DNA of 64,000 bases, from contig CAVPIR010000001.1 in NCBI GenBank assembly GCA_963705055.1, positions 1,164,890-1,228,889 on the forward strand, read 5' to 3'. The notes under the pieces were generated by a model. It was not told the DNA's origin, did not search any database, and worked only from the letters and a program-made list of their open reading frames with translations. This document shows, one piece after another, positions 1-64,000 of the stretch (positions are counted from its first letter, which is position 1; each line of letters starts with the position of its first letter). The translations under genes and the position numbers were made by a program. Source of the stretch: an uncultured Actinomycetota bacterium. Its GTDB lineage: Bacteria; Actinomycetota; Actinomycetes; Streptosporangiales; Streptosporangiaceae.

Positions 1-751
1 CTCGAAGTACTGAGCCCCGTCGGTACCCCAGTCGGCCACCTGCCGGACGGGAAGCCTGAGTCTCTCCAGGATAGTCCGAGTGAGCGCGTTCCAGTCGACT
101 CCGCCCAGCACGGCCAGATGCGTGTGGTAGTCGTCGTGTTTCAGCTCGTTCGCGATACGGCGGTAGACGTGACTGCCCGGGTTGGCGGCCCTCAGGTGGC
201 CGTACAGCTCGAAGAGCGAGTCGAGCTCGCTATAGGTCAGCAGTTCGATGAAATCGGGCTCGTCGACGTTCGTGTAAGGGATCTTGTCCAGCATGTCCTG
301 CGGCAGCTTGGCGCAGACGACCGTGACCGTGCCCCCGTCGTCAAACCGCCAGAGGCTCGTGCCGATCGAGTCAGAGAGGGAGCGGGACTGCGCGGGAGCG
401 GCTGAGGCGGCGGCCATCGCCCGGCCGCGCAGCCGCATGAGCTCGCTGGTCAGCTCGTTCAGCGTGCGCCGCTCGGCATCTGTGAGGCTCGGCCGGATCG
501 ACGAGGCGCGGCACGTCGCCGTCAAAGGATCGACGAGTCGCGAACAACCGGGCGTAAGCCTCCAGCCGGTGCACCGGCGGAATCCGAGGGCTCGTCGCCG
601 ACTCCCAGGAGGAGATCAGCGGCACACTGAGCCCGCCCAGCGCCAGAGCAAGCTGCGGCTGCGTGATCCGAAGCTCCGGCCAGTGCTGTTCGCGCAGGTC
701 ACGCAATCGGGCCGCAAGCACCTGCCGCGCGTCACTGCCGTTCAAGCCCAC
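1..751 (-). CDS. XRE-family helix-turn-helix regulator; 3' part runs off the left edge; apparent 1-nt frameshift near nt ~484
   Basis: ORF 371..751 opens with an XRE-type HTH (ITQPQLALALGGLSVPLISSWES) but ends in Arg/Ala junk. A second minus frame reads ...LTDAERRTLNELTSELMRLRGRAMAAASA... and stays open to nt 1 (...RLPVRQVADWGTDGAQYFE). Removing one C near 484 joins VDPAE-LTDAERR. Confidence 0.65.
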
Positions 752-760
752 GCCTCTACT

Positions 761-1075
761 GTGAAGTTCAGGAAAGTGGTGCGAAGTTCATACCAATCTA
801 CAGTGATCGCGAAAGTTCAGTCCAGATTGGAGCGGATCAGAAACGATGGCTCCTGAATCCATCAGGGGCCTGGCCATTCTGTGCGGCAGCGATGCGCAGC
901 CAGGACCAGCCATGGACTGCCGAAGGTAGCTCGCGCGAACCGATCATGCGCTGGCCAGCGCCAGCGACCGGGCCCGCAAGACCCGAAGCTAATCCGTCAG
1001 GGCCAGGACTCGTCACATACGGCGGGCGGCGCGGCGAACCCAACGTGAAGATTCAGGGTGAGCGCGCGAAGTTCA
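761..1075 (+). promoter_or_regulatory. Array of five same-orientation G(T/C)GAAGTTCA-like boxes upstream of the XRE gene (candidate operators)
   Basis: GTGAAGTTCA 761-770, GCGAAGTTCA 781-790, GCGAAAGTTCA 809-819, GTGAAGATTCA 1045-1055, GCGAAGTTCA 1066-1075. Each pair is spaced 20-21 bp. Function not demonstrated. Confidence 0.3.
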
Positions 1076-1940
1076 CATGTCGCTAGCCTGTGGTTCAGGG
1101 CCGGAGTTTAAGCCAACGCGGCGCGTCGGCTCGCGACAACGAAGCGTGATCGCTCTCTAGGTCCAGCGCGAATCTCAGCGGGGCGCTGCTGAACATCATT
1201 TCATCTATTTAACTGTGTTGTAGGCCATGGTCATCGCGCTTTAGTTTACGGCACTGCAGATCCTGCAAGTCTCGCCACTTTATAAAGCTTTACCTGGGCT
1301 GATGTATCGACAGCCGCGAGATACCAGTGCGATGGTGCATTCATGAGCAGGAATCAGATATCGCAGCAGAAGGCCCGCGCACCAGTCACCCAATGGAGGG
1401 AAGACCCATGATTGCGACGATGACCGGTCACACCCTGACGGCGGCCGCCAGCATGGCCAGCCAGCTCCATCTGCACAGCCCGCTCGCAGGCCCGCTGTCA
1501 GCACCTGCAGGCGGCTGGCACGATCACCTTGCTGATCGCGTTCCTCGATGATCGCCTGCATGGTGGCGGTTGCTGGGGCCGCCAAGCTCGCCGCCTCCTT
1601 GCTTGCCCAGTTCCTTCAAGTGGCGGCAAACATCGCCTCGACCCTGTTTACCTTGGTGATTCTCGCGGTAGTGGTGGTGACGCTAGCGGTTCATCACTGA
1701 GCGAAGGAGCGAGCAGAGCCGAGACGAGGAGACGAACCGAAGTGGACAACGGACACGATCCTGTTACGCGCCAGGAACAGACACGCGCCTGGCCGCCTAG
1801 GTGGTATTGTCCGAGCCGAAAGGCTTGGAGTGCCAGCGGGCAGGCGCGTGTTGGCAAGGTTGGACAGGGTCGTCAAGCCATTCCAGCTAATCATCTTGAC
1901 TTGCAGCGCGCTAACTAACTTCTTGGCACTCGGAGAATCC

Positions 1941-2473
1941 ATGACGACCGTGACTGCACCTTTGAAGCTCGCAACATCAGCAGTCAGGCCCACCATTTAT
2001 CAGATTGCTTCCGAAAGACCCGCGAAACTAAAGCGTCTCAGACTGCGGGCTTTGAAAGATTCGCCGGACTGTTTCCTGTCAACTGCATGCCACCGAGAAG
2101 CAGTACCCAGACGAACGCTGGACGGCGGAATTCGAGCGAGGCGACTGGTACGTGGGGGTCAGCCGCCACGATGACGTCAGCCTCATCGGGGTCACCCGGG
2201 AGCCTGATATGCCAGAATCCGAGCGCTACATCGAATACATGTGGGTGGCCATGGGATTTCGTCGGCAAGGAATCGGCCAGTACATGCTCCAGGAAGTACT
2301 GCGGATATTGCGTGCGTCCGGAGTGAAAGTTGTCTATCTGTGGGTTCTCGACGGCAATGCCGCGGCCGCAGAGCTGTATCAAAAAGTAGGCTTCGAATTT
2401 ACTCGACGTAGTGCAGCCGCTGGCCGCGCGCCCAGGACGGAGCGAGCACCAGATGATGCTCGCTCTCACGTAA
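1941..2473 (+). CDS. GNAT family N-acetyltransferase (~176 aa after removing two 1-nt insertions near ~2085 and ~2397)
   Basis: ATG 1941 follows GGAGA. MTTVTAPLKL...LRLRALKDSPDCFLST switches frame to ATEKQYPDERWTAEFERGDWYVGV...YIEYMWVAMGFRRQGIGQYMLQEVL (GNAT motif A). It switches again to LLDVVQPLAARPGRSEHQMMLALT, stop 2471-2473. Confidence 0.75.
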
Positions 2474-3983
2474 CGAGGAAGCGACGGAGCACGTTCTTGG
2501 CGACTTGGGCGACGAACGGGTCGCCCGTGCTGAGCGCATAAGGCCACTCAGTGCTCCCGCCGTTGAACACCTCGCCATCGCCGCGGGTGAACGTCACGAT
2601 CATGCCAGCGCCGCGGTTTTCCCCCTCCAGCACATAGGACGGCATGTCGTCGGCGAGAGCTTCGAGCGTCGCGCGCATCTCCTTGATCGGGCCGCCGAGC
2701 GGGCGCATGCCGCCCCACCGGTCCTCCTCGCCGCGCTGGGCCGGCGCCATCGCCAGGATCTCCAGGGACGCAGGCGCACCGTCCTCGAATGTCGGGTAAG
2801 GCAGCCCGCGCCGGAACGTGTACTCCACCGCATCCAGCTCAAACGACGCCAGGCAGATCGGATCGCCGCCAAGCACGTCCCCGTAGTACAGGTCGGTCCC
2901 CTCGAACACCCAGTGCTCCGGCCGGTAGATCGTGAACCCGCCAGAAGACCGCGGCGCCGCAACCCCGTACCTGTTGTACACGCCTCCCATCGCGTTGAGG
3001 CCGACCGTCCACGCCCCTGGCCGGCCGAGCGACTTCGCCTCCCACAAGGTCGTGGCGCGCTGCGGCGCGGTCGGGGTGATCGGGTCCGCCGACGGCACCC
3101 GATAGCAGTACTGCTGAGTTCCCTCGTCGTTGAACCGGACCTGCCAGCCGAAGTTCCCGCCGAACCGCGCCAGCCGCCCGCCACCATCGACGAACGCGTC
3201 GACCGTGTCGCGCATCTCCCACGACCAGTACTCGTCGTGACCGACCACGACCGCGCACCGGTACCCCTCGAGGCACTGCGGGTCGAAGTGCAGGTCGTGC
3301 TGGGTCAGGTAGTGCACCGTGTACCCGGCGGACTCCGCCCACAGCGCGAACGGTCGCTCGTACGTCGCCCAGTATGCATCGGCGTGATGCCGGCTGTAGC
3401 CGTGCAGCCGCGCCCACTCATACGCGGGATAGCGGGGCCCCGCGAACATCGGCGGGCTCCCAGGGTTCGCCTCCCGGGGCGCTCCGGCCGGTTTCCTGAT
3501 CATGCCCCGCGCGATCGGCCGCTGCGTAGAAGAAATCGGCGTGCCGATGTCCACCCGCGGGTCGTCGCCGATGCCTCGGTAGTGGTTCGCGCCGCCCCAG
3601 TCGTTGTACGCGAGCATCGTGCTCGTGGTCACGATCAGCGCGATAGCGCCGGAGTCAGGACTGGCGGCGCGCAGCGTGAAGCCGTGCTCGCGCTCCCAGA
3701 TCTCCCCGGCCGGCGAGACCGCGCGCACCGTCACGATGTAGAAGCCGCTCACCCAGTCCGGCGGAATCGCCAGCGAATGCGCCACCGGCCAGCCGCATCC
3801 CGAGGCGTACGCGTCATCGGGCGTCGGATGAGCGTCAGCTGTCAGTCCCTCCTGCCGGTACACGACGTGCGGCGTAACGCCGTCGCGACTGATCTCCAAC
3901 GTGAACGAGCCAGCGGTGGCGCTGACATGCAGGTCAAGCTCGTCGCCAGGGGAATACGACAACTTCGACGTATAACACCACAC
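2466..3983 (-). CDS. N,N-dimethylformamidase large(beta)-subunit-like family protein (505 aa, short paralog)
   Basis: Uninterrupted 505-aa ORF. Contains family-typical blocks as I remember them: LIVTTSTMLAYNDWGGANHY and VVVGHDEYWSWEMRDTVDAFVDGGGRLARFGGNFGWQVRF. GTG start. Confidence 0.8.
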   Translation of the reverse strand: MWCYTSKLSYSPGDELDLHVSATAGSFTLEISRDGVTPHVVYRQEGLTADAHPTPDDAYASGCGWPVAHSLAIPPDWVSGFYIVTVRAVSPAGEIWEREHGFTLRAASPDSGAIALIVTTSTMLAYNDWGGANHYRGIGDDPRVDIGTPISSTQRPIARGMIRKPAGAPREANPGSPPMFAGPRYPAYEWARLHGYSRHHADAYWATYERPFALWAESAGYTVHYLTQHDLHFDPQCLEGYRCAVVVGHDEYWSWEMRDTVDAFVDGGGRLARFGGNFGWQVRFNDEGTQQYCYRVPSADPITPTAPQRATTLWEAKSLGRPGAWTVGLNAMGGVYNRYGVAAPRSSGGFTIYRPEHWVFEGTDLYYGDVLGGDPICLASFELDAVEYTFRRGLPYPTFEDGAPASLEILAMAPAQRGEEDRWGGMRPLGGPIKEMRATLEALADDMPSYVLEGENRGAGMIVTFTRGDGEVFNGGSTEWPYALSTGDPFVAQVAKNVLRRFLVT

Positions 3984-4062
3984 TTCGCACGCCGACGGAT
4001 CAGCCGATGGTCGCTCCGACGGCCATCCCCTGGGCGACCAGGCATAGGGCGGCCCAGCCTCA

Positions 4063-4120
4063 GGCCCTACGGCCGGCCGCTGGCCTCGGGCCCTACGGGC
4101 CGGCCGCTGGCCTCGGGCCC
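4063..4120. repeat. GC-rich tandem repeat, 2.2 copies of a 26/27-nt unit (GGCCCTACGG(G)CCGGCCGCTGGCCTCG) in the agmatinase-to-DMFase-like intergenic gap
   Basis: Copy 1 is 4063-4088, copy 2 is 4089-4115 (one extra G), partial copy 4116-4120. Each unit carries the GGCCGGCC palindrome. It lies in the 167-bp non-coding gap between 3983 and 4150. Confidence 0.8.
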
Positions 4121-4149
4121 GGTCAGCTGGGCCGGCGTCGGCTCGGTCA

Positions 4150-5157
4150 TCACGAATCCCCCTCCGCCGGCGCGACCGCCGGGCGCGGCGTCATGGCACT
4201 GAGCAGCTCATAGATCACGTGCGCGGCCGCGATCCCGGTGATCTCCGCGTGGTCATAGGCGGGTGCGACCTCGACGACGTCCACTCCGACCAGATGCAGC
4301 CCGCTCATCCCGCGCAGCACCGCGAGCAGCTCGCGCGAGGTGAAGCCGCCAGCCTCGGGCGTCCCTGTGCCCGGCGCGAACGCCGGGTCCAGCACGTCGA
4401 TGTCGAGCGATACGTAGACCGGCCGCTGCCCGACCCGCGACGTGATCTGTTCGATCACCCCTGCCGTCCCGAGCGCTTCGAGGTCCGTCGCGGGCAGCAC
4501 CTGGAAGCCGAGCTTGCCGTCGGCCTCGAGGTCGATGGTGTCGTAGAGCGGTCCGCGGATGCCGACGTGCATGCAGCTCTCCGGATCGAGCAGGCCCTCC
4601 TCGGCCGCCCGCCGGAACGGGGTCCCGTGCGTGTACGCGGCGCCGAAGTAGGTGTCCCAGGTGTCGAGGTGCGCGTCGAAGTGCACCAGCGTCACCGGGC
4701 CGTGCTTGGCGTGCACGGCCCGCAGCAGCGGCAACGCCACGGTGTGGTCGCCGCCGAGGCTGACGATGCGCCCGGCCCGCTCCAGCAACCCGCGCGCGCC
4801 GCTCTCGATCAGCCCGAGCGTCTCCTCGATCCTGAACGGGTTGCACGCGATGTCGCCCGCGTCGGCGACCTGCTGCTCGGCGAACGGCTGGACGCCCTGC
4901 GCGGGATTGAAGGGGCGCAGCAGCTTGGAGGACTGCCGGATGTGCGCGGGTCCGAACCGCGCACCTGGCCGGTAGCTGACTCCCGAGTCGAACGGGATGC
5001 CCACGATGGCGATGTCGACGTCCGATACCTCGTCTAGCCGGGGCAGGCGGGCAAACGTCTCGGGACCAGCGAACCGCGGAATGGCGGTCGCGTCGACCGG
5101 CCCGCGCGGGCCCGCGCTCTGGACCCGACCGCGAGGCATCGCCTGCTCTGTGCTCAC
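4150..5157 (-). CDS. Agmatinase/guanidino-acid hydrolase family ureohydrolase (arginase fold)
   Basis: Mn-ligand blocks [16 protein letters not shown] and [22 protein letters not shown] at 5157 lies 6 nt after AAGGAC. The upstream part of ORF 4150..5436 is Arg/Ser junk overlapping ridA. Confidence 0.88.
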
Positions 5158-5167
5158 GAACGTCCTT

Positions 5168-5572
5168 TCAGCTGACCGCGTCGACCTGGACTTCGACCAG
5201 CCATTCGGGGTCGACCAGCCTGCTGACTCCGATGAGCGTCGACGCGGGCGGCGCCGGCCCGAGGAACGCCGGCGCGATTTCGCGCTCCGCCTCCAGGTAG
5301 GCGTCCATGTCCGTGGTGAACGTGTACAGATGCACGACGTTGCGCCAGTCGCAGCCGGCCGCGCCGAGCGCGATCGTGATCTGCCGGTACACCTCGCGGA
5401 TCTGGCCAGCCATGTCTCCGACCGCGACGTTCTCACCCGACGCCGAGACCGGCACCTGGCCGCCGAACCTGTGCACCGTCCCGCCGCGCGCCGACACCAC
5501 GTGCGTGTACAAGTTGTCGACAGGGGCGTGCAGTTCGGGCGGATTGACCTTGACGATCTCGGCTTGACTCAC
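5168..5572 (-). CDS. RidA/YjgF family reactive-intermediate deaminase
   Basis: 134 aa: [31 protein letters not shown]...[13 protein letters not shown]...[23 protein letters not shown]. The GTG start overlaps the upstream stop (GTGA at 5569-5572). Confidence 0.85.
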
Positions 5573-7767
5573 GCGGAACCTCCTTCGTCCGGTACCGGCG
5601 GGAACGGAGCGGGATCGATGAACCTCGCGAGCACGTTGCCGGTGATCACGGCGATCTCGTTGTCGTAGTCGTGGTGGCTGAGCGCGCCGCACCAGGACAT
5701 CGAGCTGACCGAGAACACCGCGCCAGCGCCGCGGAAGAACAGGACCAGATCCGCGTGATAGTCCGGCCTGACGGCGCCGAACAGCGGCGGCACCAGGGTG
5801 TGCTCAGTCGAGGACGCCAGGATCAGGTGACCGGGGCCGAGTTCGAAGGTGGCCGAGTTATCCCACTCCTGCCCGACCACCCCGCCGCCGAGCAGCCCGA
5901 AGTTGCCGATCTGGCCGCCGGCCAGCACCTCAGGATCAACCCCGTTGAAGACGAACGAGGCCTCTGGCCGACTCGCCCCCGCGCCGAGGGTGTAGGGATA
6001 GGAATGGTCGAAGCCCATCGTGGCGGTCTCGACCCCGATCAGCGCCGCCGTGCTGCGGCCAGAAGAGAGGAAGAAGCCGCCAGGCTCGCCGTCGGTCGAG
6101 TTGCGCGCCTCGGTGCGCCCGAACTCTGCGGGCCGCTCCCACAGTTCGACCCGGCGGTTCTCCATGATCCAAGGTCGCTCGGGGTGGAACGTCACGCTCA
6201 TCGCGAACCCGTTGCCGCCCAGGTACATGAGCCGCCCGCCGGACGAGGTGTACTGATCGAACGCGTCGAACATCGCGGCCGACATGTATTCCGGATGGCT
6301 GCCGGTCAGCACGACCTGGTAGCTATCGAGCAGCGAGCGCCCGCGGAAGTGCAGATCCTCGTCGGTGGCGACGTGGTAGTTGGCGCCGATGTGGTCCAGC
6401 CAGGCGATCAGGTACAGGTCGCAGGTGTAGCCCTCCCGGCGTACGTGACCGGGACGCATGTTGAGGTTCGGCCGGCGCCTGGACACGTAGCAGATGTCGG
6501 TGCCGTCGAGGTGGCAGTCATAGCTGGACGCGCCGATCTCGGGATGCGCGAGCAGGAACTGTTCCTCAGTGCCGAGCTCGACCAGCCGGTCCTGCACCAT
6601 CTCCTGGATCGGGTTCTCCCACCAGAACCGCGAGTTGCCGTACGAGGCATACGTAGCCGACGGCGCGATCAGCAGCACCTGCGCGGTCGCGCCTGCCGGC
6701 GGCCTGATGAAGAACGGGATGTACTCGATGTCCGCGCCGGCCGTGAGCCGTGCGGCGTAGAACCCGCTGCGAGCATCCTCGGGCACCAGGAACGTGAACG
6801 CGACCTCCCAGGCGCAATCCTCGAGTGCGTCGGCGAGGAAGTGCAGCGCGGCGTACTGCTCAGGAGCGTCGGTCCAGCTCGTCGCGGCACCGTCCCAGCG
6901 TGAGCCGCGCACACCGCGCATCGGCATGTTGCGCAGGGTGCCGTGCAGCCCGGACGGGCCCAGGTCGCGGGCGTCCCAGCCGCTGATGCCGTCGGAGAAG
7001 TCCCACCAGGCGATGCTGATCTGAGCGGGATCGCTGGCCCCAGGACCGGCGGCGAGCAACGCGGCGGCGTCCGCCGCCGACACCGCGCCAGGCAGCAGAA
7101 CGGGTGACTCCATCCGCCCCGTGAAAGCCAGCCTGGTCTGGCGCGCGCCCGGCCCGCGCACCGCGCCGAGCAGGAGGTCCGCCGCGGTCGACGCGCCGGG
7201 ACCATCGAACGTGGCCACGACCGTGCTCCAGCTCCCGACCGGCAACGCGCCGGCCGGCGAAACGGCGACCGAGCCGCCAGCGCCGCGCCCGCTGGACGTC
7301 ACCACGACCGGCCGGAGATCAGGGTCAAGAATCAGCGCGAAGCCGGCGCCAGCCCACGGATCACCGCAGGACACCAGCACCTGCTCGGTGCCAGGCTGGC
7401 AGGTCGGCTGGATCAGCACCGCGACGGTGACCCGCCCGTCGCCGCCGCCAGCATCGTCGAGCGCGCGACCGCCGCCGGGCACCTCGACGTAGGAGCCCGG
7501 ATACATCTCCTGGTACCGGGCCGGATACGTCCCGGTGAAGTCGGCGGGCACCAGCGTGCAGTCAGGACCAGCGTCCTCCCACCCCGGCCCGCCAGCCCGC
7601 GGCATCACCAACTCTGCGCGAAACTCCGTGATCGCGGGATCGCAGCTGACGAAGAAGCTGACAGCCTCCCCCGGCGCGACCGACAGCGGATCGCAGTAGC
7701 CGACCATCCGCTTGGTCAGCGGCATCCCGCCAGGAGCGGTGTGCGCGACGGCGTTCGGATCATTCAC
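5569..7767 (-). CDS. N,N-dimethylformamidase large(beta)-subunit-like family protein (long paralog, ~732 aa)
   Basis: Open frame 5569..7782 with blocks VGYCDPLSVAPGEAVSFFVS, LLIAPSATYASYGN and VVLTGSHPEYMSAAMFDAFDQYTSSGGRLMYLGGNGF. Preferred start is GTG 7767, 5 nt after AGGAGG. It overlaps the stop of the upstream small ORF. Confidence 0.82.
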   Translation of the reverse strand: MNDPNAVAHTAPGGMPLTKRMVGYCDPLSVAPGEAVSFFVSCDPAITEFRAELVMPRAGGPGWEDAGPDCTLVPADFTGTYPARYQEMYPGSYVEVPGGGRALDDAGGGDGRVTVAVLIQPTCQPGTEQVLVSCGDPWAGAGFALILDPDLRPVVVTSSGRGAGGSVAVSPAGALPVGSWSTVVATFDGPGASTAADLLLGAVRGPGARQTRLAFTGRMESPVLLPGAVSAADAAALLAAGPGASDPAQISIAWWDFSDGISGWDARDLGPSGLHGTLRNMPMRGVRGSRWDGAATSWTDAPEQYAALHFLADALEDCAWEVAFTFLVPEDARSGFYAARLTAGADIEYIPFFIRPPAGATAQVLLIAPSATYASYGNSRFWWENPIQEMVQDRLVELGTEEQFLLAHPEIGASSYDCHLDGTDICYVSRRRPNLNMRPGHVRREGYTCDLYLIAWLDHIGANYHVATDEDLHFRGRSLLDSYQVVLTGSHPEYMSAAMFDAFDQYTSSGGRLMYLGGNGFAMSVTFHPERPWIMENRRVELWERPAEFGRTEARNSTDGEPGGFFLSSGRSTAALIGVETATMGFDHSYPYTLGAGASRPEASFVFNGVDPEVLAGGQIGNFGLLGGGVVGQEWDNSATFELGPGHLILASSTEHTLVPPLFGAVRPDYHADLVLFFRGAGAVFSVSSMSWCGALSHHDYDNEIAVITGNVLARFIDPAPFPPVPDEGGSA

Positions 7768-8107
7768 CGGCCCCCTCCTCACCGGAGAGCGCCTTCCAGC
7801 GCAGGTCGAAGACGTACCGCTCGGCCTCGGCCCGGTCAGTGAAATCCAGGTCCCGCACGATCCGAGGCGGCTCGCCGCGCCGCTTCGGTGCCTCCGCGAG
7901 CAGCCATGACCGGCCGGGCTCCCTGGTCAGCAGCACCCACCGGGGCAGGTCGCCGTTGGACCGCATGGCACCGAGCGGCAACTGCAGCTCGGCCGAGTGA
8001 AACGCGTACGGGTCGGCCATGAACTCGTCCCGCAGGTCCGTCCGCCGCGGGTCGATCCGCTCGGGGAGCTCGTACTCGCCGGTGCCGACGTGGTCCAGCA
8101 TTCCCAT
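7760..8107 (-). CDS. Small (~115 aa) soluble protein, translationally coupled to the long DMFase-like gene; candidate small (alpha) subunit
   Basis: ORF 7760..8140; ATG at 8107/8101 follows AGGAA. No TM segment or signal peptide. Its stop overlaps the start of the downstream large-subunit-like gene. The subunit role is inferred from size and position only. Confidence 0.55.
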   Translation of the reverse strand: MGMLDHVGTGEYELPERIDPRRTDLRDEFMADPYAFHSAELQLPLGAMRSNGDLPRWVLLTREPGRSWLLAEAPKRRGEPPRIVRDLDFTDRAEAERYVFDLRWKALSGEEGAGE

Positions 8108-8121
8108 TCCTGGCTTGCCCC

Positions 8122-9933
8122 TTACCTGGTGAAGGCCCACGACTCGGGGTTGATCAGCAGCAGTGGGCTCTGCTGAGTCGCCCCGGCGAGGTTGGACTTG
8201 ATCGCGGAGACCTGGTTGTAGGTGTTCGGCAGCCAGAGGTCAGGCAGCTGCTGCGCGAGGTAGTTCTCGTAGGCGAAGAACGCCGAGGAGCTCGACGAGG
8301 TCTGCACCGCGGCGATGTTCGCGTCGTTGGTCTTGTTGGAGTAGCTGCCCGCGTTGACACCGGCGCCCGTCTCGAAGACTGCCTCGCCCGACGGGAACGC
8401 GCTCGACCAGATCCAGGACGGCGAGCCCCACTGCACCATTTCCCAGCTGCACGACGGGCCGGGCTTGCACGGCGTGGCCGTGCCGACGACCTGGCTCTCC
8501 GACCCCTCGCTGAGGTTGAGCTGGATGCCCGCCCGCAGCAGCGCCGACTTGAACGTGCGGACCTCCTGGTCGAGGTAGGTCACGCCGGTCAGGAACTTGA
8601 GGCTGAAGGTGAGCGGCGCACCAGCCTTGATGCCCGCGCCGCACTGACTCGCGCCGGTGCCGGGCTTCGCGCATGTCGATGTGCCGTTCGGATGCACGGC
8701 CCAGCCGTGCGAACGCAGCAGCTCGACCGCCTTCGCCGGGTCATAGCCGTAGAAGCCGTGCTGCATCTGCGGGCTGGCGAACGAGCTCGGCGGCTGCGTG
8801 GGCGCTGGCCCGTTGGTGGCGACGCCGTTGCCCTTGAGGAACGCCTTGATGTAGCCCTTCTGGTCGATCAGGTACTGCATGGCCTGGCGGATGTACAACT
8901 GCCGCAGCATCGGCCCGACGGTCGGGTTGTTGAAGTTCAGCACGATGTAGGAGATCGACCAGGACGGCCAGGACACGATCCGGTACCCGGCCGAGCGCAG
9001 CACGGACTCCTGCGACAGGTCACTGATCGGCACGTAACCGTAGCTGAGCCCACCGGAGCGGAGCACGTTGAACTCTGCCGCCTCCGAGGTGAACGGCTCC
9101 ATCACGAACGACTTCAGCTTGGGCTTGGTCCCTGAATACCTGGTGTTCGGAACGAACTGCGCGTAGCCATCCGACCGGAAGGTCGACAGCTTCCATGGCC
9201 CGTCCACGACCTGCCAGAGCGGGTTCGAGGAATAGGTGCTGATGTCCTTGGCCTGGGCGTCCAGGAACTTGTAGACAGCGACGGCGCCCGAGGTGCTCTC
9301 GTCGAAGTTGCCGACCTTGCCCGACGCCGAAGTCTTGTCCCAGGCGTGCTGCGGAAGCGGGATGATCTGCGTGAGCTGGGTGTCGGTGAACCACTGCGGA
9401 TTGAACTGATGGATGAGCGTGAGCCGGACCGCAGACGGCCCCTGCGCGACCGCCGACTTGATGTTGGACGGGAATCCGCCGGGCAGGCTCAGCGCCCAGT
9501 TCGCGACGTTGGCGCGGAGCAGGTTGATCCAGAACAGCACGTCCCTGCTCGTGACCGGCTTGCCGTCGGACCACAGGTAGTGCTTCAGGTGGATGGTCAC
9601 CACCGTGTTGCCCGCGCTGAAGGCGGGCTGTTCGGCGAGGCTCACATCAGGGTTGAGCGACGGCGAGGAACCCTGGCCGAACCAGTACAGCGGCCTGAAC
9701 TGCAGGAACTGGAACTGGATGTTGCTGGGGAGGTCGTAGGCAAGGGAGACCATCGGGAAGATGTAGTCGACGGGACCGGCCGCCGGGTTCTCGGCGAAGG
9801 TCGCGGTACCCCCGCTGACCGGTTTCCCGGTCGGCGCGGGGCCGTTGCCTCCTCCGGATGACGGCGAGTTGACGCAGGCCGCCGCGAGCAGGCCGGTCGC
9901 AGCCAGGGTCAGCATGAGCCGGAAAGTGCGCAT
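8122..9933 (-). CDS. ABC transporter substrate-binding lipoprotein, family 5 (peptide/nickel/opine type), paralog 1
   Basis: Start ATG 9933 gives MRTFRLMLTLAATGLLAAAC (lipobox). The body is typical of family-5 SBPs and closely parallels 13912..15747 (KPVTSRDVLFWINLLRAN vs KPVTSRDVVFWINMLKAN). The start shares one base with the upstream stop (TGATG). Confidence 0.88.
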   Translation of the reverse strand: MRTFRLMLTLAATGLLAAACVNSPSSGGGNGPAPTGKPVSGGTATFAENPAAGPVDYIFPMVSLAYDLPSNIQFQFLQFRPLYWFGQGSSPSLNPDVSLAEQPAFSAGNTVVTIHLKHYLWSDGKPVTSRDVLFWINLLRANVANWALSLPGGFPSNIKSAVAQGPSAVRLTLIHQFNPQWFTDTQLTQIIPLPQHAWDKTSASGKVGNFDESTSGAVAVYKFLDAQAKDISTYSSNPLWQVVDGPWKLSTFRSDGYAQFVPNTRYSGTKPKLKSFVMEPFTSEAAEFNVLRSGGLSYGYVPISDLSQESVLRSAGYRIVSWPSWSISYIVLNFNNPTVGPMLRQLYIRQAMQYLIDQKGYIKAFLKGNGVATNGPAPTQPPSSFASPQMQHGFYGYDPAKAVELLRSHGWAVHPNGTSTCAKPGTGASQCGAGIKAGAPLTFSLKFLTGVTYLDQEVRTFKSALLRAGIQLNLSEGSESQVVGTATPCKPGPSCSWEMVQWGSPSWIWSSAFPSGEAVFETGAGVNAGSYSNKTNDANIAAVQTSSSSSAFFAYENYLAQQLPDLWLPNTYNQVSAIKSNLAGATQQSPLLLINPESWAFTR

Positions 9934-12021
9934 CAAAGGCTCCCGTTGTTGAGTGGGTGATGGCAGGCGACGTGGTGCAGGCCCGACGCTGGCGACTCCA
10001 GCACCGGCTCCACCTCCGCGCAGATCTCGGTGGCGCGCGGGCACCGGGTGCGGAACCGGCAGCCGCTCGGCGGCTTCATCGCGCTGGCCAGCTCGCCGGA
10101 CACGCCGACGCCGCGCCGCCTGCGCTCGACCTTCGGGTCGGGCACGGGCACCGTGTCAATCAGGCCGCGGGTGTACGGATGCAGCGGCCGCTGATGCACG
10201 ATCTCGGCGGGACCTTCCTCGACGACCTTGCCGAGATACATGACCGCGATCGCGTCGGCCAGGTAACGGATCACGGCGAGGTCGTGCGAGATCACGATGA
10301 ACGTCAGCCCGTGGCGCTGCTGCAGGTCGCGCATCAGGTTCAGGACCTGCGCCTGGATCGACACGTCGAGCGCGGATACCGGCTCGTCCGCGATGATCAG
10401 CTCGGGGGTCAGCGCCAGCGCCCTGGCCAGCCCGATCCGCTGCCGCTGCCCGCCGGAGAACTCATGCGGATAGCGGTCCACCGCCGAACGCGGCATCCCG
10501 ACCTCGTCAAGCAGGGCGAGCACCCTCTGCTCCCGCTCGCGCGCCGAGCCCTCCCGCTGCAACAACAGCGGCTCGCGCAGGATAGGACCGACGCGCATCC
10601 GCGGGTCCATCGCCGCGGCCGAATCCTGGAACATGTAGGCCGCGCCGCGGCGGTACCGCCGGTGCGCGTCGCCCTTCAGCGTCGTGATGTCGCTGCCGTG
10701 GAACCGGATCGTCCCCGCGGTGAGCGTCTCGAGACCGACGACGAGCCGGCCGATGGTCGTCTTCCCGCAGCCCGACTCGCCTACCAGCCCGAGCGTGGTG
10801 CCCGGCCGCACAGCTGAGGCTGACGCCGGCGACCGCGCTGATCCGCCCGACCTCGCGGCGGAGCAGGCCCCTGACGACCGGATAGTCCTTCGACACTGCG
10901 ACCAGCTCGAGGACTGGCGCCGCCTCTGCGTCGGCAACCACGGCGCTGGTCGCGTACTCCGCGGCATGCCCGGATCCTTCGCTAACCGGACTCCCTGGCT
11001 GAGGTTCGTCGCTGAGCTGGACATCGACTGGGAAGAAACACGCGAAGCTGTGGTCGGTGCCTGCCAGCTCAGGAGTTTCTTCCTTGCAGCGATCCTGTGC
11101 CCGCGGGCACCGGGGCGCGAAGCTACATCCGGCGATCGGGCTGGCCAGGTCCGGCGGCATGCCAGGAATGGTCCGCAGCCGGTCGGAGGTCTGCGCGGCG
11201 CGCTCGGGCAGCGCGTCGAACAGCGCGACCGTGTACGGATGCCGGGCGCGGGCGAACAGGTTCTCGGTGTCTGCCGCCTCCGCGATCTTGCCCGCGTACA
11301 TGACGGCGACCCGGTCGGTGTGCCCGGCGATGACACCAAGGTCGTGCGTGACCAGCAGCACGGCCATGCCCAGCCGCTGCCGGAGGCTGTCGATCAGGTC
11401 CAGGATCTGCTTCTGAATGGTGACATCAAGCGCTGTGGTTGGTTCATCCGCGATCAAGAGCTTCGGCTCGCAGGCGAGCGCTATCGCGATCATGACCCGC
11501 TGGCGCATGCCGCCGGAGAACTGGTGCGCGTACTCGCTGATCCGCTCGCGCGGCTGCGGCATGCCGACGAGGCCGAGGACCTCGATCGCGCGCTCGAGCG
11601 CTTCCTTGCGGCTGACCTGGCGGTGCTCGAGCACGGCCTCCGCGATCTGGTCGCCGATCGACATCGTCGGATTGAGCGAGGACAGCGGATCCTGGAACAC
11701 GACGCCGACGTCGTTGCCCCTGACCTGCCTGATCGCCTTCTCGGGCAGGCTCACCAGGTCGCGGCCAGAAAGCTCGATCCGGCCGCTGGTGATGGAGCCA
11801 CCGCGCGGCAGCAAGCGCAGGATCGACATCGCGGTCATGGTCTTGCCCGACCCGGATTCGCCGACCAGGCCGAGCACCTCGCCATGCGCGAGGTCGAGCG
11901 AGACGCCGCGGACGGCATGCACCTCGCGGCGGCGGCCGCGGATCGTCGTGTGCAGGTCAGTGATGCGCAGCAGCGGCGACTCCGGCCCGAGGCCCGCGGC
12001 CGGCCCGTCTGGCGCCGTCAC
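9933..12021 (-). CDS. Fused two-domain ABC ATP-binding protein (DppD/DppF-like, ~695 aa); 1-nt insertion near ~10812
   Basis: Two Walker A sites (GESGSGKT, GESGCGKT) and two signatures (FSGGMRQR, FSGGQRQR), plus oligopeptide-type C-terminal Cys motifs. Domain 2 continues in the frame of ORF 9933..11339 (ISAVAGVSLS-VRPGTTLGLVGESGCGKTT). GTG 12021 overlaps the permease stop. Confidence 0.85.
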
Positions 12022-12974
12022 TGGTTCACCTGCAGCCTGGACTCGAGCGAGTCGCGCAGCGCGTCGCCGATGAAGTTGAAGGCGACGACGGTCAGCACGA
12101 TCGCCAGGCCCGGCGGGTAGATGAGCCACCAGTATCCCGCGAAGATGTAGTCGACGCCCTGGGAGAGCATGCCGCCCCAGTCGGTCTGCGGCGGCGGGAC
12201 GCCGAGCCCGAGATAGCTCATCGCCGCGAGCAGCAGGATCGCGTCCGCGACCTGGAACGTGATGTTGACCGCGATCGTGCCGATCGCGTTCGGCAGCACG
12301 TGCCTGAACAGGTTGTACCGGCTGGAGCCGCCCATCACCCTGGCCGCCTGGACGTACTCGCGCATCTTGAGCGTGAGCGTCTCGCTGCGGACGAGCCGCG
12401 ACGGTGATCAGCCAGGACACCGCCGCGATCAGAATGATCAGCATCGGCACGGGTCGGGCGGAAGATCGCAGCCATGAACAGCAGCAAGAACAGCGTGGGA
12501 ATGGACAGGATCACGTCGACGACGCGCATCATGACCGAGTCCACGACGCCGCCCGCGTACCCAGAGACCGCTCCCCAGAGCCCGCCGAAGAAGGTCGCGA
12601 TGATCGCCGCGGCCAGGCCCACGATCAGCGAGGTCTGCCCGCCAGCCATCAGCCGGCCGAGCTCGTCGTAGCCGGTGTCGTCGGTGCCGAGCGGGTGCCC
12701 GGCACCAGGCGGCAGCGTGACCTTGTTGAGGTTCGTGTGCACCTGGTCGGTGTGATAGAAGAGCGGGCCGAGGAAGCAGAACGCGAACATCGCGACGACG
12801 ACCACGAGCCCGATGATGGCCAGCTTGTTCTCGAAGAAGACGGCAGCGACCGAGGCGAACCGGCGCGCGCCGCCCGGCTCGTCGGCACCCGCCGCGGCTG
12901 TGCTCGCTGGGCTCGGAGACGACTGGGGCGGCGAGGCCGGGCGCGGCGGCCTGAGTCGGATCGGCCATGCTCAC
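12018..12974 (-). CDS. ABC transporter permease (DppC/OppC-like, ~317 aa); three 1-nt insertions (~12896, ~12451, ~12397)
   Basis: Rejoined reading, with '/' marking the frame junctions: MSMADPTQAAAPGLAAPVVSEPSEHS / AAGADEPGGARRFASVAAVFFENKLAIIGLVVVV...LFMAAIFRPT / VPMLIILIAAVSWLITVA / LVRSETLTLKMREYVQAARVMGG...DSLESRLQVNQ. Confidence 0.8.
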
Positions 12975-13915
12975 GCCGTCCTGATCCTGGGGTCGACGAC
13001 CATGTACAGCAGGTCGGCGAGCAACGAGCCGATCGCGGTGGCGACGCCGACCACGACCGTGCAGGCCAGCAGCACGGGGTAGTCCTGCGCCTGGGCGGCG
13101 TTCCAGAACAGCAGGCCCATGCCGGGGAAGTTGAACACGCTCTCCACCAGCAGCGCGCCGCTGACCACGACCGGGAGGGTGAGGCCGATCAGCGTGATGG
13201 TCGGCAGCAGCGAGTTCCGCAGCACGTGCCTGCGCAGCAGTTTCGCGTCCCCGAGGCCCTTGGCCTGGGCGGTGCGGATGTAGTCCTGCGTCAGGCTGTC
13301 GATCGCCGACGAGCGCATGTACCTGCTGAACAGCGCGATCGTGATCAGTGTCAGCGCCGCGACAGGAAGCACGAGTCCGCTTGGTGCGGTGAGGACCTGC
13401 GCCAGGCTGCCCTGCGGGGCCTCAGGCGGGAACCAGCGCACGTCGATCGAGAAGATGATCACGAGCAGCAGCGACAGCCAGAACAGCGGCATCGAGTAGA
13501 AGATGAACGCGACGCCGGTGACCGAGTAGTCAAGCGCCGAGTTGCGCCGCCTGGCCTGCAGCAGGCCGAGCGGGATCGCGAAGACGAGCGCGAACAAGTT
13601 CGCCAGCCCGACGAGCAGCACCGTCTTCGGCAGCCGGTCGACGATCAGGCTGGCGACGTTCTGGTTGAGCTTGTAGGAGTAGCCGAGCTGACCGGTGACC
13701 AGGTGCCCGACCCAGACGCCGTACTGGATGAACAGGGGCCGGTCGTACCCGTTCGCGTGGTTGAACGCCGCGATCGCGGCGGGGGTTGCCCGGATCCCGA
13801 GGATCGCCCGGGCCGGGCCGCCAGGCAGCAGGTGCAGCATGATGAACACGACGATCGTGACGCCGATGACCACGAACAGGGCGTGCCAGAGGCGCCGGAT
13901 CAGGTAGCCGGTCAC
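12971..13915 (-). CDS. ABC transporter permease (DppB/OppB-like, 314 aa)
   Basis: Intact ORF: MTGYLIRRLWHALFVVIGVTIVVF...YIRTAQAKGLGDAKLLRRHVLRNSLLPTITLIGL (EAA-loop region). GTGA overlaps at both ends. Confidence 0.9.
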   Translation of the reverse strand: MTGYLIRRLWHALFVVIGVTIVVFIMLHLLPGGPARAILGIRATPAAIAAFNHANGYDRPLFIQYGVWVGHLVTGQLGYSYKLNQNVASLIVDRLPKTVLLVGLANLFALVFAIPLGLLQARRRNSALDYSVTGVAFIFYSMPLFWLSLLLVIIFSIDVRWFPPEAPQGSLAQVLTAPSGLVLPVAALTLITIALFSRYMRSSAIDSLTQDYIRTAQAKGLGDAKLLRRHVLRNSLLPTITLIGLTLPVVVSGALLVESVFNFPGMGLLFWNAAQAQDYPVLLACTVVVGVATAIGSLLADLLYMVVDPRIRTA

Positions 13916-15747
13916 GTGTGGCCCGTGAAGTACCAGTTCTCTGGCGTGATGGCCAGCCCGGCCGACGGCTGAGGGAGCGCGCCGGACAGGTTGCCGCGGA
14001 TCGCGGAGATCTGGATCGATGCCAGCGGCATGAACAGCATCGGCAGCTGCTGAGTGGTGTAGTCGGCCCAGTCGTGGAAGACAGACAGCCCGTTCTTGGT
14101 GGTGGTCGCCTTGATCTTGGTGTCCATCTGCGGGCTGCTGTAACTGCCCCAGTTGCCGATGGCGCCGGTCGAGAACGCGACCTCACCGCTGGGGTAGTAG
14201 TCGGGCGCGAACTCCCATCCGGTACCCCAGTACGACATCTGCCACTTGCAGGCCGCCGAATGCGGCGAGCACGGCGTCATGGTCGAGAAGATGTTGCCGG
14301 CCGGCTGCTGAGCGAGGTTGAGCCGGATGCCGACCAGCGACAGCGCCGACTTCCAGGCCTGCATCTCCTGGTCGACCGAGGTGACGCCGGCCGCGTACAC
14401 GATGTTGAAGGACAGCGGCGCGCCGTTGGCGATGCCCGCCCCGCACTGGCCGGCTCCGGTGCCCGGCTTGGCGCAGGTGCTGACCCCGTTCGGCTTCACG
14501 GTCCAGCCGTGCTGGGTGAGCAGCGACTTCGCCCGGGAGACGCTGTATTTGTAGGGGCCGTTGCGCATGGCCGGCGTCAGGTAGGAGGTGCTGGGCAGCG
14601 TGGGCACGGGGCCGTTGTCGACCGCGCCGTAGCCCTTGAGGATCGCGGAGACGTAGTGCTGCTGGTCGATGAGGCTCTGCATCGCGCCGCGCACGTATAG
14701 CTGCCTAAACAGCGGGCCGACCGTGGGGTTGTTGAAGTTGATCGGCACGATATTCATCGACCACATGTACCAGGGCTGGACCTGGTAGCCCTGGCCCTGG
14801 ATGAGCGACTTCTGGGCAACGTCCGTCGCGGGTATGTAGCCGTAGGTCAGCTGGCCGGCCCTGAGCGCGTTGTACTCGGCCGCCTCCGAGGTGAACGGCA
14901 CCTCGGTGAAGCTGGAGACCTTCGGCTTGACCGGGCCAGAGTAGGTCTTGTTCGGGGTGAACTTGGCGAGCCCGCTCGGGTTGAACGAGGAAAGCTGCCA
15001 CGGGCCGTCGACGACGTGCCAGAGCGGGTTGCTGCCGTAGCTGTTGACCTGCCTGGCCTGCGAGTCGAGGAACTTGTAGACCGCCTTCGCCCCGGCCGCA
15101 GTGGTGTCGTAGTCACCGATCTTGCCGCTCGCAGACGTCTTGTCCCAGACGTGCTGCGGTAGCGGCGAGATCTGGGAGAGCTCGCTCTGGGTGAACCACT
15201 GCTGGTTGACAGGGGCGTTCAGGGTCAGCACGACCTGGCTCGCGGTGGGCGCGGTGACCTGGGTGACATCGTCGGGGAAGAAGCCAGGCGCGTACTCGCC
15301 CCAGTTCAGCTTGTTCGCCTTCAGCATGTTGATCCAGAAGACGACGTCGCGGCTGGTCACCGGCTTGCCGTCGGACCACTTGTACGGCTTGAGGTTGAGC
15401 GTGACGACCGTGTTGTTCTTGCTGTAGACGGGGGCCTGGGCCAGGCTGAGCGACTCGTTCAGGGTGATGTCTCCGCCGCTGCCGATCCAGTACAGCGGCC
15501 GCCACATCAGGTACTGGAACTGCTCCAGGTTGTTGGTCGAGTAGTACTGCAGAGCGTCCAGCGGGAAGATGTAGTTCGGCGGCGCACCCGGGGATTCGGC
15601 GAAGGTCACGTCTCCGCCGCTGACGGGCTTCCCGCTCGGGCCTGAATTGTTTGGCGCGGCCGCCTTGGTGCACCCGGCCATGGCTACTGCGATGACGGCG
15701 ATGGCTGCCATCGCGGAGAGCCCGCGGAATCTCACGCGTCGTGACAT
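13912..15747 (-). CDS. ABC transporter substrate-binding lipoprotein, family 5, paralog 2
   Basis: MSRRVRFRGLSAMAAIAVIAVAMAGC lipoprotein signal. 611 aa, collinear with paralog 1. First gene of the minus-strand operon. Confidence 0.9.
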   Translation of the reverse strand: MSRRVRFRGLSAMAAIAVIAVAMAGCTKAAAPNNSGPSGKPVSGGDVTFAESPGAPPNYIFPLDALQYYSTNNLEQFQYLMWRPLYWIGSGGDITLNESLSLAQAPVYSKNNTVVTLNLKPYKWSDGKPVTSRDVVFWINMLKANKLNWGEYAPGFFPDDVTQVTAPTASQVVLTLNAPVNQQWFTQSELSQISPLPQHVWDKTSASGKIGDYDTTAAGAKAVYKFLDSQARQVNSYGSNPLWHVVDGPWQLSSFNPSGLAKFTPNKTYSGPVKPKVSSFTEVPFTSEAAEYNALRAGQLTYGYIPATDVAQKSLIQGQGYQVQPWYMWSMNIVPINFNNPTVGPLFRQLYVRGAMQSLIDQQHYVSAILKGYGAVDNGPVPTLPSTSYLTPAMRNGPYKYSVSRAKSLLTQHGWTVKPNGVSTCAKPGTGAGQCGAGIANGAPLSFNIVYAAGVTSVDQEMQAWKSALSLVGIRLNLAQQPAGNIFSTMTPCSPHSAACKWQMSYWGTGWEFAPDYYPSGEVAFSTGAIGNWGSYSSPQMDTKIKATTTKNGLSVFHDWADYTTQQLPMLFMPLASIQISAIRGNLSGALPQPSAGLAITPENWYFTGHT

Positions 15748-15756
15748 GGCGTGGAG

Positions 15757-15774
15757 TCTCGCAACACTGCGAGA
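15757..15774. promoter_or_regulatory. Perfect 7-bp inverted repeat TCTCGCA-ACAC-TGCGAGA in the SBP/pucR divergent spacer (candidate operator)
   Basis: Read directly at 15757-15774. It lies inside the ~88-bp gap between the SBP start (15747, minus) and the probable pucR start (15835). Confidence 0.35.
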
Positions 15775-15834
15775 TCATTGGCAATAGTGGCCGACATAAG
15801 AAATCTGTCCGGTTCTGTCGCCGTCACAAGTACG

Positions 15835-17367
15835 ATGACCTGCATGAACGCTGGCGGCGTCATCCGGGTAGAAGATTTGCTGCGCTCCCCCGCCCTGCAG
15901 CTTGGCCTCCTCGCGGGCGGCGAGGGCACCGCCAGACGGGTGGCATGGGCGCACGTGAGCGAACTGAACGATCCGACGCCCTGGCTGTTCGGCTCCGAGC
16001 TGATCATGACTACCGGGATGGCCATCCCAGCCAACGCCGCCGGGCAGCGCGCGTACCTCCGCCGGCTCGATACCGCGGGGGCGGCCGGCCTGGCCCTGTC
16101 GGAGGGATTGTTCGTGCCCCGCGACACGTCAGCACTGCTCGCGGAGGCCAACGACAGGAAATTCCCGGTGGTAAGGGTGCCGATCCCGGTGCCGTTCATG
16201 GCCATCGCGCAGGAGGTGGCGGCCGCCGTGCAGGCCGATACGGCTCAGCGGCTGAGCGCCCAGCTGCAGGTTTTCGGCGCGGTGCGCTGGCTGGCGACTG
16301 GCGAGCTCAGCACCGCGGCCATCTTCGCCCGGCTGGAGCGGCTGTCCGGGTACGCGCTCTACGCGTGCACGCCGAAGCGGCAGCCGCTGCTTGACGGGGT
16401 GCCCGTACCGCCCGACGGGCTCGCGCACCTGGTGCCAGCAGCAGCGACGAGCCCGCCCACCATTCCAGGCGGCTACGTGCTGCCGGTGTCGGGCGGCCGG
16501 GGAACGGCGGGCTACATCCTCGCCCACGAGAAGGCCGACGCCAGGCCTGGCGGCGTGTCCGTCGTCCAGCACATCGCGACCGTGGCGGCGCTGACGCTAG
16601 CCATGCAGGCACATGAGCGCGAGATGATCCGCCGCGAGCACGCCGAGCTGTTCTCCGAGATCCTGCAGGGCGCGCTCGATCGTCAGGCGGTGATGCGGCG
16701 CCTGACCGCGAACGGGTTCAGCGTCGGCGAGCAGCTGCTGCTTGTGATTGTTCGGGTGACCGATCAGGACGGCGACATCGAGGCGATCGCGGACACGGTC
16801 ACGCTGAGCGGCTTCCCGCACCTGGTGCTGCGCCAGCACGACGACCTGTACCTGCTGGTGCCGGACGCGTCCGGCCCGGCACGCGCGCTCGCCGAGTTGG
16901 CCGGCACCGTGATCGGGATCAGCCGGCCCTTCCCTGCGACGGCGTCATTCGTGGCCAGCCGGCGGGAGGCTCAATGGGCGCTGACCAGAGCGGCCGAACG
17001 GGGCCGAGGCCTGGTGCGCTACGGCGACGACCAGATCAGCCGCTGGCTAGCCAGGGACACCGCCGACTTGTCGGTGCTCGCCGCCGACGTGCTCGGCCCG
17101 GTCCTGGACTATGACGCCGCGCACGCCGGGGACCTGCTGCTCTCGGTTCGCACCTGGCTGGAGCGCGACCGCAACACCGAGAGCGCCGCGAAGGCGCTCA
17201 ACATCCACCCGAACACGCTGCTCTACCGGGTCCGCAGGTTCGAGGAGATCAGCGGCCGCTCGCTGAGCTCCACCGAGGCTCTCACCGAGATCTGGCTGGC
17301 GCTGCGAACGACCGCCAGTGCGCTGGAAGACGTGCAGTTATCGCCTGCTCTCTTGTCAACTCGGTGA
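15835..17367 (+). CDS. PucR family transcriptional regulator
   Basis: N-terminus VIRVEDLLRSPALQLGLLAGGEG and C-terminal PucR-type HTH (TESAAKALNIHPNTLLYRVRRFEEISG). The ORF opens at 15751; ATG 15835/15844 fits family N-termini better. Confidence 0.85.
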   Translation: MTCMNAGGVIRVEDLLRSPALQLGLLAGGEGTARRVAWAHVSELNDPTPWLFGSELIMTTGMAIPANAAGQRAYLRRLDTAGAAGLALSEGLFVPRDTSALLAEANDRKFPVVRVPIPVPFMAIAQEVAAAVQADTAQRLSAQLQVFGAVRWLATGELSTAAIFARLERLSGYALYACTPKRQPLLDGVPVPPDGLAHLVPAAATSPPTIPGGYVLPVSGGRGTAGYILAHEKADARPGGVSVVQHIATVAALTLAMQAHEREMIRREHAELFSEILQGALDRQAVMRRLTANGFSVGEQLLLVIVRVTDQDGDIEAIADTVTLSGFPHLVLRQHDDLYLLVPDASGPARALAELAGTVIGISRPFPATASFVASRREAQWALTRAAERGRGLVRYGDDQISRWLARDTADLSVLAADVLGPVLDYDAAHAGDLLLSVRTWLERDRNTESAAKALNIHPNTLLYRVRRFEEISGRSLSSTEALTEIWLALRTTASALEDVQLSPALLSTR

Positions 17368-18198
17368 CCAGGTCTCGAATACCTCGCTCAGGCTCGCCCA
17401 CCAGAGGCCCGGCCGCTGCCGCAGCGCGGTGAGGAAATCCTCGAGACCCGCGACGAGATGGGCCCGTCCGATGCACTGCGGGTGCAAGGTAAGGATGTAC
17501 AGCGCCGGATCGACTCGCTGGTACGCGTAGTCAAAGATCTCCTGCCAGCGAGCGAACATCTCGCGATGCGAGCCGAGTCGCTCGGCAACCCCTGGCACGT
17601 ACTCCACGGCAGGGAAGTCGTCGAGGTACCAGGTCACCGGGAACTCCAGGACCGGGCTAGGCGGCCCGAACTCGCTCGCAGTCAGGTAGCTCGTGGTGAC
17701 CGCCCGCGGGTAGTACGGCTCAAACTCCCGCCCCATCAGTGAGCTGTCCCAGTCGAAACCGAACTCCTCGAGCAGTCCAGCGGTCTCGTCGGTGAAGTCC
17801 CACGACGGCGACCGGTACCCGCGTGGCCGCCGCCCGGTCACCTCCGCGTGCTGGGCGAGCTGGACTTCCATGAGCCGCCGCTCCTCGCCGGGCCCGAGGT
17901 CGCCGAGGTTCTCGTGGTAGCAGCCATGCGCCGCGATCTCATGACCGTGCTCCAGTACGGCGTCGATCCTCGCGGGGAATGTCACCAGGCTGTGCCCTGG
18001 CGTGAACCAAGTCGTCCGGATGTCAAGCTGCTTGAACAGCGCCAGCAGCCTGGGCACCCCGACCTCAGCGCCGAACTCGCCCCGAGACAACGCGGCCAGG
18101 CTCGTCATCTTGTACGCGCCGATCCACAACGAGTGCGCGTCAAAGTCACACGTGATCGCGACGGCTATCCGCGCACCGTCAGGAAGGTTCAGTGGCAT
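17356..18198 (-). CDS. Polysaccharide deacetylase (NodB-homology) family protein, PuuE-like
   Basis: VAITCDFDAHSLW, TWFTPGHSLVTFP and LEHGHEIAAHGCYHE blocks. ATG 18198 follows AAGGAA. Its 3' end overlaps the pucR 3' end by 12 nt (convergent). Confidence 0.82.
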   Translation of the reverse strand: MPLNLPDGARIAVAITCDFDAHSLWIGAYKMTSLAALSRGEFGAEVGVPRLLALFKQLDIRTTWFTPGHSLVTFPARIDAVLEHGHEIAAHGCYHENLGDLGPGEERRLMEVQLAQHAEVTGRRPRGYRSPSWDFTDETAGLLEEFGFDWDSSLMGREFEPYYPRAVTTSYLTASEFGPPSPVLEFPVTWYLDDFPAVEYVPGVAERLGSHREMFARWQEIFDYAYQRVDPALYILTLHPQCIGRAHLVAGLEDFLTALRQRPGLWWASLSEVFETWSPS

Positions 18199-18229
18199 CG
18201 GGGTTCCTTGCTCGCGTGACCTGGCCACC

Positions 18230-18778
18230 TCACGGTGCGGGGGTGAGCTGCAGGTAGGTCACGCCGTTGTCGTACAGCGTGGCGTTCGCCCGTGCCCACT
18301 TGGTCGGCGAGAGCCCTTCGTCGAACAGGCGCGGCCCCGCGCCACGCGTCAGCGGGTAGACGAACAGGTGCAGCTCATCGACTAGCTGGTCGGCGATCAG
18401 CGCCCGAACCAGCGTCCCGCTGCCGCTCACGTACAGGCCCTTGGAGACCTCGTCCTTGAGCGCCTGGATCCGCTTGGGGTCATAGGCGCCGATGATCTCC
18501 GAGTTCCGCCAGGTCGCGTCTTCGAGCGTCGAGGAGACGACGTACTTCGTGGTGTCATTGAAGAACGGTGCACCAGGATCCTGCTCGACCGTCCGCGTCG
18601 ACCAGGCCGGCTCGAACATCTGGTACGTCTTCCTGCCGAGCAGGATGCCGTCGCTGTTGGCCGTGGCACTTCCGATGTCTTCGCCCATCCTCGGGTCGAA
18701 CCCGAACTCGAAGGTCCAGCTCGGAGTGTCGATGACGCCGTCAAGGCTGATGAACTCGTGCACTCGGATCGATCCCAC
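18230..18778 (-). CDS. Dihydrofolate reductase family protein (RibD C-terminal-like)
   Basis: GTG 18778 lies 3 nt after GGAGGA. VGSIRVHEFISLDGVIDTP...GILLGRKTYQMFEPAW...KYVVSSTL...LYVSGSGTLVRALIADQLVDELHLFVYPLTRG. Confidence 0.85.
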   Translation of the reverse strand: MGSIRVHEFISLDGVIDTPSWTFEFGFDPRMGEDIGSATANSDGILLGRKTYQMFEPAWSTRTVEQDPGAPFFNDTTKYVVSSTLEDATWRNSEIIGAYDPKRIQALKDEVSKGLYVSGSGTLVRALIADQLVDELHLFVYPLTRGAGPRLFDEGLSPTKWARANATLYDNGVTYLQLTPAP

Positions 18779-18859
18779 TGTTCCTCCCCGGCGTGATCTC
18801 GGCGTTGGCCAGCGTAGCTTGGGAGTGGTCCGCCCACTGGTCCAATTACTGACGTAGAA

Positions 18860-20205
18860 ATGAGTCCAATCGACGGCGAGCGAGCCTTGGAGCTTCCTGA
18901 CGTGGATCTGGATATCGAGTTCAAGGTCGGTGTACCCCTTCGGCGCCAGCTCGAGCACGCTCTGCGCATGGCGATCCGCTCAGGCCGGCTGGTGGCAGGC
19001 TCGGCAGTACCGCCGAGTCGCGAGCTGGCCGACGAGCTCGGCGTCTCGCGAGGCGTGGTGGTCGACAGCTATTCGCAGCTGACCACCGAGGGCTACCTGA
19101 CCGCCAGGCGCGGGTCCGCGACCCGCGTGGCCGTCCTGGCGCCGCCCGCCAGACCGCCGGAGCGGCGGCAACTTCCGCCGCCCGCGCGCTACCGCTATGA
19201 GTTGAGACCAGGACTGGCGGACTACCACCGCTTCCCGCGAGCCGCGTGGAAGTCGGCGCTCGTCCGCGCGCTGCGCGACCTCTCCGATGGCGTCTCACTT
19301 ACGCCGATCATCGCGGCGTCCCTGAGCTCAGGAACGCGGTCGCTGAGTACCTCGCCCGCATGCGCGGCGTGGTCGTCGACCCCGAACTCGTCGTGATCTG
19401 CTGCGCGGCTTCTCAGGCCCTGACCGTGCTCTGGCACGTCCTGCGCGGCCGCGGCGCACGGCGGGTGGCCATCGAGGATCCCGGCTGGCGCTGGCAGCGG
19501 TACACCGTCGAGATGGCGGGCCTGGAGGCGGTTCCAATCCGGGTCGACGCCGACGGACTGGTCGTGGCCGACCTCGCCGCGGCGGACGTCGACGCGGTAG
19601 TGATGACGCCGGCGCACCACTATCCCACCGGGGTCGTGATCCGCCGGAGCGCCGCTCGGCGCAGATCGCATGGGCACGCAAGCGCGAGGCGCTCATCGTC
19701 GAGGACGACTACGAGGTCGATACCGGTTCGGCCGCCCGCCGATGGCATCGTTGCAGGGACTTGCGCCCGACCTCGTCGCGTTTGTGGGGACGACCAGCAA
19801 GACGCTCGCGCCCGCGCTGCGCCTCGCCTGGATGGTGCCGCCGTCGCACCTAATCGACGAGGTCGAGAACGTCTTGCTGGTACGGCGTGACGCCCCGACG
19901 CTTGACCAGGTCGCGATGGCCTCGTTCATCGAGGATGCGGCGCTCGAGCGGCAGCGTGCGATGCGGCGGCGATATCGCGCCAAGCGGAGGTCCTGATCGA
20001 CCTGCTGGCAGCGCACACGCCAGACGTGAGTGTCGGCGGCACCGCGGCAGGCCTGCACCTGGTCGCCTGGCTACCGGCTGGCGCCGATGAGCACGAAAGC
20101 GCGATGCGAGCCCGCGCGACGGCATTGGCCTGCATGAACTGCACCGCCACTGACCACGCACGCGCTTCCGCCAGCGCTTGCCGGTTTCTGTTTTCGATCG
20201 TCTGA
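18860..20205 (+). pseudogene. MocR-type GntR/aminotransferase-fold regulator, at least 4 frame disruptions
   Basis: GntR HTH (LPPSRELADELGVSRGVVVDSYSQLTTEGYL) comes first. The aminotransferase-like part is scattered over three frames: LTYADHRGVPELRNAVAEYL...TPAHHYPTGVV / PPERRSAQIAWARKREALIVEDDYEV / YRFGRPPMASLQGLAPDLVAFVGTTSKTLAPALRLAWMV... / EVLIDLLAAHTPDVSVGGTAAGLHLVAWLP. Each junction behaves as a 1-nt deletion. Confidence 0.75.
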
Positions 20206-20211
20206 GCTGGC

Positions 20212-21420
20212 TCAGCAACTGGCAGATTCACGCAAGGCTATTTCGCTAGTGCCGATCAGGTAAGCGACTCTAGCCCGCGGTGGCAGCGTAGCGTCCAGAA
20301 GTCCCGCATCCACTGCGGTGCGGTCGGGCCTTCCGCAGCGACCTGGGTGAGCAGGATGGCGACCGAGCCCGTGGACAGGCACGATGTGCGCCGACGTTCC
20401 GGTCCCGCCGACCCAGCCGTAGCGGCCGGGAATGATCCACGGATCGATCGTCGCGATGTCGACCGAGCCGCCGAAGCCCCAGCCCTGGCCCTCCAGGAAC
20501 AGCTGCCCGATCTCGCGCTGAGCGGGCGTCGTGTGATCGGTCGTCATCAGGGCCACGGCCTCCTTCGACAGCAGCGTCGTGCCGTCGGCCGTGGTTCCCT
20601 GGCCGAGGAGCATCCTGGCGAACGCGAGCCAGTCGTCCACGGTGCCGACGAGCCCGCCGTTGCCGAGCGGAAACGCCGGAAGCGAACGCCACTGGCCGTC
20701 GGGTGCGTCCGCCAGCCGGAGGGCACCAGCGTCGTCGGTCCGGTAATAGCTGGTAAACCGGTCGCGCTTGGCAGGCGGCACCTCGAAGGCAGCGTCCGCC
20801 ATGCGCAGCGGGCCGAAGACGCGCTCGGCGAGGAACTCGGGCAGCGACTGGCCAGTGACCCTGCTGACCAGGACGCCCTGCAGGGTCGAGCACGTGTCGT
20901 ACAGCCACGCCGCCCCAGGCTGGTACAGGAGCGGTACCTTCGCGAGGTCGGCCATCCAGACGTCCGGCGGCGGGAAGCTGCGGATCTCGCGGCCGTCCTT
21001 CTGGACACCGAACAGCCGCTGCACCGCAGGCAACCCGAAGTCCGAAGCGAAGCCGTATCCAGCCTGAGAGCTGAGCAGATCGAACACCGTGATCTGCCTG
21101 GCGGCTTGCACGACGTCGTCGGCGTCGCCATCGGGCATCCTGACCACCACGGGCGCGGCCAGTTCCGGCAGCCAGCGGTCCACCGGGTCGTCGAGTCCGA
21201 TCGCGCCGTCGTCGACGAGCAGCATGACCGCTGCCGCCGTGATCGGCTTAGTGATCGACGCGAACCGGAAGATCGAGTCCCGCGCCATCGGCGTGCCGCC
21301 GAGGCTGGCATCGCCGACGGCCGCGAACTCGATCTGGTCGCCGCGCGCGACCAGGCCGACCGCCCCAGGCAGCGATCCGTTGCTGACGTGGGCCTGCAGA
21401 ACGCCGCGCAGGTCAGTCAT
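20212..21420 (-). CDS. Serine hydrolase, beta-lactamase (class C-like/esterase) family; C-terminus frameshifted (likely true stop 20270-20272)
   Basis: SxxK motif in FRFASITKPITAAAV. After ...GRYGWVGGTGTSAHIVP the family-like continuation STGSVAILLTQVAAEGPTAPQWMRDFWT / YAATAG sits in the other two frames. This implies insertions near ~20380 and ~20291. Confidence 0.8.
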   Translation of the reverse strand: MTDLRGVLQAHVSNGSLPGAVGLVARGDQIEFAAVGDASLGGTPMARDSIFRFASITKPITAAAVMLLVDDGAIGLDDPVDRWLPELAAPVVVRMPDGDADDVVQAARQITVFDLLSSQAGYGFASDFGLPAVQRLFGVQKDGREIRSFPPPDVWMADLAKVPLLYQPGAAWLYDTCSTLQGVLVSRVTGQSLPEFLAERVFGPLRMADAAFEVPPAKRDRFTSYYRTDDAGALRLADAPDGQWRSLPAFPLGNGGLVGTVDDWLAFARMLLGQGTTADGTTLLSKEAVALMTTDHTTPAQREIGQLFLEGQGWGFGGSVDIATIDPWIIPGRYGWVGGTGTSAHIVPVHGLGRHPAHPGRCGRPDRTAVDAGLLDATLPPRARVAYLIGTSEIALRESASC

Positions 21421-21614
21421 CGGAGGTCTCCCGTCTGTCGGTGTCTTCAGAAGGTAGACGGTCTGGCGGGCCCCGATTCATCGGCGGCACGGCTGGGCAC
21501 GCCCGGCCGGCGTTCTCCTGACGGCCGCCGCGAACGCAGGCGTCGAACGCTGGGCGAACGCCCCGATTCTTACCGTCGGCTGTACATCGAACCAACCGAA
21601 GCAGCTGAAGGGCC

Positions 21615-23666
21615 ATGAGTACATCAGCGGACATCCACGCCCATGTGAAGGCGCCGGGTGCTGACGGACCGGGCGCGCCAGCGGAGGACGAGCGGCGGGA
21701 CGGCAGCCGGCGGTGGGCCGTGCTGGCCGTCGTCTCTGCTGCGCAATTCGTCATCATCCTCGACCTCTGGGTCGTCAACATCGCGCTGCCTGTGCTGCAA
21801 CGGGACTTCGCTCCCGCGACGCTGTCGAACGTCTCGTGGATCCTGGACGTGTATGCAATCGTGCTTGCCGCGCTACTCCTGCCGGGCGGCCGCGTTGCCG
21901 ACACCATCGGGCGCCGCCGCTGCTTCCTGGCGGGCCTCGTGGTCTTCGGCCTCGCTTCGCTGGGATGCGCTGTTGCTCCTAGCCTGCCGGCATTGATCGC
22001 GGGCCGGGCACTGCAAGCGGTGGGGGCCGCGGTGCTGCTACCGACCTCACTGGGACTCGCCCTGTCCGCGTTCCCGGCACGCCAGCGGGCCACGGCCGTC
22101 GGAATCTGGGCTGGAGTCGGCGCGGTGGCCGCCGGCAGCGGCCCTGTCATCGGCGGCCTGCTCGTCGAGTCGAGCTGGCGATGGATATTCCTGATCAATG
22201 TGCCCATCGCCGTGGTCACCTTCGCGGCAGCTGTCGCGATCCTGCCCCGAGGCGGCAGCGAGCGTCGCTCGCAGCGGTCCGGCTGGAGCATTGACCCGGT
22301 CGGGGCTCTGCTCGTGCTGGCCGCTGTCGGACTGGCGTGCACGGCGCTGACCGAGGCACCCGGATGGCCGCTCTCGCGAACAGTCCTGCTGCTGGCCGCG
22401 GGGCTGGCGCTCGGTGCCGCGTTCGTGGTCCACATCCGACGTCACCGCGATCCCCTGATTTCGCCCAGGCTCTTTGGCGTCCGCGCGTTCAGCGCCGGGG
22501 CCGCCGGACACGTCACGTATTACGCGGGGTTCGCTGGCATGCTGCTCGGCACCACCATGCTGCTCACCGTGCACTGGCACTTCTCGGTCCTGCACGCTGC
22601 TGCCGCGATCGCGCCAGGCCCGATCACGGCCGGGATCGTCTCGCCTTTCACCGGGCGCCTGTCGGCTCGCTTCGGCGCGCGGACCACGGTGACCGCGGGC
22701 GCGGTCTTCTTCGCTGCTGCCGCGGGATGGCTGCTGGCCAGCGCGGGAGGCCGCGCCGACTATGCCCACGTCGTGCTGCCGGCGATGCTGCTCTGGGGCG
22801 TTGCTAACGGACTCATCCAGCCGTCGCTGCTGGCGACAGCCGACACCGCTCCGCGTTCGGAGCTGGCGTCGGGGTCGGCGGTGCTCGCGACGGCGCGACA
22901 GATTGGCGCCGCCCTGGGCGTGGCGATCTTCGTGGCCGCGCTCGGCGCCGGGCCGGCGACGGGCCTGGCAGGGCTCGACCGTGCCTGGATTGTCGTCCTG
23001 ATCGCCGCCGCGTTGACCGCAGCTGCCGGGCTCGCGACCGGCGGCGGCCGGACTCGTGTCCGCAGTGGAGCGGCGGCCAGCGCCAGCAAGGTCGTGCTCA
23101 GGGACCGGTCCGCGGTGCTGATCAGGCAGGTTCAGAGCTCGGACGCGCCGTTGCTGGCCGACGGCTTCGACCGGCTGAGCCCGAAGTCGCGCCAGCAGCG
23201 GTTCCTGCGGACGAAGAAGCAGCTGACCGAGGCAGAGCTGCGCTACTTCACCGACGTCGACCACCACGACCACGAGGCTCTCGGCGCGCTTGACGACGCC
23301 GACGGCCGCGGTGTCGGCATCGCCAGGTACGTCAGGGATGCGGACGACCCGAAGGCGGCGGAGATCGCCGTCACCGTCGTCGACGACTGGCAGGGCAAGG
23401 GGCTCGGCACCGAGTTGCTGGCCCGGCTGTCTGACCATGCCCGCCTGGCAGGTATCCGCCGGTTCACCGGCATTGTCTCCGCCGACAACGTGGCGATGGA
23501 AACCGTGCTGGGCAAGATGCGCGCCAAGCGCGTCGGCTACGGGCCAGGCACCGTGCAGTATGAGATCGCCTTGTCGCCAGAGGAGTCGCCGGAGCAGCCG
23601 CCCGAGGAGGGGCCGGCCGAGAGCGACGGCACCGCTCCGATCGCCAAGGCCGAGTGCCGTGCTTAA
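21615..23666 (+). CDS. MFS transporter (DHA2/EmrB-like, ~14 TM) fused in frame to a C-terminal Pat-type GNAT acetyltransferase domain
   Basis: Single 683-aa ORF. The N-terminal ~480 aa is polytopic (DLWVVNIALPVLQRDF, GRVADTIGRRR). The C-terminal ~180 aa reads LIRQVQSSDAPLLADGFDRLSPKSRQQRFL...FTDVDHHDHEALGAL...VVDDWQGKGLGTELL, as in stand-alone actinobacterial GNATs. Confidence 0.75.
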   Translation: MSTSADIHAHVKAPGADGPGAPAEDERRDGSRRWAVLAVVSAAQFVIILDLWVVNIALPVLQRDFAPATLSNVSWILDVYAIVLAALLLPGGRVADTIGRRRCFLAGLVVFGLASLGCAVAPSLPALIAGRALQAVGAAVLLPTSLGLALSAFPARQRATAVGIWAGVGAVAAGSGPVIGGLLVESSWRWIFLINVPIAVVTFAAAVAILPRGGSERRSQRSGWSIDPVGALLVLAAVGLACTALTEAPGWPLSRTVLLLAAGLALGAAFVVHIRRHRDPLISPRLFGVRAFSAGAAGHVTYYAGFAGMLLGTTMLLTVHWHFSVLHAAAAIAPGPITAGIVSPFTGRLSARFGARTTVTAGAVFFAAAAGWLLASAGGRADYAHVVLPAMLLWGVANGLIQPSLLATADTAPRSELASGSAVLATARQIGAALGVAIFVAALGAGPATGLAGLDRAWIVVLIAAALTAAAGLATGGGRTRVRSGAAASASKVVLRDRSAVLIRQVQSSDAPLLADGFDRLSPKSRQQRFLRTKKQLTEAELRYFTDVDHHDHEALGALDDADGRGVGIARYVRDADDPKAAEIAVTVVDDWQGKGLGTELLARLSDHARLAGIRRFTGIVSADNVAMETVLGKMRAKRVGYGPGTVQYEIALSPEESPEQPPEEGPAESDGTAPIAKAECRA

Positions 23667-23709
23667 CCCCGAGGAGTTCGACGATGGTCGGGCCGACGTT
23701 CCTGGCGGA

Positions 23710-25081
23710 GTGAGCCGGCCAGTCGAGCGCGTGCTGGTGATAGGCGCCGGGATCGCAGGGCTCACGATCGCGAACTCCCTGACCCGCGCCGGCGTCGAGT
23801 GCGTCGTGCTGGAGGCGCGCGATCGGATCGGCGGGCGGCTGCACACCGTCGACCTGGCCGGCTCACCGGTCGACCTGGGCGGCTCATGGATCCACATGCC
23901 GGCCGGGAACCCGATGAGCGCCTTCGCCGACCTGGCTGGCGTACGCCGGCGCGACTGGAACCCGTTGCCGGAACTGGCCGGGTTCGACCGCGGCGAGGGA
24001 CGCCGCCTGTCGGACGCGGAGGTGCGGGCGAGCCTCGACATTCAGTTCGACGCCTTCCCCGAGGCGGTCCCCCGGCTGCTGGACGCGCTCGGGCCGCAGG
24101 CGTCCGCGGCTGATGGCATCGACGCGTTCGTGCCCAGCGCCGGCCTGGAGGCCGGGCGAGGCCAGGCGCGCGCGCCAGGGGCTGCACGCGATCGTCGAGG
24201 CTGAATCCGCTGACCTGGCCGAGCGCCAGTCGCTGCGCTGGATGTGGAACGAACTCGAGTACGGCGGGGACTACTTCGGCGACGTGCCAGAAGGGGGCTA
24301 CCGGCGCCTGGTCGACGCGATGGCCACCGGCGTCGATCTGCAGCTGAGCTGGGACGCGGCGGAGGTCGTGCGCTCGGCGGGCGGCGTGCGGGTTCGCGGC
24401 GCTGACGGCAGATCCGAGGAAGGCTCGCATGTCGTGGTGACGGTGCCGCTCGGGGTACTCAAGGGCGGCGCACCGAGCTTCTCTCCGGCATTGCCGCCGG
24501 AGCGGCAGGCAGCGATCGGCCGGCTCGGGTTCGGCCGCTACGAGAAGGTCGTGCTGCGGTTTGACGAGCCGGTCTGGCGCGATGCCGGCATGCCGAATCT
24601 GATGGTGTTCCCCCGCGATCCGCGGGAGCCGACGACCTGGGCGTTCGGGCTAGACGCGTTCGGCGCTGGCCCCGTGCTATCCGTGCAGCTCTTCCACACC
24701 GTGGCCGACCGGCTGCAGCATGCCAGCCACGAGGAGGCCGTGCGATGGGCCATGGACCTGCTCAGTGAGGCGATCGGCGGTCCTTGCCCGGAGCCGACCG
24801 CCGTCGCAGTGACGTCATGGGCGGCGGATCCGCACAGCCGCGGCGCCTATACCCACATCCCGCCGGGGGCCAGCCCAGCCGACGCCGACCTGCTTGGCGA
24901 GCCGATCGGCGGGCGTGTGCTGTTCGCCGGGGAGCACACGCAGAGCGCGCGGATAGCGTACGCCGACGGCGCGATGACCAGCGGCATCCGCGAAGCAAAA
25001 CGCCTGCTCGGCCTCCCCAGCGTTCGCCTGGGAGTTGTCACGGGCCGAGGGATCATCGCCTCCCCGCGACCGATCTCCTAG
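23710..25081 (+). CDS. FAD-dependent amine oxidase (polyamine/monoamine oxidase-like, ~456 aa); 1-nt insertion near ~24152
   Basis: VLVIGAGIAGLTIANSL...LEARDRIGGRL dinucleotide-binding start, continuing in the next frame with GEARRARQGLHAIVEAESADL...SWAADPHSRGAYTH...LFAGEHT. GTG 23710 is preferred; the upstream part of ORF 23290 overlaps the GNAT domain. Confidence 0.85.
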
Positions 25082-25084
25082 ACG

Positions 25085-26162
25085 TCATTGCGTGGTGGCT
25101 GGCGACGGGCTTGCTGCTGGCGCGGCGCCGGGGGCGAAGGTCGTCACGCACGAGAAGATAGGCGTGAGCGTGTTGTCGGGCATCCGCGTGACCGGCACGG
25201 GTGTATCGCTGGAGGCAATGGGAGTGGGAGACGGGCTCGCGGGTGTCAGAGTCTGGGTGCCATTGCACGTGACACTCGCAGTCCCCAGGTTCGCCACGAC
25301 CCGCAGAGCGTCATATCCGGTCGGCAAGGGCACGTTGAACGCAAGATTTCCGTCGCCCGCCGCGTCAGCGCCAGTCTGCGACAGATAGACGACGGGACCG
25401 ACCGTCAGGTCATCGCCCGCATCGGTAATCCGGACCGCCCGAACGCTCACGTTCAGGGTGTCGCTGACCTTCATGTCACTGATCTGGACCGTCACTGACA
25501 GAACGGACTGCGTTCCGATCTGTGTCCAGGTCGACGCTATTCTCGGGCGGTCACTGCTCGCGAGCGACTTCTCCAGATAGAAAACAGTGATCAGGGCGGC
25601 GAGGGAAAACAGGATGAAGCTAATAGTCGTCGGGTCGATCAGAAACCGGCCAACCGGCCGCCAGTTCCATCGGAATGGCCAGCGCCTCGGCTTCGGAGGC
25701 GGCGAGACCGTCCCTGCTCCGATCCGCCTCTGCGGAATCTCTCCCGTCGGCCTCTTCCCCATCGGCCTCCCAGGCTGCCAGATCGACCTCTGCCAGATCG
25801 ACGGTCGTGGTCGCGGGGCCAGTCGATCCGGCACGCTTCCCGCTCGTCCGGTTCCCGGCACCGGCGGTGACCAACTGTGTTCCGGCCAGCGAAATGCCCA
25901 CGGCGGCCACCGAGAGGATGAGCGCCGCCAGCAAGGGAACCGGGTTGTTTCGCAGGAAGCGGCTCACCGCGCCGGTGATGCCGCCGACGATCGCGATGGA
26001 GGTCGAGACGACGGTGAATCCGCCAGCCACGAGCTTGCCGACGTCAACTCCACCTCGTGCCGGAGCGCTGCCCTGATCCCCGGCCGCGCTTTCGTTCGCC
26101 CCGGACAGAGGGAAGTCCTTCGGAAGGCCTCCGAAACCCAATTCAGCGCTAGGTTCGGCCAT
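25085..26162 (-). CDS. Hypothetical 3-TM membrane protein with acidic linker and Ig-like/Pro-Thr-rich extracytoplasmic tail (~358 aa); 1-nt insertion near ~25655
   Basis: ORF 25620..26162 has TM segments LVAGGFTVVSTSIAIVGGITGAV and PLLAALILSVAAVGISLAG. It joins ORF 25085..25861 at ...ELAAGWP-FLIDPTTISFILFSLAALITVFYL. No family recognised. Confidence 0.6.
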
Positions 26163-26262
26163 ATCACCGGGCCGTTCTGCTCATGCGGACGCGGGTTGCA
26201 TCAATGCTGACGCCGGGCACCCGCCTTGTAAAGGTGCAAAATGCCTGCGTTCTTCCGGAACA

Positions 26263-26308
26263 TCGATGAACCCTTGATGCTGTTATGGAGACATCAAGGG
26301 CTCATCGA
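26263..26308. other. Long AT-richer hairpin/palindrome (17-bp stem, 1 mismatch, 12-nt loop) between the S8 peptidase and the 3-TM gene
   Basis: TCGATGAACCCTTGATG (26263-26279) pairs with CATCAAGGGCTCATCGA (26292-26308); the loop is CTGTTATGGAGA. Confidence 0.7.
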
Positions 26309-26537
26309 CGTCCGCCCCTGACAGAAAGAGTCCTAGCGGCTGAACGAGCCGGCGCGAGGGACGGGCGGCGTAGGCGCCCCCGGGATCGTGACGTCCGTAG
26401 TCGCCGATCCCAGGGGCGACCGCCCCCCGGGCCCCGCCGGGTCATCCGGCCACGGTTGACGCGGCGGTCGCGCGTTGGCCTCTTCAAGACAGAGTCGGCT
26501 TCACGGATCCAGATACATACGTGAACAAACCGCGTCG

Positions 26538-26563
26538 AGCGCCGCGCCCGCGAAGGCGGCGCT
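26538..26563 (-). terminator. GC-rich stem-loop ~40 nt downstream of the S8 peptidase stop (possible intrinsic terminator, no U-tract)
   Basis: AGCGCCGC (26538-26545) pairs with GCGGCGCT (26556-26563), 10-nt loop. Confidence 0.3.
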
Positions 26564-26603
26564 GGGGCGCGCGGCGGCCGAAGAAACGAGCGAAAGCGGG
26601 CCT

Positions 26604-27936
26604 TTAAGGGAACAGCCGCGGTCCGACGCCGACCCGGAACTGGCTCCTGGCCGCCGCCAGCAGCGCCTCAGCCGCACGCTGGGCGTTCTCGCCGGTGCGC
26701 GACATCCTCGCGGCGATCAGCCCGGTGACGATCGGCGTCGAGAACGACGTGCCGCTCCACTTGACGATGCCAGCAGACGTGTCGCGCACGGTGCCAGCGA
26801 TCGTCTTGTACCTGAGCTGAGCGTATGCGTTGACGATGTCTTCGCCGGGCGCGTAGACGTCCACCCAGGCCCCGTGATTGCTGAACCAGGATCGGCGCTG
26901 GCCGTCGCGGCTCATCGAGCCGACGCCGACGCACCAAGGGAACGCGGCCGGCCAGAACGGAGCGGTCCTGCCGTCGTTGCCAGCAGCCGCCACGAACGCG
27001 ACGCCGCCAAGCTGGCGGAGGCGCTCCTCCCAGAGCGCCTGAAAGGCGAGCGAGGGCACGTTTCCCCTGGTGTAGCCGCCCGCGGACATGCTGATGATGT
27101 CGGGCGAGCGCGACAGGGCGTCGTGGATCTGCTTGATGAGGCTCGATTCCCGCACGAAGCCAGAGACCTCGATCTCGCGCTCCACCACGACATGCGCCGC
27201 CGGGGCGAGGCAGCGAACCACCCCTGACACGAAGGTCCCGTGGCCGGCATAAGGATCGGCGAACCCCTGCCTGATGCGGTCAGGATCCTCAATGTCTGCC
27301 CTGGTATCGGCCTCAACGCCCTGGATCCACGGGGCCCACGCGCTGGCGCCCGTCTATCAGCCCGGTGTCTACGACGGATACCCGGACGTCAGCGCCGGCT
27401 GATGGGTCCCCGATAGCTGGCCACAGCGCGGCCCTGACCGCCGCGGGATTCTCGGCGTGCTGCGGCGTGATGACGGCCTCAGGCTCGGTGGCCGGGCACA
27501 TGGTGTTGGGCGTGATGATGAACGCGTGCTCGTGCGTCGCGACGCCGATGCCGAGCCGGCTGTCGAGGTCGGCGACCACATCGGGGGTGTGCTGAGTGTC
27601 ACGGACCTGGACGTCGAGCCTGCTGATGCCGGCGATGAGCGCGTGGTCATCGGTTGCCGGGGACGCGGCGCTGGACCCTGCCTGCTCGTCGGGAAGCGCA
27701 CCGAGGGCTTGCAGGGCATCACGCACCCGCGGCAGGTCCCGGTCACGAGTCAGCAGGGACTTGCTCAGGTAGAAGTAGGCGACGTGCCTGTCCTGCTCCC
27801 AGCTCAGCGGCCAGGCCCGCACATCCGGGTCAAGCTCGAGAGCACTCCGCGTCTCAGGAACCAGCCGTTGCCGGTTCGCCTCGCGCGCGAGTTCCTCTGC
27901 GGCAAAGGCCGCTACGCCGTCACCATTCCCCGCCAT
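26604..27936 (-). CDS. S8 (subtilisin-like) serine peptidase, no signal peptide, unassigned ~170-aa N-terminal domain (~443 aa); 1-nt insertion near ~27350
   Basis: Catalytic Asp in VRVSVVDTGLIDG and His in DPYAGHGTFVSG (readable in the 26604 frame upstream of its first start codon). Oxyanion Asn in AAAGNDG and Ser in WSGTSFSTPIVTG. ORFs 27313..27936 and 26604..27230 join as GLIDG-ASAWAPWIQGVEAD. Confidence 0.85.
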
Positions 27937-28037
27937 TTACATCATCCCCGCGTCGTCAGTTAAGCTCTCACCCGCTATTCCGGGCTAAGATAACCTATAG
28001 GGCCTTTACATTTCCTACTGTTGGGTGACATGTCGAA

Positions 28038-30733
28038 ATGTCCACGGCAGCCACGCGCGAGAAGGCCTCGGAAGCGCTAGCTTGGCTCGAGGTTCCGGTC
28101 GAGCAACTGCCATTGCTGGCGCTCTCCCGACCAGCTGACACTGCCCCGATCGCCGAGCGCGTGCTCGCGACCACCCGCGACCCCTATGCGCGCTCCTATG
28201 CGACGCAGGCACTCGGCGTCGCCAGCAGGGAACGGGGCAACGTCGCCCAGGCGGTGCGCTATCTGCGCGAGGCATTGGTCACGGCGGCATCCTGCGGAAA
28301 CGAACGGGAAGCGGACGTGCAGGCGAGCCTCGCGTCGACGCTGATCTACGCGGGCCGCAGCGCGGAAGCCATCAGGCACATGGATGAGGCTCTCAGCAAG
28401 GTGTCGGGCGCGATGGCGGCGCGGGTACGGCTACGCCGCGGTGGTCTCCTGCAGATCCTCGGCCGTCCCGGCGAAGCCGTCGACGATCTCCGGCGCGCGG
28501 CCCGGAGCCTTCGCGCCGCAGGCGACTCGGCCTGGGAGGCCAGAGCCCTCATCAACCTGTCGAATGCGCTCATCGATCAGGGCGACGCGGGAGCCGCCGA
28601 CGAGGCACTCACCCGTGCTGAATCCCTGCTGAGCGCGACCGGCCAGACGTTCGAGGCGGCAGTCGCCCGCTGCAACAGGGGCCTCGCGGCGTCGTTGCTC
28701 GGCAAGGTGCCTGAGGCGCTGGCGCACTTCGACGCGGCCGAGAAGATGTATGCCGTCTGCGGGGCACATCCCCTGGAACTCGCGGAGTCCCGAAGCGCAG
28801 CCCTGCTGGCGGCTGGCCTGAATGCCGACGCGCTACGGCACAGCCAGGAGGCTGCCGACATTCTGCGCAGCCAGGGCGGCACGGCGGCCTACCTGGCCAA
28901 CGCCGTGCTGCGCGTGGCCTACGCCGCGCTGGCCGCGCAGGAGCCTGAACTCGCTCGCGCCCGCGCCGCCGAGGCGGCGCAGATCTTCCGCAGGCAACAC
29001 CGTGAGCGCGGCGAGATGCTCGCCAGGATCGCGATTGCCCGCGCCAGGTACGCGTCCGGTGAACGAAGTCGCCGGCTGCTTCGCGATGTGACCGCGGCAG
29101 CTGCAGGCGGCCGACAAGCACCGGGTCGTCGAGGCCGTCGAAGCGCACGTGCTCGCCGCCGAAGTCGCGCTCGCGCTCGGCGACAGGGCCGCCGCCGGGC
29201 CGCATCTGGCTCGCGCGGCACGCGCCAGGTCGGGCAGGTCAGCCGCGGGCCGGGTCCTCGGCTGGCACGCGGCCGCGCGGCGGGCGGAGGCCAGCGGGCG
29301 CCGCAAGGCTGTCTTCGACGCCTGCGAGCAGGGCCTGCGGGTTCTCGATGCATACCAGCTGAGCCTGGGAGCCGTCGAGATGCGAGCCGCGGCGACCGGG
29401 CACGGCAGCGCGCTCGCGGCCATCGCGTCGCGCGAGGCGCTGGCGGCCGATGACGCGCGCCTGCTGCTGCGGTGGACCGAACGCTGGCGCGCGACAACCT
29501 TCGCGCTTCCGCCGGTGCGGCCGCCCGATGACAACGAGCTAGCGGCCAGCCTCGCGACACTGCGGCAGCAGACGCGGCTGATCAACGAGGCGACCGCGAG
29601 CGGCCGGCCGACCGGCGGGCTCGAGCGCGAACGTCAGCGTGTCGAAGAGGAGGTCAGGCGCCACGTGCTGCGGACCTCCGGCGCCATCGCCGAAGCCGGG
29701 ACGACCCGAGCGGAGATCGACGTCGACGAGATCCTCGCTGCGCTCGGCGACACCCGGCTCGTTGAGATCATGAGGCTCGACGGCCGTTTGCACGTGCTCG
29801 TCGCGACAGCGGCCGGTGTTCGCCGCCGGACCGGCGGGACGTGGGAAGCCGCGACGCGCGAGGCCGAGTTCACCCGGTTCGCGCTCCAGCGGCTCGCCTA
29901 CCACGCTCAGCCCGGCGGGACGCAGCCAGCGAGGCGGGAGCCAGTGCGAGCCATCGCGGCTGCGACCGCCGCCCTTGAGGCGTCAGCAGAACGGCTGCAG
30001 CGGGAGCTTTTCGCCGAAGCCCTGGACGACCTGGGCGATGGCCCGCTGATCATTGCGCCGCCCGCCGCGCTGCACGCCGTGCCGTGGGGCGCCCTGCCTG
30101 TCTTGGCCGACAGGCTCGTCAGCGTCGTTCCGTCCGCCAGAACGTGGCTGCGCGGCCGTGCGGCCGGCGCGCCCGCCGACCGCACGGTCGCCGTCATCGT
30201 CGGGCCCGGCCTGGAGAGCGCCGCGCTGGAAGTCGGCGCGCTGGCGAACTGCTACCCGCGAGCTGAGGTGCTGACGGGAGGAACTGCCACGGCGGAGAAC
30301 GCGCTCGCCGCGCTCGAAGGCCGCTGGCTGGCACACATCGCGGCGCACGGCAGTTTCCGCGCGGACAACCCGCTCTTCTCTTCGCTCATGCTCGACGACG
30401 GGCCGCTGACCGTGCACGACCTGCAGCGGCTCAAGCGCGCTCCGTACCGGCTCGTGCTCTCGTGCTGCGACTCCGGCGTGACCAGCTCAGCCGGAGCCGA
30501 CGAGCTACTGGGCTTGGTAGCCGCTCTAGGACAGCTCGGAACCGCGGGAGTGATCGCGCCTGTCGTCGCGGTGAACGACGCAGCCACGGTGCCTGTCACA
30601 TTGCGCCTGCACGAACGGCTCGCGGGCGGGGCCGGCAACGGCCGATGCACTGCGCGACGCGCGGCTGAGCCTGCGGGACGACCCGTGGTCATACGCGGCG
30701 GCGCGTGCTTATGTCGCCTTCGGAGCCGCATAG
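28038..30733 (+). CDS. TPR-repeat + CHAT (caspase-like) domain protein (~897 aa); 1-nt insertions near ~29097 and ~30630
   Basis: The N-terminal half has TPR-like Ala/Leu repeats. The C-terminal CHAT has His (WLAHIAAHGSF) and Cys (YRLVLSCCDSGV). Junctions: LLRDVTA-QLQAADKHRVVEAVEAHVLAAEVALALG and LHERLAGG-PATADALRDARLSLRDDPWSYAAARAYVAFGAA, stop 30731-30733. Confidence 0.82.
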
Positions 30734-30799
30734 ATGCGAGCGGATAGCCGACAATGAAGGCACGTACCTTTCATGGCGGTTAGCGGAGGAATGTAGGCC

Positions 30800-31438
30800 G
30801 TGGAGCAGGGTGAGGCAGACAGCCTGGTCAAGGCGGCTGCGGAAGGTGACGAGGCGGCCTGGCGGGCGATTGTGGAGCGTTTCAGCGGCCTCGTCTGGGC
30901 CGTAGCGCGCAGTTTTCGCCTCAGCCCATCCGACGCGAGCGACGTCTATCAGACGGTCTGGCTTCGTCTCGCCGAGAACCTGCTCCGCATCCAGAACCCG
31001 GACCAGCTTGGTGCGTGGCTCGCCACGACCGCACGGCACGAGTCGTTGCGCCTGATACGAGGCCGCGGGCGGGCCGTTCTGATGGATGACGCGACGCTGG
31101 TCGACCTGCTACCCGCGGACGAGGCCACGCCCGAGCTCGCGGCCCTCGAGGCCGAGCAGGCGAGTCTGGAAGCGCACCGCGTGAAACAGATGTGGCGCGC
31201 CTTCCGCAAGCTGCCAGCCCGCTGCCAGCAACTTCTCCGGGTGCTGATGGCGACCCGCCGGCCCAGCTACGCCGAGGCCGCAGCCGCCCTGGATGTGCCG
31301 GTCGGAAGCATCGGCCCGACCCGGGCCCGCTGCCTCCAGCAGCTGCGCCGGCTCATTGGCGAGGTATCCGAGAGCGAGTCGGAGGCTCATACCAAGGAGA
31401 AGGACAACCAGGAGGACGGACGTGCGGGACGAGCCTGA
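30800..31438 (+). CDS. ECF-type sigma-70 family RNA polymerase sigma factor
   Basis: Region 2 (AWRAIVERFSGLVWAVARSFRLSPSDASDVYQTVWLRLAENL) and region 4 (KLPARCQQLLRVLMATRRPSYAEAAAALDVPVGSIGPTRARCLQQLRRL). GTG follows GGAGGAA. Confidence 0.88.
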   Translation: MEQGEADSLVKAAAEGDEAAWRAIVERFSGLVWAVARSFRLSPSDASDVYQTVWLRLAENLLRIQNPDQLGAWLATTARHESLRLIRGRGRAVLMDDATLVDLLPADEATPELAALEAEQASLEAHRVKQMWRAFRKLPARCQQLLRVLMATRRPSYAEAAAALDVPVGSIGPTRARCLQQLRRLIGEVSESESEAHTKEKDNQEDGRAGRA

Positions 31439-31880
31439 CGACGCCGTGCTCGAGGAGCAACTCAGGCAGATCATTGAGCGCCTCGACCCGGTGCCCGAAC
31501 GGCTTCTAGCGGCCGCGATGGATTGCTATACGTGGCGAACTGTCGACAGCGATCTCGCTGAACTCGTCTTCGATTCCGTGGCTGAGGATCACGGGGTACT
31601 GGTGCGCGGCGCTGATCATTCCCGCCTGCTGTCCTTCGAGGCCCCCGACCTGACCGTCGATATCCAGGTCAGCGGCAGCGGATCGGCCCGCCGCATCATC
31701 GGCCAGCTAGCGCCGCCGCAGCGCTCGACGATCCAGATCCGCCAGGGCCGCGAGGCTGACCACCTGGAGACCGACGAGCTGGGCCGGTTTACCGGGCCGC
31801 TGCGAGACGGCCCCTTCAGCCTGCTGTGTACCGGCGCCGAAGGAAGCCCGCCGGTCGTCACCGACTGGATCACCATCTAG
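31422..31880 (+). CDS. Hypothetical 152-aa protein coupled to the ECF sigma gene; C-terminal carboxypeptidase-regulatory-like beta-sandwich signature
   Basis: GTG 31422 lies 5 nt after GGAGGA and overlaps the sigma stop by 17 nt. VRDEPDDAVLEEQLRQIIERLDPVPERLLAAAMDCYTWRTVDSDLAEL...TVDIQVSGSG...GQL...TDELGRFTGPLRDGPFSLLC. Confidence 0.6.
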   Translation: MRDEPDDAVLEEQLRQIIERLDPVPERLLAAAMDCYTWRTVDSDLAELVFDSVAEDHGVLVRGADHSRLLSFEAPDLTVDIQVSGSGSARRIIGQLAPPQRSTIQIRQGREADHLETDELGRFTGPLRDGPFSLLCTGAEGSPPVVTDWITI

Positions 31881-31942
31881 CAGCTGGTCAAAGACGCCCT
31901 GCCGCGCATGTAACCAGCACGCTGACGATCAGCGGCGCGAGC

Positions 31943-31967
31943 GCAGCGGCCGGAATTCCGCCGCTGC
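31943..31967 (+). terminator. Near-perfect 25-nt palindrome/hairpin (GCAGCGGCCGGAATTCCGCCGCTGC) 63 nt after the 152-aa ORF
   Basis: Outer arms GCAGCGG/CCGCTGC plus inner CGGAATTCCG palindrome. Located between the convergently ended cluster and dsbA. Confidence 0.4.
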
Positions 31968-31986
31968 CCGACCGGTTGCCACTGGC

Positions 31987-32691
31987 ATGCGTGTTGAGAT
32001 CTGGTCGGACGTGGTCTGCCCGTGGTGCTACATCGGCAAGCGCCGCTTCGAGCGCGCCCTCGCCTCCTTTGACCACGCCGAGGACGTCTCAGTCACCTAC
32101 CGGGCCTTCGAGCTTGATCCAAGCGCGCCCGCAGAGCGGACGGGCACCCACGCCGAGCACCTCGCCCGCAAGTACGGCATGTCGGTCGAGCAGGCCGGGC
32201 AACTGGACCAGCAGATGACCGAGCGGGCCGCCGCCGAGGGCCTGGACTTCCAGTTCGACGTCATGCGCGGCGGCAACACGTTCGACGCCCACCGGCTGCT
32301 TCACCTCGCCGGAGAGCGCGGCGCGCAGGTCGAGATGAAAGAACGGCTGATGCGCGCCACGTTCACCGACGGGCTGCCTATAGCCGACAAGGAGACGCTC
32401 GTAGGCCTCGCCGCGGACGTCGGCATTCCGGCAGACGAGGCCCGCGAGAGCCTCGACGGCGACGCCTACGCAGATGCGGTGAGAGACGACGAAGACCAGG
32501 CCGCTCGGTACGGCATCACAGGGGTCCCTTTCTACGTCGCCAACGGCAAATACGCGGTCAGCGGAGCCCAGCCAGCAGAGGTGTTCGGGCAACTGCTGCA
32601 GCGGGCCTACAGCGAGGACAACCCGCTGGCGCATGTCACCGACGGCGACGGAGACGTGACCTGCGAGGGCGACTCCTGCCCCGTCGGCTAA
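31987..32691 (+). CDS. DsbA family oxidoreductase (FrnE-like thioredoxin fold)
   Basis: MRVEIWSDVVCPWCYIGKRRFERAL with the CPWC active site; 234-aa intact ORF. Confidence 0.88.
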   Translation: MRVEIWSDVVCPWCYIGKRRFERALASFDHAEDVSVTYRAFELDPSAPAERTGTHAEHLARKYGMSVEQAGQLDQQMTERAAAEGLDFQFDVMRGGNTFDAHRLLHLAGERGAQVEMKERLMRATFTDGLPIADKETLVGLAADVGIPADEARESLDGDAYADAVRDDEDQAARYGITGVPFYVANGKYAVSGAQPAEVFGQLLQRAYSEDNPLAHVTDGDGDVTCEGDSCPVG

Positions 32692-32723
32692 CCCCTTGCG
32701 ACGGTAACGCTCTTGACGGCCAT

Positions 32724-33290
32724 CTACGTCAAGCCGTCCCGTCCCCTCGTGAGCCGGACCAGGAGCACCTCGAGTATGCGCGTGTCGCTGGGAATCTCGG
32801 CCCGTTCCAGCTCGTCGATCTGCCAGGCGGAGAAAGTGTCGTGCATGACGTTCTCATCGATGTCGTTCCGCACGCCGGCCACACGGAGCGAAACCCGGAG
32901 GAGCAGCTTGCCGCCTGGCTTTAGCACGCGGCGCAGTTCGGCCGCGTATCCCGGCCGGTCCTGTCTGGCCAGGTACTGGAAGCAGCCGCGGTCAAGGCAC
33001 ACGTCCAGCGTCGCCGACTGGAGTGGGGTACGCAGCAGGTCGGCGCGCAGATAAGCCGGACCAGGGTTGCGCTGGGCGGCAGCGACAAGGGCAATCGCGG
33101 ATAGGTCCAGCCCGACGACCTGCCAGCCGAGCGAATGCAGATGCGCTGCCTCGCTCCCGAGGCCGCAGCCGACGTCAAGCACACGGCCGGGCGCGGGAAG
33201 CCAAGCATCCGTCAGCGCGGCCAGCAACTCCGGCGACGGACCGGACAGATGCCACCATCGGTAAGTTCCATCGGCATACTGATCGGTCAC
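32724..33290 (-). CDS. Class I SAM-dependent methyltransferase
   Basis: Motif I VLDVGCGLGSEAAHL and post-I VVGLDLS; 188 aa. Confidence 0.85.
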   Translation of the reverse strand: MTDQYADGTYRWWHLSGPSPELLAALTDAWLPAPGRVLDVGCGLGSEAAHLHSLGWQVVGLDLSAIALVAAAQRNPGPAYLRADLLRTPLQSATLDVCLDRGCFQYLARQDRPGYAAELRRVLKPGGKLLLRVSLRVAGVRNDIDENVMHDTFSAWQIDELERAEIPSDTRILEVLLVRLTRGRDGLT

Positions 33291-33345
33291 CGCAGCTCAC
33301 AAGGCCGAGTCAGCAGCGAGCCGGAATCGTGAGCTAACTCGGGTT

Positions 33346-33705
33346 TCAGGATCGAACGAGCCTGGCGATGGCTTCGGAGGCTTCACGGATCTTGTCTGTC
33401 GCGGCGTCGCCGCCTTCGGCGACTGCTCCGGCGACACAATGGCTGAGATGCTCGTCGAGGAGGCCGAGCGCTACTGCCTGGAGGGCTCTGGTTGCTGCGG
33501 CGATCTGGGTGAGGATGTCGATGCAGTAGTTGTCTTCGTCGACCATTCGCTGCAGGCCGCGGATCTGGCCTTCAATGCGGCGGAGCCGTTTGATGTAGGC
33601 GTCTTTGTCGTGGGTGTAGCCGTACACAGGTGTCCTCCCGGCCGGAGCCAGGTCCTGGCGCGGGTCGCGCGTGCCTGGCTGCCAGGGTACGGCCTGCGGC
33701 GCCAT
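33346..33705 (-). CDS. csoR: Copper-sensing transcriptional repressor CsoR (metal-sensitive repressor family)
   Basis: KRLRRIEGQIRGLQRMVDEDNYCIDILTQIAAATRALQAVALGLLDEHLSHCV closely matches the CsoR core as I remember it, including the Cys...His-Cys ligands. The N-terminal start is uncertain. Confidence 0.88.
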   Translation of the reverse strand: MAPQAVPWQPGTRDPRQDLAPAGRTPVYGYTHDKDAYIKRLRRIEGQIRGLQRMVDEDNYCIDILTQIAAATRALQAVALGLLDEHLSHCVAGAVAEGGDAATDKIREASEAIARLVRS

Positions 33706-33742
33706 GACGCTCGCGGGGAGGCTGCGTTGGCCGCGGCCGGCA

Positions 33743-34911
33743 TCAGCCCGATGAGCCGAACTGAATGGGGACCTTCACGACCTGCGTGACGCGCCAAGCG
33801 GCGGTGCCATCCGCGAGTTGCCAGACCGTCAGCTTGGTGCGGTGGACGGCTAGGGCGCTGAACCCGCTCACGGGGCCTGGCGTCAGGGTCGCCGTCCCTG
33901 GGGGCAGAGCGCGGCAGCGGGCCCCATGAGTGCGAGGGACCGGAGATGGTTTCCGCATGTTTGCCGTTCAGGATGATCGCGACAGCGCCGCCTGGGCCGA
34001 ACGATGCGGAGGTCAGCCTGGCGCCGCCGAGCCGGACCGGGCTTGAGAGAACCCAGTGGCCGCCGCTGCCGTGTCGACCAGGCGGCGATCAGGCTCGCGG
34101 TCGGCCCGGCCCCAGCTTGAAGGAGTGCCACCGTGCCGGTCAGGGTCCGGGTCAGCCTGAGCACTGTGATGCGCTGACGGGCCAGCGCGGCTGGCGGTGC
34201 TGGCCCGGCTGCCTGCCAGGTCCCGTTCAGGAAGGCGAAGATTCCGGTGGTTCCAGGGCGGCTGCAGCTGCCAGCCAGCAGCGGCGCCCCGGCCGGCGTG
34301 AACGTCGCAGCCGTGAGTGTGCCGAGGCCGCAGCGCCGGCCAGCAGGTGTGGCGGCCAGGGCGCGCCGGCTGACAAGGGTGGCCCAGCGGGTGTAGCCGG
34401 GGACGGCGACTTTCGCAGCACCGCTGGTCAGCAGGGCGAGCAGCCGCCCCGTTCCAGGCGCGGCGGCCAGGGCGTCAGGCGAGTCGGCCAGGGCTGCGTC
34501 CAGCGGGCCGGCCACCGCCCACGCGCCGCCGCCGTCGCGGGTGACCGACAGCGGGGTGTAGGTGAGGTACTGGCTGGGCCGGATCGCAGTGATCAGCGAA
34601 CGCCCGCCAGCATCGGTCACCACCATGCCGCCGTTGTCGGCCACCCCGGGCGGGGTGACCAGCTTCCAGCGGCTCGTCCCGGCCGGGCGGACGAACAACT
34701 GCCAGAAGTTATTGTGAGCGGCGGCCGAGCCGCCCATGACCGCGACCGCCCATGTCCCCGCGGCCGTCGTCAAGGACGTGGCCAGGACCGCCACACCGCG
34801 CGGCTGCGGCCCGCCGGGGAGACTCCCCGCGGGTCCTGTCCTGCTGCCGCAGCCCGCGGCAACGACCGAGGCCGCGAGGGCGATCGCGGCAGCAGCTCTG
34901 CGGCCTCTCAC
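33743..34911 (-). CDS. Secreted lipoprotein of unknown function (~388 aa); two 1-nt insertions (~34058, ~33915)
   Basis: MRGRRAAAAIALAASVVAAGC lipobox. The body continues through three frames (...LIAAWST / GSGGHWVLSSPVRLGGARLTSASFGPGGAVAIILNGKHAETISGPSHSWGPLP / ALPPGTATLTPGPVSGFSALAVHRTKLTVWQLADGTAAWRVTQVVKVPIQFGSSG). Confidence 0.65.
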
Positions 34912-36738
34912 GGCCGCTCCAGCAGTTGCTGGGCCGCGTCGGCCAGTTCAGCGGCAAACGACGACTGTGTGGCTTGCGTGCCCGGCCCGGTGTCAAAGCC
35001 CAGTTCCTGGCGCAGGTGACCGTGCTGATCGATGACGAATGCGTAGTCACCATGGCCGATCATCGACCCGGCCGGCAAAACCTCCGCGTCAGGCACGCCA
35101 TAGCGCCGCCAGACCTTCTGAAGCTGGCCCAGGGAGCCGGTGAGGAATACCCAGTTGGGCACCCTTGCGAGGCCCTCCTGGCGGTTGAACGCCTGGATAT
35201 AGCTCACCTGGGTGTAGACGGGGTTGTAGTTGATCGCCACCAGTTCGACCCGTCGCAGCATCCGCGCCCAGCAACTGGCCGGCCCGCCGGAACTCCTGGG
35301 CGATCAGGGGACAGTCCGTGGTGCAGGTGTCGTCCAGGAAGGTCAGCAGCACCACCTTGCCGCGCAAGCTCGCGAGCGTCACGTTCCGGCCGTGCTGATC
35401 GGTAAGGCTGAACGGAGCCGCGGGTTGGTCGACCAGCGCGCTGGTCCCGTTGATTGCCTGCGCCAGGATGGGATCTGCGACGGGATTGGCCTGCGCGGCG
35501 GCCATCGGCGCCGCACCGAGGATGATCACGCCCAGTGCGCCCACAGAGGCGACGGACCTAAAGCTCGCCGTGGCAATCGACTGGCGCAGCGGCCCCAAGC
35601 CCAGCCGGGCGCGCCATCTCGTGCTCGGCACCGCGACTTCTTCCGCCTCCTCCGCCTCCTGGGCGGGCACGTGGGCCAGCGCCAGGTATCCCGCGGCAGC
35701 GAGCAGCACGAACGGGATCATGCTGTTCGGGTCGGTGCCCAGCCCGCCGAAGACGCCGATGTCCTCGATCAGCACCCAGTCCGCCAGGCACAGCACGGCG
35801 AAGCCGATAAGCGCCGGCCGGATCAGGGTCGGCCGGCCGGTCAGGAACACCGCGCCGGTGACCGCGAGCGCGATCACGGCGAGGAGATTGACCGCGAACC
35901 CGTGTGCTTGGTCGAACGCGGTGAACGCGCCGACCCAGTCGGAAAGGACATGCGGCTGCGGGGTGGCGGCCATATTGCTGGTCATGGCGGCCAGCGTGCC
36001 CTGCTTGCGCTGGGCGGTTCCCTGCCAGAACCCCCGCCCTGGCCACGCCTGCAGGACCGCCATCCCTGCCAGGAACACTCCGAGGCTGGCCAGGGTGAGC
36101 CGCCCAAGCCGCCGTGAGTGCCATGCCTGTGCGGGGAGCGCAATGAGAATGCCGGCTACGACGTACAGCGCCGCGGCGCCGGGGGCGCCGAACAGCCACG
36201 TGAGGCCAGGAGCGAAAATCCCGCCGAAGGACTCGCCAAACACCCAGACCACCAGGCCCCACGCGGCGCCGGCCAGCCCGCCGAGCCGGGACGGCAAGCC
36301 GTGAGCGGCGGCGAGCATCCAGATGCCGATGCCGACCTGGATCCAGACCGCCGCCGCCCCAGCCTGCATCGGGTGGAACGACCACGATGTCCCTGCCCAG
36401 TTCACCACGTGTTGCACCCAGGCCGGCGAACTCGCCGCGGTCGGCTGGATCACCTGGGATGGCAGCCCGATCGCCATCCCCGGTTGAGCCTGCAGGATCC
36501 CGTCGAAGAGCCACAGCGCGCCGAAGCCGGTCCGCAGAACTCTCCGGCCCTGAGCCTCGGCCGTTGCCGGTCCGGCCGGTTCGGCTGGCACGCCCAGCCA
36601 GGCACGGGCACTAACCCAGGCCAGGCCGAGGCTGGCGAAGATGAGCAGCGCGATGATCCCTTGATGCAGCAGCAGCGTCTTGAACGCCTCGACCACTGCT
36701 GGGGCGTTCAGGTTCAGCCCCGAGTTCATCCCTGGCAT
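34908..36738 (-). CDS. Polytopic membrane protein fused to a C-terminal SCO1/SenC-like thioredoxin-fold copper-chaperone domain (~609 aa); 1-nt insertion near ~35257
   Basis: About 10 hydrophobic segments, then FSLTDQHGRNVTLASLRGKVVLLTFLDDTCTTDCPLIAQEF (CxxxCP motif). It continues in ORF 34908..35261 (RRVELVAINYNPVY...NWVFLTGSLGQLQKVW...HGDYAFVIDQHG). The start could be 36738, 36729 or 36795. Confidence 0.78.
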
Positions 36739-36897
36739 GACGCCGCGTCGATCGCGTTCAGCTTCTTCTCGACGCGTGCCGCGCAGGCCGTGCACGTCAT
36801 CCCGGCGATCGACAGGTCCACGCCGGAAATCTACCCACGGGCAAAACAGTTCCGCAATTCGGAAGGCCTAAAGAATTCCGGAGGAACTAGCGGCAGA

Positions 36898-36968
36898 ATA
36901 CCGGGAGGGGGTTTGAGAAATACCGGGCGGCGGTATCTGAGGATCGCTGAGAATACCCCATTGGGGTT
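36898..36968. promoter_or_regulatory. Three tandem CsoR-type pseudo-palindromic boxes in the divergent SCO-operon/DUF5134 spacer
   Basis: ATACCGGGAGGGGGTTT (36898-36914), ATACCGGGCGGCGGTAT (36920-36936), ATACCCCATTGGGGTT (36953-36968). Each is preceded by GA(G)A. They resemble the TACC...GGTA GC-rich dyads bound by CsoR proteins. Confidence 0.5.
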
Positions 36969-37142
36969 CTGCCACCGCACACTGGCCTGAACGGCAGGCG
37001 GCTCAGCAAGCGAGGGGCTTTATGTGAATTAGCGCCAGCTGAATTAACCTGCCAGCGTCATGAGAACGCCGAAATCCGGGCCAGGCGCAGGCTCGTCCGT
37101 TATGGGATTTGCACCTTTCGGTTCCACCAGGCGGACGATGAC

Positions 37143-37763
37143 ATGACCGGCCCGCCGTGGCTCGCTGGCGCGCTCGCGGCCCTGATGATCCTGGTCGCCG
37201 CGGCGGCCGCGGCCCGCCTGTGCTGGTGGCGGCTGCACGGCCGGCCAGCCGACGCCGACGCCGACGCTTTGCACGTGCTGATGGGCATCGCGATGGCCGG
37301 GATGTTCGAGCCCGGGATCGGCCCCGTCCCCGCCATCGCCTGGCAGTTCGTCTTCGCCGTTGCGGCAACCTGGTTCACCTGGCAGGCAGCCCGGCGGCGC
37401 GCGCGGCAGCGGTACCCGGACCCTGCAGTCGCACCCCGGGCCTCACGTCGTCGAGTGCGGCGCGATGCTCTACATGCTCTGGCCCGCGGGGGCACGCCAC
37501 GAGGCGGCCGGCATGCCAGGCATGACAGGGCACGCCGGCGCGATCGCCGGTAATCCGGCGCTTGCGCTCGTGCTGGCGGCCGGCATGCTCGGCTACATCG
37601 TCTGGGCGATCGATCAGCTGCTATCCCGGACACGGCCCAGTACCGGCGCGCCAGGTCCCCGCCCGAACGACGCGGAAGGCCGCCACTCGCCCCGCGCCTT
37701 GCCGCCTGCCAGAAGATCACCATGGGCCTGACTATGGGCTACATGCTCCTCACGATGCTCTAA
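37143..37763 (+). CDS. DUF5134-like membrane protein (~206 aa); frame goes +1 near ~37410 and back near ~37690
   Basis: MTGPPWLAGALAALMILVAAAAAARL...ALHVLMGIAMAGMF, then HPGPHVVECGAMLYMLWP...ALALVLAAGMLGYIVWAIDQLL, then LAPRLAACQKITMGLTMGYMLLTML, stop 37761-37763. Family name is from memory. Confidence 0.6.
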
Positions 37764-37772
37764 AGGCACTGG

Positions 37773-40619
37773 TCAGGCGCACGGTGATTCCGGGCCCGCG
37801 ATTGCCACTAGCTGGGTTCGGGACCGGGCAGCGGTCTTGCGGAGGAGGCTCTCGATGTGTTTCTCCACGGTGCGAGGAGACAGATGCAGCCGTGCAGCGA
37901 TCTCTTTGTTGGAGATGCCCTCGGCCACGAGCCGGAGTACGTCGGCCTGCCGGTCGGTGATGCCTAGCTCGGACCAGCGACTCGGTGGCGGCTGTTCAAG
38001 CAGCCGGCGGCACCGCAACGCCAGCGGCTCGATCCCGTGCTGGGTGAACGCGCCGGCCGCCATTTCCAGCCATTGTCGCGGCTGGCCCCAGCCGTCTGCC
38101 AGTGCTGGCTCGGCGGAGCAGAGGCGGGTCAGGTCCGCCCAGACCGGGTAGTGCCGCAGTTCCCTGTCCGCGGCAACGGCCAGTTCGGTGGCCTGGTGCT
38201 TGTCCCCAGCTCGGCCAGCGAGGATCGCGTCGGCGTAGCCGAGGATTCCCCGGTTGACCCGGTTGATCGTCAGTCCGATCCGCCTGGCGTTGCGAATCGC
38301 CGCCGCCGCTTCGCTGTCGCCGTTCGCGGCCAGCAGCAGCGGCCACATCGCACGATAGGCGGCCGGGCCTTGCTGGGGCAGCGTATCGAGGATGGCAACG
38401 CCGCGGCCGAGGCCCTCCAGAGCGCCCGCGCGGTCGTCGTCGAGCAGCGCTAGCATCCCGTGCGCTCCGGCTAGCGCACTGCCTTCGATTTCTGGTTCGC
38501 CGGGTTCTGCGGCATGGGCGAGCGCGAGAAAGTGATCCATGCCCGCCTGGTCGCGGCGCAAGGCTTGTATCTCGGCCAGAAAGAGCAGCCCGATGGCATG
38601 TGCCTTGGCCAGCCCGAGCGGGGTGGTGATGGCCAATGCGGACTGGGCGTGATGTTCGGCTTCGCCGAGCTCGAAGCGGAACATCGCGACGGCGGTGAGC
38701 TGCAGGTCAATGACCGCGCCGGTGCTGGCGGCTCCCAGATCTTCGGCGATACGCCGAGCCTGGGCGAGGCGGTCGCTGCGGGCGTCGTCGAACATGTCGA
38801 TGGTGCCGAGTTGATGCAGGGCACGCAGCCGCCACACAGCGAGCCCTGCCGCGTCCGCGGTAGCAAGGGCCTGCTCGAAGGCGTCCCTGGCGGCATCCAG
38901 ATCATGTCTGCGCAGGATGCGGCCGAGAAGCTCGAGCGCGTGGCAGCGGATCTGGGGACTTGCTTGCGGCGATGCCAGAGCGCTCTGGGCGAGGGCGCGA
39001 GCCTGGTCGATGTCGTTGCCTGCGAATGCGACCTCGGCGTTCAGGGTGGCCGTCTCGGCGGCGAGGTCGGCTTGCGGGACGGCCGCGAGCAGGTCGCTTG
39101 CGGCTGCGAGCTGCAGTCTCGCGGCGGCCCACCGGGTTGCGTCCACTGCCGCGTGGGCCAGCTTCAGATGCACCGCCGCCCGGGCGGTAGCCGAGCCGGC
39201 GCCTGGCGGCATCTGGGTGATGAGGCGGTCGCCGACCAGCATCGCCTCGTCGACCCGGCCAGCCAATGCCAAGCCCTCGACAAGGAGCGATTCGGCTTCG
39301 GCGCGCTGGTCACGATCACTGAGCAGATCTACGGCGCGGCCCAGCGTAACGACGGAGGTGGCTAGCGCGCCCCGGTCCAGAGCAGACCGGCCAGATGCCA
39401 GCAACAGGCGGCCGGCCTGGTCCTGGTACCCGGCCTGCAGGGCTAGATTCGCGGCCAGGTCACCCGCCTCCCCGGGCAGGCCTGGGTGAGCAGCCTCCAG
39501 GGCTGCGAGCGCGCGGGCAGCGAGTATGACCCGCCGGGGCGGGAGTAGTTCAGCGGCCACCGCCTCCCTGGTCAGCATGTGCCGGAACCGGAAGACATCG
39601 GCGTCGACGGCGAGCAGCTGTGCCTCGACACCGTGCTCCAGTGCGCCAGCGACGAGGCCGGCATCGAGCCCGGTGGCGGCCGGCAGAAGCCTCCAGTCGA
39701 ACTGCCGGCCGAGCAGCGCGGCGGTATGCAGTACTTGGCGCTCGTCATCACTGAGCGCAGCCAGCCGTGAGCGGACACCATCGGCGAACGACCGTGGCAC
39801 GCCGGGGGCAGCGAGCGACTCCTCGACGAGGAACGGAATCCCGTCGGCCACACGCTGGACCCGGGCGATGACGTCATCCGGTGCCGATGGCAGGCAGGCC
39901 CGCACCATGGCCGCGACCTGGGCTGCGGTCAGCCGGCCGAGGGGCATGTGCCGGGCGGCGCGTCGACCGGTCACCCTGGCCACCAGATCAGCTCCCGCCG
40001 ACGGGGTGTCAGCACGGCAGGTGGCCACGCAGAGCACGGCCTCGGCGGACAGATTGTCGCTCAGATACTCCACGACCGCGAGCGTGTCAGGGTCGGCCCA
40101 GTGCAGGTCTTCGAGCACCAAGAGCAGGCCGGCGCTTCCAGCGATACGCCGCAGCAGTTGCAGCACGGCCTCGCCGCGCACCGGTGCGGCGTGGTCCCCG
40201 CGACCATCACCCTCAGAGCCGCCGATCATGGGAACCACGGCCCGTAGCGCGGGCAGCCAGGGCCGGAGGCCGGGGTCGTCGGGAAACGCGCGTTCGCGCA
40301 GCGCCTGCTGTAGCGCCTCGGTCAGCGGCCGGAACGGGCTGCTGACGCTGGTAGGTACGGCACGGCCGACAAGCACCGTCGCGCCACGGGCCCGCGCCTC
40401 TGCGGCCAGTTCGCCAGCAAGCCGGGACTTGCCGATCCCCGCCTCGCCGGTGACGAATATCACCCCGCCCGCGCAGCCCTGGGCTTCCGCGAGCGCGGAC
40501 CGCAGCCGCGCGGTCTCCGCATCGCGGCCGATGACCACGGGGCAAAGCGGGTCCGTCACTAGATCATTATGCTTCGCGGCCAGGTAGGCAAGGCCGCGGC
40601 GGCCGATACGCGTTTTCAC
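37773..40619 (-). CDS. Large ATP-binding LuxR-family regulator (LAL/MalT-like: AAA ATPase + TPR-like + LuxR HTH)
   Basis: Walker A in VIFVTGEAGIGKSRLAGEL, a long helical repeat region, and a C-terminal LuxR HTH (LTDRQADVLRLVAEGISNKEIAARLHLSPRTVEKHIESLLRK). GTG 40619 is preferred over the ORF-track start 40808. Confidence 0.88.
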   Translation of the reverse strand: MKTRIGRRGLAYLAAKHNDLVTDPLCPVVIGRDAETARLRSALAEAQGCAGGVIFVTGEAGIGKSRLAGELAAEARARGATVLVGRAVPTSVSSPFRPLTEALQQALRERAFPDDPGLRPWLPALRAVVPMIGGSEGDGRGDHAAPVRGEAVLQLLRRIAGSAGLLLVLEDLHWADPDTLAVVEYLSDNLSAEAVLCVATCRADTPSAGADLVARVTGRRAARHMPLGRLTAAQVAAMVRACLPSAPDDVIARVQRVADGIPFLVEESLAAPGVPRSFADGVRSRLAALSDDERQVLHTAALLGRQFDWRLLPAATGLDAGLVAGALEHGVEAQLLAVDADVFRFRHMLTREAVAAELLPPRRVILAARALAALEAAHPGLPGEAGDLAANLALQAGYQDQAGRLLLASGRSALDRGALATSVVTLGRAVDLLSDRDQRAEAESLLVEGLALAGRVDEAMLVGDRLITQMPPGAGSATARAAVHLKLAHAAVDATRWAAARLQLAAASDLLAAVPQADLAAETATLNAEVAFAGNDIDQARALAQSALASPQASPQIRCHALELLGRILRRHDLDAARDAFEQALATADAAGLAVWRLRALHQLGTIDMFDDARSDRLAQARRIAEDLGAASTGAVIDLQLTAVAMFRFELGEAEHHAQSALAITTPLGLAKAHAIGLLFLAEIQALRRDQAGMDHFLALAHAAEPGEPEIEGSALAGAHGMLALLDDDRAGALEGLGRGVAILDTLPQQGPAAYRAMWPLLLAANGDSEAAAAIRNARRIGLTINRVNRGILGYADAILAGRAGDKHQATELAVAADRELRHYPVWADLTRLCSAEPALADGWGQPRQWLEMAAGAFTQHGIEPLALRCRRLLEQPPPSRWSELGITDRQADVLRLVAEGISNKEIAARLHLSPRTVEKHIESLLRKTAARSRTQLVAIAGPESPCA

Positions 40620-40806
40620 TGATGGGCCGCCCTGCCCGCGCTCGGCAGCGAAGCGTCTGCGCCCCGCCGAATGCGTATCCGGATACGCGTTGTTACCGAT
40701 GCGCCCCGTCAGCAGGCCAGCCAACGATGGGTCAAGGCCACAGGACCGGGACAGCGAGCCACAGCCGCGGGAGCCGGTTCTGCCAGGAACAAGAAAGAGG
40801 ACAGGC

Positions 40807-41593
40807 ATGGGAACAGGTAGAGAACAGGCCGAGCTCTGGGGCCCAGGAGCGCGTGACTGGTCCGACTACAACGAGCCGATGTGCACGCCGTTCTATGAGT
40901 CCGTCCTGGACGCGACCGGAGTGGGCGCCGGCACCAGGCTGCTCGACGTCGGCTGCGGAGGCGGATTCGCGATGCTGCTCGCGGCCAGACGGGGTGCCAC
41001 GGTATCGGGAATCGACATGACCCCGGCGCTGCTCGATATCGCCCGCGAGCGCGTCCCCGGTGCATCTCTCGCCATCGCAGACCTCGAAGACCCGCTGCCC
41101 TTCAACGCCGGGCGAGTTCGACGTCGCCACGGCGTTCAACTCGGTGCAGTACGCCGGCGACCCGGTCGCCGCCCTCAAGAACATGAGCCACGTGACCAAG
41201 CCCGGCGGGCTCATCAGCGTGGTGGTCTGGGGCCCGCCCGCACAATGCGAGAGCGGCGTGTTGTTCACCGAGCTTGGCCCGCTGATGCCGCCTGCGCCCA
41301 CTGCCGCACCAGGTGCCATCGCCTGGAGTGACGAGGGCCAGCTCGAGCACCTCGCCACGACGGCCGGCCTCACTTCACTGGTCGTCAAAGACGTGCCCAA
41401 CCCGTTGATCTACCCCGACCTCGCCACGGCGGTCCGCACGCAGCTCAGCTCTGGCCCGGCGCGCGCAGCCATCGAGTATTCCGGGCTGCCGGCCGTCCGC
41501 GGCGCGCTGACCAGAGCGTTCGCGGGCAGTCGCAAGTCAGATGGCAGCTATCGGCAGGAGAACGTGTTCCGATACCTGGTAGCAAGGGCCTGA
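40807..41593 (+). CDS. Class I SAM-dependent methyltransferase (~261 aa); 1-nt insertion near ~41112
   Basis: ATG 40807 follows AAGAAAGAGGA. Motif I is RLLDVGCGGGFAMLLAA. The junction is DPLPFNAG-EFDVATAFNSVQYAGDP. Confidence 0.82.
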
Positions 41594-41865
41594 CCCTGAC
41601 ATCGTCCTCGGCGTCCATCAGCGGCGCGATCACACCGGCAGGCAGGCGAAGGCGAGTTTCGCTGCTACCTTGCAGTCTCGGCCTGGTCAATGCCACCGAC
41701 CTGAACGGGGCTTTGTCGCGTGGGCTGCGGCCGGCTTGCTGGTCGTGATCGCGGACGACTTTCTGCAGCCGTGCGAAAATCTGTCCGTGATCATGGAAAC
41801 GGCGTTGGCACGGACCGCAGCACCACGACCATCTAGGTCCCGGGCGGGGTGGGTAGTCTGCGACC

Positions 41866-42744
41866 ATGACGGATCGCGCTCCTTTTGGTCGGACCGGGCA
41901 TGACAGCAGCCGCGTCATCTTCGGCGCGGCGGCGCTGGGGTCCATGCGGCAAGAGCGCGCTGACGAGGTGCTCGCGACGCTGCTGGAGTTCGGCGTCAAC
42001 CACATCGACACGGCGGCGTCCTACGGCGACTCAGAACTTCGGATCGCGCCATGGATGGCGGAGCACAGGGGGCGATTCTTCCTCGCCACCAAGACCGGAG
42101 AGCGCTCCGGCGATGGCGCGCGTGCCAGCCTTGAACTCTCGCTGACCCGCCTCGGCGTCGACTCCGTCGATCTCATCCAGCTCCACAATCTCGTCGAGCC
42201 AGATGAATGGGAGGCGGCCCACGGCCCCGGTGGCGCAGTCGAGGCCCTGTCGCGGGCTCGAGACGAGGGGCTAGCCAGGTTCATCGGCGTGACCGGGCAC
42301 GGACTCCGGATAGCGGGCATGCACCTGCGGAGCCTGGAGCGGTTCGACTTCAGCTCGGTGCTCGTGCCTTACAACTACACGGTGATGTCCGATGACCGGT
42401 ACAGGGCTGACATGGAGGCGCTCCTTGGGGTGTGTGAGCAGCGCGGCGTGGCAGTGCAGACGATCAAGTCGATTGCGCGCCGGCGCTGGCCGGAAGGAGT
42501 AGGGCCGCAGTTCAGCTGGTATGAGCCCCTAGCCGATGGTGACGCACTGGTTCGGGCAGTGCGTTATGTCCTCGGCCGCCCTGGCCTGTTCCTGAACTCC
42601 TCGAGCGACGCCCGCCTCCTCAGGCCAACCCTCGAGGCCGCCGCGGCCGGCGGGCCGGTTCCGGCAGACGAGGAGATGGCCGCCGACGTCGAACAGCACG
42701 AGATCAAACCGCTGTTCGACGGCGCGGCGCTGGAGCGAATCTAG
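41866..42744 (+). CDS. Aldo/keto reductase
   Basis: FGAAALG...GVNHIDTAASYGDSE...FLATKTGER...DLIQLHN...IGVTGH blocks; intact 292-aa ORF. Confidence 0.88.
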   Translation: MTDRAPFGRTGHDSSRVIFGAAALGSMRQERADEVLATLLEFGVNHIDTAASYGDSELRIAPWMAEHRGRFFLATKTGERSGDGARASLELSLTRLGVDSVDLIQLHNLVEPDEWEAAHGPGGAVEALSRARDEGLARFIGVTGHGLRIAGMHLRSLERFDFSSVLVPYNYTVMSDDRYRADMEALLGVCEQRGVAVQTIKSIARRRWPEGVGPQFSWYEPLADGDALVRAVRYVLGRPGLFLNSSSDARLLRPTLEAAAAGGPVPADEEMAADVEQHEIKPLFDGAALERI

Positions 42745-43520
42745 AACTCCGGAGGTGAGATATGTGCCTGCGATCATGGGCTTGCGGCCGATCACATCGA
42801 AGAACCGGCCAAGCAACAGCGGGCCGAGCAGGTTGCCGACCGCGATGACCGCGAAGTAGTAACCCGGATTCGTTGTCACGTGGAAGAACGTCGCGAGGAT
42901 CTGCGCATACCCGAACGTGATCGCGTTGTAGAGGAATGCCTGCCCGATGAAGAGCGAAAATCCAAGGACCGTGCGTTTCAGGATAGAGCGTGACCATGGT
43001 CTTGGCGATAGTCACGAAGCCAATGGTCTTGCGCTGCCTGATCGTGATCGACTGGCTGGGTTCGGGCAGCGTGGTGCCCAGTTCCCGCTCGATCCGCTTC
43101 TCGATCCCGTCAACCAAATCGTCGGCGGCTTTGGCGTGCCCGTGGATGAACAGCCAGCGCGGGCTCTCCGGGACGTGCCGCCGCACCACCAAGATCACCA
43201 GCCCGAGCACGACGCCCAAGCCGAAACAGAGCCGCCAGCCGAACTGGACCGGCAGGTCGTTAATGACGGGGACGGTGATCAACGCACCCGCAGCCGCACC
43301 GGCCCAGTAAGTGCCGTTGATAGCGATGTCGATCACGCCGCGATGCTTGCTGGGGATTAGCTCGTCGATCGCGGAGTTGATCGCCGCGTATTCACCGCCG
43401 ATGCCGAACCCGGTCAGGAACCGGAACAGGAAGAACCACCATGGCGCGAACGACAGGGCCGTCAGCGCCGTCGCGGCCAGGTACGTGCCCAGCGTGCCAC
43501 GCCGCGCCGCCTACCTCACC
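42745..43520 (-). pseudogene. MFS transporter remnant (frameshifted, 5'-decayed and 3'-truncated)
   Basis: Fragments FLTGFGIGGEYAAINSAIDELIPSKHRGVIDIAINGTYW..., VPESPRWLFIHG (central loop) and KRTVLGFSLFIGQAFLYNAITFGYAQILATFFHVTTNPGYYFAVIAVGNLLGPLLLGRFFDVIGRKPMIAGTYL lie in different frames. The last ~3 TM segments are missing where the gene abuts the AKR 3' end. There is an in-frame stop upstream of RRGTLGTYLAATA. Confidence 0.7.
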
Positions 43521-43685
43521 CCGCTTTTGAGCCCTCAGCAGGCGAAGGTTTGCCTGGTCACGGCGCGGGAAGCCAGCGCCGATGACCAGTCAGCGCCAGC
43601 CAGGCTCACGCTCAGGCAATAAGGCTGGGCGCAGCGCCACCGTGCCGGGCGGCCGGTTGCCTGGCTGGGCTGGTGGGCCGTCCTG

Positions 43686-44105
43686 ATGGCCTTCTGGATG
43701 ATCATTGACGACTCCATCGCTCTGGCCGAGCTGCTGGCAGGGGCGGGTGCCGCCGCGATCGGCGCTGCCCTCGTCGAGACAGCCAGCCATCAGGCCTCGG
43801 TTCGGTTCGGCGTCCGTCTCGCGTGGCTGCCTCGTGCGCTCGGGCTCCCCCGTCAGGTACTCGCCGAGACCGGCGTCGTGTTCGCCGCGCTCTGGCGGTT
43901 GGTGGCGCACGGACAGGAGCCTAGGAGCGGCTTCGTTTCTGAGCCAGCCAGGTACGGGCCAGATACTCCCGAGGGCAGGTTGCGCCGCGCGCTGCTCGTC
44001 GGCGCGCGCTCGCTCGCGCCAAACACATTCGTGCTCGGCATAGACCGGGAACGCGACGTCATGGTTGTGCACAAGCTTGTCCAGGGCGACAGCGAGCCGC
44101 CGTGA
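43686..44105 (+). CDS. mrpE: Na+/H+ antiporter subunit E (MrpE/MnhE-like)
   Basis: MAFWMIIDDSIALAELLAGAGAAAIGAAL...NTFVLGIDRERDVMVVHKL. The frame is open from 43623 (RPVAWLGWWAVL precedes the ATG), so the true start may be upstream or non-canonical. Confidence 0.75.
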   Translation: MAFWMIIDDSIALAELLAGAGAAAIGAALVETASHQASVRFGVRLAWLPRALGLPRQVLAETGVVFAALWRLVAHGQEPRSGFVSEPARYGPDTPEGRLRRALLVGARSLAPNTFVLGIDRERDVMVVHKLVQGDSEPP

Positions 44106-44353
44106 ACGGGTTCGTCGTAGCGGCAATCGTCATGCTGATCGCCGTGATTCCGTGCGGCGTCGTTCTGGTGCGCGGATCTGTGATGGAAGCGGTCGTGGCG
44201 TTCGAGGCGATTAGCGCGGTCGTGGTGATCGTGCTGATCTTGCTGTCCGAGGGATTCAGCAGATCCGGCGAGTTCGAGCTTCCCGTTCATCTCGCCGTTC
44301 TGGCATTCGGCAGCGGCCTGGTCTTCGTCAGCTTTCTCGGGCGGGGCCTATGA
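44102..44353 (+). CDS. mrpF: Monovalent cation/H+ antiporter subunit F
   Basis: 83-aa, 3-TM protein. Start overlaps the mrpE stop (GTGA) and the stop overlaps the next start (ATGA). Confidence 0.8.
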   Translation: MNGFVVAAIVMLIAVIPCGVVLVRGSVMEAVVAFEAISAVVVIVLILLSEGFSRSGEFELPVHLAVLAFGSGLVFVSFLGRGL

Positions 44354-44685
44354 TCGTTCGGACCGTCGTCGCCGACGTGCTGCTGGCAGTGGCCGCGGTC
44401 ATCGTCCTCGGCTCCTCCGCCGGCATCTTGCTGATGCGGGACGTCTACCAGAAGTTGCACTACGTCACGCCCCTCGCGCTGGTGGCGCCGGTCGTCGTCG
44501 GGCTCGCGATCCTGGTCCAGTCCGGCTGGTCAGTCAACAGCCTGCAAACCTGGCTCGCGATCGCGTTCATGGTGATCACCGCCCCGTTCCTGAGCCACGC
44601 CACTGTCAGGGCGGCGAGGATCAGGGAGACGGGCGACTGGTCCTCAGCCGCCGATCACGATCCTTCCGATGCGGAGGGCCAGTGA
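44350..44685 (+). CDS. mrpG: Monovalent cation/H+ antiporter subunit G
   Basis: 111 aa, MIVRTVVADVLLAVAAVIVLGSSAGILLMRDVYQKLHYVTP... typical MnhG N-terminus. Confidence 0.8.
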   Translation: MIVRTVVADVLLAVAAVIVLGSSAGILLMRDVYQKLHYVTPLALVAPVVVGLAILVQSGWSVNSLQTWLAIAFMVITAPFLSHATVRAARIRETGDWSSAADHDPSDAEGQ

Positions 44686-44984
44686 TCCTCGGAGCATCAG
44701 CCGTCGTGACGCCTTTTACTATTCCCGCGGCGCTCATGGATGCCCTGCAGCTAGTCGCACTCGTGCTAGTCGCCGCCGCGGCGACTGCGGTGGTCCTGGT
44801 CAGGGAGCCGGTGCGGCAGGTGGTGGTACTGAGCGGGTACGGCCTGCTGCTCGCCGTCCTGTTCCTGGTCTTCCAGGCGCCTGATGTGACCCTCTCCGAG
44901 CTATCCGTCGGTGCGATCGCGCTGCCGATCCTGATTCTGCTCGCACTGGCGAAAGTGCGGCGAAACGAGGAGAACGACAAGTGA
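44682..44984 (+). CDS. MbhD/DUF4040-like membrane subunit (MrpA C-terminal-like)
   Basis: 100-aa, 3-TM ORF coupled on both sides, in the position occupied by MbhD-like proteins in Mrp/Mbh-type operons. Confidence 0.65.
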   Translation: MILGASAVVTPFTIPAALMDALQLVALVLVAAAATAVVLVREPVRQVVVLSGYGLLLAVLFLVFQAPDVTLSELSVGAIALPILILLALAKVRRNEENDK

Positions 44985-45743
44985 CGCCGCGCCAGCGGCA
45001 GTGGATGTTCGGCGTGGCGATCGCCGGCTTCGCGGCCTTCTACCTGTGGGGCCTGGTCGGCCTGCCCGGTTTCGGTCATTACCCAGGGCCGTACGGGGAC
45101 GTCATCAACCGCGTCGCCGTCGGCCAGACCAAGGCAACCGGCGTGGTGTCCGCCGTCAACTTCGAGTACCGCGGCTTCGACACACTGGGCGAGGAGTTCA
45201 TCCTCTTCGCGGCCGCCATCGGTGTCAGCCTGGTACTCAGGCACCTGCGCGGCGAACGAGAGCGCCCGGTCGCGGACGATGTGCCCGACCGGGATGCCAC
45301 GGTGACCACCGACGCGATCAGGGTCGCCGCTTTGATCTTCGTCGGGCCCACCGTTGTCATGGGCTGGTTTCTCGCCTCGCACGCCCAGACCAGCCCGTCC
45401 GGAGGCTTCCAGGGCGGAGCCGTGCTCGGCGACCGCCTTCATGCTCATCTACCTGGGCGGCCAGTTCCTCACGTTCAAGCGGGTCAGCCCTGTCGATGTC
45501 ACCGATGCCGTCGAGGCCGCCGCCTCAGGTGCGTTCGCGGCCGTCGGTGTCGCCGCGCTCGCGCTCGGCCTGCCCTACCTGGCCAACTTCCTGCCGCTCG
45601 GCGGCACTCCAGGGGCCGTGGACTCGTCCGGAACCATCGCACTGATCAGCTTCTTCGTCGGTGTCGAAGTGGCGGCGGCATTCGCCTCGATCGTCAGCGA
45701 AATGCTCGAGCAGACCCTGCTCGTCCCGGCCAGGAGGCGCTGA
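44981..45743 (+). CDS. mrpB: Na+/H+ antiporter subunit B (MnhB domain, ~253 aa); 1-nt insertion near ~45437
   Basis: ...VVSAVNFEYRGFDTLGEEFILFAAAIGV...SGGFQGGAVL continues in ORF 45354..45743 (ATAFMLIYLGGQFLTFKRV...). Confidence 0.78.
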
Positions 45744-46087
45744 TGCAGGTCCTCCCCTTTGTCGTCGTCGCCTGGATCCTGGCCGTCGGACTCTACGGTG
45801 TCGTCACCAGCCGGCACCTGGTGCATCAGATCATCTGCCTGATCGTCGTGCAGTCCTCGACATACGTGCTGCTGCTCGCGGTCGGCTACCGCCGTGGCGC
45901 TGTAGCCCCCTATTTCTACGACATCCCGCTCCATACCCCCGCCGTCGATCCCGTCGTCCAGGCTCTCGCGCTGACGGACGTGGTCGTCGAGGCCGCCGTA
46001 ACCGCCCTGCTGCTGGCCATCGCCGTGCAGGCACACAAGCGGTTCGGCACCCTCGACCCGCACGAGCTCATCGAGCTCAAGGGCTGA
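45743..46087 (+). CDS. mrpC: Cation:proton antiporter subunit C (NuoK-like)
   Basis: ATG 45743 overlaps the mrpB stop (TGATG). MQVLPFVVVAWILAVGLYGVVTSRHLVHQIICLIVVQSSTYVLLLAVGY... Confidence 0.82.
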   Translation: MQVLPFVVVAWILAVGLYGVVTSRHLVHQIICLIVVQSSTYVLLLAVGYRRGAVAPYFYDIPLHTPAVDPVVQALALTDVVVEAAVTALLLAIAVQAHKRFGTLDPHELIELKG

Positions 46088-46100
46088 TCGGAGAGCGCCT

Positions 46101-47936
46101 GTGCGTCAGCTGCTGCCGCTGCCCGTCGTGCTGCCGCTGCTGGTCGCTGCGGCGGTTTCGGCCGTGCACCCGCTGTTCCGCCGCAAGCGCCGGGCACTGG
46201 ACGGCGTCGCGATCGCTACCAGCGGTGCGGTCGCCGTCATTCTCGGCGTGCTCACCGTCGCCGCGGCACGCCGAGAGTCCGTGTACTGGTTCGCTGGGTT
46301 CCGGCCATCCCACGGCGTCGCGATCGGCATCGACTTCCTCGCCACGCCGCTGGCGACCGGGCTCGGCTGCCTGGCCGCGGTCCTCGTGACCGCGGTGATG
46401 GTGTACTCGTGGCGCTACTTCGAACGGATCGCTACCTACTACCACGCCCTCATGCTGACGTTCCTCGCCGGCATGGCGGGATTCTGCCTGACGGGCGACA
46501 TGTTCGATCTGTTCGTCTGGTTTGAGCTCATGGGCGTCGCCGCCTTCGCGCTGACCGCCTACCGGCCAGAGGAGCGCGGGCCGATCCAGGGCGCACTGAC
46601 CTTCGCGATCACCAACAGCGTCGGAAGCTACCTGACGCTGTCTGGCATCGCCGTGGTCTACGGCCGCACCGGCGCCCTCAACATGGCTCAGATCGGCCAC
46701 GACCTGAGCCAGCACCGGCCGGACGGGCTGGTCATCACCGCCTTCGTGCTGATCATCGCCGGGCTGCTGGTCAAGGGCGCCATCGTGCCGTTCCAGTTCT
46801 GGCTGGCCGACGCCGTCGCTGTCGCCCCGACTCCCGTCGGCGTCCTGTTCGCCGGCATCATGATCGAACTCGGTCTCTACGGCGTGGCCCGGGTGTACTG
46901 GTCGATGTTCGGCCAGGCCATCGGGCATCGCGCGGCAATCACCAGCATCTTCCTGGTGCTCGGCTTGCTCACGGCGGTGACCGGTGCCCTGTTCTGCTTC
47001 GGCGAGCGGCACCTGAAACGGCTGATCGCATTCGCTGCGATGAGCCACGGCGGGGTAGTCCTCACCGGGATCGCGCTGCTGACCCCGCTGGGCCTGGCTG
47101 GCTCGGCGATAGCGGTGATCGATCAGGCACTGCTGGCCGGCGCGCTCCTGCTCTGCGCAGGCATCGTCTTGCACCGCCGTGCCAGCGTCAACGAGACAGC
47201 GCTGCACGGGAAGGGCCGGGCGCTGCCGGCCACCGGGGTCATCTTCACTCTCGCGGCTCTGGGGATGGCTGGCCTGCCGCCCTTCGCCACCTTTCTCGGC
47301 GTGGGCTGGATCTCAGCAAGCGCCGCTGATCACAACCTCGCCTGGATCGCGGTCGTCGTGGCGTTCTGCTCGGCGCTGGCCGGCGGCGCCGTCCTGCGAG
47401 TGGCGGGCGGCGTGTTCTTCGGCCTAGGCGACGCGCCAGCTGAGGACAGGCAGATGGCCGAGCAAGCCAGCGAGGAGAGGAGCGAGACCGATCAGGCGAA
47501 GCAGCGGACACCGCTTTCCATGATCGTGCCCGCGGCCGCGCTTATGCTCGCCGCGTTCGCTCTGGCATTCGTGCCCCACGTGCAGCCGGCCCTGCAGAGC
47601 GCGGCGGAGCGATTCACCGAGCAAGCAAGCTATGACCGCGCCATCCTGTCCGGCGCGGCTATCATCCATCCGGCGATGCCGCATCCGCCGGATTCTGGCA
47701 GCAGTGCCGCCTCTGACGTTCTCACCGGCGTCAGCACTGCCGTGTCCGCTCTCATACTGGCGGGCCTGGCCCTCTATGGCCCGCGCCTGCCGCGGTTGCG
47801 TCGCGCGCTTCGACCCGCGATGGCGCTGATCCGGCCGCTGGAGAGCATCCAGAGCGGTGTGGTGAACGACTACGTGACCTGGATCATTCTCGGCGTCGCC
47901 TGCATCGGCGGAGTCCTGGCCTACGCGATCCGCTGA
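46101..47936 (+). CDS. mrpD: Proton-conducting antiporter large subunit (MrpD/NuoN/NuoL family, 611 aa)
   Basis: Intact polytopic ORF with the complex-I antiporter-like core (WFELMGVAAFALTAY..., FQFWLADA...AGIMIELGLYG). Confidence 0.85.
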   Translation: MRQLLPLPVVLPLLVAAAVSAVHPLFRRKRRALDGVAIATSGAVAVILGVLTVAAARRESVYWFAGFRPSHGVAIGIDFLATPLATGLGCLAAVLVTAVMVYSWRYFERIATYYHALMLTFLAGMAGFCLTGDMFDLFVWFELMGVAAFALTAYRPEERGPIQGALTFAITNSVGSYLTLSGIAVVYGRTGALNMAQIGHDLSQHRPDGLVITAFVLIIAGLLVKGAIVPFQFWLADAVAVAPTPVGVLFAGIMIELGLYGVARVYWSMFGQAIGHRAAITSIFLVLGLLTAVTGALFCFGERHLKRLIAFAAMSHGGVVLTGIALLTPLGLAGSAIAVIDQALLAGALLLCAGIVLHRRASVNETALHGKGRALPATGVIFTLAALGMAGLPPFATFLGVGWISASAADHNLAWIAVVVAFCSALAGGAVLRVAGGVFFGLGDAPAEDRQMAEQASEERSETDQAKQRTPLSMIVPAAALMLAAFALAFVPHVQPALQSAAERFTEQASYDRAILSGAAIIHPAMPHPPDSGSSAASDVLTGVSTAVSALILAGLALYGPRLPRLRRALRPAMALIRPLESIQSGVVNDYVTWIILGVACIGGVLAYAIR

Positions 47937-48039
47937 CGGCCGGACGCCTGCGGATGTTTGCGCAGATGAAACGAAGGAAGGGGACTGCCGTGCGCGGGCA
48001 GCCGACCTCGGTGACCAGGACTTCGACGAGGATGCCGTC

Positions 48040-49053
48040 ATGAATCCAGCTGAGCCCTTGCAGAAGGCAATGGCCGGGCTGGATGGCTGGCAGCGGCGGA
48101 CTCGCTGGGCTGGCGTGCCTTACGGGGTCGTGAAGAAATTCAGCGACGACAACACCAACCTGCTCGTGGTCAGCCTTGCGTGGTACGGCTTCACCGCCAT
48201 CTTTCCCCTGCTGCTCGTCGTCGTTACGCTGCTCGGCTACATCGGCCAGCGGTCCCTCGGCTCAGGCATCATCAGCACGCTGCACCAATTTCCCGTCGTG
48301 GGCTCGAGCTTCAACCCCGCGAGCCGCAGTGTGCTGCCAGGTAGCCCGGTCGGCCTCGTCATCGGACTTGTCGGCCTCGTCTATGGCGCGCAGGGAGTGA
48401 CACAGACGGCGCAACAGGCAATGGCGACGGTGTGGAACATCCCCCAGACGAAGCGCACCGGCTTCCTGCCTCGCCTAGGACGCAGCCTGGCCGCCTTGCT
48501 GACAATCGGCGGAGCATTTGTCCTCAACGCTTTCGTGACTGGCTACGCAACCACCGGCGGTTCGGGTTACCTCATCCGGATCCCGCTGCTCGTCGGCCTG
48601 CTGCTGGTCAACATCGGGCTCTACTTCGCGAGCTTCGCGGTGCTGACGCCGAAGACAGTGCACGTGCGTCGCCTGCTTCCCGGCGCGATCCTCGGCGCTG
48701 TCGCCTTCACAGCCCTCATCACCATTGGTACCGGGCTGGTGACCCATCAGCTCAGGAACGCCTCAGCGACCTACGGCGCCTTCGGCTCGGTGATCGGAAT
48801 CGTCGCGTTCCTGCTCCTGCTGGCCAAGATCACCATGTACGCCGCGGAACTGAACCCGGTGCTGACCCGATCGCTCTATCCCAGGGCACTGCCCCTTGGC
48901 GGAGAGCCGACTGCCGCCGACCGCCGGGTGCTGGCCGCCATCGTCCATGCCGAACAGCGCAGCGACGACGAGGCCATCGGGGTCGGCTTCGGCGCCGATG
49001 CCGCCAGGCAGGCGGCAGCAGACGCCAGCCGCCAGGCCGACACCCCGCAATAG
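48040..49053 (+). CDS. YihY/BrkB family membrane protein
   Basis: N-terminus ...VVKKFSDDNTNLLVVSLAWYGFTAIFPLLLVVVTLLGY and six hydrophobic segments, typical of YihY. Confidence 0.82.
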   Translation: MNPAEPLQKAMAGLDGWQRRTRWAGVPYGVVKKFSDDNTNLLVVSLAWYGFTAIFPLLLVVVTLLGYIGQRSLGSGIISTLHQFPVVGSSFNPASRSVLPGSPVGLVIGLVGLVYGAQGVTQTAQQAMATVWNIPQTKRTGFLPRLGRSLAALLTIGGAFVLNAFVTGYATTGGSGYLIRIPLLVGLLLVNIGLYFASFAVLTPKTVHVRRLLPGAILGAVAFTALITIGTGLVTHQLRNASATYGAFGSVIGIVAFLLLLAKITMYAAELNPVLTRSLYPRALPLGGEPTAADRRVLAAIVHAEQRSDDEAIGVGFGADAARQAAADASRQADTPQ

Positions 49054-49067
49054 AGACACATCCGAAG

Positions 49068-49550
49068 TCAGCAGGCGGAATCGCCACGCCGGCGACGGTC
49101 GAGCGGCATGACGAACCACAGCACAGCGAACAGGCAGCCGATGAACACGCCGACGACGATGGCGGAGGTATTGCCTTCCACAAAGCTGGTGACCAGGATC
49201 ACGGCCAGGCAGACCGCCAGCGCGACGGCGACGAGGCCGGCGATCGCCATCTTGTTCGCGACTTTGACCAGCGGCTCTTTGAGGTGGTGCCGGAACACCA
49301 GCCGGTGGTACGCGACCGGGGCAAGCAACAGGACCGTCGCGAGCGCGGCGAACAGCAGATCGGCGACGAACAGTCCGCGCTGGGTATGCGTCAGTTTCGG
49401 GAATCCCTTTGTGAACGGGAGTGACAGCAGGAAACCGAACAGAACTTGCACGCCGAGTCCGGCGACCCGCAGCTCCTGGAGCAGTTCCAGCAGGTTGCGG
49501 TCGTCGCGCTCGTCCTTGGTCTCGTTTCTGCCGTCGTCGGCCGTGCTCAT
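49068..49550 (-). CDS. DUF6328-like membrane protein
   Basis: RNETKDERDDRNLLELLQELRVAGLGVQVLFGFLLSLPFT N-terminal signature (family name from memory); 160 aa. Confidence 0.7.
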   Translation of the reverse strand: MSTADDGRNETKDERDDRNLLELLQELRVAGLGVQVLFGFLLSLPFTKGFPKLTHTQRGLFVADLLFAALATVLLLAPVAYHRLVFRHHLKEPLVKVANKMAIAGLVAVALAVCLAVILVTSFVEGNTSAIVVGVFIGCLFAVLWFVMPLDRRRRGDSAC

Positions 49551-52500
49551 GAGCGCAGTCTGACAGGTGCGGCCAGTCGCTCGGGGTGCTCGGCGGGCAA
49601 GTCGCTGGCGTGGGCCAGCAGCTCGGCCAGGTGCATCGCCTCGCGGCCGCCGCTGTCGAGTTCGTGGATCTGGGTGCGGCAGCTGAACCCGTCCGCAAGG
49701 ACAACGTCGCCGGCGGCCGCGTCCCGGATTCTGGGCAGCAGCACCCGTTCGGCCAGTGCCCGGCTCAGGTCGCCGTGACCGCGCTGGAAGCCGAAGTTGC
49801 CTGCCAGGCCGCAGCAGCCGGACTCCAGCGGCTCAGCCTGCGCGCCCGCGGCCTTCAGCAGCTCGGCTTCGGCCTCCCAGCCGAGAACGGCGTGCTGATG
49901 GCAGTGCACCTGGGCGAGCACGTGCCGGTCCACCTCCGGCGGCTGCCAGCCTGGAGTGTGCTCGGTGAGCAACTCGGCCAGCGTGAGCGTGTGGTCGCGC
50001 AGCCGGCCGACATCCTGATCGTCAGGGAACAGGTCGGGCGCGTCGGAACGGAACACGGTCGTGCAGCTCGGCTCGAGCCCGACGACGAACCCGCCAGACC
50101 GTACGTGCTCGGCGAGCCGTGCCACGGTGCGCCCGAGTACCCGTTTGCCGGTGCGAAGCTGGCCGGTGGAGATCCAGGTCAGACCGCAGCACAGCGGCTC
50201 GGCCGGAATGTCGACGGCCCAGCCGGCCGCCTCGAGGACCTGGACGGCCGCCTGGCCGACATGGGGATGGAAGTAGTTGGTGAACGTGTCAGGCCAGAGC
50301 AGCACCGTGCCGCGCGCGTCCGCTGCCACCCGACGTCCGGCCTCGTTCCTCTTGGCGTGCCAGCGCTGCAGGCTCTCCCTGGCAAAGGCCGGCGCCTCGC
50401 GCGGCTCGATTCCGGCTGCGAACGCGGCTGCTCGATCCAGGCCCCTGGTATGCGTGACGGCGTTGGCCAGACCTGCCAGCCGCAAGCCGAGAAACGGCAA
50501 GGGCGGCGGCTGGCAGCCAGCCGAGTGCCAGATCGGACCGCGGCCGGCGCCATGGCCGGCCCCGGTAGTGCTGGGCGAGGAACTCGGCCTTGTAGGTGGC
50601 CATGTCGACGTTGGCCGGGCAGTCCGTCTTGCATCCCTTGCAGGCGAGGCACAGGTCAAGCGCATCGCGGACCGCCGTTGACTTCCAGCCGTCGGTGACC
50701 GGCGAATCGCCGTGGCCGTTCAGCATCTCGAACAGCAGCCTGGCCCTGCCCCTGGTCGAGTGTTCCTCCTCACCGGTCACCTGGTAGGAGGGACACATCA
50801 CCGCGCCGCCCGGATGGGCATGCTGCCGGCACTTGCCGACGCCGACGCACCGGTTCGCGGCCTGCACGAACGAGCCGCCGTCGTCCGGGTAGCTGAAGAA
50901 CAGGTCCCGCGGCGCAGCGGGCGCCCAGTCGGCGCCGAGCCGCAGGTGCTCGTCCAGCCTGGCCGGGTGAACGACCTTGCCAGGGTTCATCCGGTTGTCA
51001 GGATCGAAGACGGCCTTGAGCTCACCGAAGGCGCCGACCAGCCGCTCGCCGAACATCAGCCCCAGCAGTTCGCCCCGTGACTGGCCGTCGCCGTGCTCAC
51101 CGGACAGCGACCCGCCGTGCGACACGACAAGCCGGGCGGCGCTCTCCATGAAGCGGCGGTACGTCGCCACCCCTTCGGAGCTGTACAGGTCGAACGGGAT
51201 CCTGGTGTGCACGCAGCCCTGGCCGAAATGCCCGTAGAGGCTGGGCATCAGGTCGTTGCTGTAGCCGAACTTGTCGTAGAGGCGCTGCAGGTCACGCAGG
51301 TAGTCACCAAGCCGGTCCGGCGCGACGGCGGAGTCTTCCCAGCCTTCGAAGGTGTCGGGCTGGCCGGGAAGGTGTGCGGTCGCGCCGAGGCCCGCCTCGC
51401 GGACCTGCCAGAGCTCGTTCTCGCGCTCAGGGTCGTCGAAGAACTCCACGGCCGGCTCGTGCTCGGTCTCGTGCAGGGCGTCGAGCATGTGCTGCGCGGC
51501 CTTGTCGACTTCGTCGCGGCTGGTGCCGCCGAATTGCACCATCAAGAAGGCCGACCCGGCCGGCAATTCCTGCAGCGCTTGCGGGTTGAGGTGCTTGACC
51601 TGCTGGTCGCGGATCAGCCGGTGGTCGAGCCCCTCGAGCGCGATCGGCTGGTGCGGCAGGATCGCAGGCACGGCGTCAGCGGCCTTGTCGATGCTCGGGT
51701 AGCCGAGCACGACCAGGCTGCGCTCCGGCAGGACCGGCAGCAGCTTGAGCTTGGCCCGCAGCACGGTGATGAGCGTCGACTCGCTGCCGACCAGCAGGCC
51801 CGCGACGTCGAAGCCATGCTCGGGCAGCAGGGAGTCCAGGTTGTAGCCGGAGACCCGGCGCGGGATGGCCGGGTAGCGCGTTCTGATGTCCTCCGCGTAC
51901 GTCTCACCGAGCCGGCGCAGCCGCCGGTATATCTCGGCCCTGCGGTCGCCGCGCCGCTCAAGCTCGTCGGTATTCCTCGTCGCTGGTGGGCCCGCACCAG
52001 AACCTGGTGCCGTCGTAGAGCAGCACTTCAAGCGCCGCGATGTTGTCGACGACCTTGCCGGTGCGCTGTGCCGTCGCGCCGCAGGAGTTGTTCCCGATCA
52101 TGCCGCCGAGCGTGCAGTTCATGTGCGTGGCCGGCTCGGGCCCGAACCTCACCTTGCGCGGCGCCAGCTCGGCGTTGAGCATGTCGAGCACGATCCCCGG
52201 CTCGACGACACAGGTCGTCGCGTCGGCGGCGACGCTGACGACGCGGTTGCAGTACTTCGACCAGTCGAGCACGACGGCCTCGTTGGTGCACTGGCCAGCC
52301 AGGCTGGTCCCGCCGCCGCGGGATAGCACAGGCGCACCGTACTCACGGCAGACCGCGACCGCCTCGACGGCCGCATCGACGGTGCGCGGGACGACCACGC
52401 CGATCGGAACCTGGCGGAAGTTCGAGGCGTCGGTCGAGTAGGCGGCGCGGCTGCCAGCGTCGAAGCGGACCTCGCCGTCGACCCGGCTCGCGAGCGCGCG

Positions 52501-52551
52501 CTCAAGGTCAGATGCCGTCCCGGGGCCTGGTGTCATCGCCAACTTGCTCAT
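49547..52551 (-). CDS. FAD-binding + (Fe-S)-binding oxidase, glycolate/D-lactate oxidase-like (~1000 aa); 1-nt insertions near ~51972 and ~50497
   Basis: FAD-PCMH N-terminus (VVVPRTVDAAVEAVAVCREYGAPVLSRGGGTSLAGQ), a central 4Fe-4S Cys cluster region (CVGVGKCR..., CLACKGCKTDCP) and CCG-type C-terminal domains (PLCCGLTW, ESGCCGLAGNFG). The three ORF-track pieces join at TSDEEY-DELERRGD and near GWLPAAALA-FLGLRLAG. Confidence 0.82.
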
Positions 52552-52655
52552 CGCCGCTCTCCACTGCCCCCTCCTGGCACCTCAAACATCGGCCGGCATG
52601 TTTGCTGCCTGAGTTCCAGGACAGTCGGTTGCGAGCGAGAACGAGGAGGTTCACC

Positions 52656-54422
52656 GTGGCACGGATCGCATCAGAGGCCATCATCGAGCGGCTCGCCGAC
52701 TGGGGCGTGGATACCGTCTTCGGGATACCGGGCGACGGCATCAACGGCATCATGGAAGGGCTGCGCAGGCACCAGGACCGGGTCAGGTTCGTGCTCGTGC
52801 ACCATGAAGAGGCAGCCGCATTCATGGCGACCGGATACGCGAAGGCAACCGGCAAGATCGGTGTCTGCCTCGCCACCTCAGGACCTGGCGGAATTCACCT
52901 GCTTAACGGGCTCTACGACGCCAAGCTCGATCATCAGCCGGTCTTGGCGATCACGGGCATGCAAGAGACCTCCGTGCTGGGTACCGGCTACCAGCAGGAA
53001 GTCAATCTGGACAAGCTTTTCAGCGATGTCGCTGAGTACGACCAGATGGTCTACAACCCGGCGCAGCTCCCCACGGTCGTGGACAACGCCATCCGCACCG
53101 CGTACGCACGTCGCGGCGTCGCCCACATCACGGTTCCCAATGACATCCAGGTCGCCGACGCTGACGCCGATCCGTGGGCGCACGTGGCGCCCGCCAGGTC
53201 ACCGCACACCGCACCGGTGATGCTGTCGGCTCCCGGCCGGCCAGAGGAACATGACCTGCAGGCGGTCGCCCGTCTGCTTGAGGACGGCAGCAAGATCGCG
53301 ATACTGGTCGGCGCCGGGGCCCTGCATGCTCGCGACGAGGTACTCGAGCTCGCCGAGGTCCTCGCCGCCCCGGTGGTGAAGACCCTCTCGGGCAAGGCCG
53401 TGATTCCTGACGACTCGCCGTACACGACCGGCGGCATCGGCCTGCTCGGTACCCGGCCGACCGAGGAGCTGATGGACGAGATCGACACGCTGCTCATGGT
53501 CGGGACGAACTTCCCCTACACCAAGCACCTGCCCGCGCCGGGCAAGGCGAAGGTTGCGCAAATCGAAGCCGACCCGGTCCGTGCCGGGTCCAGAGTTGCG
53601 ACCGATGTCCCCGTCGTCGGTGACGCGAAGCTCGCGTTGCAGGGCCTGCTCCCGATGCTCAAGCGGCGCACAGACACCTCGTTCCTGGACAAGTACACCA
53701 AGGCGATGGACAAGTGGCGGGACCAGATGCACGCGCAGCACGACGCGGCCAGGGACCCGATCGCGCCGCAGTTCGTGGTCGGCATGCTCGACCAGCTGGC
53801 CGCCGATGACGCGATCATGACCTGCGACAGCGGCACCATCGCCACCTGGGCAGCGCGGCACTGGACGATCAGGGGCGACCGCAAGTTCTACCTGTCGGGC
53901 AATCTGGCCAGCATGGCGCCCGGTCTGCCGTACGCGATCGGCATCCAGCACGCCTTCCCCGGCCGGCAGGTCATCGCCTACGTCGGCGACGGCGGGTTCG
54001 CCATGCTCATGGCCGAGTTCCTGACCGCCATTCAGCACAAGCTGCCGGTCAAGGTCGTCATCAACAACAACAACTCGCTCGGCCAGATCCTGTGGGAGCA
54101 GATGGTCCTCGGCTATCCCGAGCACGGCGTCCGTTACCCGTCGCCCCCCACCAACTTCGCTGCCTTCGCCCGTGCCAACGGCGGCCTGGGGATCAAGGTC
54201 GAGCGTCCCGCCGATGTCCAGGGCGCGATCAGCCAGGCCCTGGCGCACGACGGGCCCGCACTGGTCGACGTGAACGTCAATCCCGACGAGCCCCCGCTCC
54301 CCGGCAAGGTGGAATACAAGCAGGCGGTGAAGTTCGCCGAGGCCTTCCTGCGCGGCCAGCCGCGCAAGGCCACGATCGCGACGACCTTGTTCAAGGACAA
54401 GATCGAGCAGCTCAAGGCCTGA
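52656..54422 (+). CDS. Thiamine-diphosphate enzyme, pyruvate oxidase / pyruvate dehydrogenase (quinone) PoxB-like
   Basis: GTG 52656 follows AGGAGG. VFGIPGDGINGIMEGL, HEEAAAFMATGYAK and the ThDP motif GDGGFAMLMAEFLT...NNNN; 588 aa. Confidence 0.85.
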   Translation: MARIASEAIIERLADWGVDTVFGIPGDGINGIMEGLRRHQDRVRFVLVHHEEAAAFMATGYAKATGKIGVCLATSGPGGIHLLNGLYDAKLDHQPVLAITGMQETSVLGTGYQQEVNLDKLFSDVAEYDQMVYNPAQLPTVVDNAIRTAYARRGVAHITVPNDIQVADADADPWAHVAPARSPHTAPVMLSAPGRPEEHDLQAVARLLEDGSKIAILVGAGALHARDEVLELAEVLAAPVVKTLSGKAVIPDDSPYTTGGIGLLGTRPTEELMDEIDTLLMVGTNFPYTKHLPAPGKAKVAQIEADPVRAGSRVATDVPVVGDAKLALQGLLPMLKRRTDTSFLDKYTKAMDKWRDQMHAQHDAARDPIAPQFVVGMLDQLAADDAIMTCDSGTIATWAARHWTIRGDRKFYLSGNLASMAPGLPYAIGIQHAFPGRQVIAYVGDGGFAMLMAEFLTAIQHKLPVKVVINNNNSLGQILWEQMVLGYPEHGVRYPSPPTNFAAFARANGGLGIKVERPADVQGAISQALAHDGPALVDVNVNPDEPPLPGKVEYKQAVKFAEAFLRGQPRKATIATTLFKDKIEQLKA

Positions 54423-54435
54423 GCGGGAGCAGGCG

Positions 54436-55380
54436 ATGACCGAGCGAGAATTGACAGCGCCGACCATCGAGATCGGCGGGCACGTCATCACGCTCACCGA
54501 CCCAGACAAGGAGATGTTCGCCAACGGCATCACCAAGCGCGACCTGGTTGAGTACTACGTGGCTGCCGCGCCGGCGATGATCCCGCTGATGAAGGACCGC
54601 CCGGTGGTGATGATGCGCTATCCGGACGGCATCAGCGGCGCGCGCATAGTTCAGAAGAACATCCCTGACTATTTTCCGGACTGGATCAGCCGGGCGGAGG
54701 TGCCCAAGCGGGAAGGCGGCGCGGTCCGCCACGTCATCTGCGACAACGCGGCCACTCTCGCCTACCTGGCCAACCAGGCGATCGTCGAGCCGCACATCTT
54801 CCTGGCCAGGTCCGTCAGCCCGGAGCGAGCGCAGGAGGTGGTCTTTGATCTGGACCCGCCGGGCGCGAGCACGTCGTTCGGCCCGGTGCGCCGCAGCGCA
54901 CTGGTGCTGCGGGACCTGCTCGAGTCCGAGCTCGGGCTGACAGCGTTCGTCAAGACAACTGGCGGCTACGGACTGCACGTGCACGTGGCTCTGGACGGGC
55001 GGGAGGAAGTCGACTCCGCCCGCGCGTTCGCCCGCGGCGTCGCCGAGGTGCTCGTCGCCAGGGACCCGGAAATGTTCACGGCGAGCCAGCGGATTAGCCT
55101 CGCGCGGCGGCTCGATCTACATCGACATCATGCGAAACGCGTATGCCCAGACGGTCGTCGCCGCCTACGCGGTGCGCGCCAGGCCCGGCGCCCCGATAGC
55201 GACGCCGGTCTCGTGGGACCGAGATGGCGGACACGAGCCTGACCCCTCGCAAGTTCACGCTGCGCGGCGCCACTGCTCGCCTAGCCGAGATCGGCGCGGA
55301 CCAGGATCCGTGGGCCGCCTTCGGGCAGAGCCAGGTACAGCGTCGCTGCCGCCCAGCGCAAGCTCGACGGCCTGAGCTAG
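54436..55380 (+). CDS. NHEJ LigD polymerase/primase-domain protein (~313 aa); three 1-nt insertions (~55105, ~55225, ~55330)
   Basis: ITLTDPDKEMFANGITKRDLVEYY...VVFDLDPPG...FVKTTGGYGLHVHVAL, then IYIDIMRNAYAQTVVAAYAVRARPGAPIATPVSW in the next frame, then MADTSLTPRKFTLRG...DPWAAF, then back to the first frame with stop 55378-55380. No ligase domain or Ku gene in the window. Confidence 0.78.
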
Positions 55381-55703
55381 CGGCTCAGCGCCCTTTGCAA
55401 CTGTGCCTTGGTCATTGAGGAGCGGCCCTTGATCCCGCGCTGCCTGGCTTCGTTGTACAGCTGCTTGTAGGTCGGCCCGGCCGCGCCGCGGTGCGACCGC
55501 AACCCGCCGCGGCGCGATGAGGAGATGTCCTCGATCGAGCTGCGGCTTGCCGTCCGCGCCTGACCAGACCTGGCCCGCTCCTTATTCACTGTCCGGGCCG
55601 CGATCTCCGCCGCCCGCTCCGGGCTCTCGCCTCGTGCCCGGGCGCTGTCCTTGATGTGCTCGTACTGTCGTTCCCGTTTCGGACTTGAACCTCGTGGCAT
55701 CAC
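55377..55703 (-). CDS. Small conserved actinobacterial protein with C-terminal Rho_N/SAP-like motif
   Basis: MPRGSSPKRERQYEHIKDSARARGESPERAAEIAARTVNKERARSG...YKQLYNEARQRGIKGRSSMTKAQLQRAL; 108 aa. Confidence 0.75.
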   Translation of the reverse strand: MMPRGSSPKRERQYEHIKDSARARGESPERAAEIAARTVNKERARSGQARTASRSSIEDISSSRRGGLRSHRGAAGPTYKQLYNEARQRGIKGRSSMTKAQLQRALSR

Positions 55704-55712
55704 GCACCTCCG

Positions 55713-56939
55713 TCAGTTGCGGAAATCTCCGAGAGCCGGCGGCCCGCTCGGCCTGAGCAAGCCGCGGTCCAGGTCGGCGAGAGTGGCCGCGCCGCAGAGA
55801 CCCATCGACATGCGCAACTCCTGCGTGAGGATGTCGATGGCGTGGCGCACGCCAGCTTCTCCGGCCGCCGCAAGGCCGTACAGGTGGGCCCGTCCGACCA
55901 GGACGGCGCGCGCTCCAAGCGCCAGCGCGGTCACGATGTCGGATCCACGCCTGAACCCTGAATCGACAAGCACCTCGATCCGGTCGCCAACCGCGTCGAC
56001 GATGTCGGGCAGGACCTCCAGCGTCGCGGGCAGGTGATCCATTTGCCTGCCGCCGTGGTTGGAGACGATGACGGCATCGGCGCCGTGATCGGCCGCCCGC
56101 GCGGCTTCGTCTTGGCGCAGCACGCCCTTGACCGCGATCGGACCGTCCCACGATTCGCGGAGCCAGTCCAGGTCATCCCAGCGAAGTGTCCCGTCGAACA
56201 TCTGCTTCATTTGCTGCCTGGATGTCGGTCCGTGCATCGACAGATTCGGGAAGTCGGGAGCCGGAGAGGTCAGGAAGTGCCACGCCCAGGAAGGGTGACG
56301 GGCGCCATCGAGCACTGTGCGCAGGGTGAGTTCGGGAGTGGGTAGTTCGATGCCGCGATGCGATTCGCGGTCCCGCTCCGATCGCACCGTGGTGTCCGCG
56401 CTCAGCAGCAGGGCGCGGTACCCGGCCGCCTTCGCCCTGGCCAGCAGGTCCTTGGCAACCGACCTGTCGCCCCACAGGTATAGCTGGAACCACAGCGGGC
56501 TGCCGTCAGCGGCATCTGCGATCGCTTCCAGCGGTTGTGTCGCGAGCGTCGAGACGCCGTAAGTCAGGCCGGCCTTGCTGGCTGCCCGGGCCACGGCGAG
56601 CTCCCCTTCGTGGTGGAACATCCGAGGCGCCCCGACCGGCGATAGGACGATCGGCACGGGCATGGCGGTGCCCAGAACGGTCGTCGCGGTCTGCACCTGG
56701 CTGACATCGCGCAGGATGCGAGGGAGGAACTCCACCTCCCCGAACGCCTCGCGGTTGCGGCGCAGCGTCCACTCGTCCTCGCCGCCGCCGTCCAGGTAGG
56801 CGGCCGCCCCGGCCGGCAGTCGCTTGCGGGCTAGATCGGCGAGGTCGTCAATGTCGTAGCAGCGCGCCAGCGCGCGCACGCCGTATGGCGCATCCGGCTG
56901 GCCAAGATGAATCAGGTCCCGTATGTCCGACAGCTTCAT
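55713..56939 (-). CDS. FMN-dependent alpha-hydroxy-acid oxidase/dehydrogenase (LldD / lactate monooxygenase-like)
   Basis: Intact 408-aa TIM-barrel flavoenzyme pattern: ...PIVLSPVGAPRMFHHEGE..., WFQLYLWGD, IVSNHGGRQMDHLPATLEVLPDI, DSGFRRGSDIVTALALGA. Confidence 0.85.
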   Translation of the reverse strand: MKLSDIRDLIHLGQPDAPYGVRALARCYDIDDLADLARKRLPAGAAAYLDGGGEDEWTLRRNREAFGEVEFLPRILRDVSQVQTATTVLGTAMPVPIVLSPVGAPRMFHHEGELAVARAASKAGLTYGVSTLATQPLEAIADAADGSPLWFQLYLWGDRSVAKDLLARAKAAGYRALLLSADTTVRSERDRESHRGIELPTPELTLRTVLDGARHPSWAWHFLTSPAPDFPNLSMHGPTSRQQMKQMFDGTLRWDDLDWLRESWDGPIAVKGVLRQDEAARAADHGADAVIVSNHGGRQMDHLPATLEVLPDIVDAVGDRIEVLVDSGFRRGSDIVTALALGARAVLVGRAHLYGLAAAGEAGVRHAIDILTQELRMSMGLCGAATLADLDRGLLRPSGPPALGDFRN

Positions 56940-57076
56940 CCGGTCCCGCTACCCGGCCAGCCGACCACCGAACATCTTTGAGGGCTTTATTGCCGAGTTC
57001 CCCCGCAAGGGTCCGCAGCGCGGCTCAGCCGGCAAGCCCGCTCAGGCGATGAGACGATGGGTCAGAAGGAGAGACC

Positions 57077-57439
57077 ATGCCCTACGACCAGGACCTCGCC
57101 GAACGGGTACGCGAAGCCGTCGCCGACATTGACGGCGAGATCACCGAGGTAAACATGTTCGGCGGGCTCGCGTTCCTGCTCAACGGCAACATGTTCACCG
57201 GCATCGTCGGCAGCGACCTCATGCTCCGCCTCGGAGCACCGGCCACCGACGCCGCCCTGCGGCGCGAGCACGTCCGCCACATGGACTTCACCGGACGGCG
57301 GTCGAAGTCCATGGTCTTCGTCGAACCCGCCGGGCTGACCGGACCCGCGCTCACAGAATGGGTCACCCAAGCCGCCGCCTTCGCCGCCGCCCTGCCAGCG
57401 AAACCACGCAGGCCCCGAGCATCTCGGCCAGCCAGCTGA
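57077..57439 (+). CDS. TfoX/Sxy N-terminal domain family protein
   Basis: LAERVREAVADIDGEITEVNMFGGLAFLLNGNMFTGIVGSDLMLRLG is the typical TfoX_N pattern; 120 aa. Confidence 0.8.
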   Translation: MPYDQDLAERVREAVADIDGEITEVNMFGGLAFLLNGNMFTGIVGSDLMLRLGAPATDAALRREHVRHMDFTGRRSKSMVFVEPAGLTGPALTEWVTQAAAFAAALPAKPRRPRASRPAS

Positions 57440-57716
57440 CCCGACGCGAGCGTGAACGGCCGTATTGAGTTGGTGAGGGCTCTATCTACCGTGGGCATTC
57501 TGATCCGACTTGAACGACTCGGGAACTGCGCGATCTTCGTATGCCGCAATACTTGCCAATCCTTGGCCGTTGGAGGGTAATAGAACCAGTTTCATCGGCG
57601 GACGTCGCCCGATCAATGCCATTTCGCAGGCAGCGCCGGTGCATGGATGCTGAAGCGCCCAGAAAGGCCAGATGGCCCGACGCGGTCTGGCCCGCGTCAT
57701 TAGTCGGAGGTGCGTT

Positions 57717-64000: not shown

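What the first reader, a model, noticed from the sequence alone, without database searches (positions are those of the whole stretch)
25085..31975. Signal-less S8 subtilase + TPR-CHAT caspase-like protease + ECF sigma + coupled beta-sandwich ORF: candidate protease-gated signalling or conflict module
Layout. Two arms diverge from a 101-bp AT-richer spacer (27937-28037).
Left arm. First comes an S8 peptidase with no signal peptide, an unassigned ~170-aa N-terminal domain and an intact catalytic set (VVDTG, GHGTF, AAAGNDG, GTSFSTP). After a 440-bp gap containing a 17-bp-stem hairpin comes a 3-TM protein with an acidic linker and an Ig-like/Pro-Thr-rich outer tail.
Right arm. First comes an ~897-aa protein with TPR-like repeats and a CHAT domain that retains the caspase-type His/Cys dyad (HIAAHGSF, LSCCDSG). 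Next is an ECF-type sigma factor. Last is a 152-aa ORF whose GTG overlaps the sigma stop by 17 nt and which ends in a carboxypeptidase-regulatory-like beta-sandwich. No zinc-binding or membrane anti-sigma factor is evident.
Why it matters. It is established that CHAT domains are caspase-like proteases, used for example by type III-E CRISPR (Craspase) and by NTPase/TPR conflict systems. Here there is no CRISPR, STAND NTPase or recognisable effector. Two apparently intracellular proteases wired to a dedicated sigma factor would therefore be an uncharacterised arrangement, either proteolytic sigma activation or an abortive-infection-like cascade.
Caveat. The S8 gene (1), the CHAT gene (2) and the membrane gene (1) each need a 1-nt frame correction.
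Basis: partly seen in the sequence, partly recalled or inferred. Interest (0 to 1): 0.7.

Follow-up and report, generated by a model that had tools for sequence, protein, structure and literature searches.

The report
ECF54-type sigma factor protease cassette
This is a real four-gene cassette, widely conserved in actinobacteria, made of an alternative sigma factor, a small partner protein and two intracellular proteases; it was already catalogued as the "ECF54" sigma-factor neighbourhood, has never been tested experimentally, and its apparent frameshifts are sequencing errors.

Summary
An S8 subtilase (26604-27936, minus strand) diverges from a TPR-CHAT protease (28038-30733), an ECF sigma factor (30800-31438) and a 152-aa protein (31422-31880).

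- **Frameshifts:** Each one in the S8 and CHAT genes is a 1-nt insertion relative to a 95%-identical relative. The same kind of insertion hits unrelated neighbouring genes, at about 11 coding insertions in 20 kb. This is assembly noise, not gene death.
- **Conservation:** Of 80 species-level loci found through the 152-aa protein, 79 have the sigma directly upstream and 64 also carry both S8 and CHAT. They span Streptosporangiaceae, Micromonosporaceae and Acidimicrobiia, and Streptomyces and Nonomuraea loci fetched separately show the same layout.
- **Catalytic residues:** They are invariant in the S8 (55/55) and CHAT (53/53) orthologues.
- **Not part of it:** The membrane gene and DsbA are found only in the closest relative.
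- **Prior knowledge:** The set matches the published genomic context of group ECF54 (CarboxypepD_reg-like protein, subtilase, CHAT; no anti-sigma; proteolytic control proposed).

My best reading is that the 152-aa protein is the sigma's soluble partner or inhibitor and that the two cytoplasmic proteases supply the input. Nothing links the cassette to phage defence. It is a new member of a known, experimentally untested kind.

The parts
26604..27936 (-). S8 subtilase, 443 aa after removing a 1-nt insertion at 27352. It has a ~175-aa N-terminal domain with no family match, a conserved C-P-A-x-E-P junction and the catalytic residues D190/H232/N320/S397. It has no signal peptide.
   Evidence: Pfam PF00082. 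Frame break located against the intact 443-aa orthologue in L001. Catalytic residues invariant in 55/55 orthologues. No N-terminal hydrophobic run in 52/55 orthologues. N-domain has no Pfam hit even at E<10. Junction P148 54/55 and P152 52/55.
27937..28037 (.). Divergent 101-bp intergenic spacer, 48.5% GC, presumably holding the promoters of both arms. Conserved blocks are CCCGCTATTCCGGGCTAAG and CCTTTAC(A/C)TTTCC.
   Evidence: Composition. Alignment with L003-L006. No sigma-70 consensus found. No shared ECF-type motif could be established.
28038..30733 (+). TPR-CHAT caspase-like protease, 897 aa after removing 1-nt insertions at 29102 and 30636. TPR repeats lie in roughly residues 50-240, followed by a helical middle region and a CHAT domain at 651-884 with the H770/C810 dyad. 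There is no Walker A motif.
   Evidence: Pfam TPR_12 and CHAT. Insertions located against L001. Single 897-aa ORFs in L004-L006. Dyad invariant in 53/53 orthologues. No P-loop. No sequence relative among solved structures, including Csx29.
30800..31438 (+). ECF-type sigma factor, 212 aa, GTG start, preceded by a GGAGGA ribosome-binding site. It fits group ECF54 by genomic context.
   Evidence: Sigma70_r2 and TIGR02937 over residues 20-184. Found directly upstream of the 152-aa gene in 79/80 loci. Context matches the ECF54 description.
31422..31880 (+). 152-aa partner protein. Two N-terminal helices (7-21 and 26-53) carry the near-invariant motif LAEL(V/T)FDS. A linker with invariant V61-R62 and R68 follows, then a C-terminal 7-strand beta-sandwich related to CarboxypepD_reg. 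It has no peptidase domain, zinc motif or transmembrane segment. It is a candidate soluble anti-sigma or adaptor.
   Evidence: Exact match to P0001. Alignment A1. AlphaFold2 model. PF13620 in 8/35 members. 17-nt overlap with the sigma stop, and a median sigma-to-partner gap of 0 nt over 79 loci. Linker residues conserved. About 2,400 clusters at 50% identity with E<=1e-10.

Best explanation
The locus is an ECF54-type sigma-factor cassette from an uncultured actinobacterium related to Streptosporangiaceae. It has four parts: an ECF sigma factor, a translationally coupled 152-aa protein, a cytoplasmic TPR-CHAT cysteine protease and a cytoplasmic S8 serine protease with an N-terminal prodomain-like region.

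**Shown**
- The four genes travel together across Actinomycetes and Acidimicrobiia.
- The sigma and the 152-aa gene form the tightest pair.
- The catalytic residues of both proteases are invariant.
- None of the four proteins has an export or membrane signal.
- The frameshifts are assembly errors.

**Inferred mechanism**
- The 152-aa protein binds the sigma through its conserved N-terminal helices and holds it inactive, or otherwise gates it. It would be an unrecognised soluble anti-sigma, not a 'carboxypeptidase'.
- The TPR region of the CHAT protein receives an intracellular cue.
- The CHAT protease then cleaves the 152-aa protein, plausibly at the invariant Val-Arg in the inter-domain linker. 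It does so either directly or by first activating the S8 zymogen.
- The freed sigma then transcribes its regulon.

This is regulated proteolysis of a sigma inhibitor carried out entirely in the cytoplasm, analogous to Csx29-Csx30-CASP-sigma but without CRISPR.
For: **Identity and conservation**
- Domains confirmed by Pfam and NCBIfam.
- Of 80 species-level loci, 79 have the sigma directly upstream of the small protein and 64 have S8 and CHAT as well. They occur in two arrangements that always keep S8 and CHAT divergent.
- The same cassette is found in Streptomyces sp. HMX87 and Nonomuraea gerenzanensis.
- Flanking genes differ everywhere.
- The gene set matches the published ECF54 context.

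**Active, intracellular proteases**
- Catalytic residues are invariant.
- There are no signal peptides or transmembrane segments.

**The 152-aa protein as the sigma's partner**
- The median intergenic gap is 0 nt.
- Five or six loci keep only the sigma and small-protein pair.
- It has a helical N-terminus followed by a beta-sandwich. Its most conserved motif lies in a stretch that AlphaFold2 cannot place in the monomer, as expected for a binding or cleavage segment.

**Precedent**
- TPR-CHAT Csx29 cleaves Csx30, an inhibitor of an ECF-like sigma (PMC10028731).
- SAVED-CHAT activates a second protease in an operon that also encodes a sigma factor (bioRxiv 10.1101/2023.06.23.546230).

**Frameshifts as artefacts**
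- They sit at different positions in the two relatives. About 11 single-base insertions fall in coding sequence across 20 kb, including unrelated genes. The truncated S8 fragment is already in the public record.
Against: - No physical or structural evidence shows that the 152-aa protein binds the sigma. A complex model could not be run.
- The protein has no similarity to any known anti-sigma domain or solved structure.
- The protease substrate is unknown. The published proposal is that the proteases act on the sigma itself.
- Casas-Pastor et al. warn that conserved neighbours may be targets rather than regulators.
- The S8 N-domain model was too poor to show a prodomain (pLDDT 41.9).
- No shared promoter motif was found that would tie the arms to the sigma in this clade.
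- ECF54 membership rests on context. It was not tested with the ECF Hub models or by comparison with a named member.
Confidence: 0.6

Rival explanations
1. The proteases act on the sigma factor itself, as the literature proposes for ECF54. S8 and/or CHAT keep the sigma level low by degrading it, or activate it by trimming it. The 152-aa protein would be an adaptor or a regulon product, not an inhibitor.
For: This is the mechanism written in the review for ECF54, and it has been shown for AntA/ClpXP. The sigma has a ~25-aa charged C-terminal tail beyond region 4. The 152-aa protein shows no recognisable anti-sigma domain.
Against: The sigma and the 152-aa gene are coupled more tightly and more universally than either protease gene is (79/80 against 64/80), and the pair persists where the proteases are absent. 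That pattern is typical of a sigma and its direct partner.
Confidence: 0.15
2. The proteases and the small protein are outputs of the sigma rather than its regulators. The sigma would switch on an intracellular proteolysis programme, for example for remodelling, development or starvation.
For: Casas-Pastor et al. state explicitly that regulators and targets cannot be told apart from conserved neighbourhoods. In 39 loci S8 sits in the same operon as the sigma, and some of them have an ECF-like motif, GATGTTAGA-N16/17-CGTC, upstream.
Against: ECF sigmas normally need a post-translational gate and none other is encoded nearby. TPR-CHAT and prodomain-bearing S8 architectures are typical of signal-activated proteases. 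No promoter motif was found in the window clade.
Confidence: 0.12
3. The cassette is an anti-phage or abortive-infection conflict system. The TPR-CHAT protein senses infection and triggers a protease cascade, together with a transcriptional response.
For: It is a self-contained cassette found in varying genomic contexts, sometimes in two copies per genome (L006 and L018 come from the same metagenome-assembled genome). CHAT and S8 proteases both occur in known defence systems, and the S8 gives a weak IetS-like hit. In 14 relatives a Walker-A/LuxR protein lies next to CHAT. Craspase and SAVED-CHAT provide analogies.
Against: No PADLOC system-level match was found. There are no copies in phage records, IMG/VR contigs or true plasmids. 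The window has no CRISPR, and the neighbours are redox and copper-homeostasis genes. No toxic effector domain is evident. The family is very widespread in soil actinobacteria.
Confidence: 0.08
4. The cluster is decaying: the frameshifts are real and the S8, CHAT and membrane genes are pseudogenes.
For: Four frame breaks lie within 6 kb, and they are present in the deposited assembly.
Against: The same type of 1-nt insertion occurs in CsoR, AhpC/SCO1, DUF5134, MFS and methyltransferase genes nearby. The relative L001 has a different break in the CHAT gene and none at the window's positions. Outside the breaks the proteins are 91-97% identical to orthologues and all catalytic motifs are intact. 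Related assemblies are long-read metagenome bins.
Confidence: 0.03

Closest known systems
[quoted passage not shown] 2015, J Bacteriol 197:2517; Casas-Pastor et al. 2021, PMC7826278; review PMC8999054)
   Same: Both are actinobacterial ECF sigmas with no recognisable anti-sigma. Both have neighbours carrying a CarboxypepD_reg-type domain, a subtilase and a CHAT domain, and proteolytic regulation is proposed for both. All of these features are present here.
   Different: - No difference was detected in the gene set.
- The 4Fe-4S protein that Casas-Pastor reports near ECF54 was not seen in the 20 kb around the cassette.
- The 'carboxypeptidase' of the literature is only a beta-sandwich with a helical N-terminus, not a peptidase.
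- The family extends into Acidimicrobiia.
Type III-E CRISPR 'Craspase' accessory set: Csx29 (TPR-CHAT), Csx30, Csx31 and CASP-sigma (PMC10028731)
   Same: A TPR-CHAT protease is genetically linked to an ECF-like sigma and small partner proteins. In that system the protease cleaves the sigma's inhibitor to release transcription.
   Different: - No Cas7-11 or CRISPR array is present.
- The CHAT protein has no detectable sequence similarity to Csx29, or to any solved CHAT protein.
- The 152-aa protein is unrelated to the 565-aa Csx30.
- A second protease, S8, is present here.
- The activating signal is unknown.
SAVED-CHAT to PCaspase cascade with PCc-sigma in Haliangium ochraceum type III-B/CBASS (bioRxiv 10.1101/2023.06.23.546230)
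   Same: Two different proteases and a sigma factor share one gene cluster. [quoted passage not shown]
   Different: - The sensor here is TPR, not a cyclic-oligoadenylate-binding SAVED domain.
- The second protease is a subtilase, not a C14 caspase.
- There is no cyclase, kinase or CRISPR context.
DdvS/DdvA of Myxococcus xanthus (PMC11506125, PMC6061681) and CalpL-CalpT-CalpS
   Same: An ECF sigma is controlled by an anti-sigma that is coupled to a protease domain. That domain is CHAT in DdvA and Lon in CalpL.
   Different: - DdvA is a transmembrane anti-sigma with its own CHAT domain, and CalpL is activated by cyclic oligoadenylate.
- Here the protease and the putative anti-sigma are separate soluble proteins.
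- There is no link to a defence island.
Classical regulated proteolysis of anti-sigma factors (RseA with DegS/RseP/ClpXP; RsiW)
   Same: The logic is the same: a sigma is released by stepwise proteolysis of its inhibitor.
   Different: In the classical systems the inhibitor and proteases are membrane-bound and sense the cell envelope. Here every component is predicted to be cytoplasmic.

Membership tests
ECF54 sigma-factor group | ECF-type sigma with regions 2 and 4 only | tested here: met
   Sigma70_r2 (E 6e-12) and TIGR02937 sigma70-ECF over residues 20-184 (E 2e-18).
ECF54 sigma-factor group | Actinobacterial host | tested here: met
   The window is 68% GC. The nearest relatives are Actinomycetota and Streptosporangiaceae metagenome bins and isolates.
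ECF54 sigma-factor group | No canonical (zinc-binding or membrane) anti-sigma encoded next to the sigma | tested here: met
   The adjacent 152-aa protein has no Pfam or NCBIfam anti-sigma hit, no HxxxCxxC motif and no transmembrane segment.
ECF54 sigma-factor group | Conserved neighbours with CarboxypepD_reg-type, subtilase and CHAT domains | tested here: met
   All three are present in the window. 64 of 80 related loci carry them, or 64 of 73 loci that have enough flanking sequence.
ECF54 sigma-factor group | Assignment by the ECF Hub group model, or clustering with a named member (e.g. SFT86700.1, Geodermatophilus amargosae) | not testable with these tools
   Neither the ECF Hub models nor that sequence is available here. 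Huang 2015 is not in the held library.
ECF54 sigma-factor group | Nearby 4Fe-4S protein (reported by Casas-Pastor 2021 as an additional trait, not a defining one) | tested here: inconclusive
   No Fer4-type Pfam family appears among the genes called within 10 kb either side in the 95%-identical locus L001. Flanks of other loci were only inspected by eye.
Peptidase S8 (subtilase), active enzyme | Asp-His-Ser triad plus the oxyanion Asn, in the canonical order | tested here: met
   D190, H232, N320 and S397 are present and invariant in 55/55 orthologues.
CHAT (clan CD caspase-like) protease, active enzyme | His-Cys catalytic dyad within a PF12770 domain | tested here: met
   PF12770 at E 3e-25. 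H770 and C810 are invariant in 53/53 orthologues.
Type III-E Craspase module | Cas7-11 effector and CRISPR array in the locus | tested here: not met
   No CRISPR-like tandem array in the 64 kb. No cas families among the called neighbours.
Type III-E Craspase module | Homology of the protease to Csx29 and of the partner to Csx30/Csx31 | tested here: not met
   A phmmer search against all PDB chains found only generic TPR proteins at E>=0.002. The partner-protein profile found nothing, and Foldseek found only generic beta-sandwiches at E>0.01.
Known anti-phage defence systems (PADLOC-DB v2) | Component proteins match system-specific models | tested here: not met
   Only the S8 domain gives generic or weak hits (subtilase 1e-9, IetS 2e-6 over 55 residues). 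The CHAT, sigma and 152-aa proteins give none.
NTPase/TPR (STAND-type) conflict systems | P-loop NTPase domain fused to, or adjacent to, the TPR protein | tested here: not met
   The CHAT protein has no Walker A motif. A separate Walker-A/LuxR gene lies next to CHAT in 14 relatives, but not in the window clade.

The most novel reading that the evidence does not exclude
The 152-aa helix-plus-beta-sandwich protein is a new class of soluble cytoplasmic anti-sigma factor. It would be destroyed by a two-step cytoplasmic protease cascade: TPR-CHAT senses the cue and cleaves at the invariant Val-Arg linker, or first activates the S8 zymogen. That would make ECF54 cassettes a free-standing, CRISPR-independent counterpart of the Craspase/CASP-sigma and SAVED-CHAT/PCaspase pathways, widespread in soil actinobacteria and possibly responding to an intracellular threat such as phage.
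Probability: 0.3. Interest if true: 0.7.

Novelty: new member of a known kind. Interest (0 to 1): 0.4.

Why it matters
ECF54 is one of the few ECF sigma groups with no known regulator and no experimentally studied member. If the proposed mechanism holds, it would add a wholly cytoplasmic, caspase-like route to sigma-factor activation. It would also show that the protease-to-sigma logic recently found next to CRISPR systems exists as an independent signalling cassette, with about 2,400 divergent family clusters.

This analysis adds several things to the published description:
- The so-called carboxypeptidase is not a peptidase, and it is the sigma's tightest partner.
- Candidate cleavage and binding motifs are identified.
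- The cassette has two fixed gene arrangements.
- It extends into Acidimicrobiia.
- Culturable hosts that could be used for testing are named: Nonomuraea gerenzanensis, Streptosporangium spp. and Streptomyces sp. HMX87.

For this particular window the practical message is mundane: the genes are ordinary members of that family, and the frameshifts are assembly errors.

Tried and rejected
- **AlphaFold2 of the S8 protein:** 27 close homologues gave mean pLDDT 41.9, which is unusable. Only the secondary-structure order of the N-domain (beta-alpha-beta-beta-alpha-beta, like an I9 propeptide) is noted, as weak evidence. No fold search was run on it.
- **Searches with the 152-aa protein:** Foldseek and PDB sequence searches found only generic beta-sandwiches.
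- **Pfam on eight S8 N-domains at E<10:** Nothing.
- **Promoter search:**
  - No sigma-70 consensus was found.
  - Dyad enumeration found GATGTTAGA-N16/17-CGTC upstream of S8. It occurs only in Streptosporangium and a few related metagenome bins, which are closely related to each other, and not in the window clade.
  - A shared CCTTT(A)CA element about 30 nt upstream of both the CHAT and sigma starts is too weak to call.
- **Rfam on 24500-33000:** No match, so the hairpin at 26260-26311 is unassigned.
- **Mobility and defence checks:** PADLOC, phage records, IMG/VR and plasmids were all negative. The one 'plasmid' hit is the 11.85-Mb Nonomuraea replicon.
- **Natural fusions of the small protein to a sigma or anti-sigma domain:** Only one doubtful 254-aa sequence with a sub-threshold region-4 hit.
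- **Literature access:** Huang et al. 2015 and the supplementary group descriptions of Casas-Pastor 2021 are not held, so the ECF54 definition comes from the 2021 main text and the 2022 review.
- **Pseudogene reading:** Considered and rejected.

Full report
**1. What is in the sequence**

The window is about 68% GC.

On the minus strand lies an S8 peptidase gene, with its ATG at 27936 and stop at 26604. A 101-bp spacer follows (27937-28037), at 48.5% GC against 68.7% in the flanks. On the plus strand come three genes:
- a TPR-CHAT gene at 28038-30733;
- an ECF sigma gene, GTG 30800 to 31438;
- a 152-aa ORF whose GTG at 31422 overlaps the sigma stop by 17 nt.

Pfam and NCBIfam give the following:
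- Peptidase_S8 at E 5e-23;
- TPR_12 and related families plus CHAT at E 3e-25;
- Sigma70_r2 and TIGR02937.

The 152-aa protein and the upstream membrane protein match no family. The hairpin in the 441-bp gap is real: arms 26260-26279 and 26292-26311, 20 nt each and 90% complementary. It matches no Rfam family.

**2. The frameshifts are sequence noise**

A 95%-identical relative (L001/L003, a long-read metagenome bin labelled uncultured Actinomycetota) has the same gene order. Its S8 gene is an intact 443-aa ORF.

Base-level alignment shows that each frame break in the window's S8 and CHAT genes is a single inserted base, at 27352, 29102 and 30636. The relative has its own, different 1-nt deletion in the CHAT gene. 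More distant relatives (L004-L006) encode CHAT as one ORF of exactly 897 aa.

The same kind of 1-nt insertion also interrupts unrelated neighbouring genes in the window: CsoR (twice), a 388-aa hypothetical (twice), AhpC/SCO1, DUF5134, an MFS fusion and a methyltransferase. That is about 11 coding insertions in 20 kb.

The truncated 207-aa S8 fragment is itself an exact entry in the public protein collection. It comes from the same 1.3-Mb contig as the 152-aa protein, so the errors are in the deposited assembly. The genes should be treated as intact.

Its frame switch lies between 25696 and 25872, so part of the 'acidic linker' is a wrong-frame reading.

**3. Conservation**

The 152-aa protein has 119 relatives in the word-indexed search. 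A profile search of 1.84 billion cluster representatives found about 4,980 clusters at E<=1e-3 and 2,409 at E<=1e-10. Nearly all are stand-alone proteins of 140-175 aa.

Scanning one genome per species with its motif [DE]LAELVFDS returned 80 loci. They come from:
- Streptosporangiaceae bins;
- Streptosporangium, Actinomadura, Spongiactinospora and Dactylosporangium isolates;
- a Micromonosporaceae bin;
- many Acidimicrobiia and Ilumatobacteraceae.

tblastn with the corrected window proteins gave these counts:

| Feature | Loci |
|---|---|
| Sigma directly upstream of the small gene | 79 of 80 |
| Both S8 and CHAT within 10 kb | 64 of 80 |
| Loci lacking S8 and/or CHAT that have under 5.5 kb of upstream flank | 7 of 16 |

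The median gap between the sigma stop and the small-protein start is 0 nt.

Two arrangements occur, and in both S8 and CHAT diverge from one spacer:
- the window type, S8(-)<>CHAT-sigma-small, in 25 loci;
- CHAT(-)<>S8-sigma-small, in 39 loci.

Streptomyces sp. HMX87 and Nonomuraea gerenzanensis carry the second type, and in the Streptomyces locus the neighbouring genes overlap by 4 nt. Flanking genes differ from genome to genome. The membrane gene and DsbA are shared only with the closest relative, so they are not part of the module. Five or six loci with full flanks keep only the sigma and small-protein pair, one of them next to translation and transcription genes. The sigma and small protein are therefore the core, and the two proteases are a usually linked pair.

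**4. Properties of the proteins**

*S8.* D190, H232, N320 and S397 are invariant in 55/55 orthologues. There is no N-terminal hydrophobic run in 52/55, and no transmembrane-like segment.
- The ~175-aa N-domain matches no Pfam family even at E<10.
- It shows a recurrent pattern (Y..G.hLVR ... GV..Y.L ... LG.GVATPNHhxSI) followed by a conserved C-P-A-x-E-P junction.
- The AlphaFold2 model was poor (pLDDT 41.9). Its secondary-structure order, beta-alpha-beta-beta-alpha-beta, resembles a subtilisin propeptide, but this is only a hint.

*CHAT.* H770 and C810 are invariant in 53/53 orthologues. There is no Walker A motif and no sequence relative among solved structures, Csx29 included.

*The 152-aa protein.* The AlphaFold2 model has mean pLDDT 78.7.
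- It gives two helices (7-21 and 26-53), a linker, and a confident 7-strand beta-sandwich at 68-150.
- Foldseek finds only generic sandwiches.
- 8 of 35 family members reach PF13620 CarboxypepD_reg.
- The most conserved stretch, LAEL(V/T)FDS followed by V61-R62 and R68, falls in the region of lowest confidence. This is what one expects of a segment that folds on a partner or is presented to a protease.
- It has no zinc motif and no transmembrane segment.

**5. Comparison with what is known**

A 2022 review of non-canonical ECF sigmas covers this arrangement (PMC8999054). [quoted passage not shown] It cites Huang 2015 and Casas-Pastor 2021, and its table lists only a Geodermatophilus accession as the example.

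Casas-Pastor et al. describe ECF54 as actinobacterial, without an anti-sigma, and sister to the planctomycete group ECF58. They caution that neighbours may be regulators or targets (PMC7826278).

The window meets every context feature of that description. Formal assignment with the ECF Hub models could not be done here. No paper reporting an experiment on ECF54 turned up.

The nearest experimentally studied analogues are the following:
- **Craspase.** The TPR-CHAT protease Csx29 cleaves Csx30, which binds and inhibits the ECF-like CASP-sigma (PMC10028731).
- **The Haliangium cascade.** SAVED-CHAT cleaves and activates PCaspase in an operon that also encodes a sigma factor (bioRxiv 10.1101/2023.06.23.546230).
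- **CalpL/T/S.** A Lon-type protease, CalpL, cleaves the potential anti-sigma CalpT to release the sigma CalpS.

The window shares the logic of these systems but not homology with them. It has no CRISPR array.

**6. Mechanism**

The best-supported reading is that the 152-aa protein is the sigma's direct partner, most likely a soluble inhibitor. The two cytoplasmic proteases would provide the input, with the TPR region acting as sensor or scaffold.

Clan CD proteases commonly cleave after Arg. This is established for metacaspases, gingipain R, clostripain and separase. The invariant V-R in the linker is therefore a plausible cleavage site, but that is inference only. Whether CHAT acts directly or through the S8 zymogen cannot be decided here.

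The rivals, in order of weight, are:
- direct proteolysis of the sigma, which is the wording in the literature;
- the proteases as regulon outputs;
- a defence or abortive-infection system;
- a decaying pseudogene cluster.

The defence reading has little support:
- PADLOC gives only generic S8 hits;
- there are no copies in phage genomes, IMG/VR contigs or true plasmids;
- the neighbours are redox and copper-homeostasis genes.

**7. Verdict**

The locus is a new member, from an uncultured actinobacterium, of a gene arrangement already catalogued as the ECF54 context and still untested at the bench.

Interest is moderate at 0.4. The system is a good experimental target because of its parallels with CRISPR-associated protease and sigma pathways, but the finding itself is neither new nor surprising to specialists in ECF sigma factors.

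Noticed in passing
window 21226-41656 (e.g. 24149, 33673, 33720, 33908, 34071, 35253, 37401, 41108): Relative to the 95%-identical locus L001, the window carries about 11 single-base, non-homopolymer insertions inside coding regions of many unrelated genes (MFS fusion, CsoR, a 388-aa hypothetical, AhpC/SCO1, DUF5134, a methyltransferase). This is a systematic insertion-type error in the source assembly, so any ORF-based reading of this window needs frame correction.
   Followed up: yes
window 26260-26311: There is a strong hairpin (20-nt arms, 90% complementary, 12-nt loop) in the 441-bp gap between the S8 stop and the membrane-gene start. It is conserved in L001 and has no Rfam match. It may be a terminator or attenuator for S8, or a 5'-UTR element of the membrane gene.
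   Followed up: partly
window 25085-26162 (minus strand), especially 25652-25875: A 3-TM protein with a Pro/Thr-rich tail is found only in the closest relative. Its central linker (about 220 nt here against about 140 nt in L001) does not align between the two genomes, so this segment is hypervariable or badly assembled. The true frame switch lies between 25696 and 25872.
   Followed up: partly
window 31987-37800: Downstream of the cassette lies a redox and copper-homeostasis neighbourhood: DsbA/FrnE-like oxidoreductase, TPMT-type methyltransferase, CsoR-type metal repressor, a 388-aa hypothetical, an AhpC-TSA/SCO1 fusion and DUF5134. It is shared only with the closest relative, so a functional link to the sigma is possible but unsupported.
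   Followed up: no
L007, L008, L010, L018, L019, L025-L043 (region upstream of S8, about 7.9-8.2 kb in locus coordinates): In loci where S8 heads the sigma operon, the sequence GATGTTAGA-N16/17-(G)CGTC lies upstream of S8. It resembles an ECF-type -35/-10 pair and could be the autoregulated ECF54 promoter. It is not found in the window's clade, and the loci that have it are closely related to each other.
   Followed up: partly
L053 3376-5199, L083 950-2761, and 12 other Streptosporangium/Actinomadura loci: A ~607-aa protein with a Walker A motif (GSSGSGKT) and a C-terminal LuxR-type helix-turn-helix lies convergent to the CHAT gene. It is 45-58% identical between Streptosporangium, Actinomadura and Streptomyces. 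It may be a fifth, clade-specific component (an NTPase regulator) of the cassette, and it is absent from the window clade.
   Followed up: partly
L006 and L018 (contigs CAVUFO010000012 and CAVUFO010000018, same metagenome bin MFD04944.bin.1.328): One genome carries two copies of the cassette, one in each gene arrangement. The two arrangements are therefore paralogous lineages that can coexist.
   Followed up: no
L016, L039, L056, L065, L071 (sigma and small protein at about 9.4-10.5 kb): The sigma and 152-aa-type pair is present without S8 or CHAT within 10 kb. In L071 the pair sits among translation and transcription genes. It is unknown whether the proteases are encoded elsewhere in these genomes.
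   Followed up: partly
window 27970-27995 and 28010-28030: The divergent spacer has conserved blocks: GCCCGCTATTCCGGGC, a short inverted repeat, and CCTTTAC(A/C)TTTCC. A similar CCTTTCA lies about 30 nt upstream of the sigma start (30755-30765). These may be operator or promoter elements.
   Followed up: partly
window 21615-25081: A large fusion ORF (MFS transporter, GNAT acetyltransferase and amine oxidase; 1149 aa in L001) shows several in-frame indels relative to L001 around 23573-23640.
   Followed up: no
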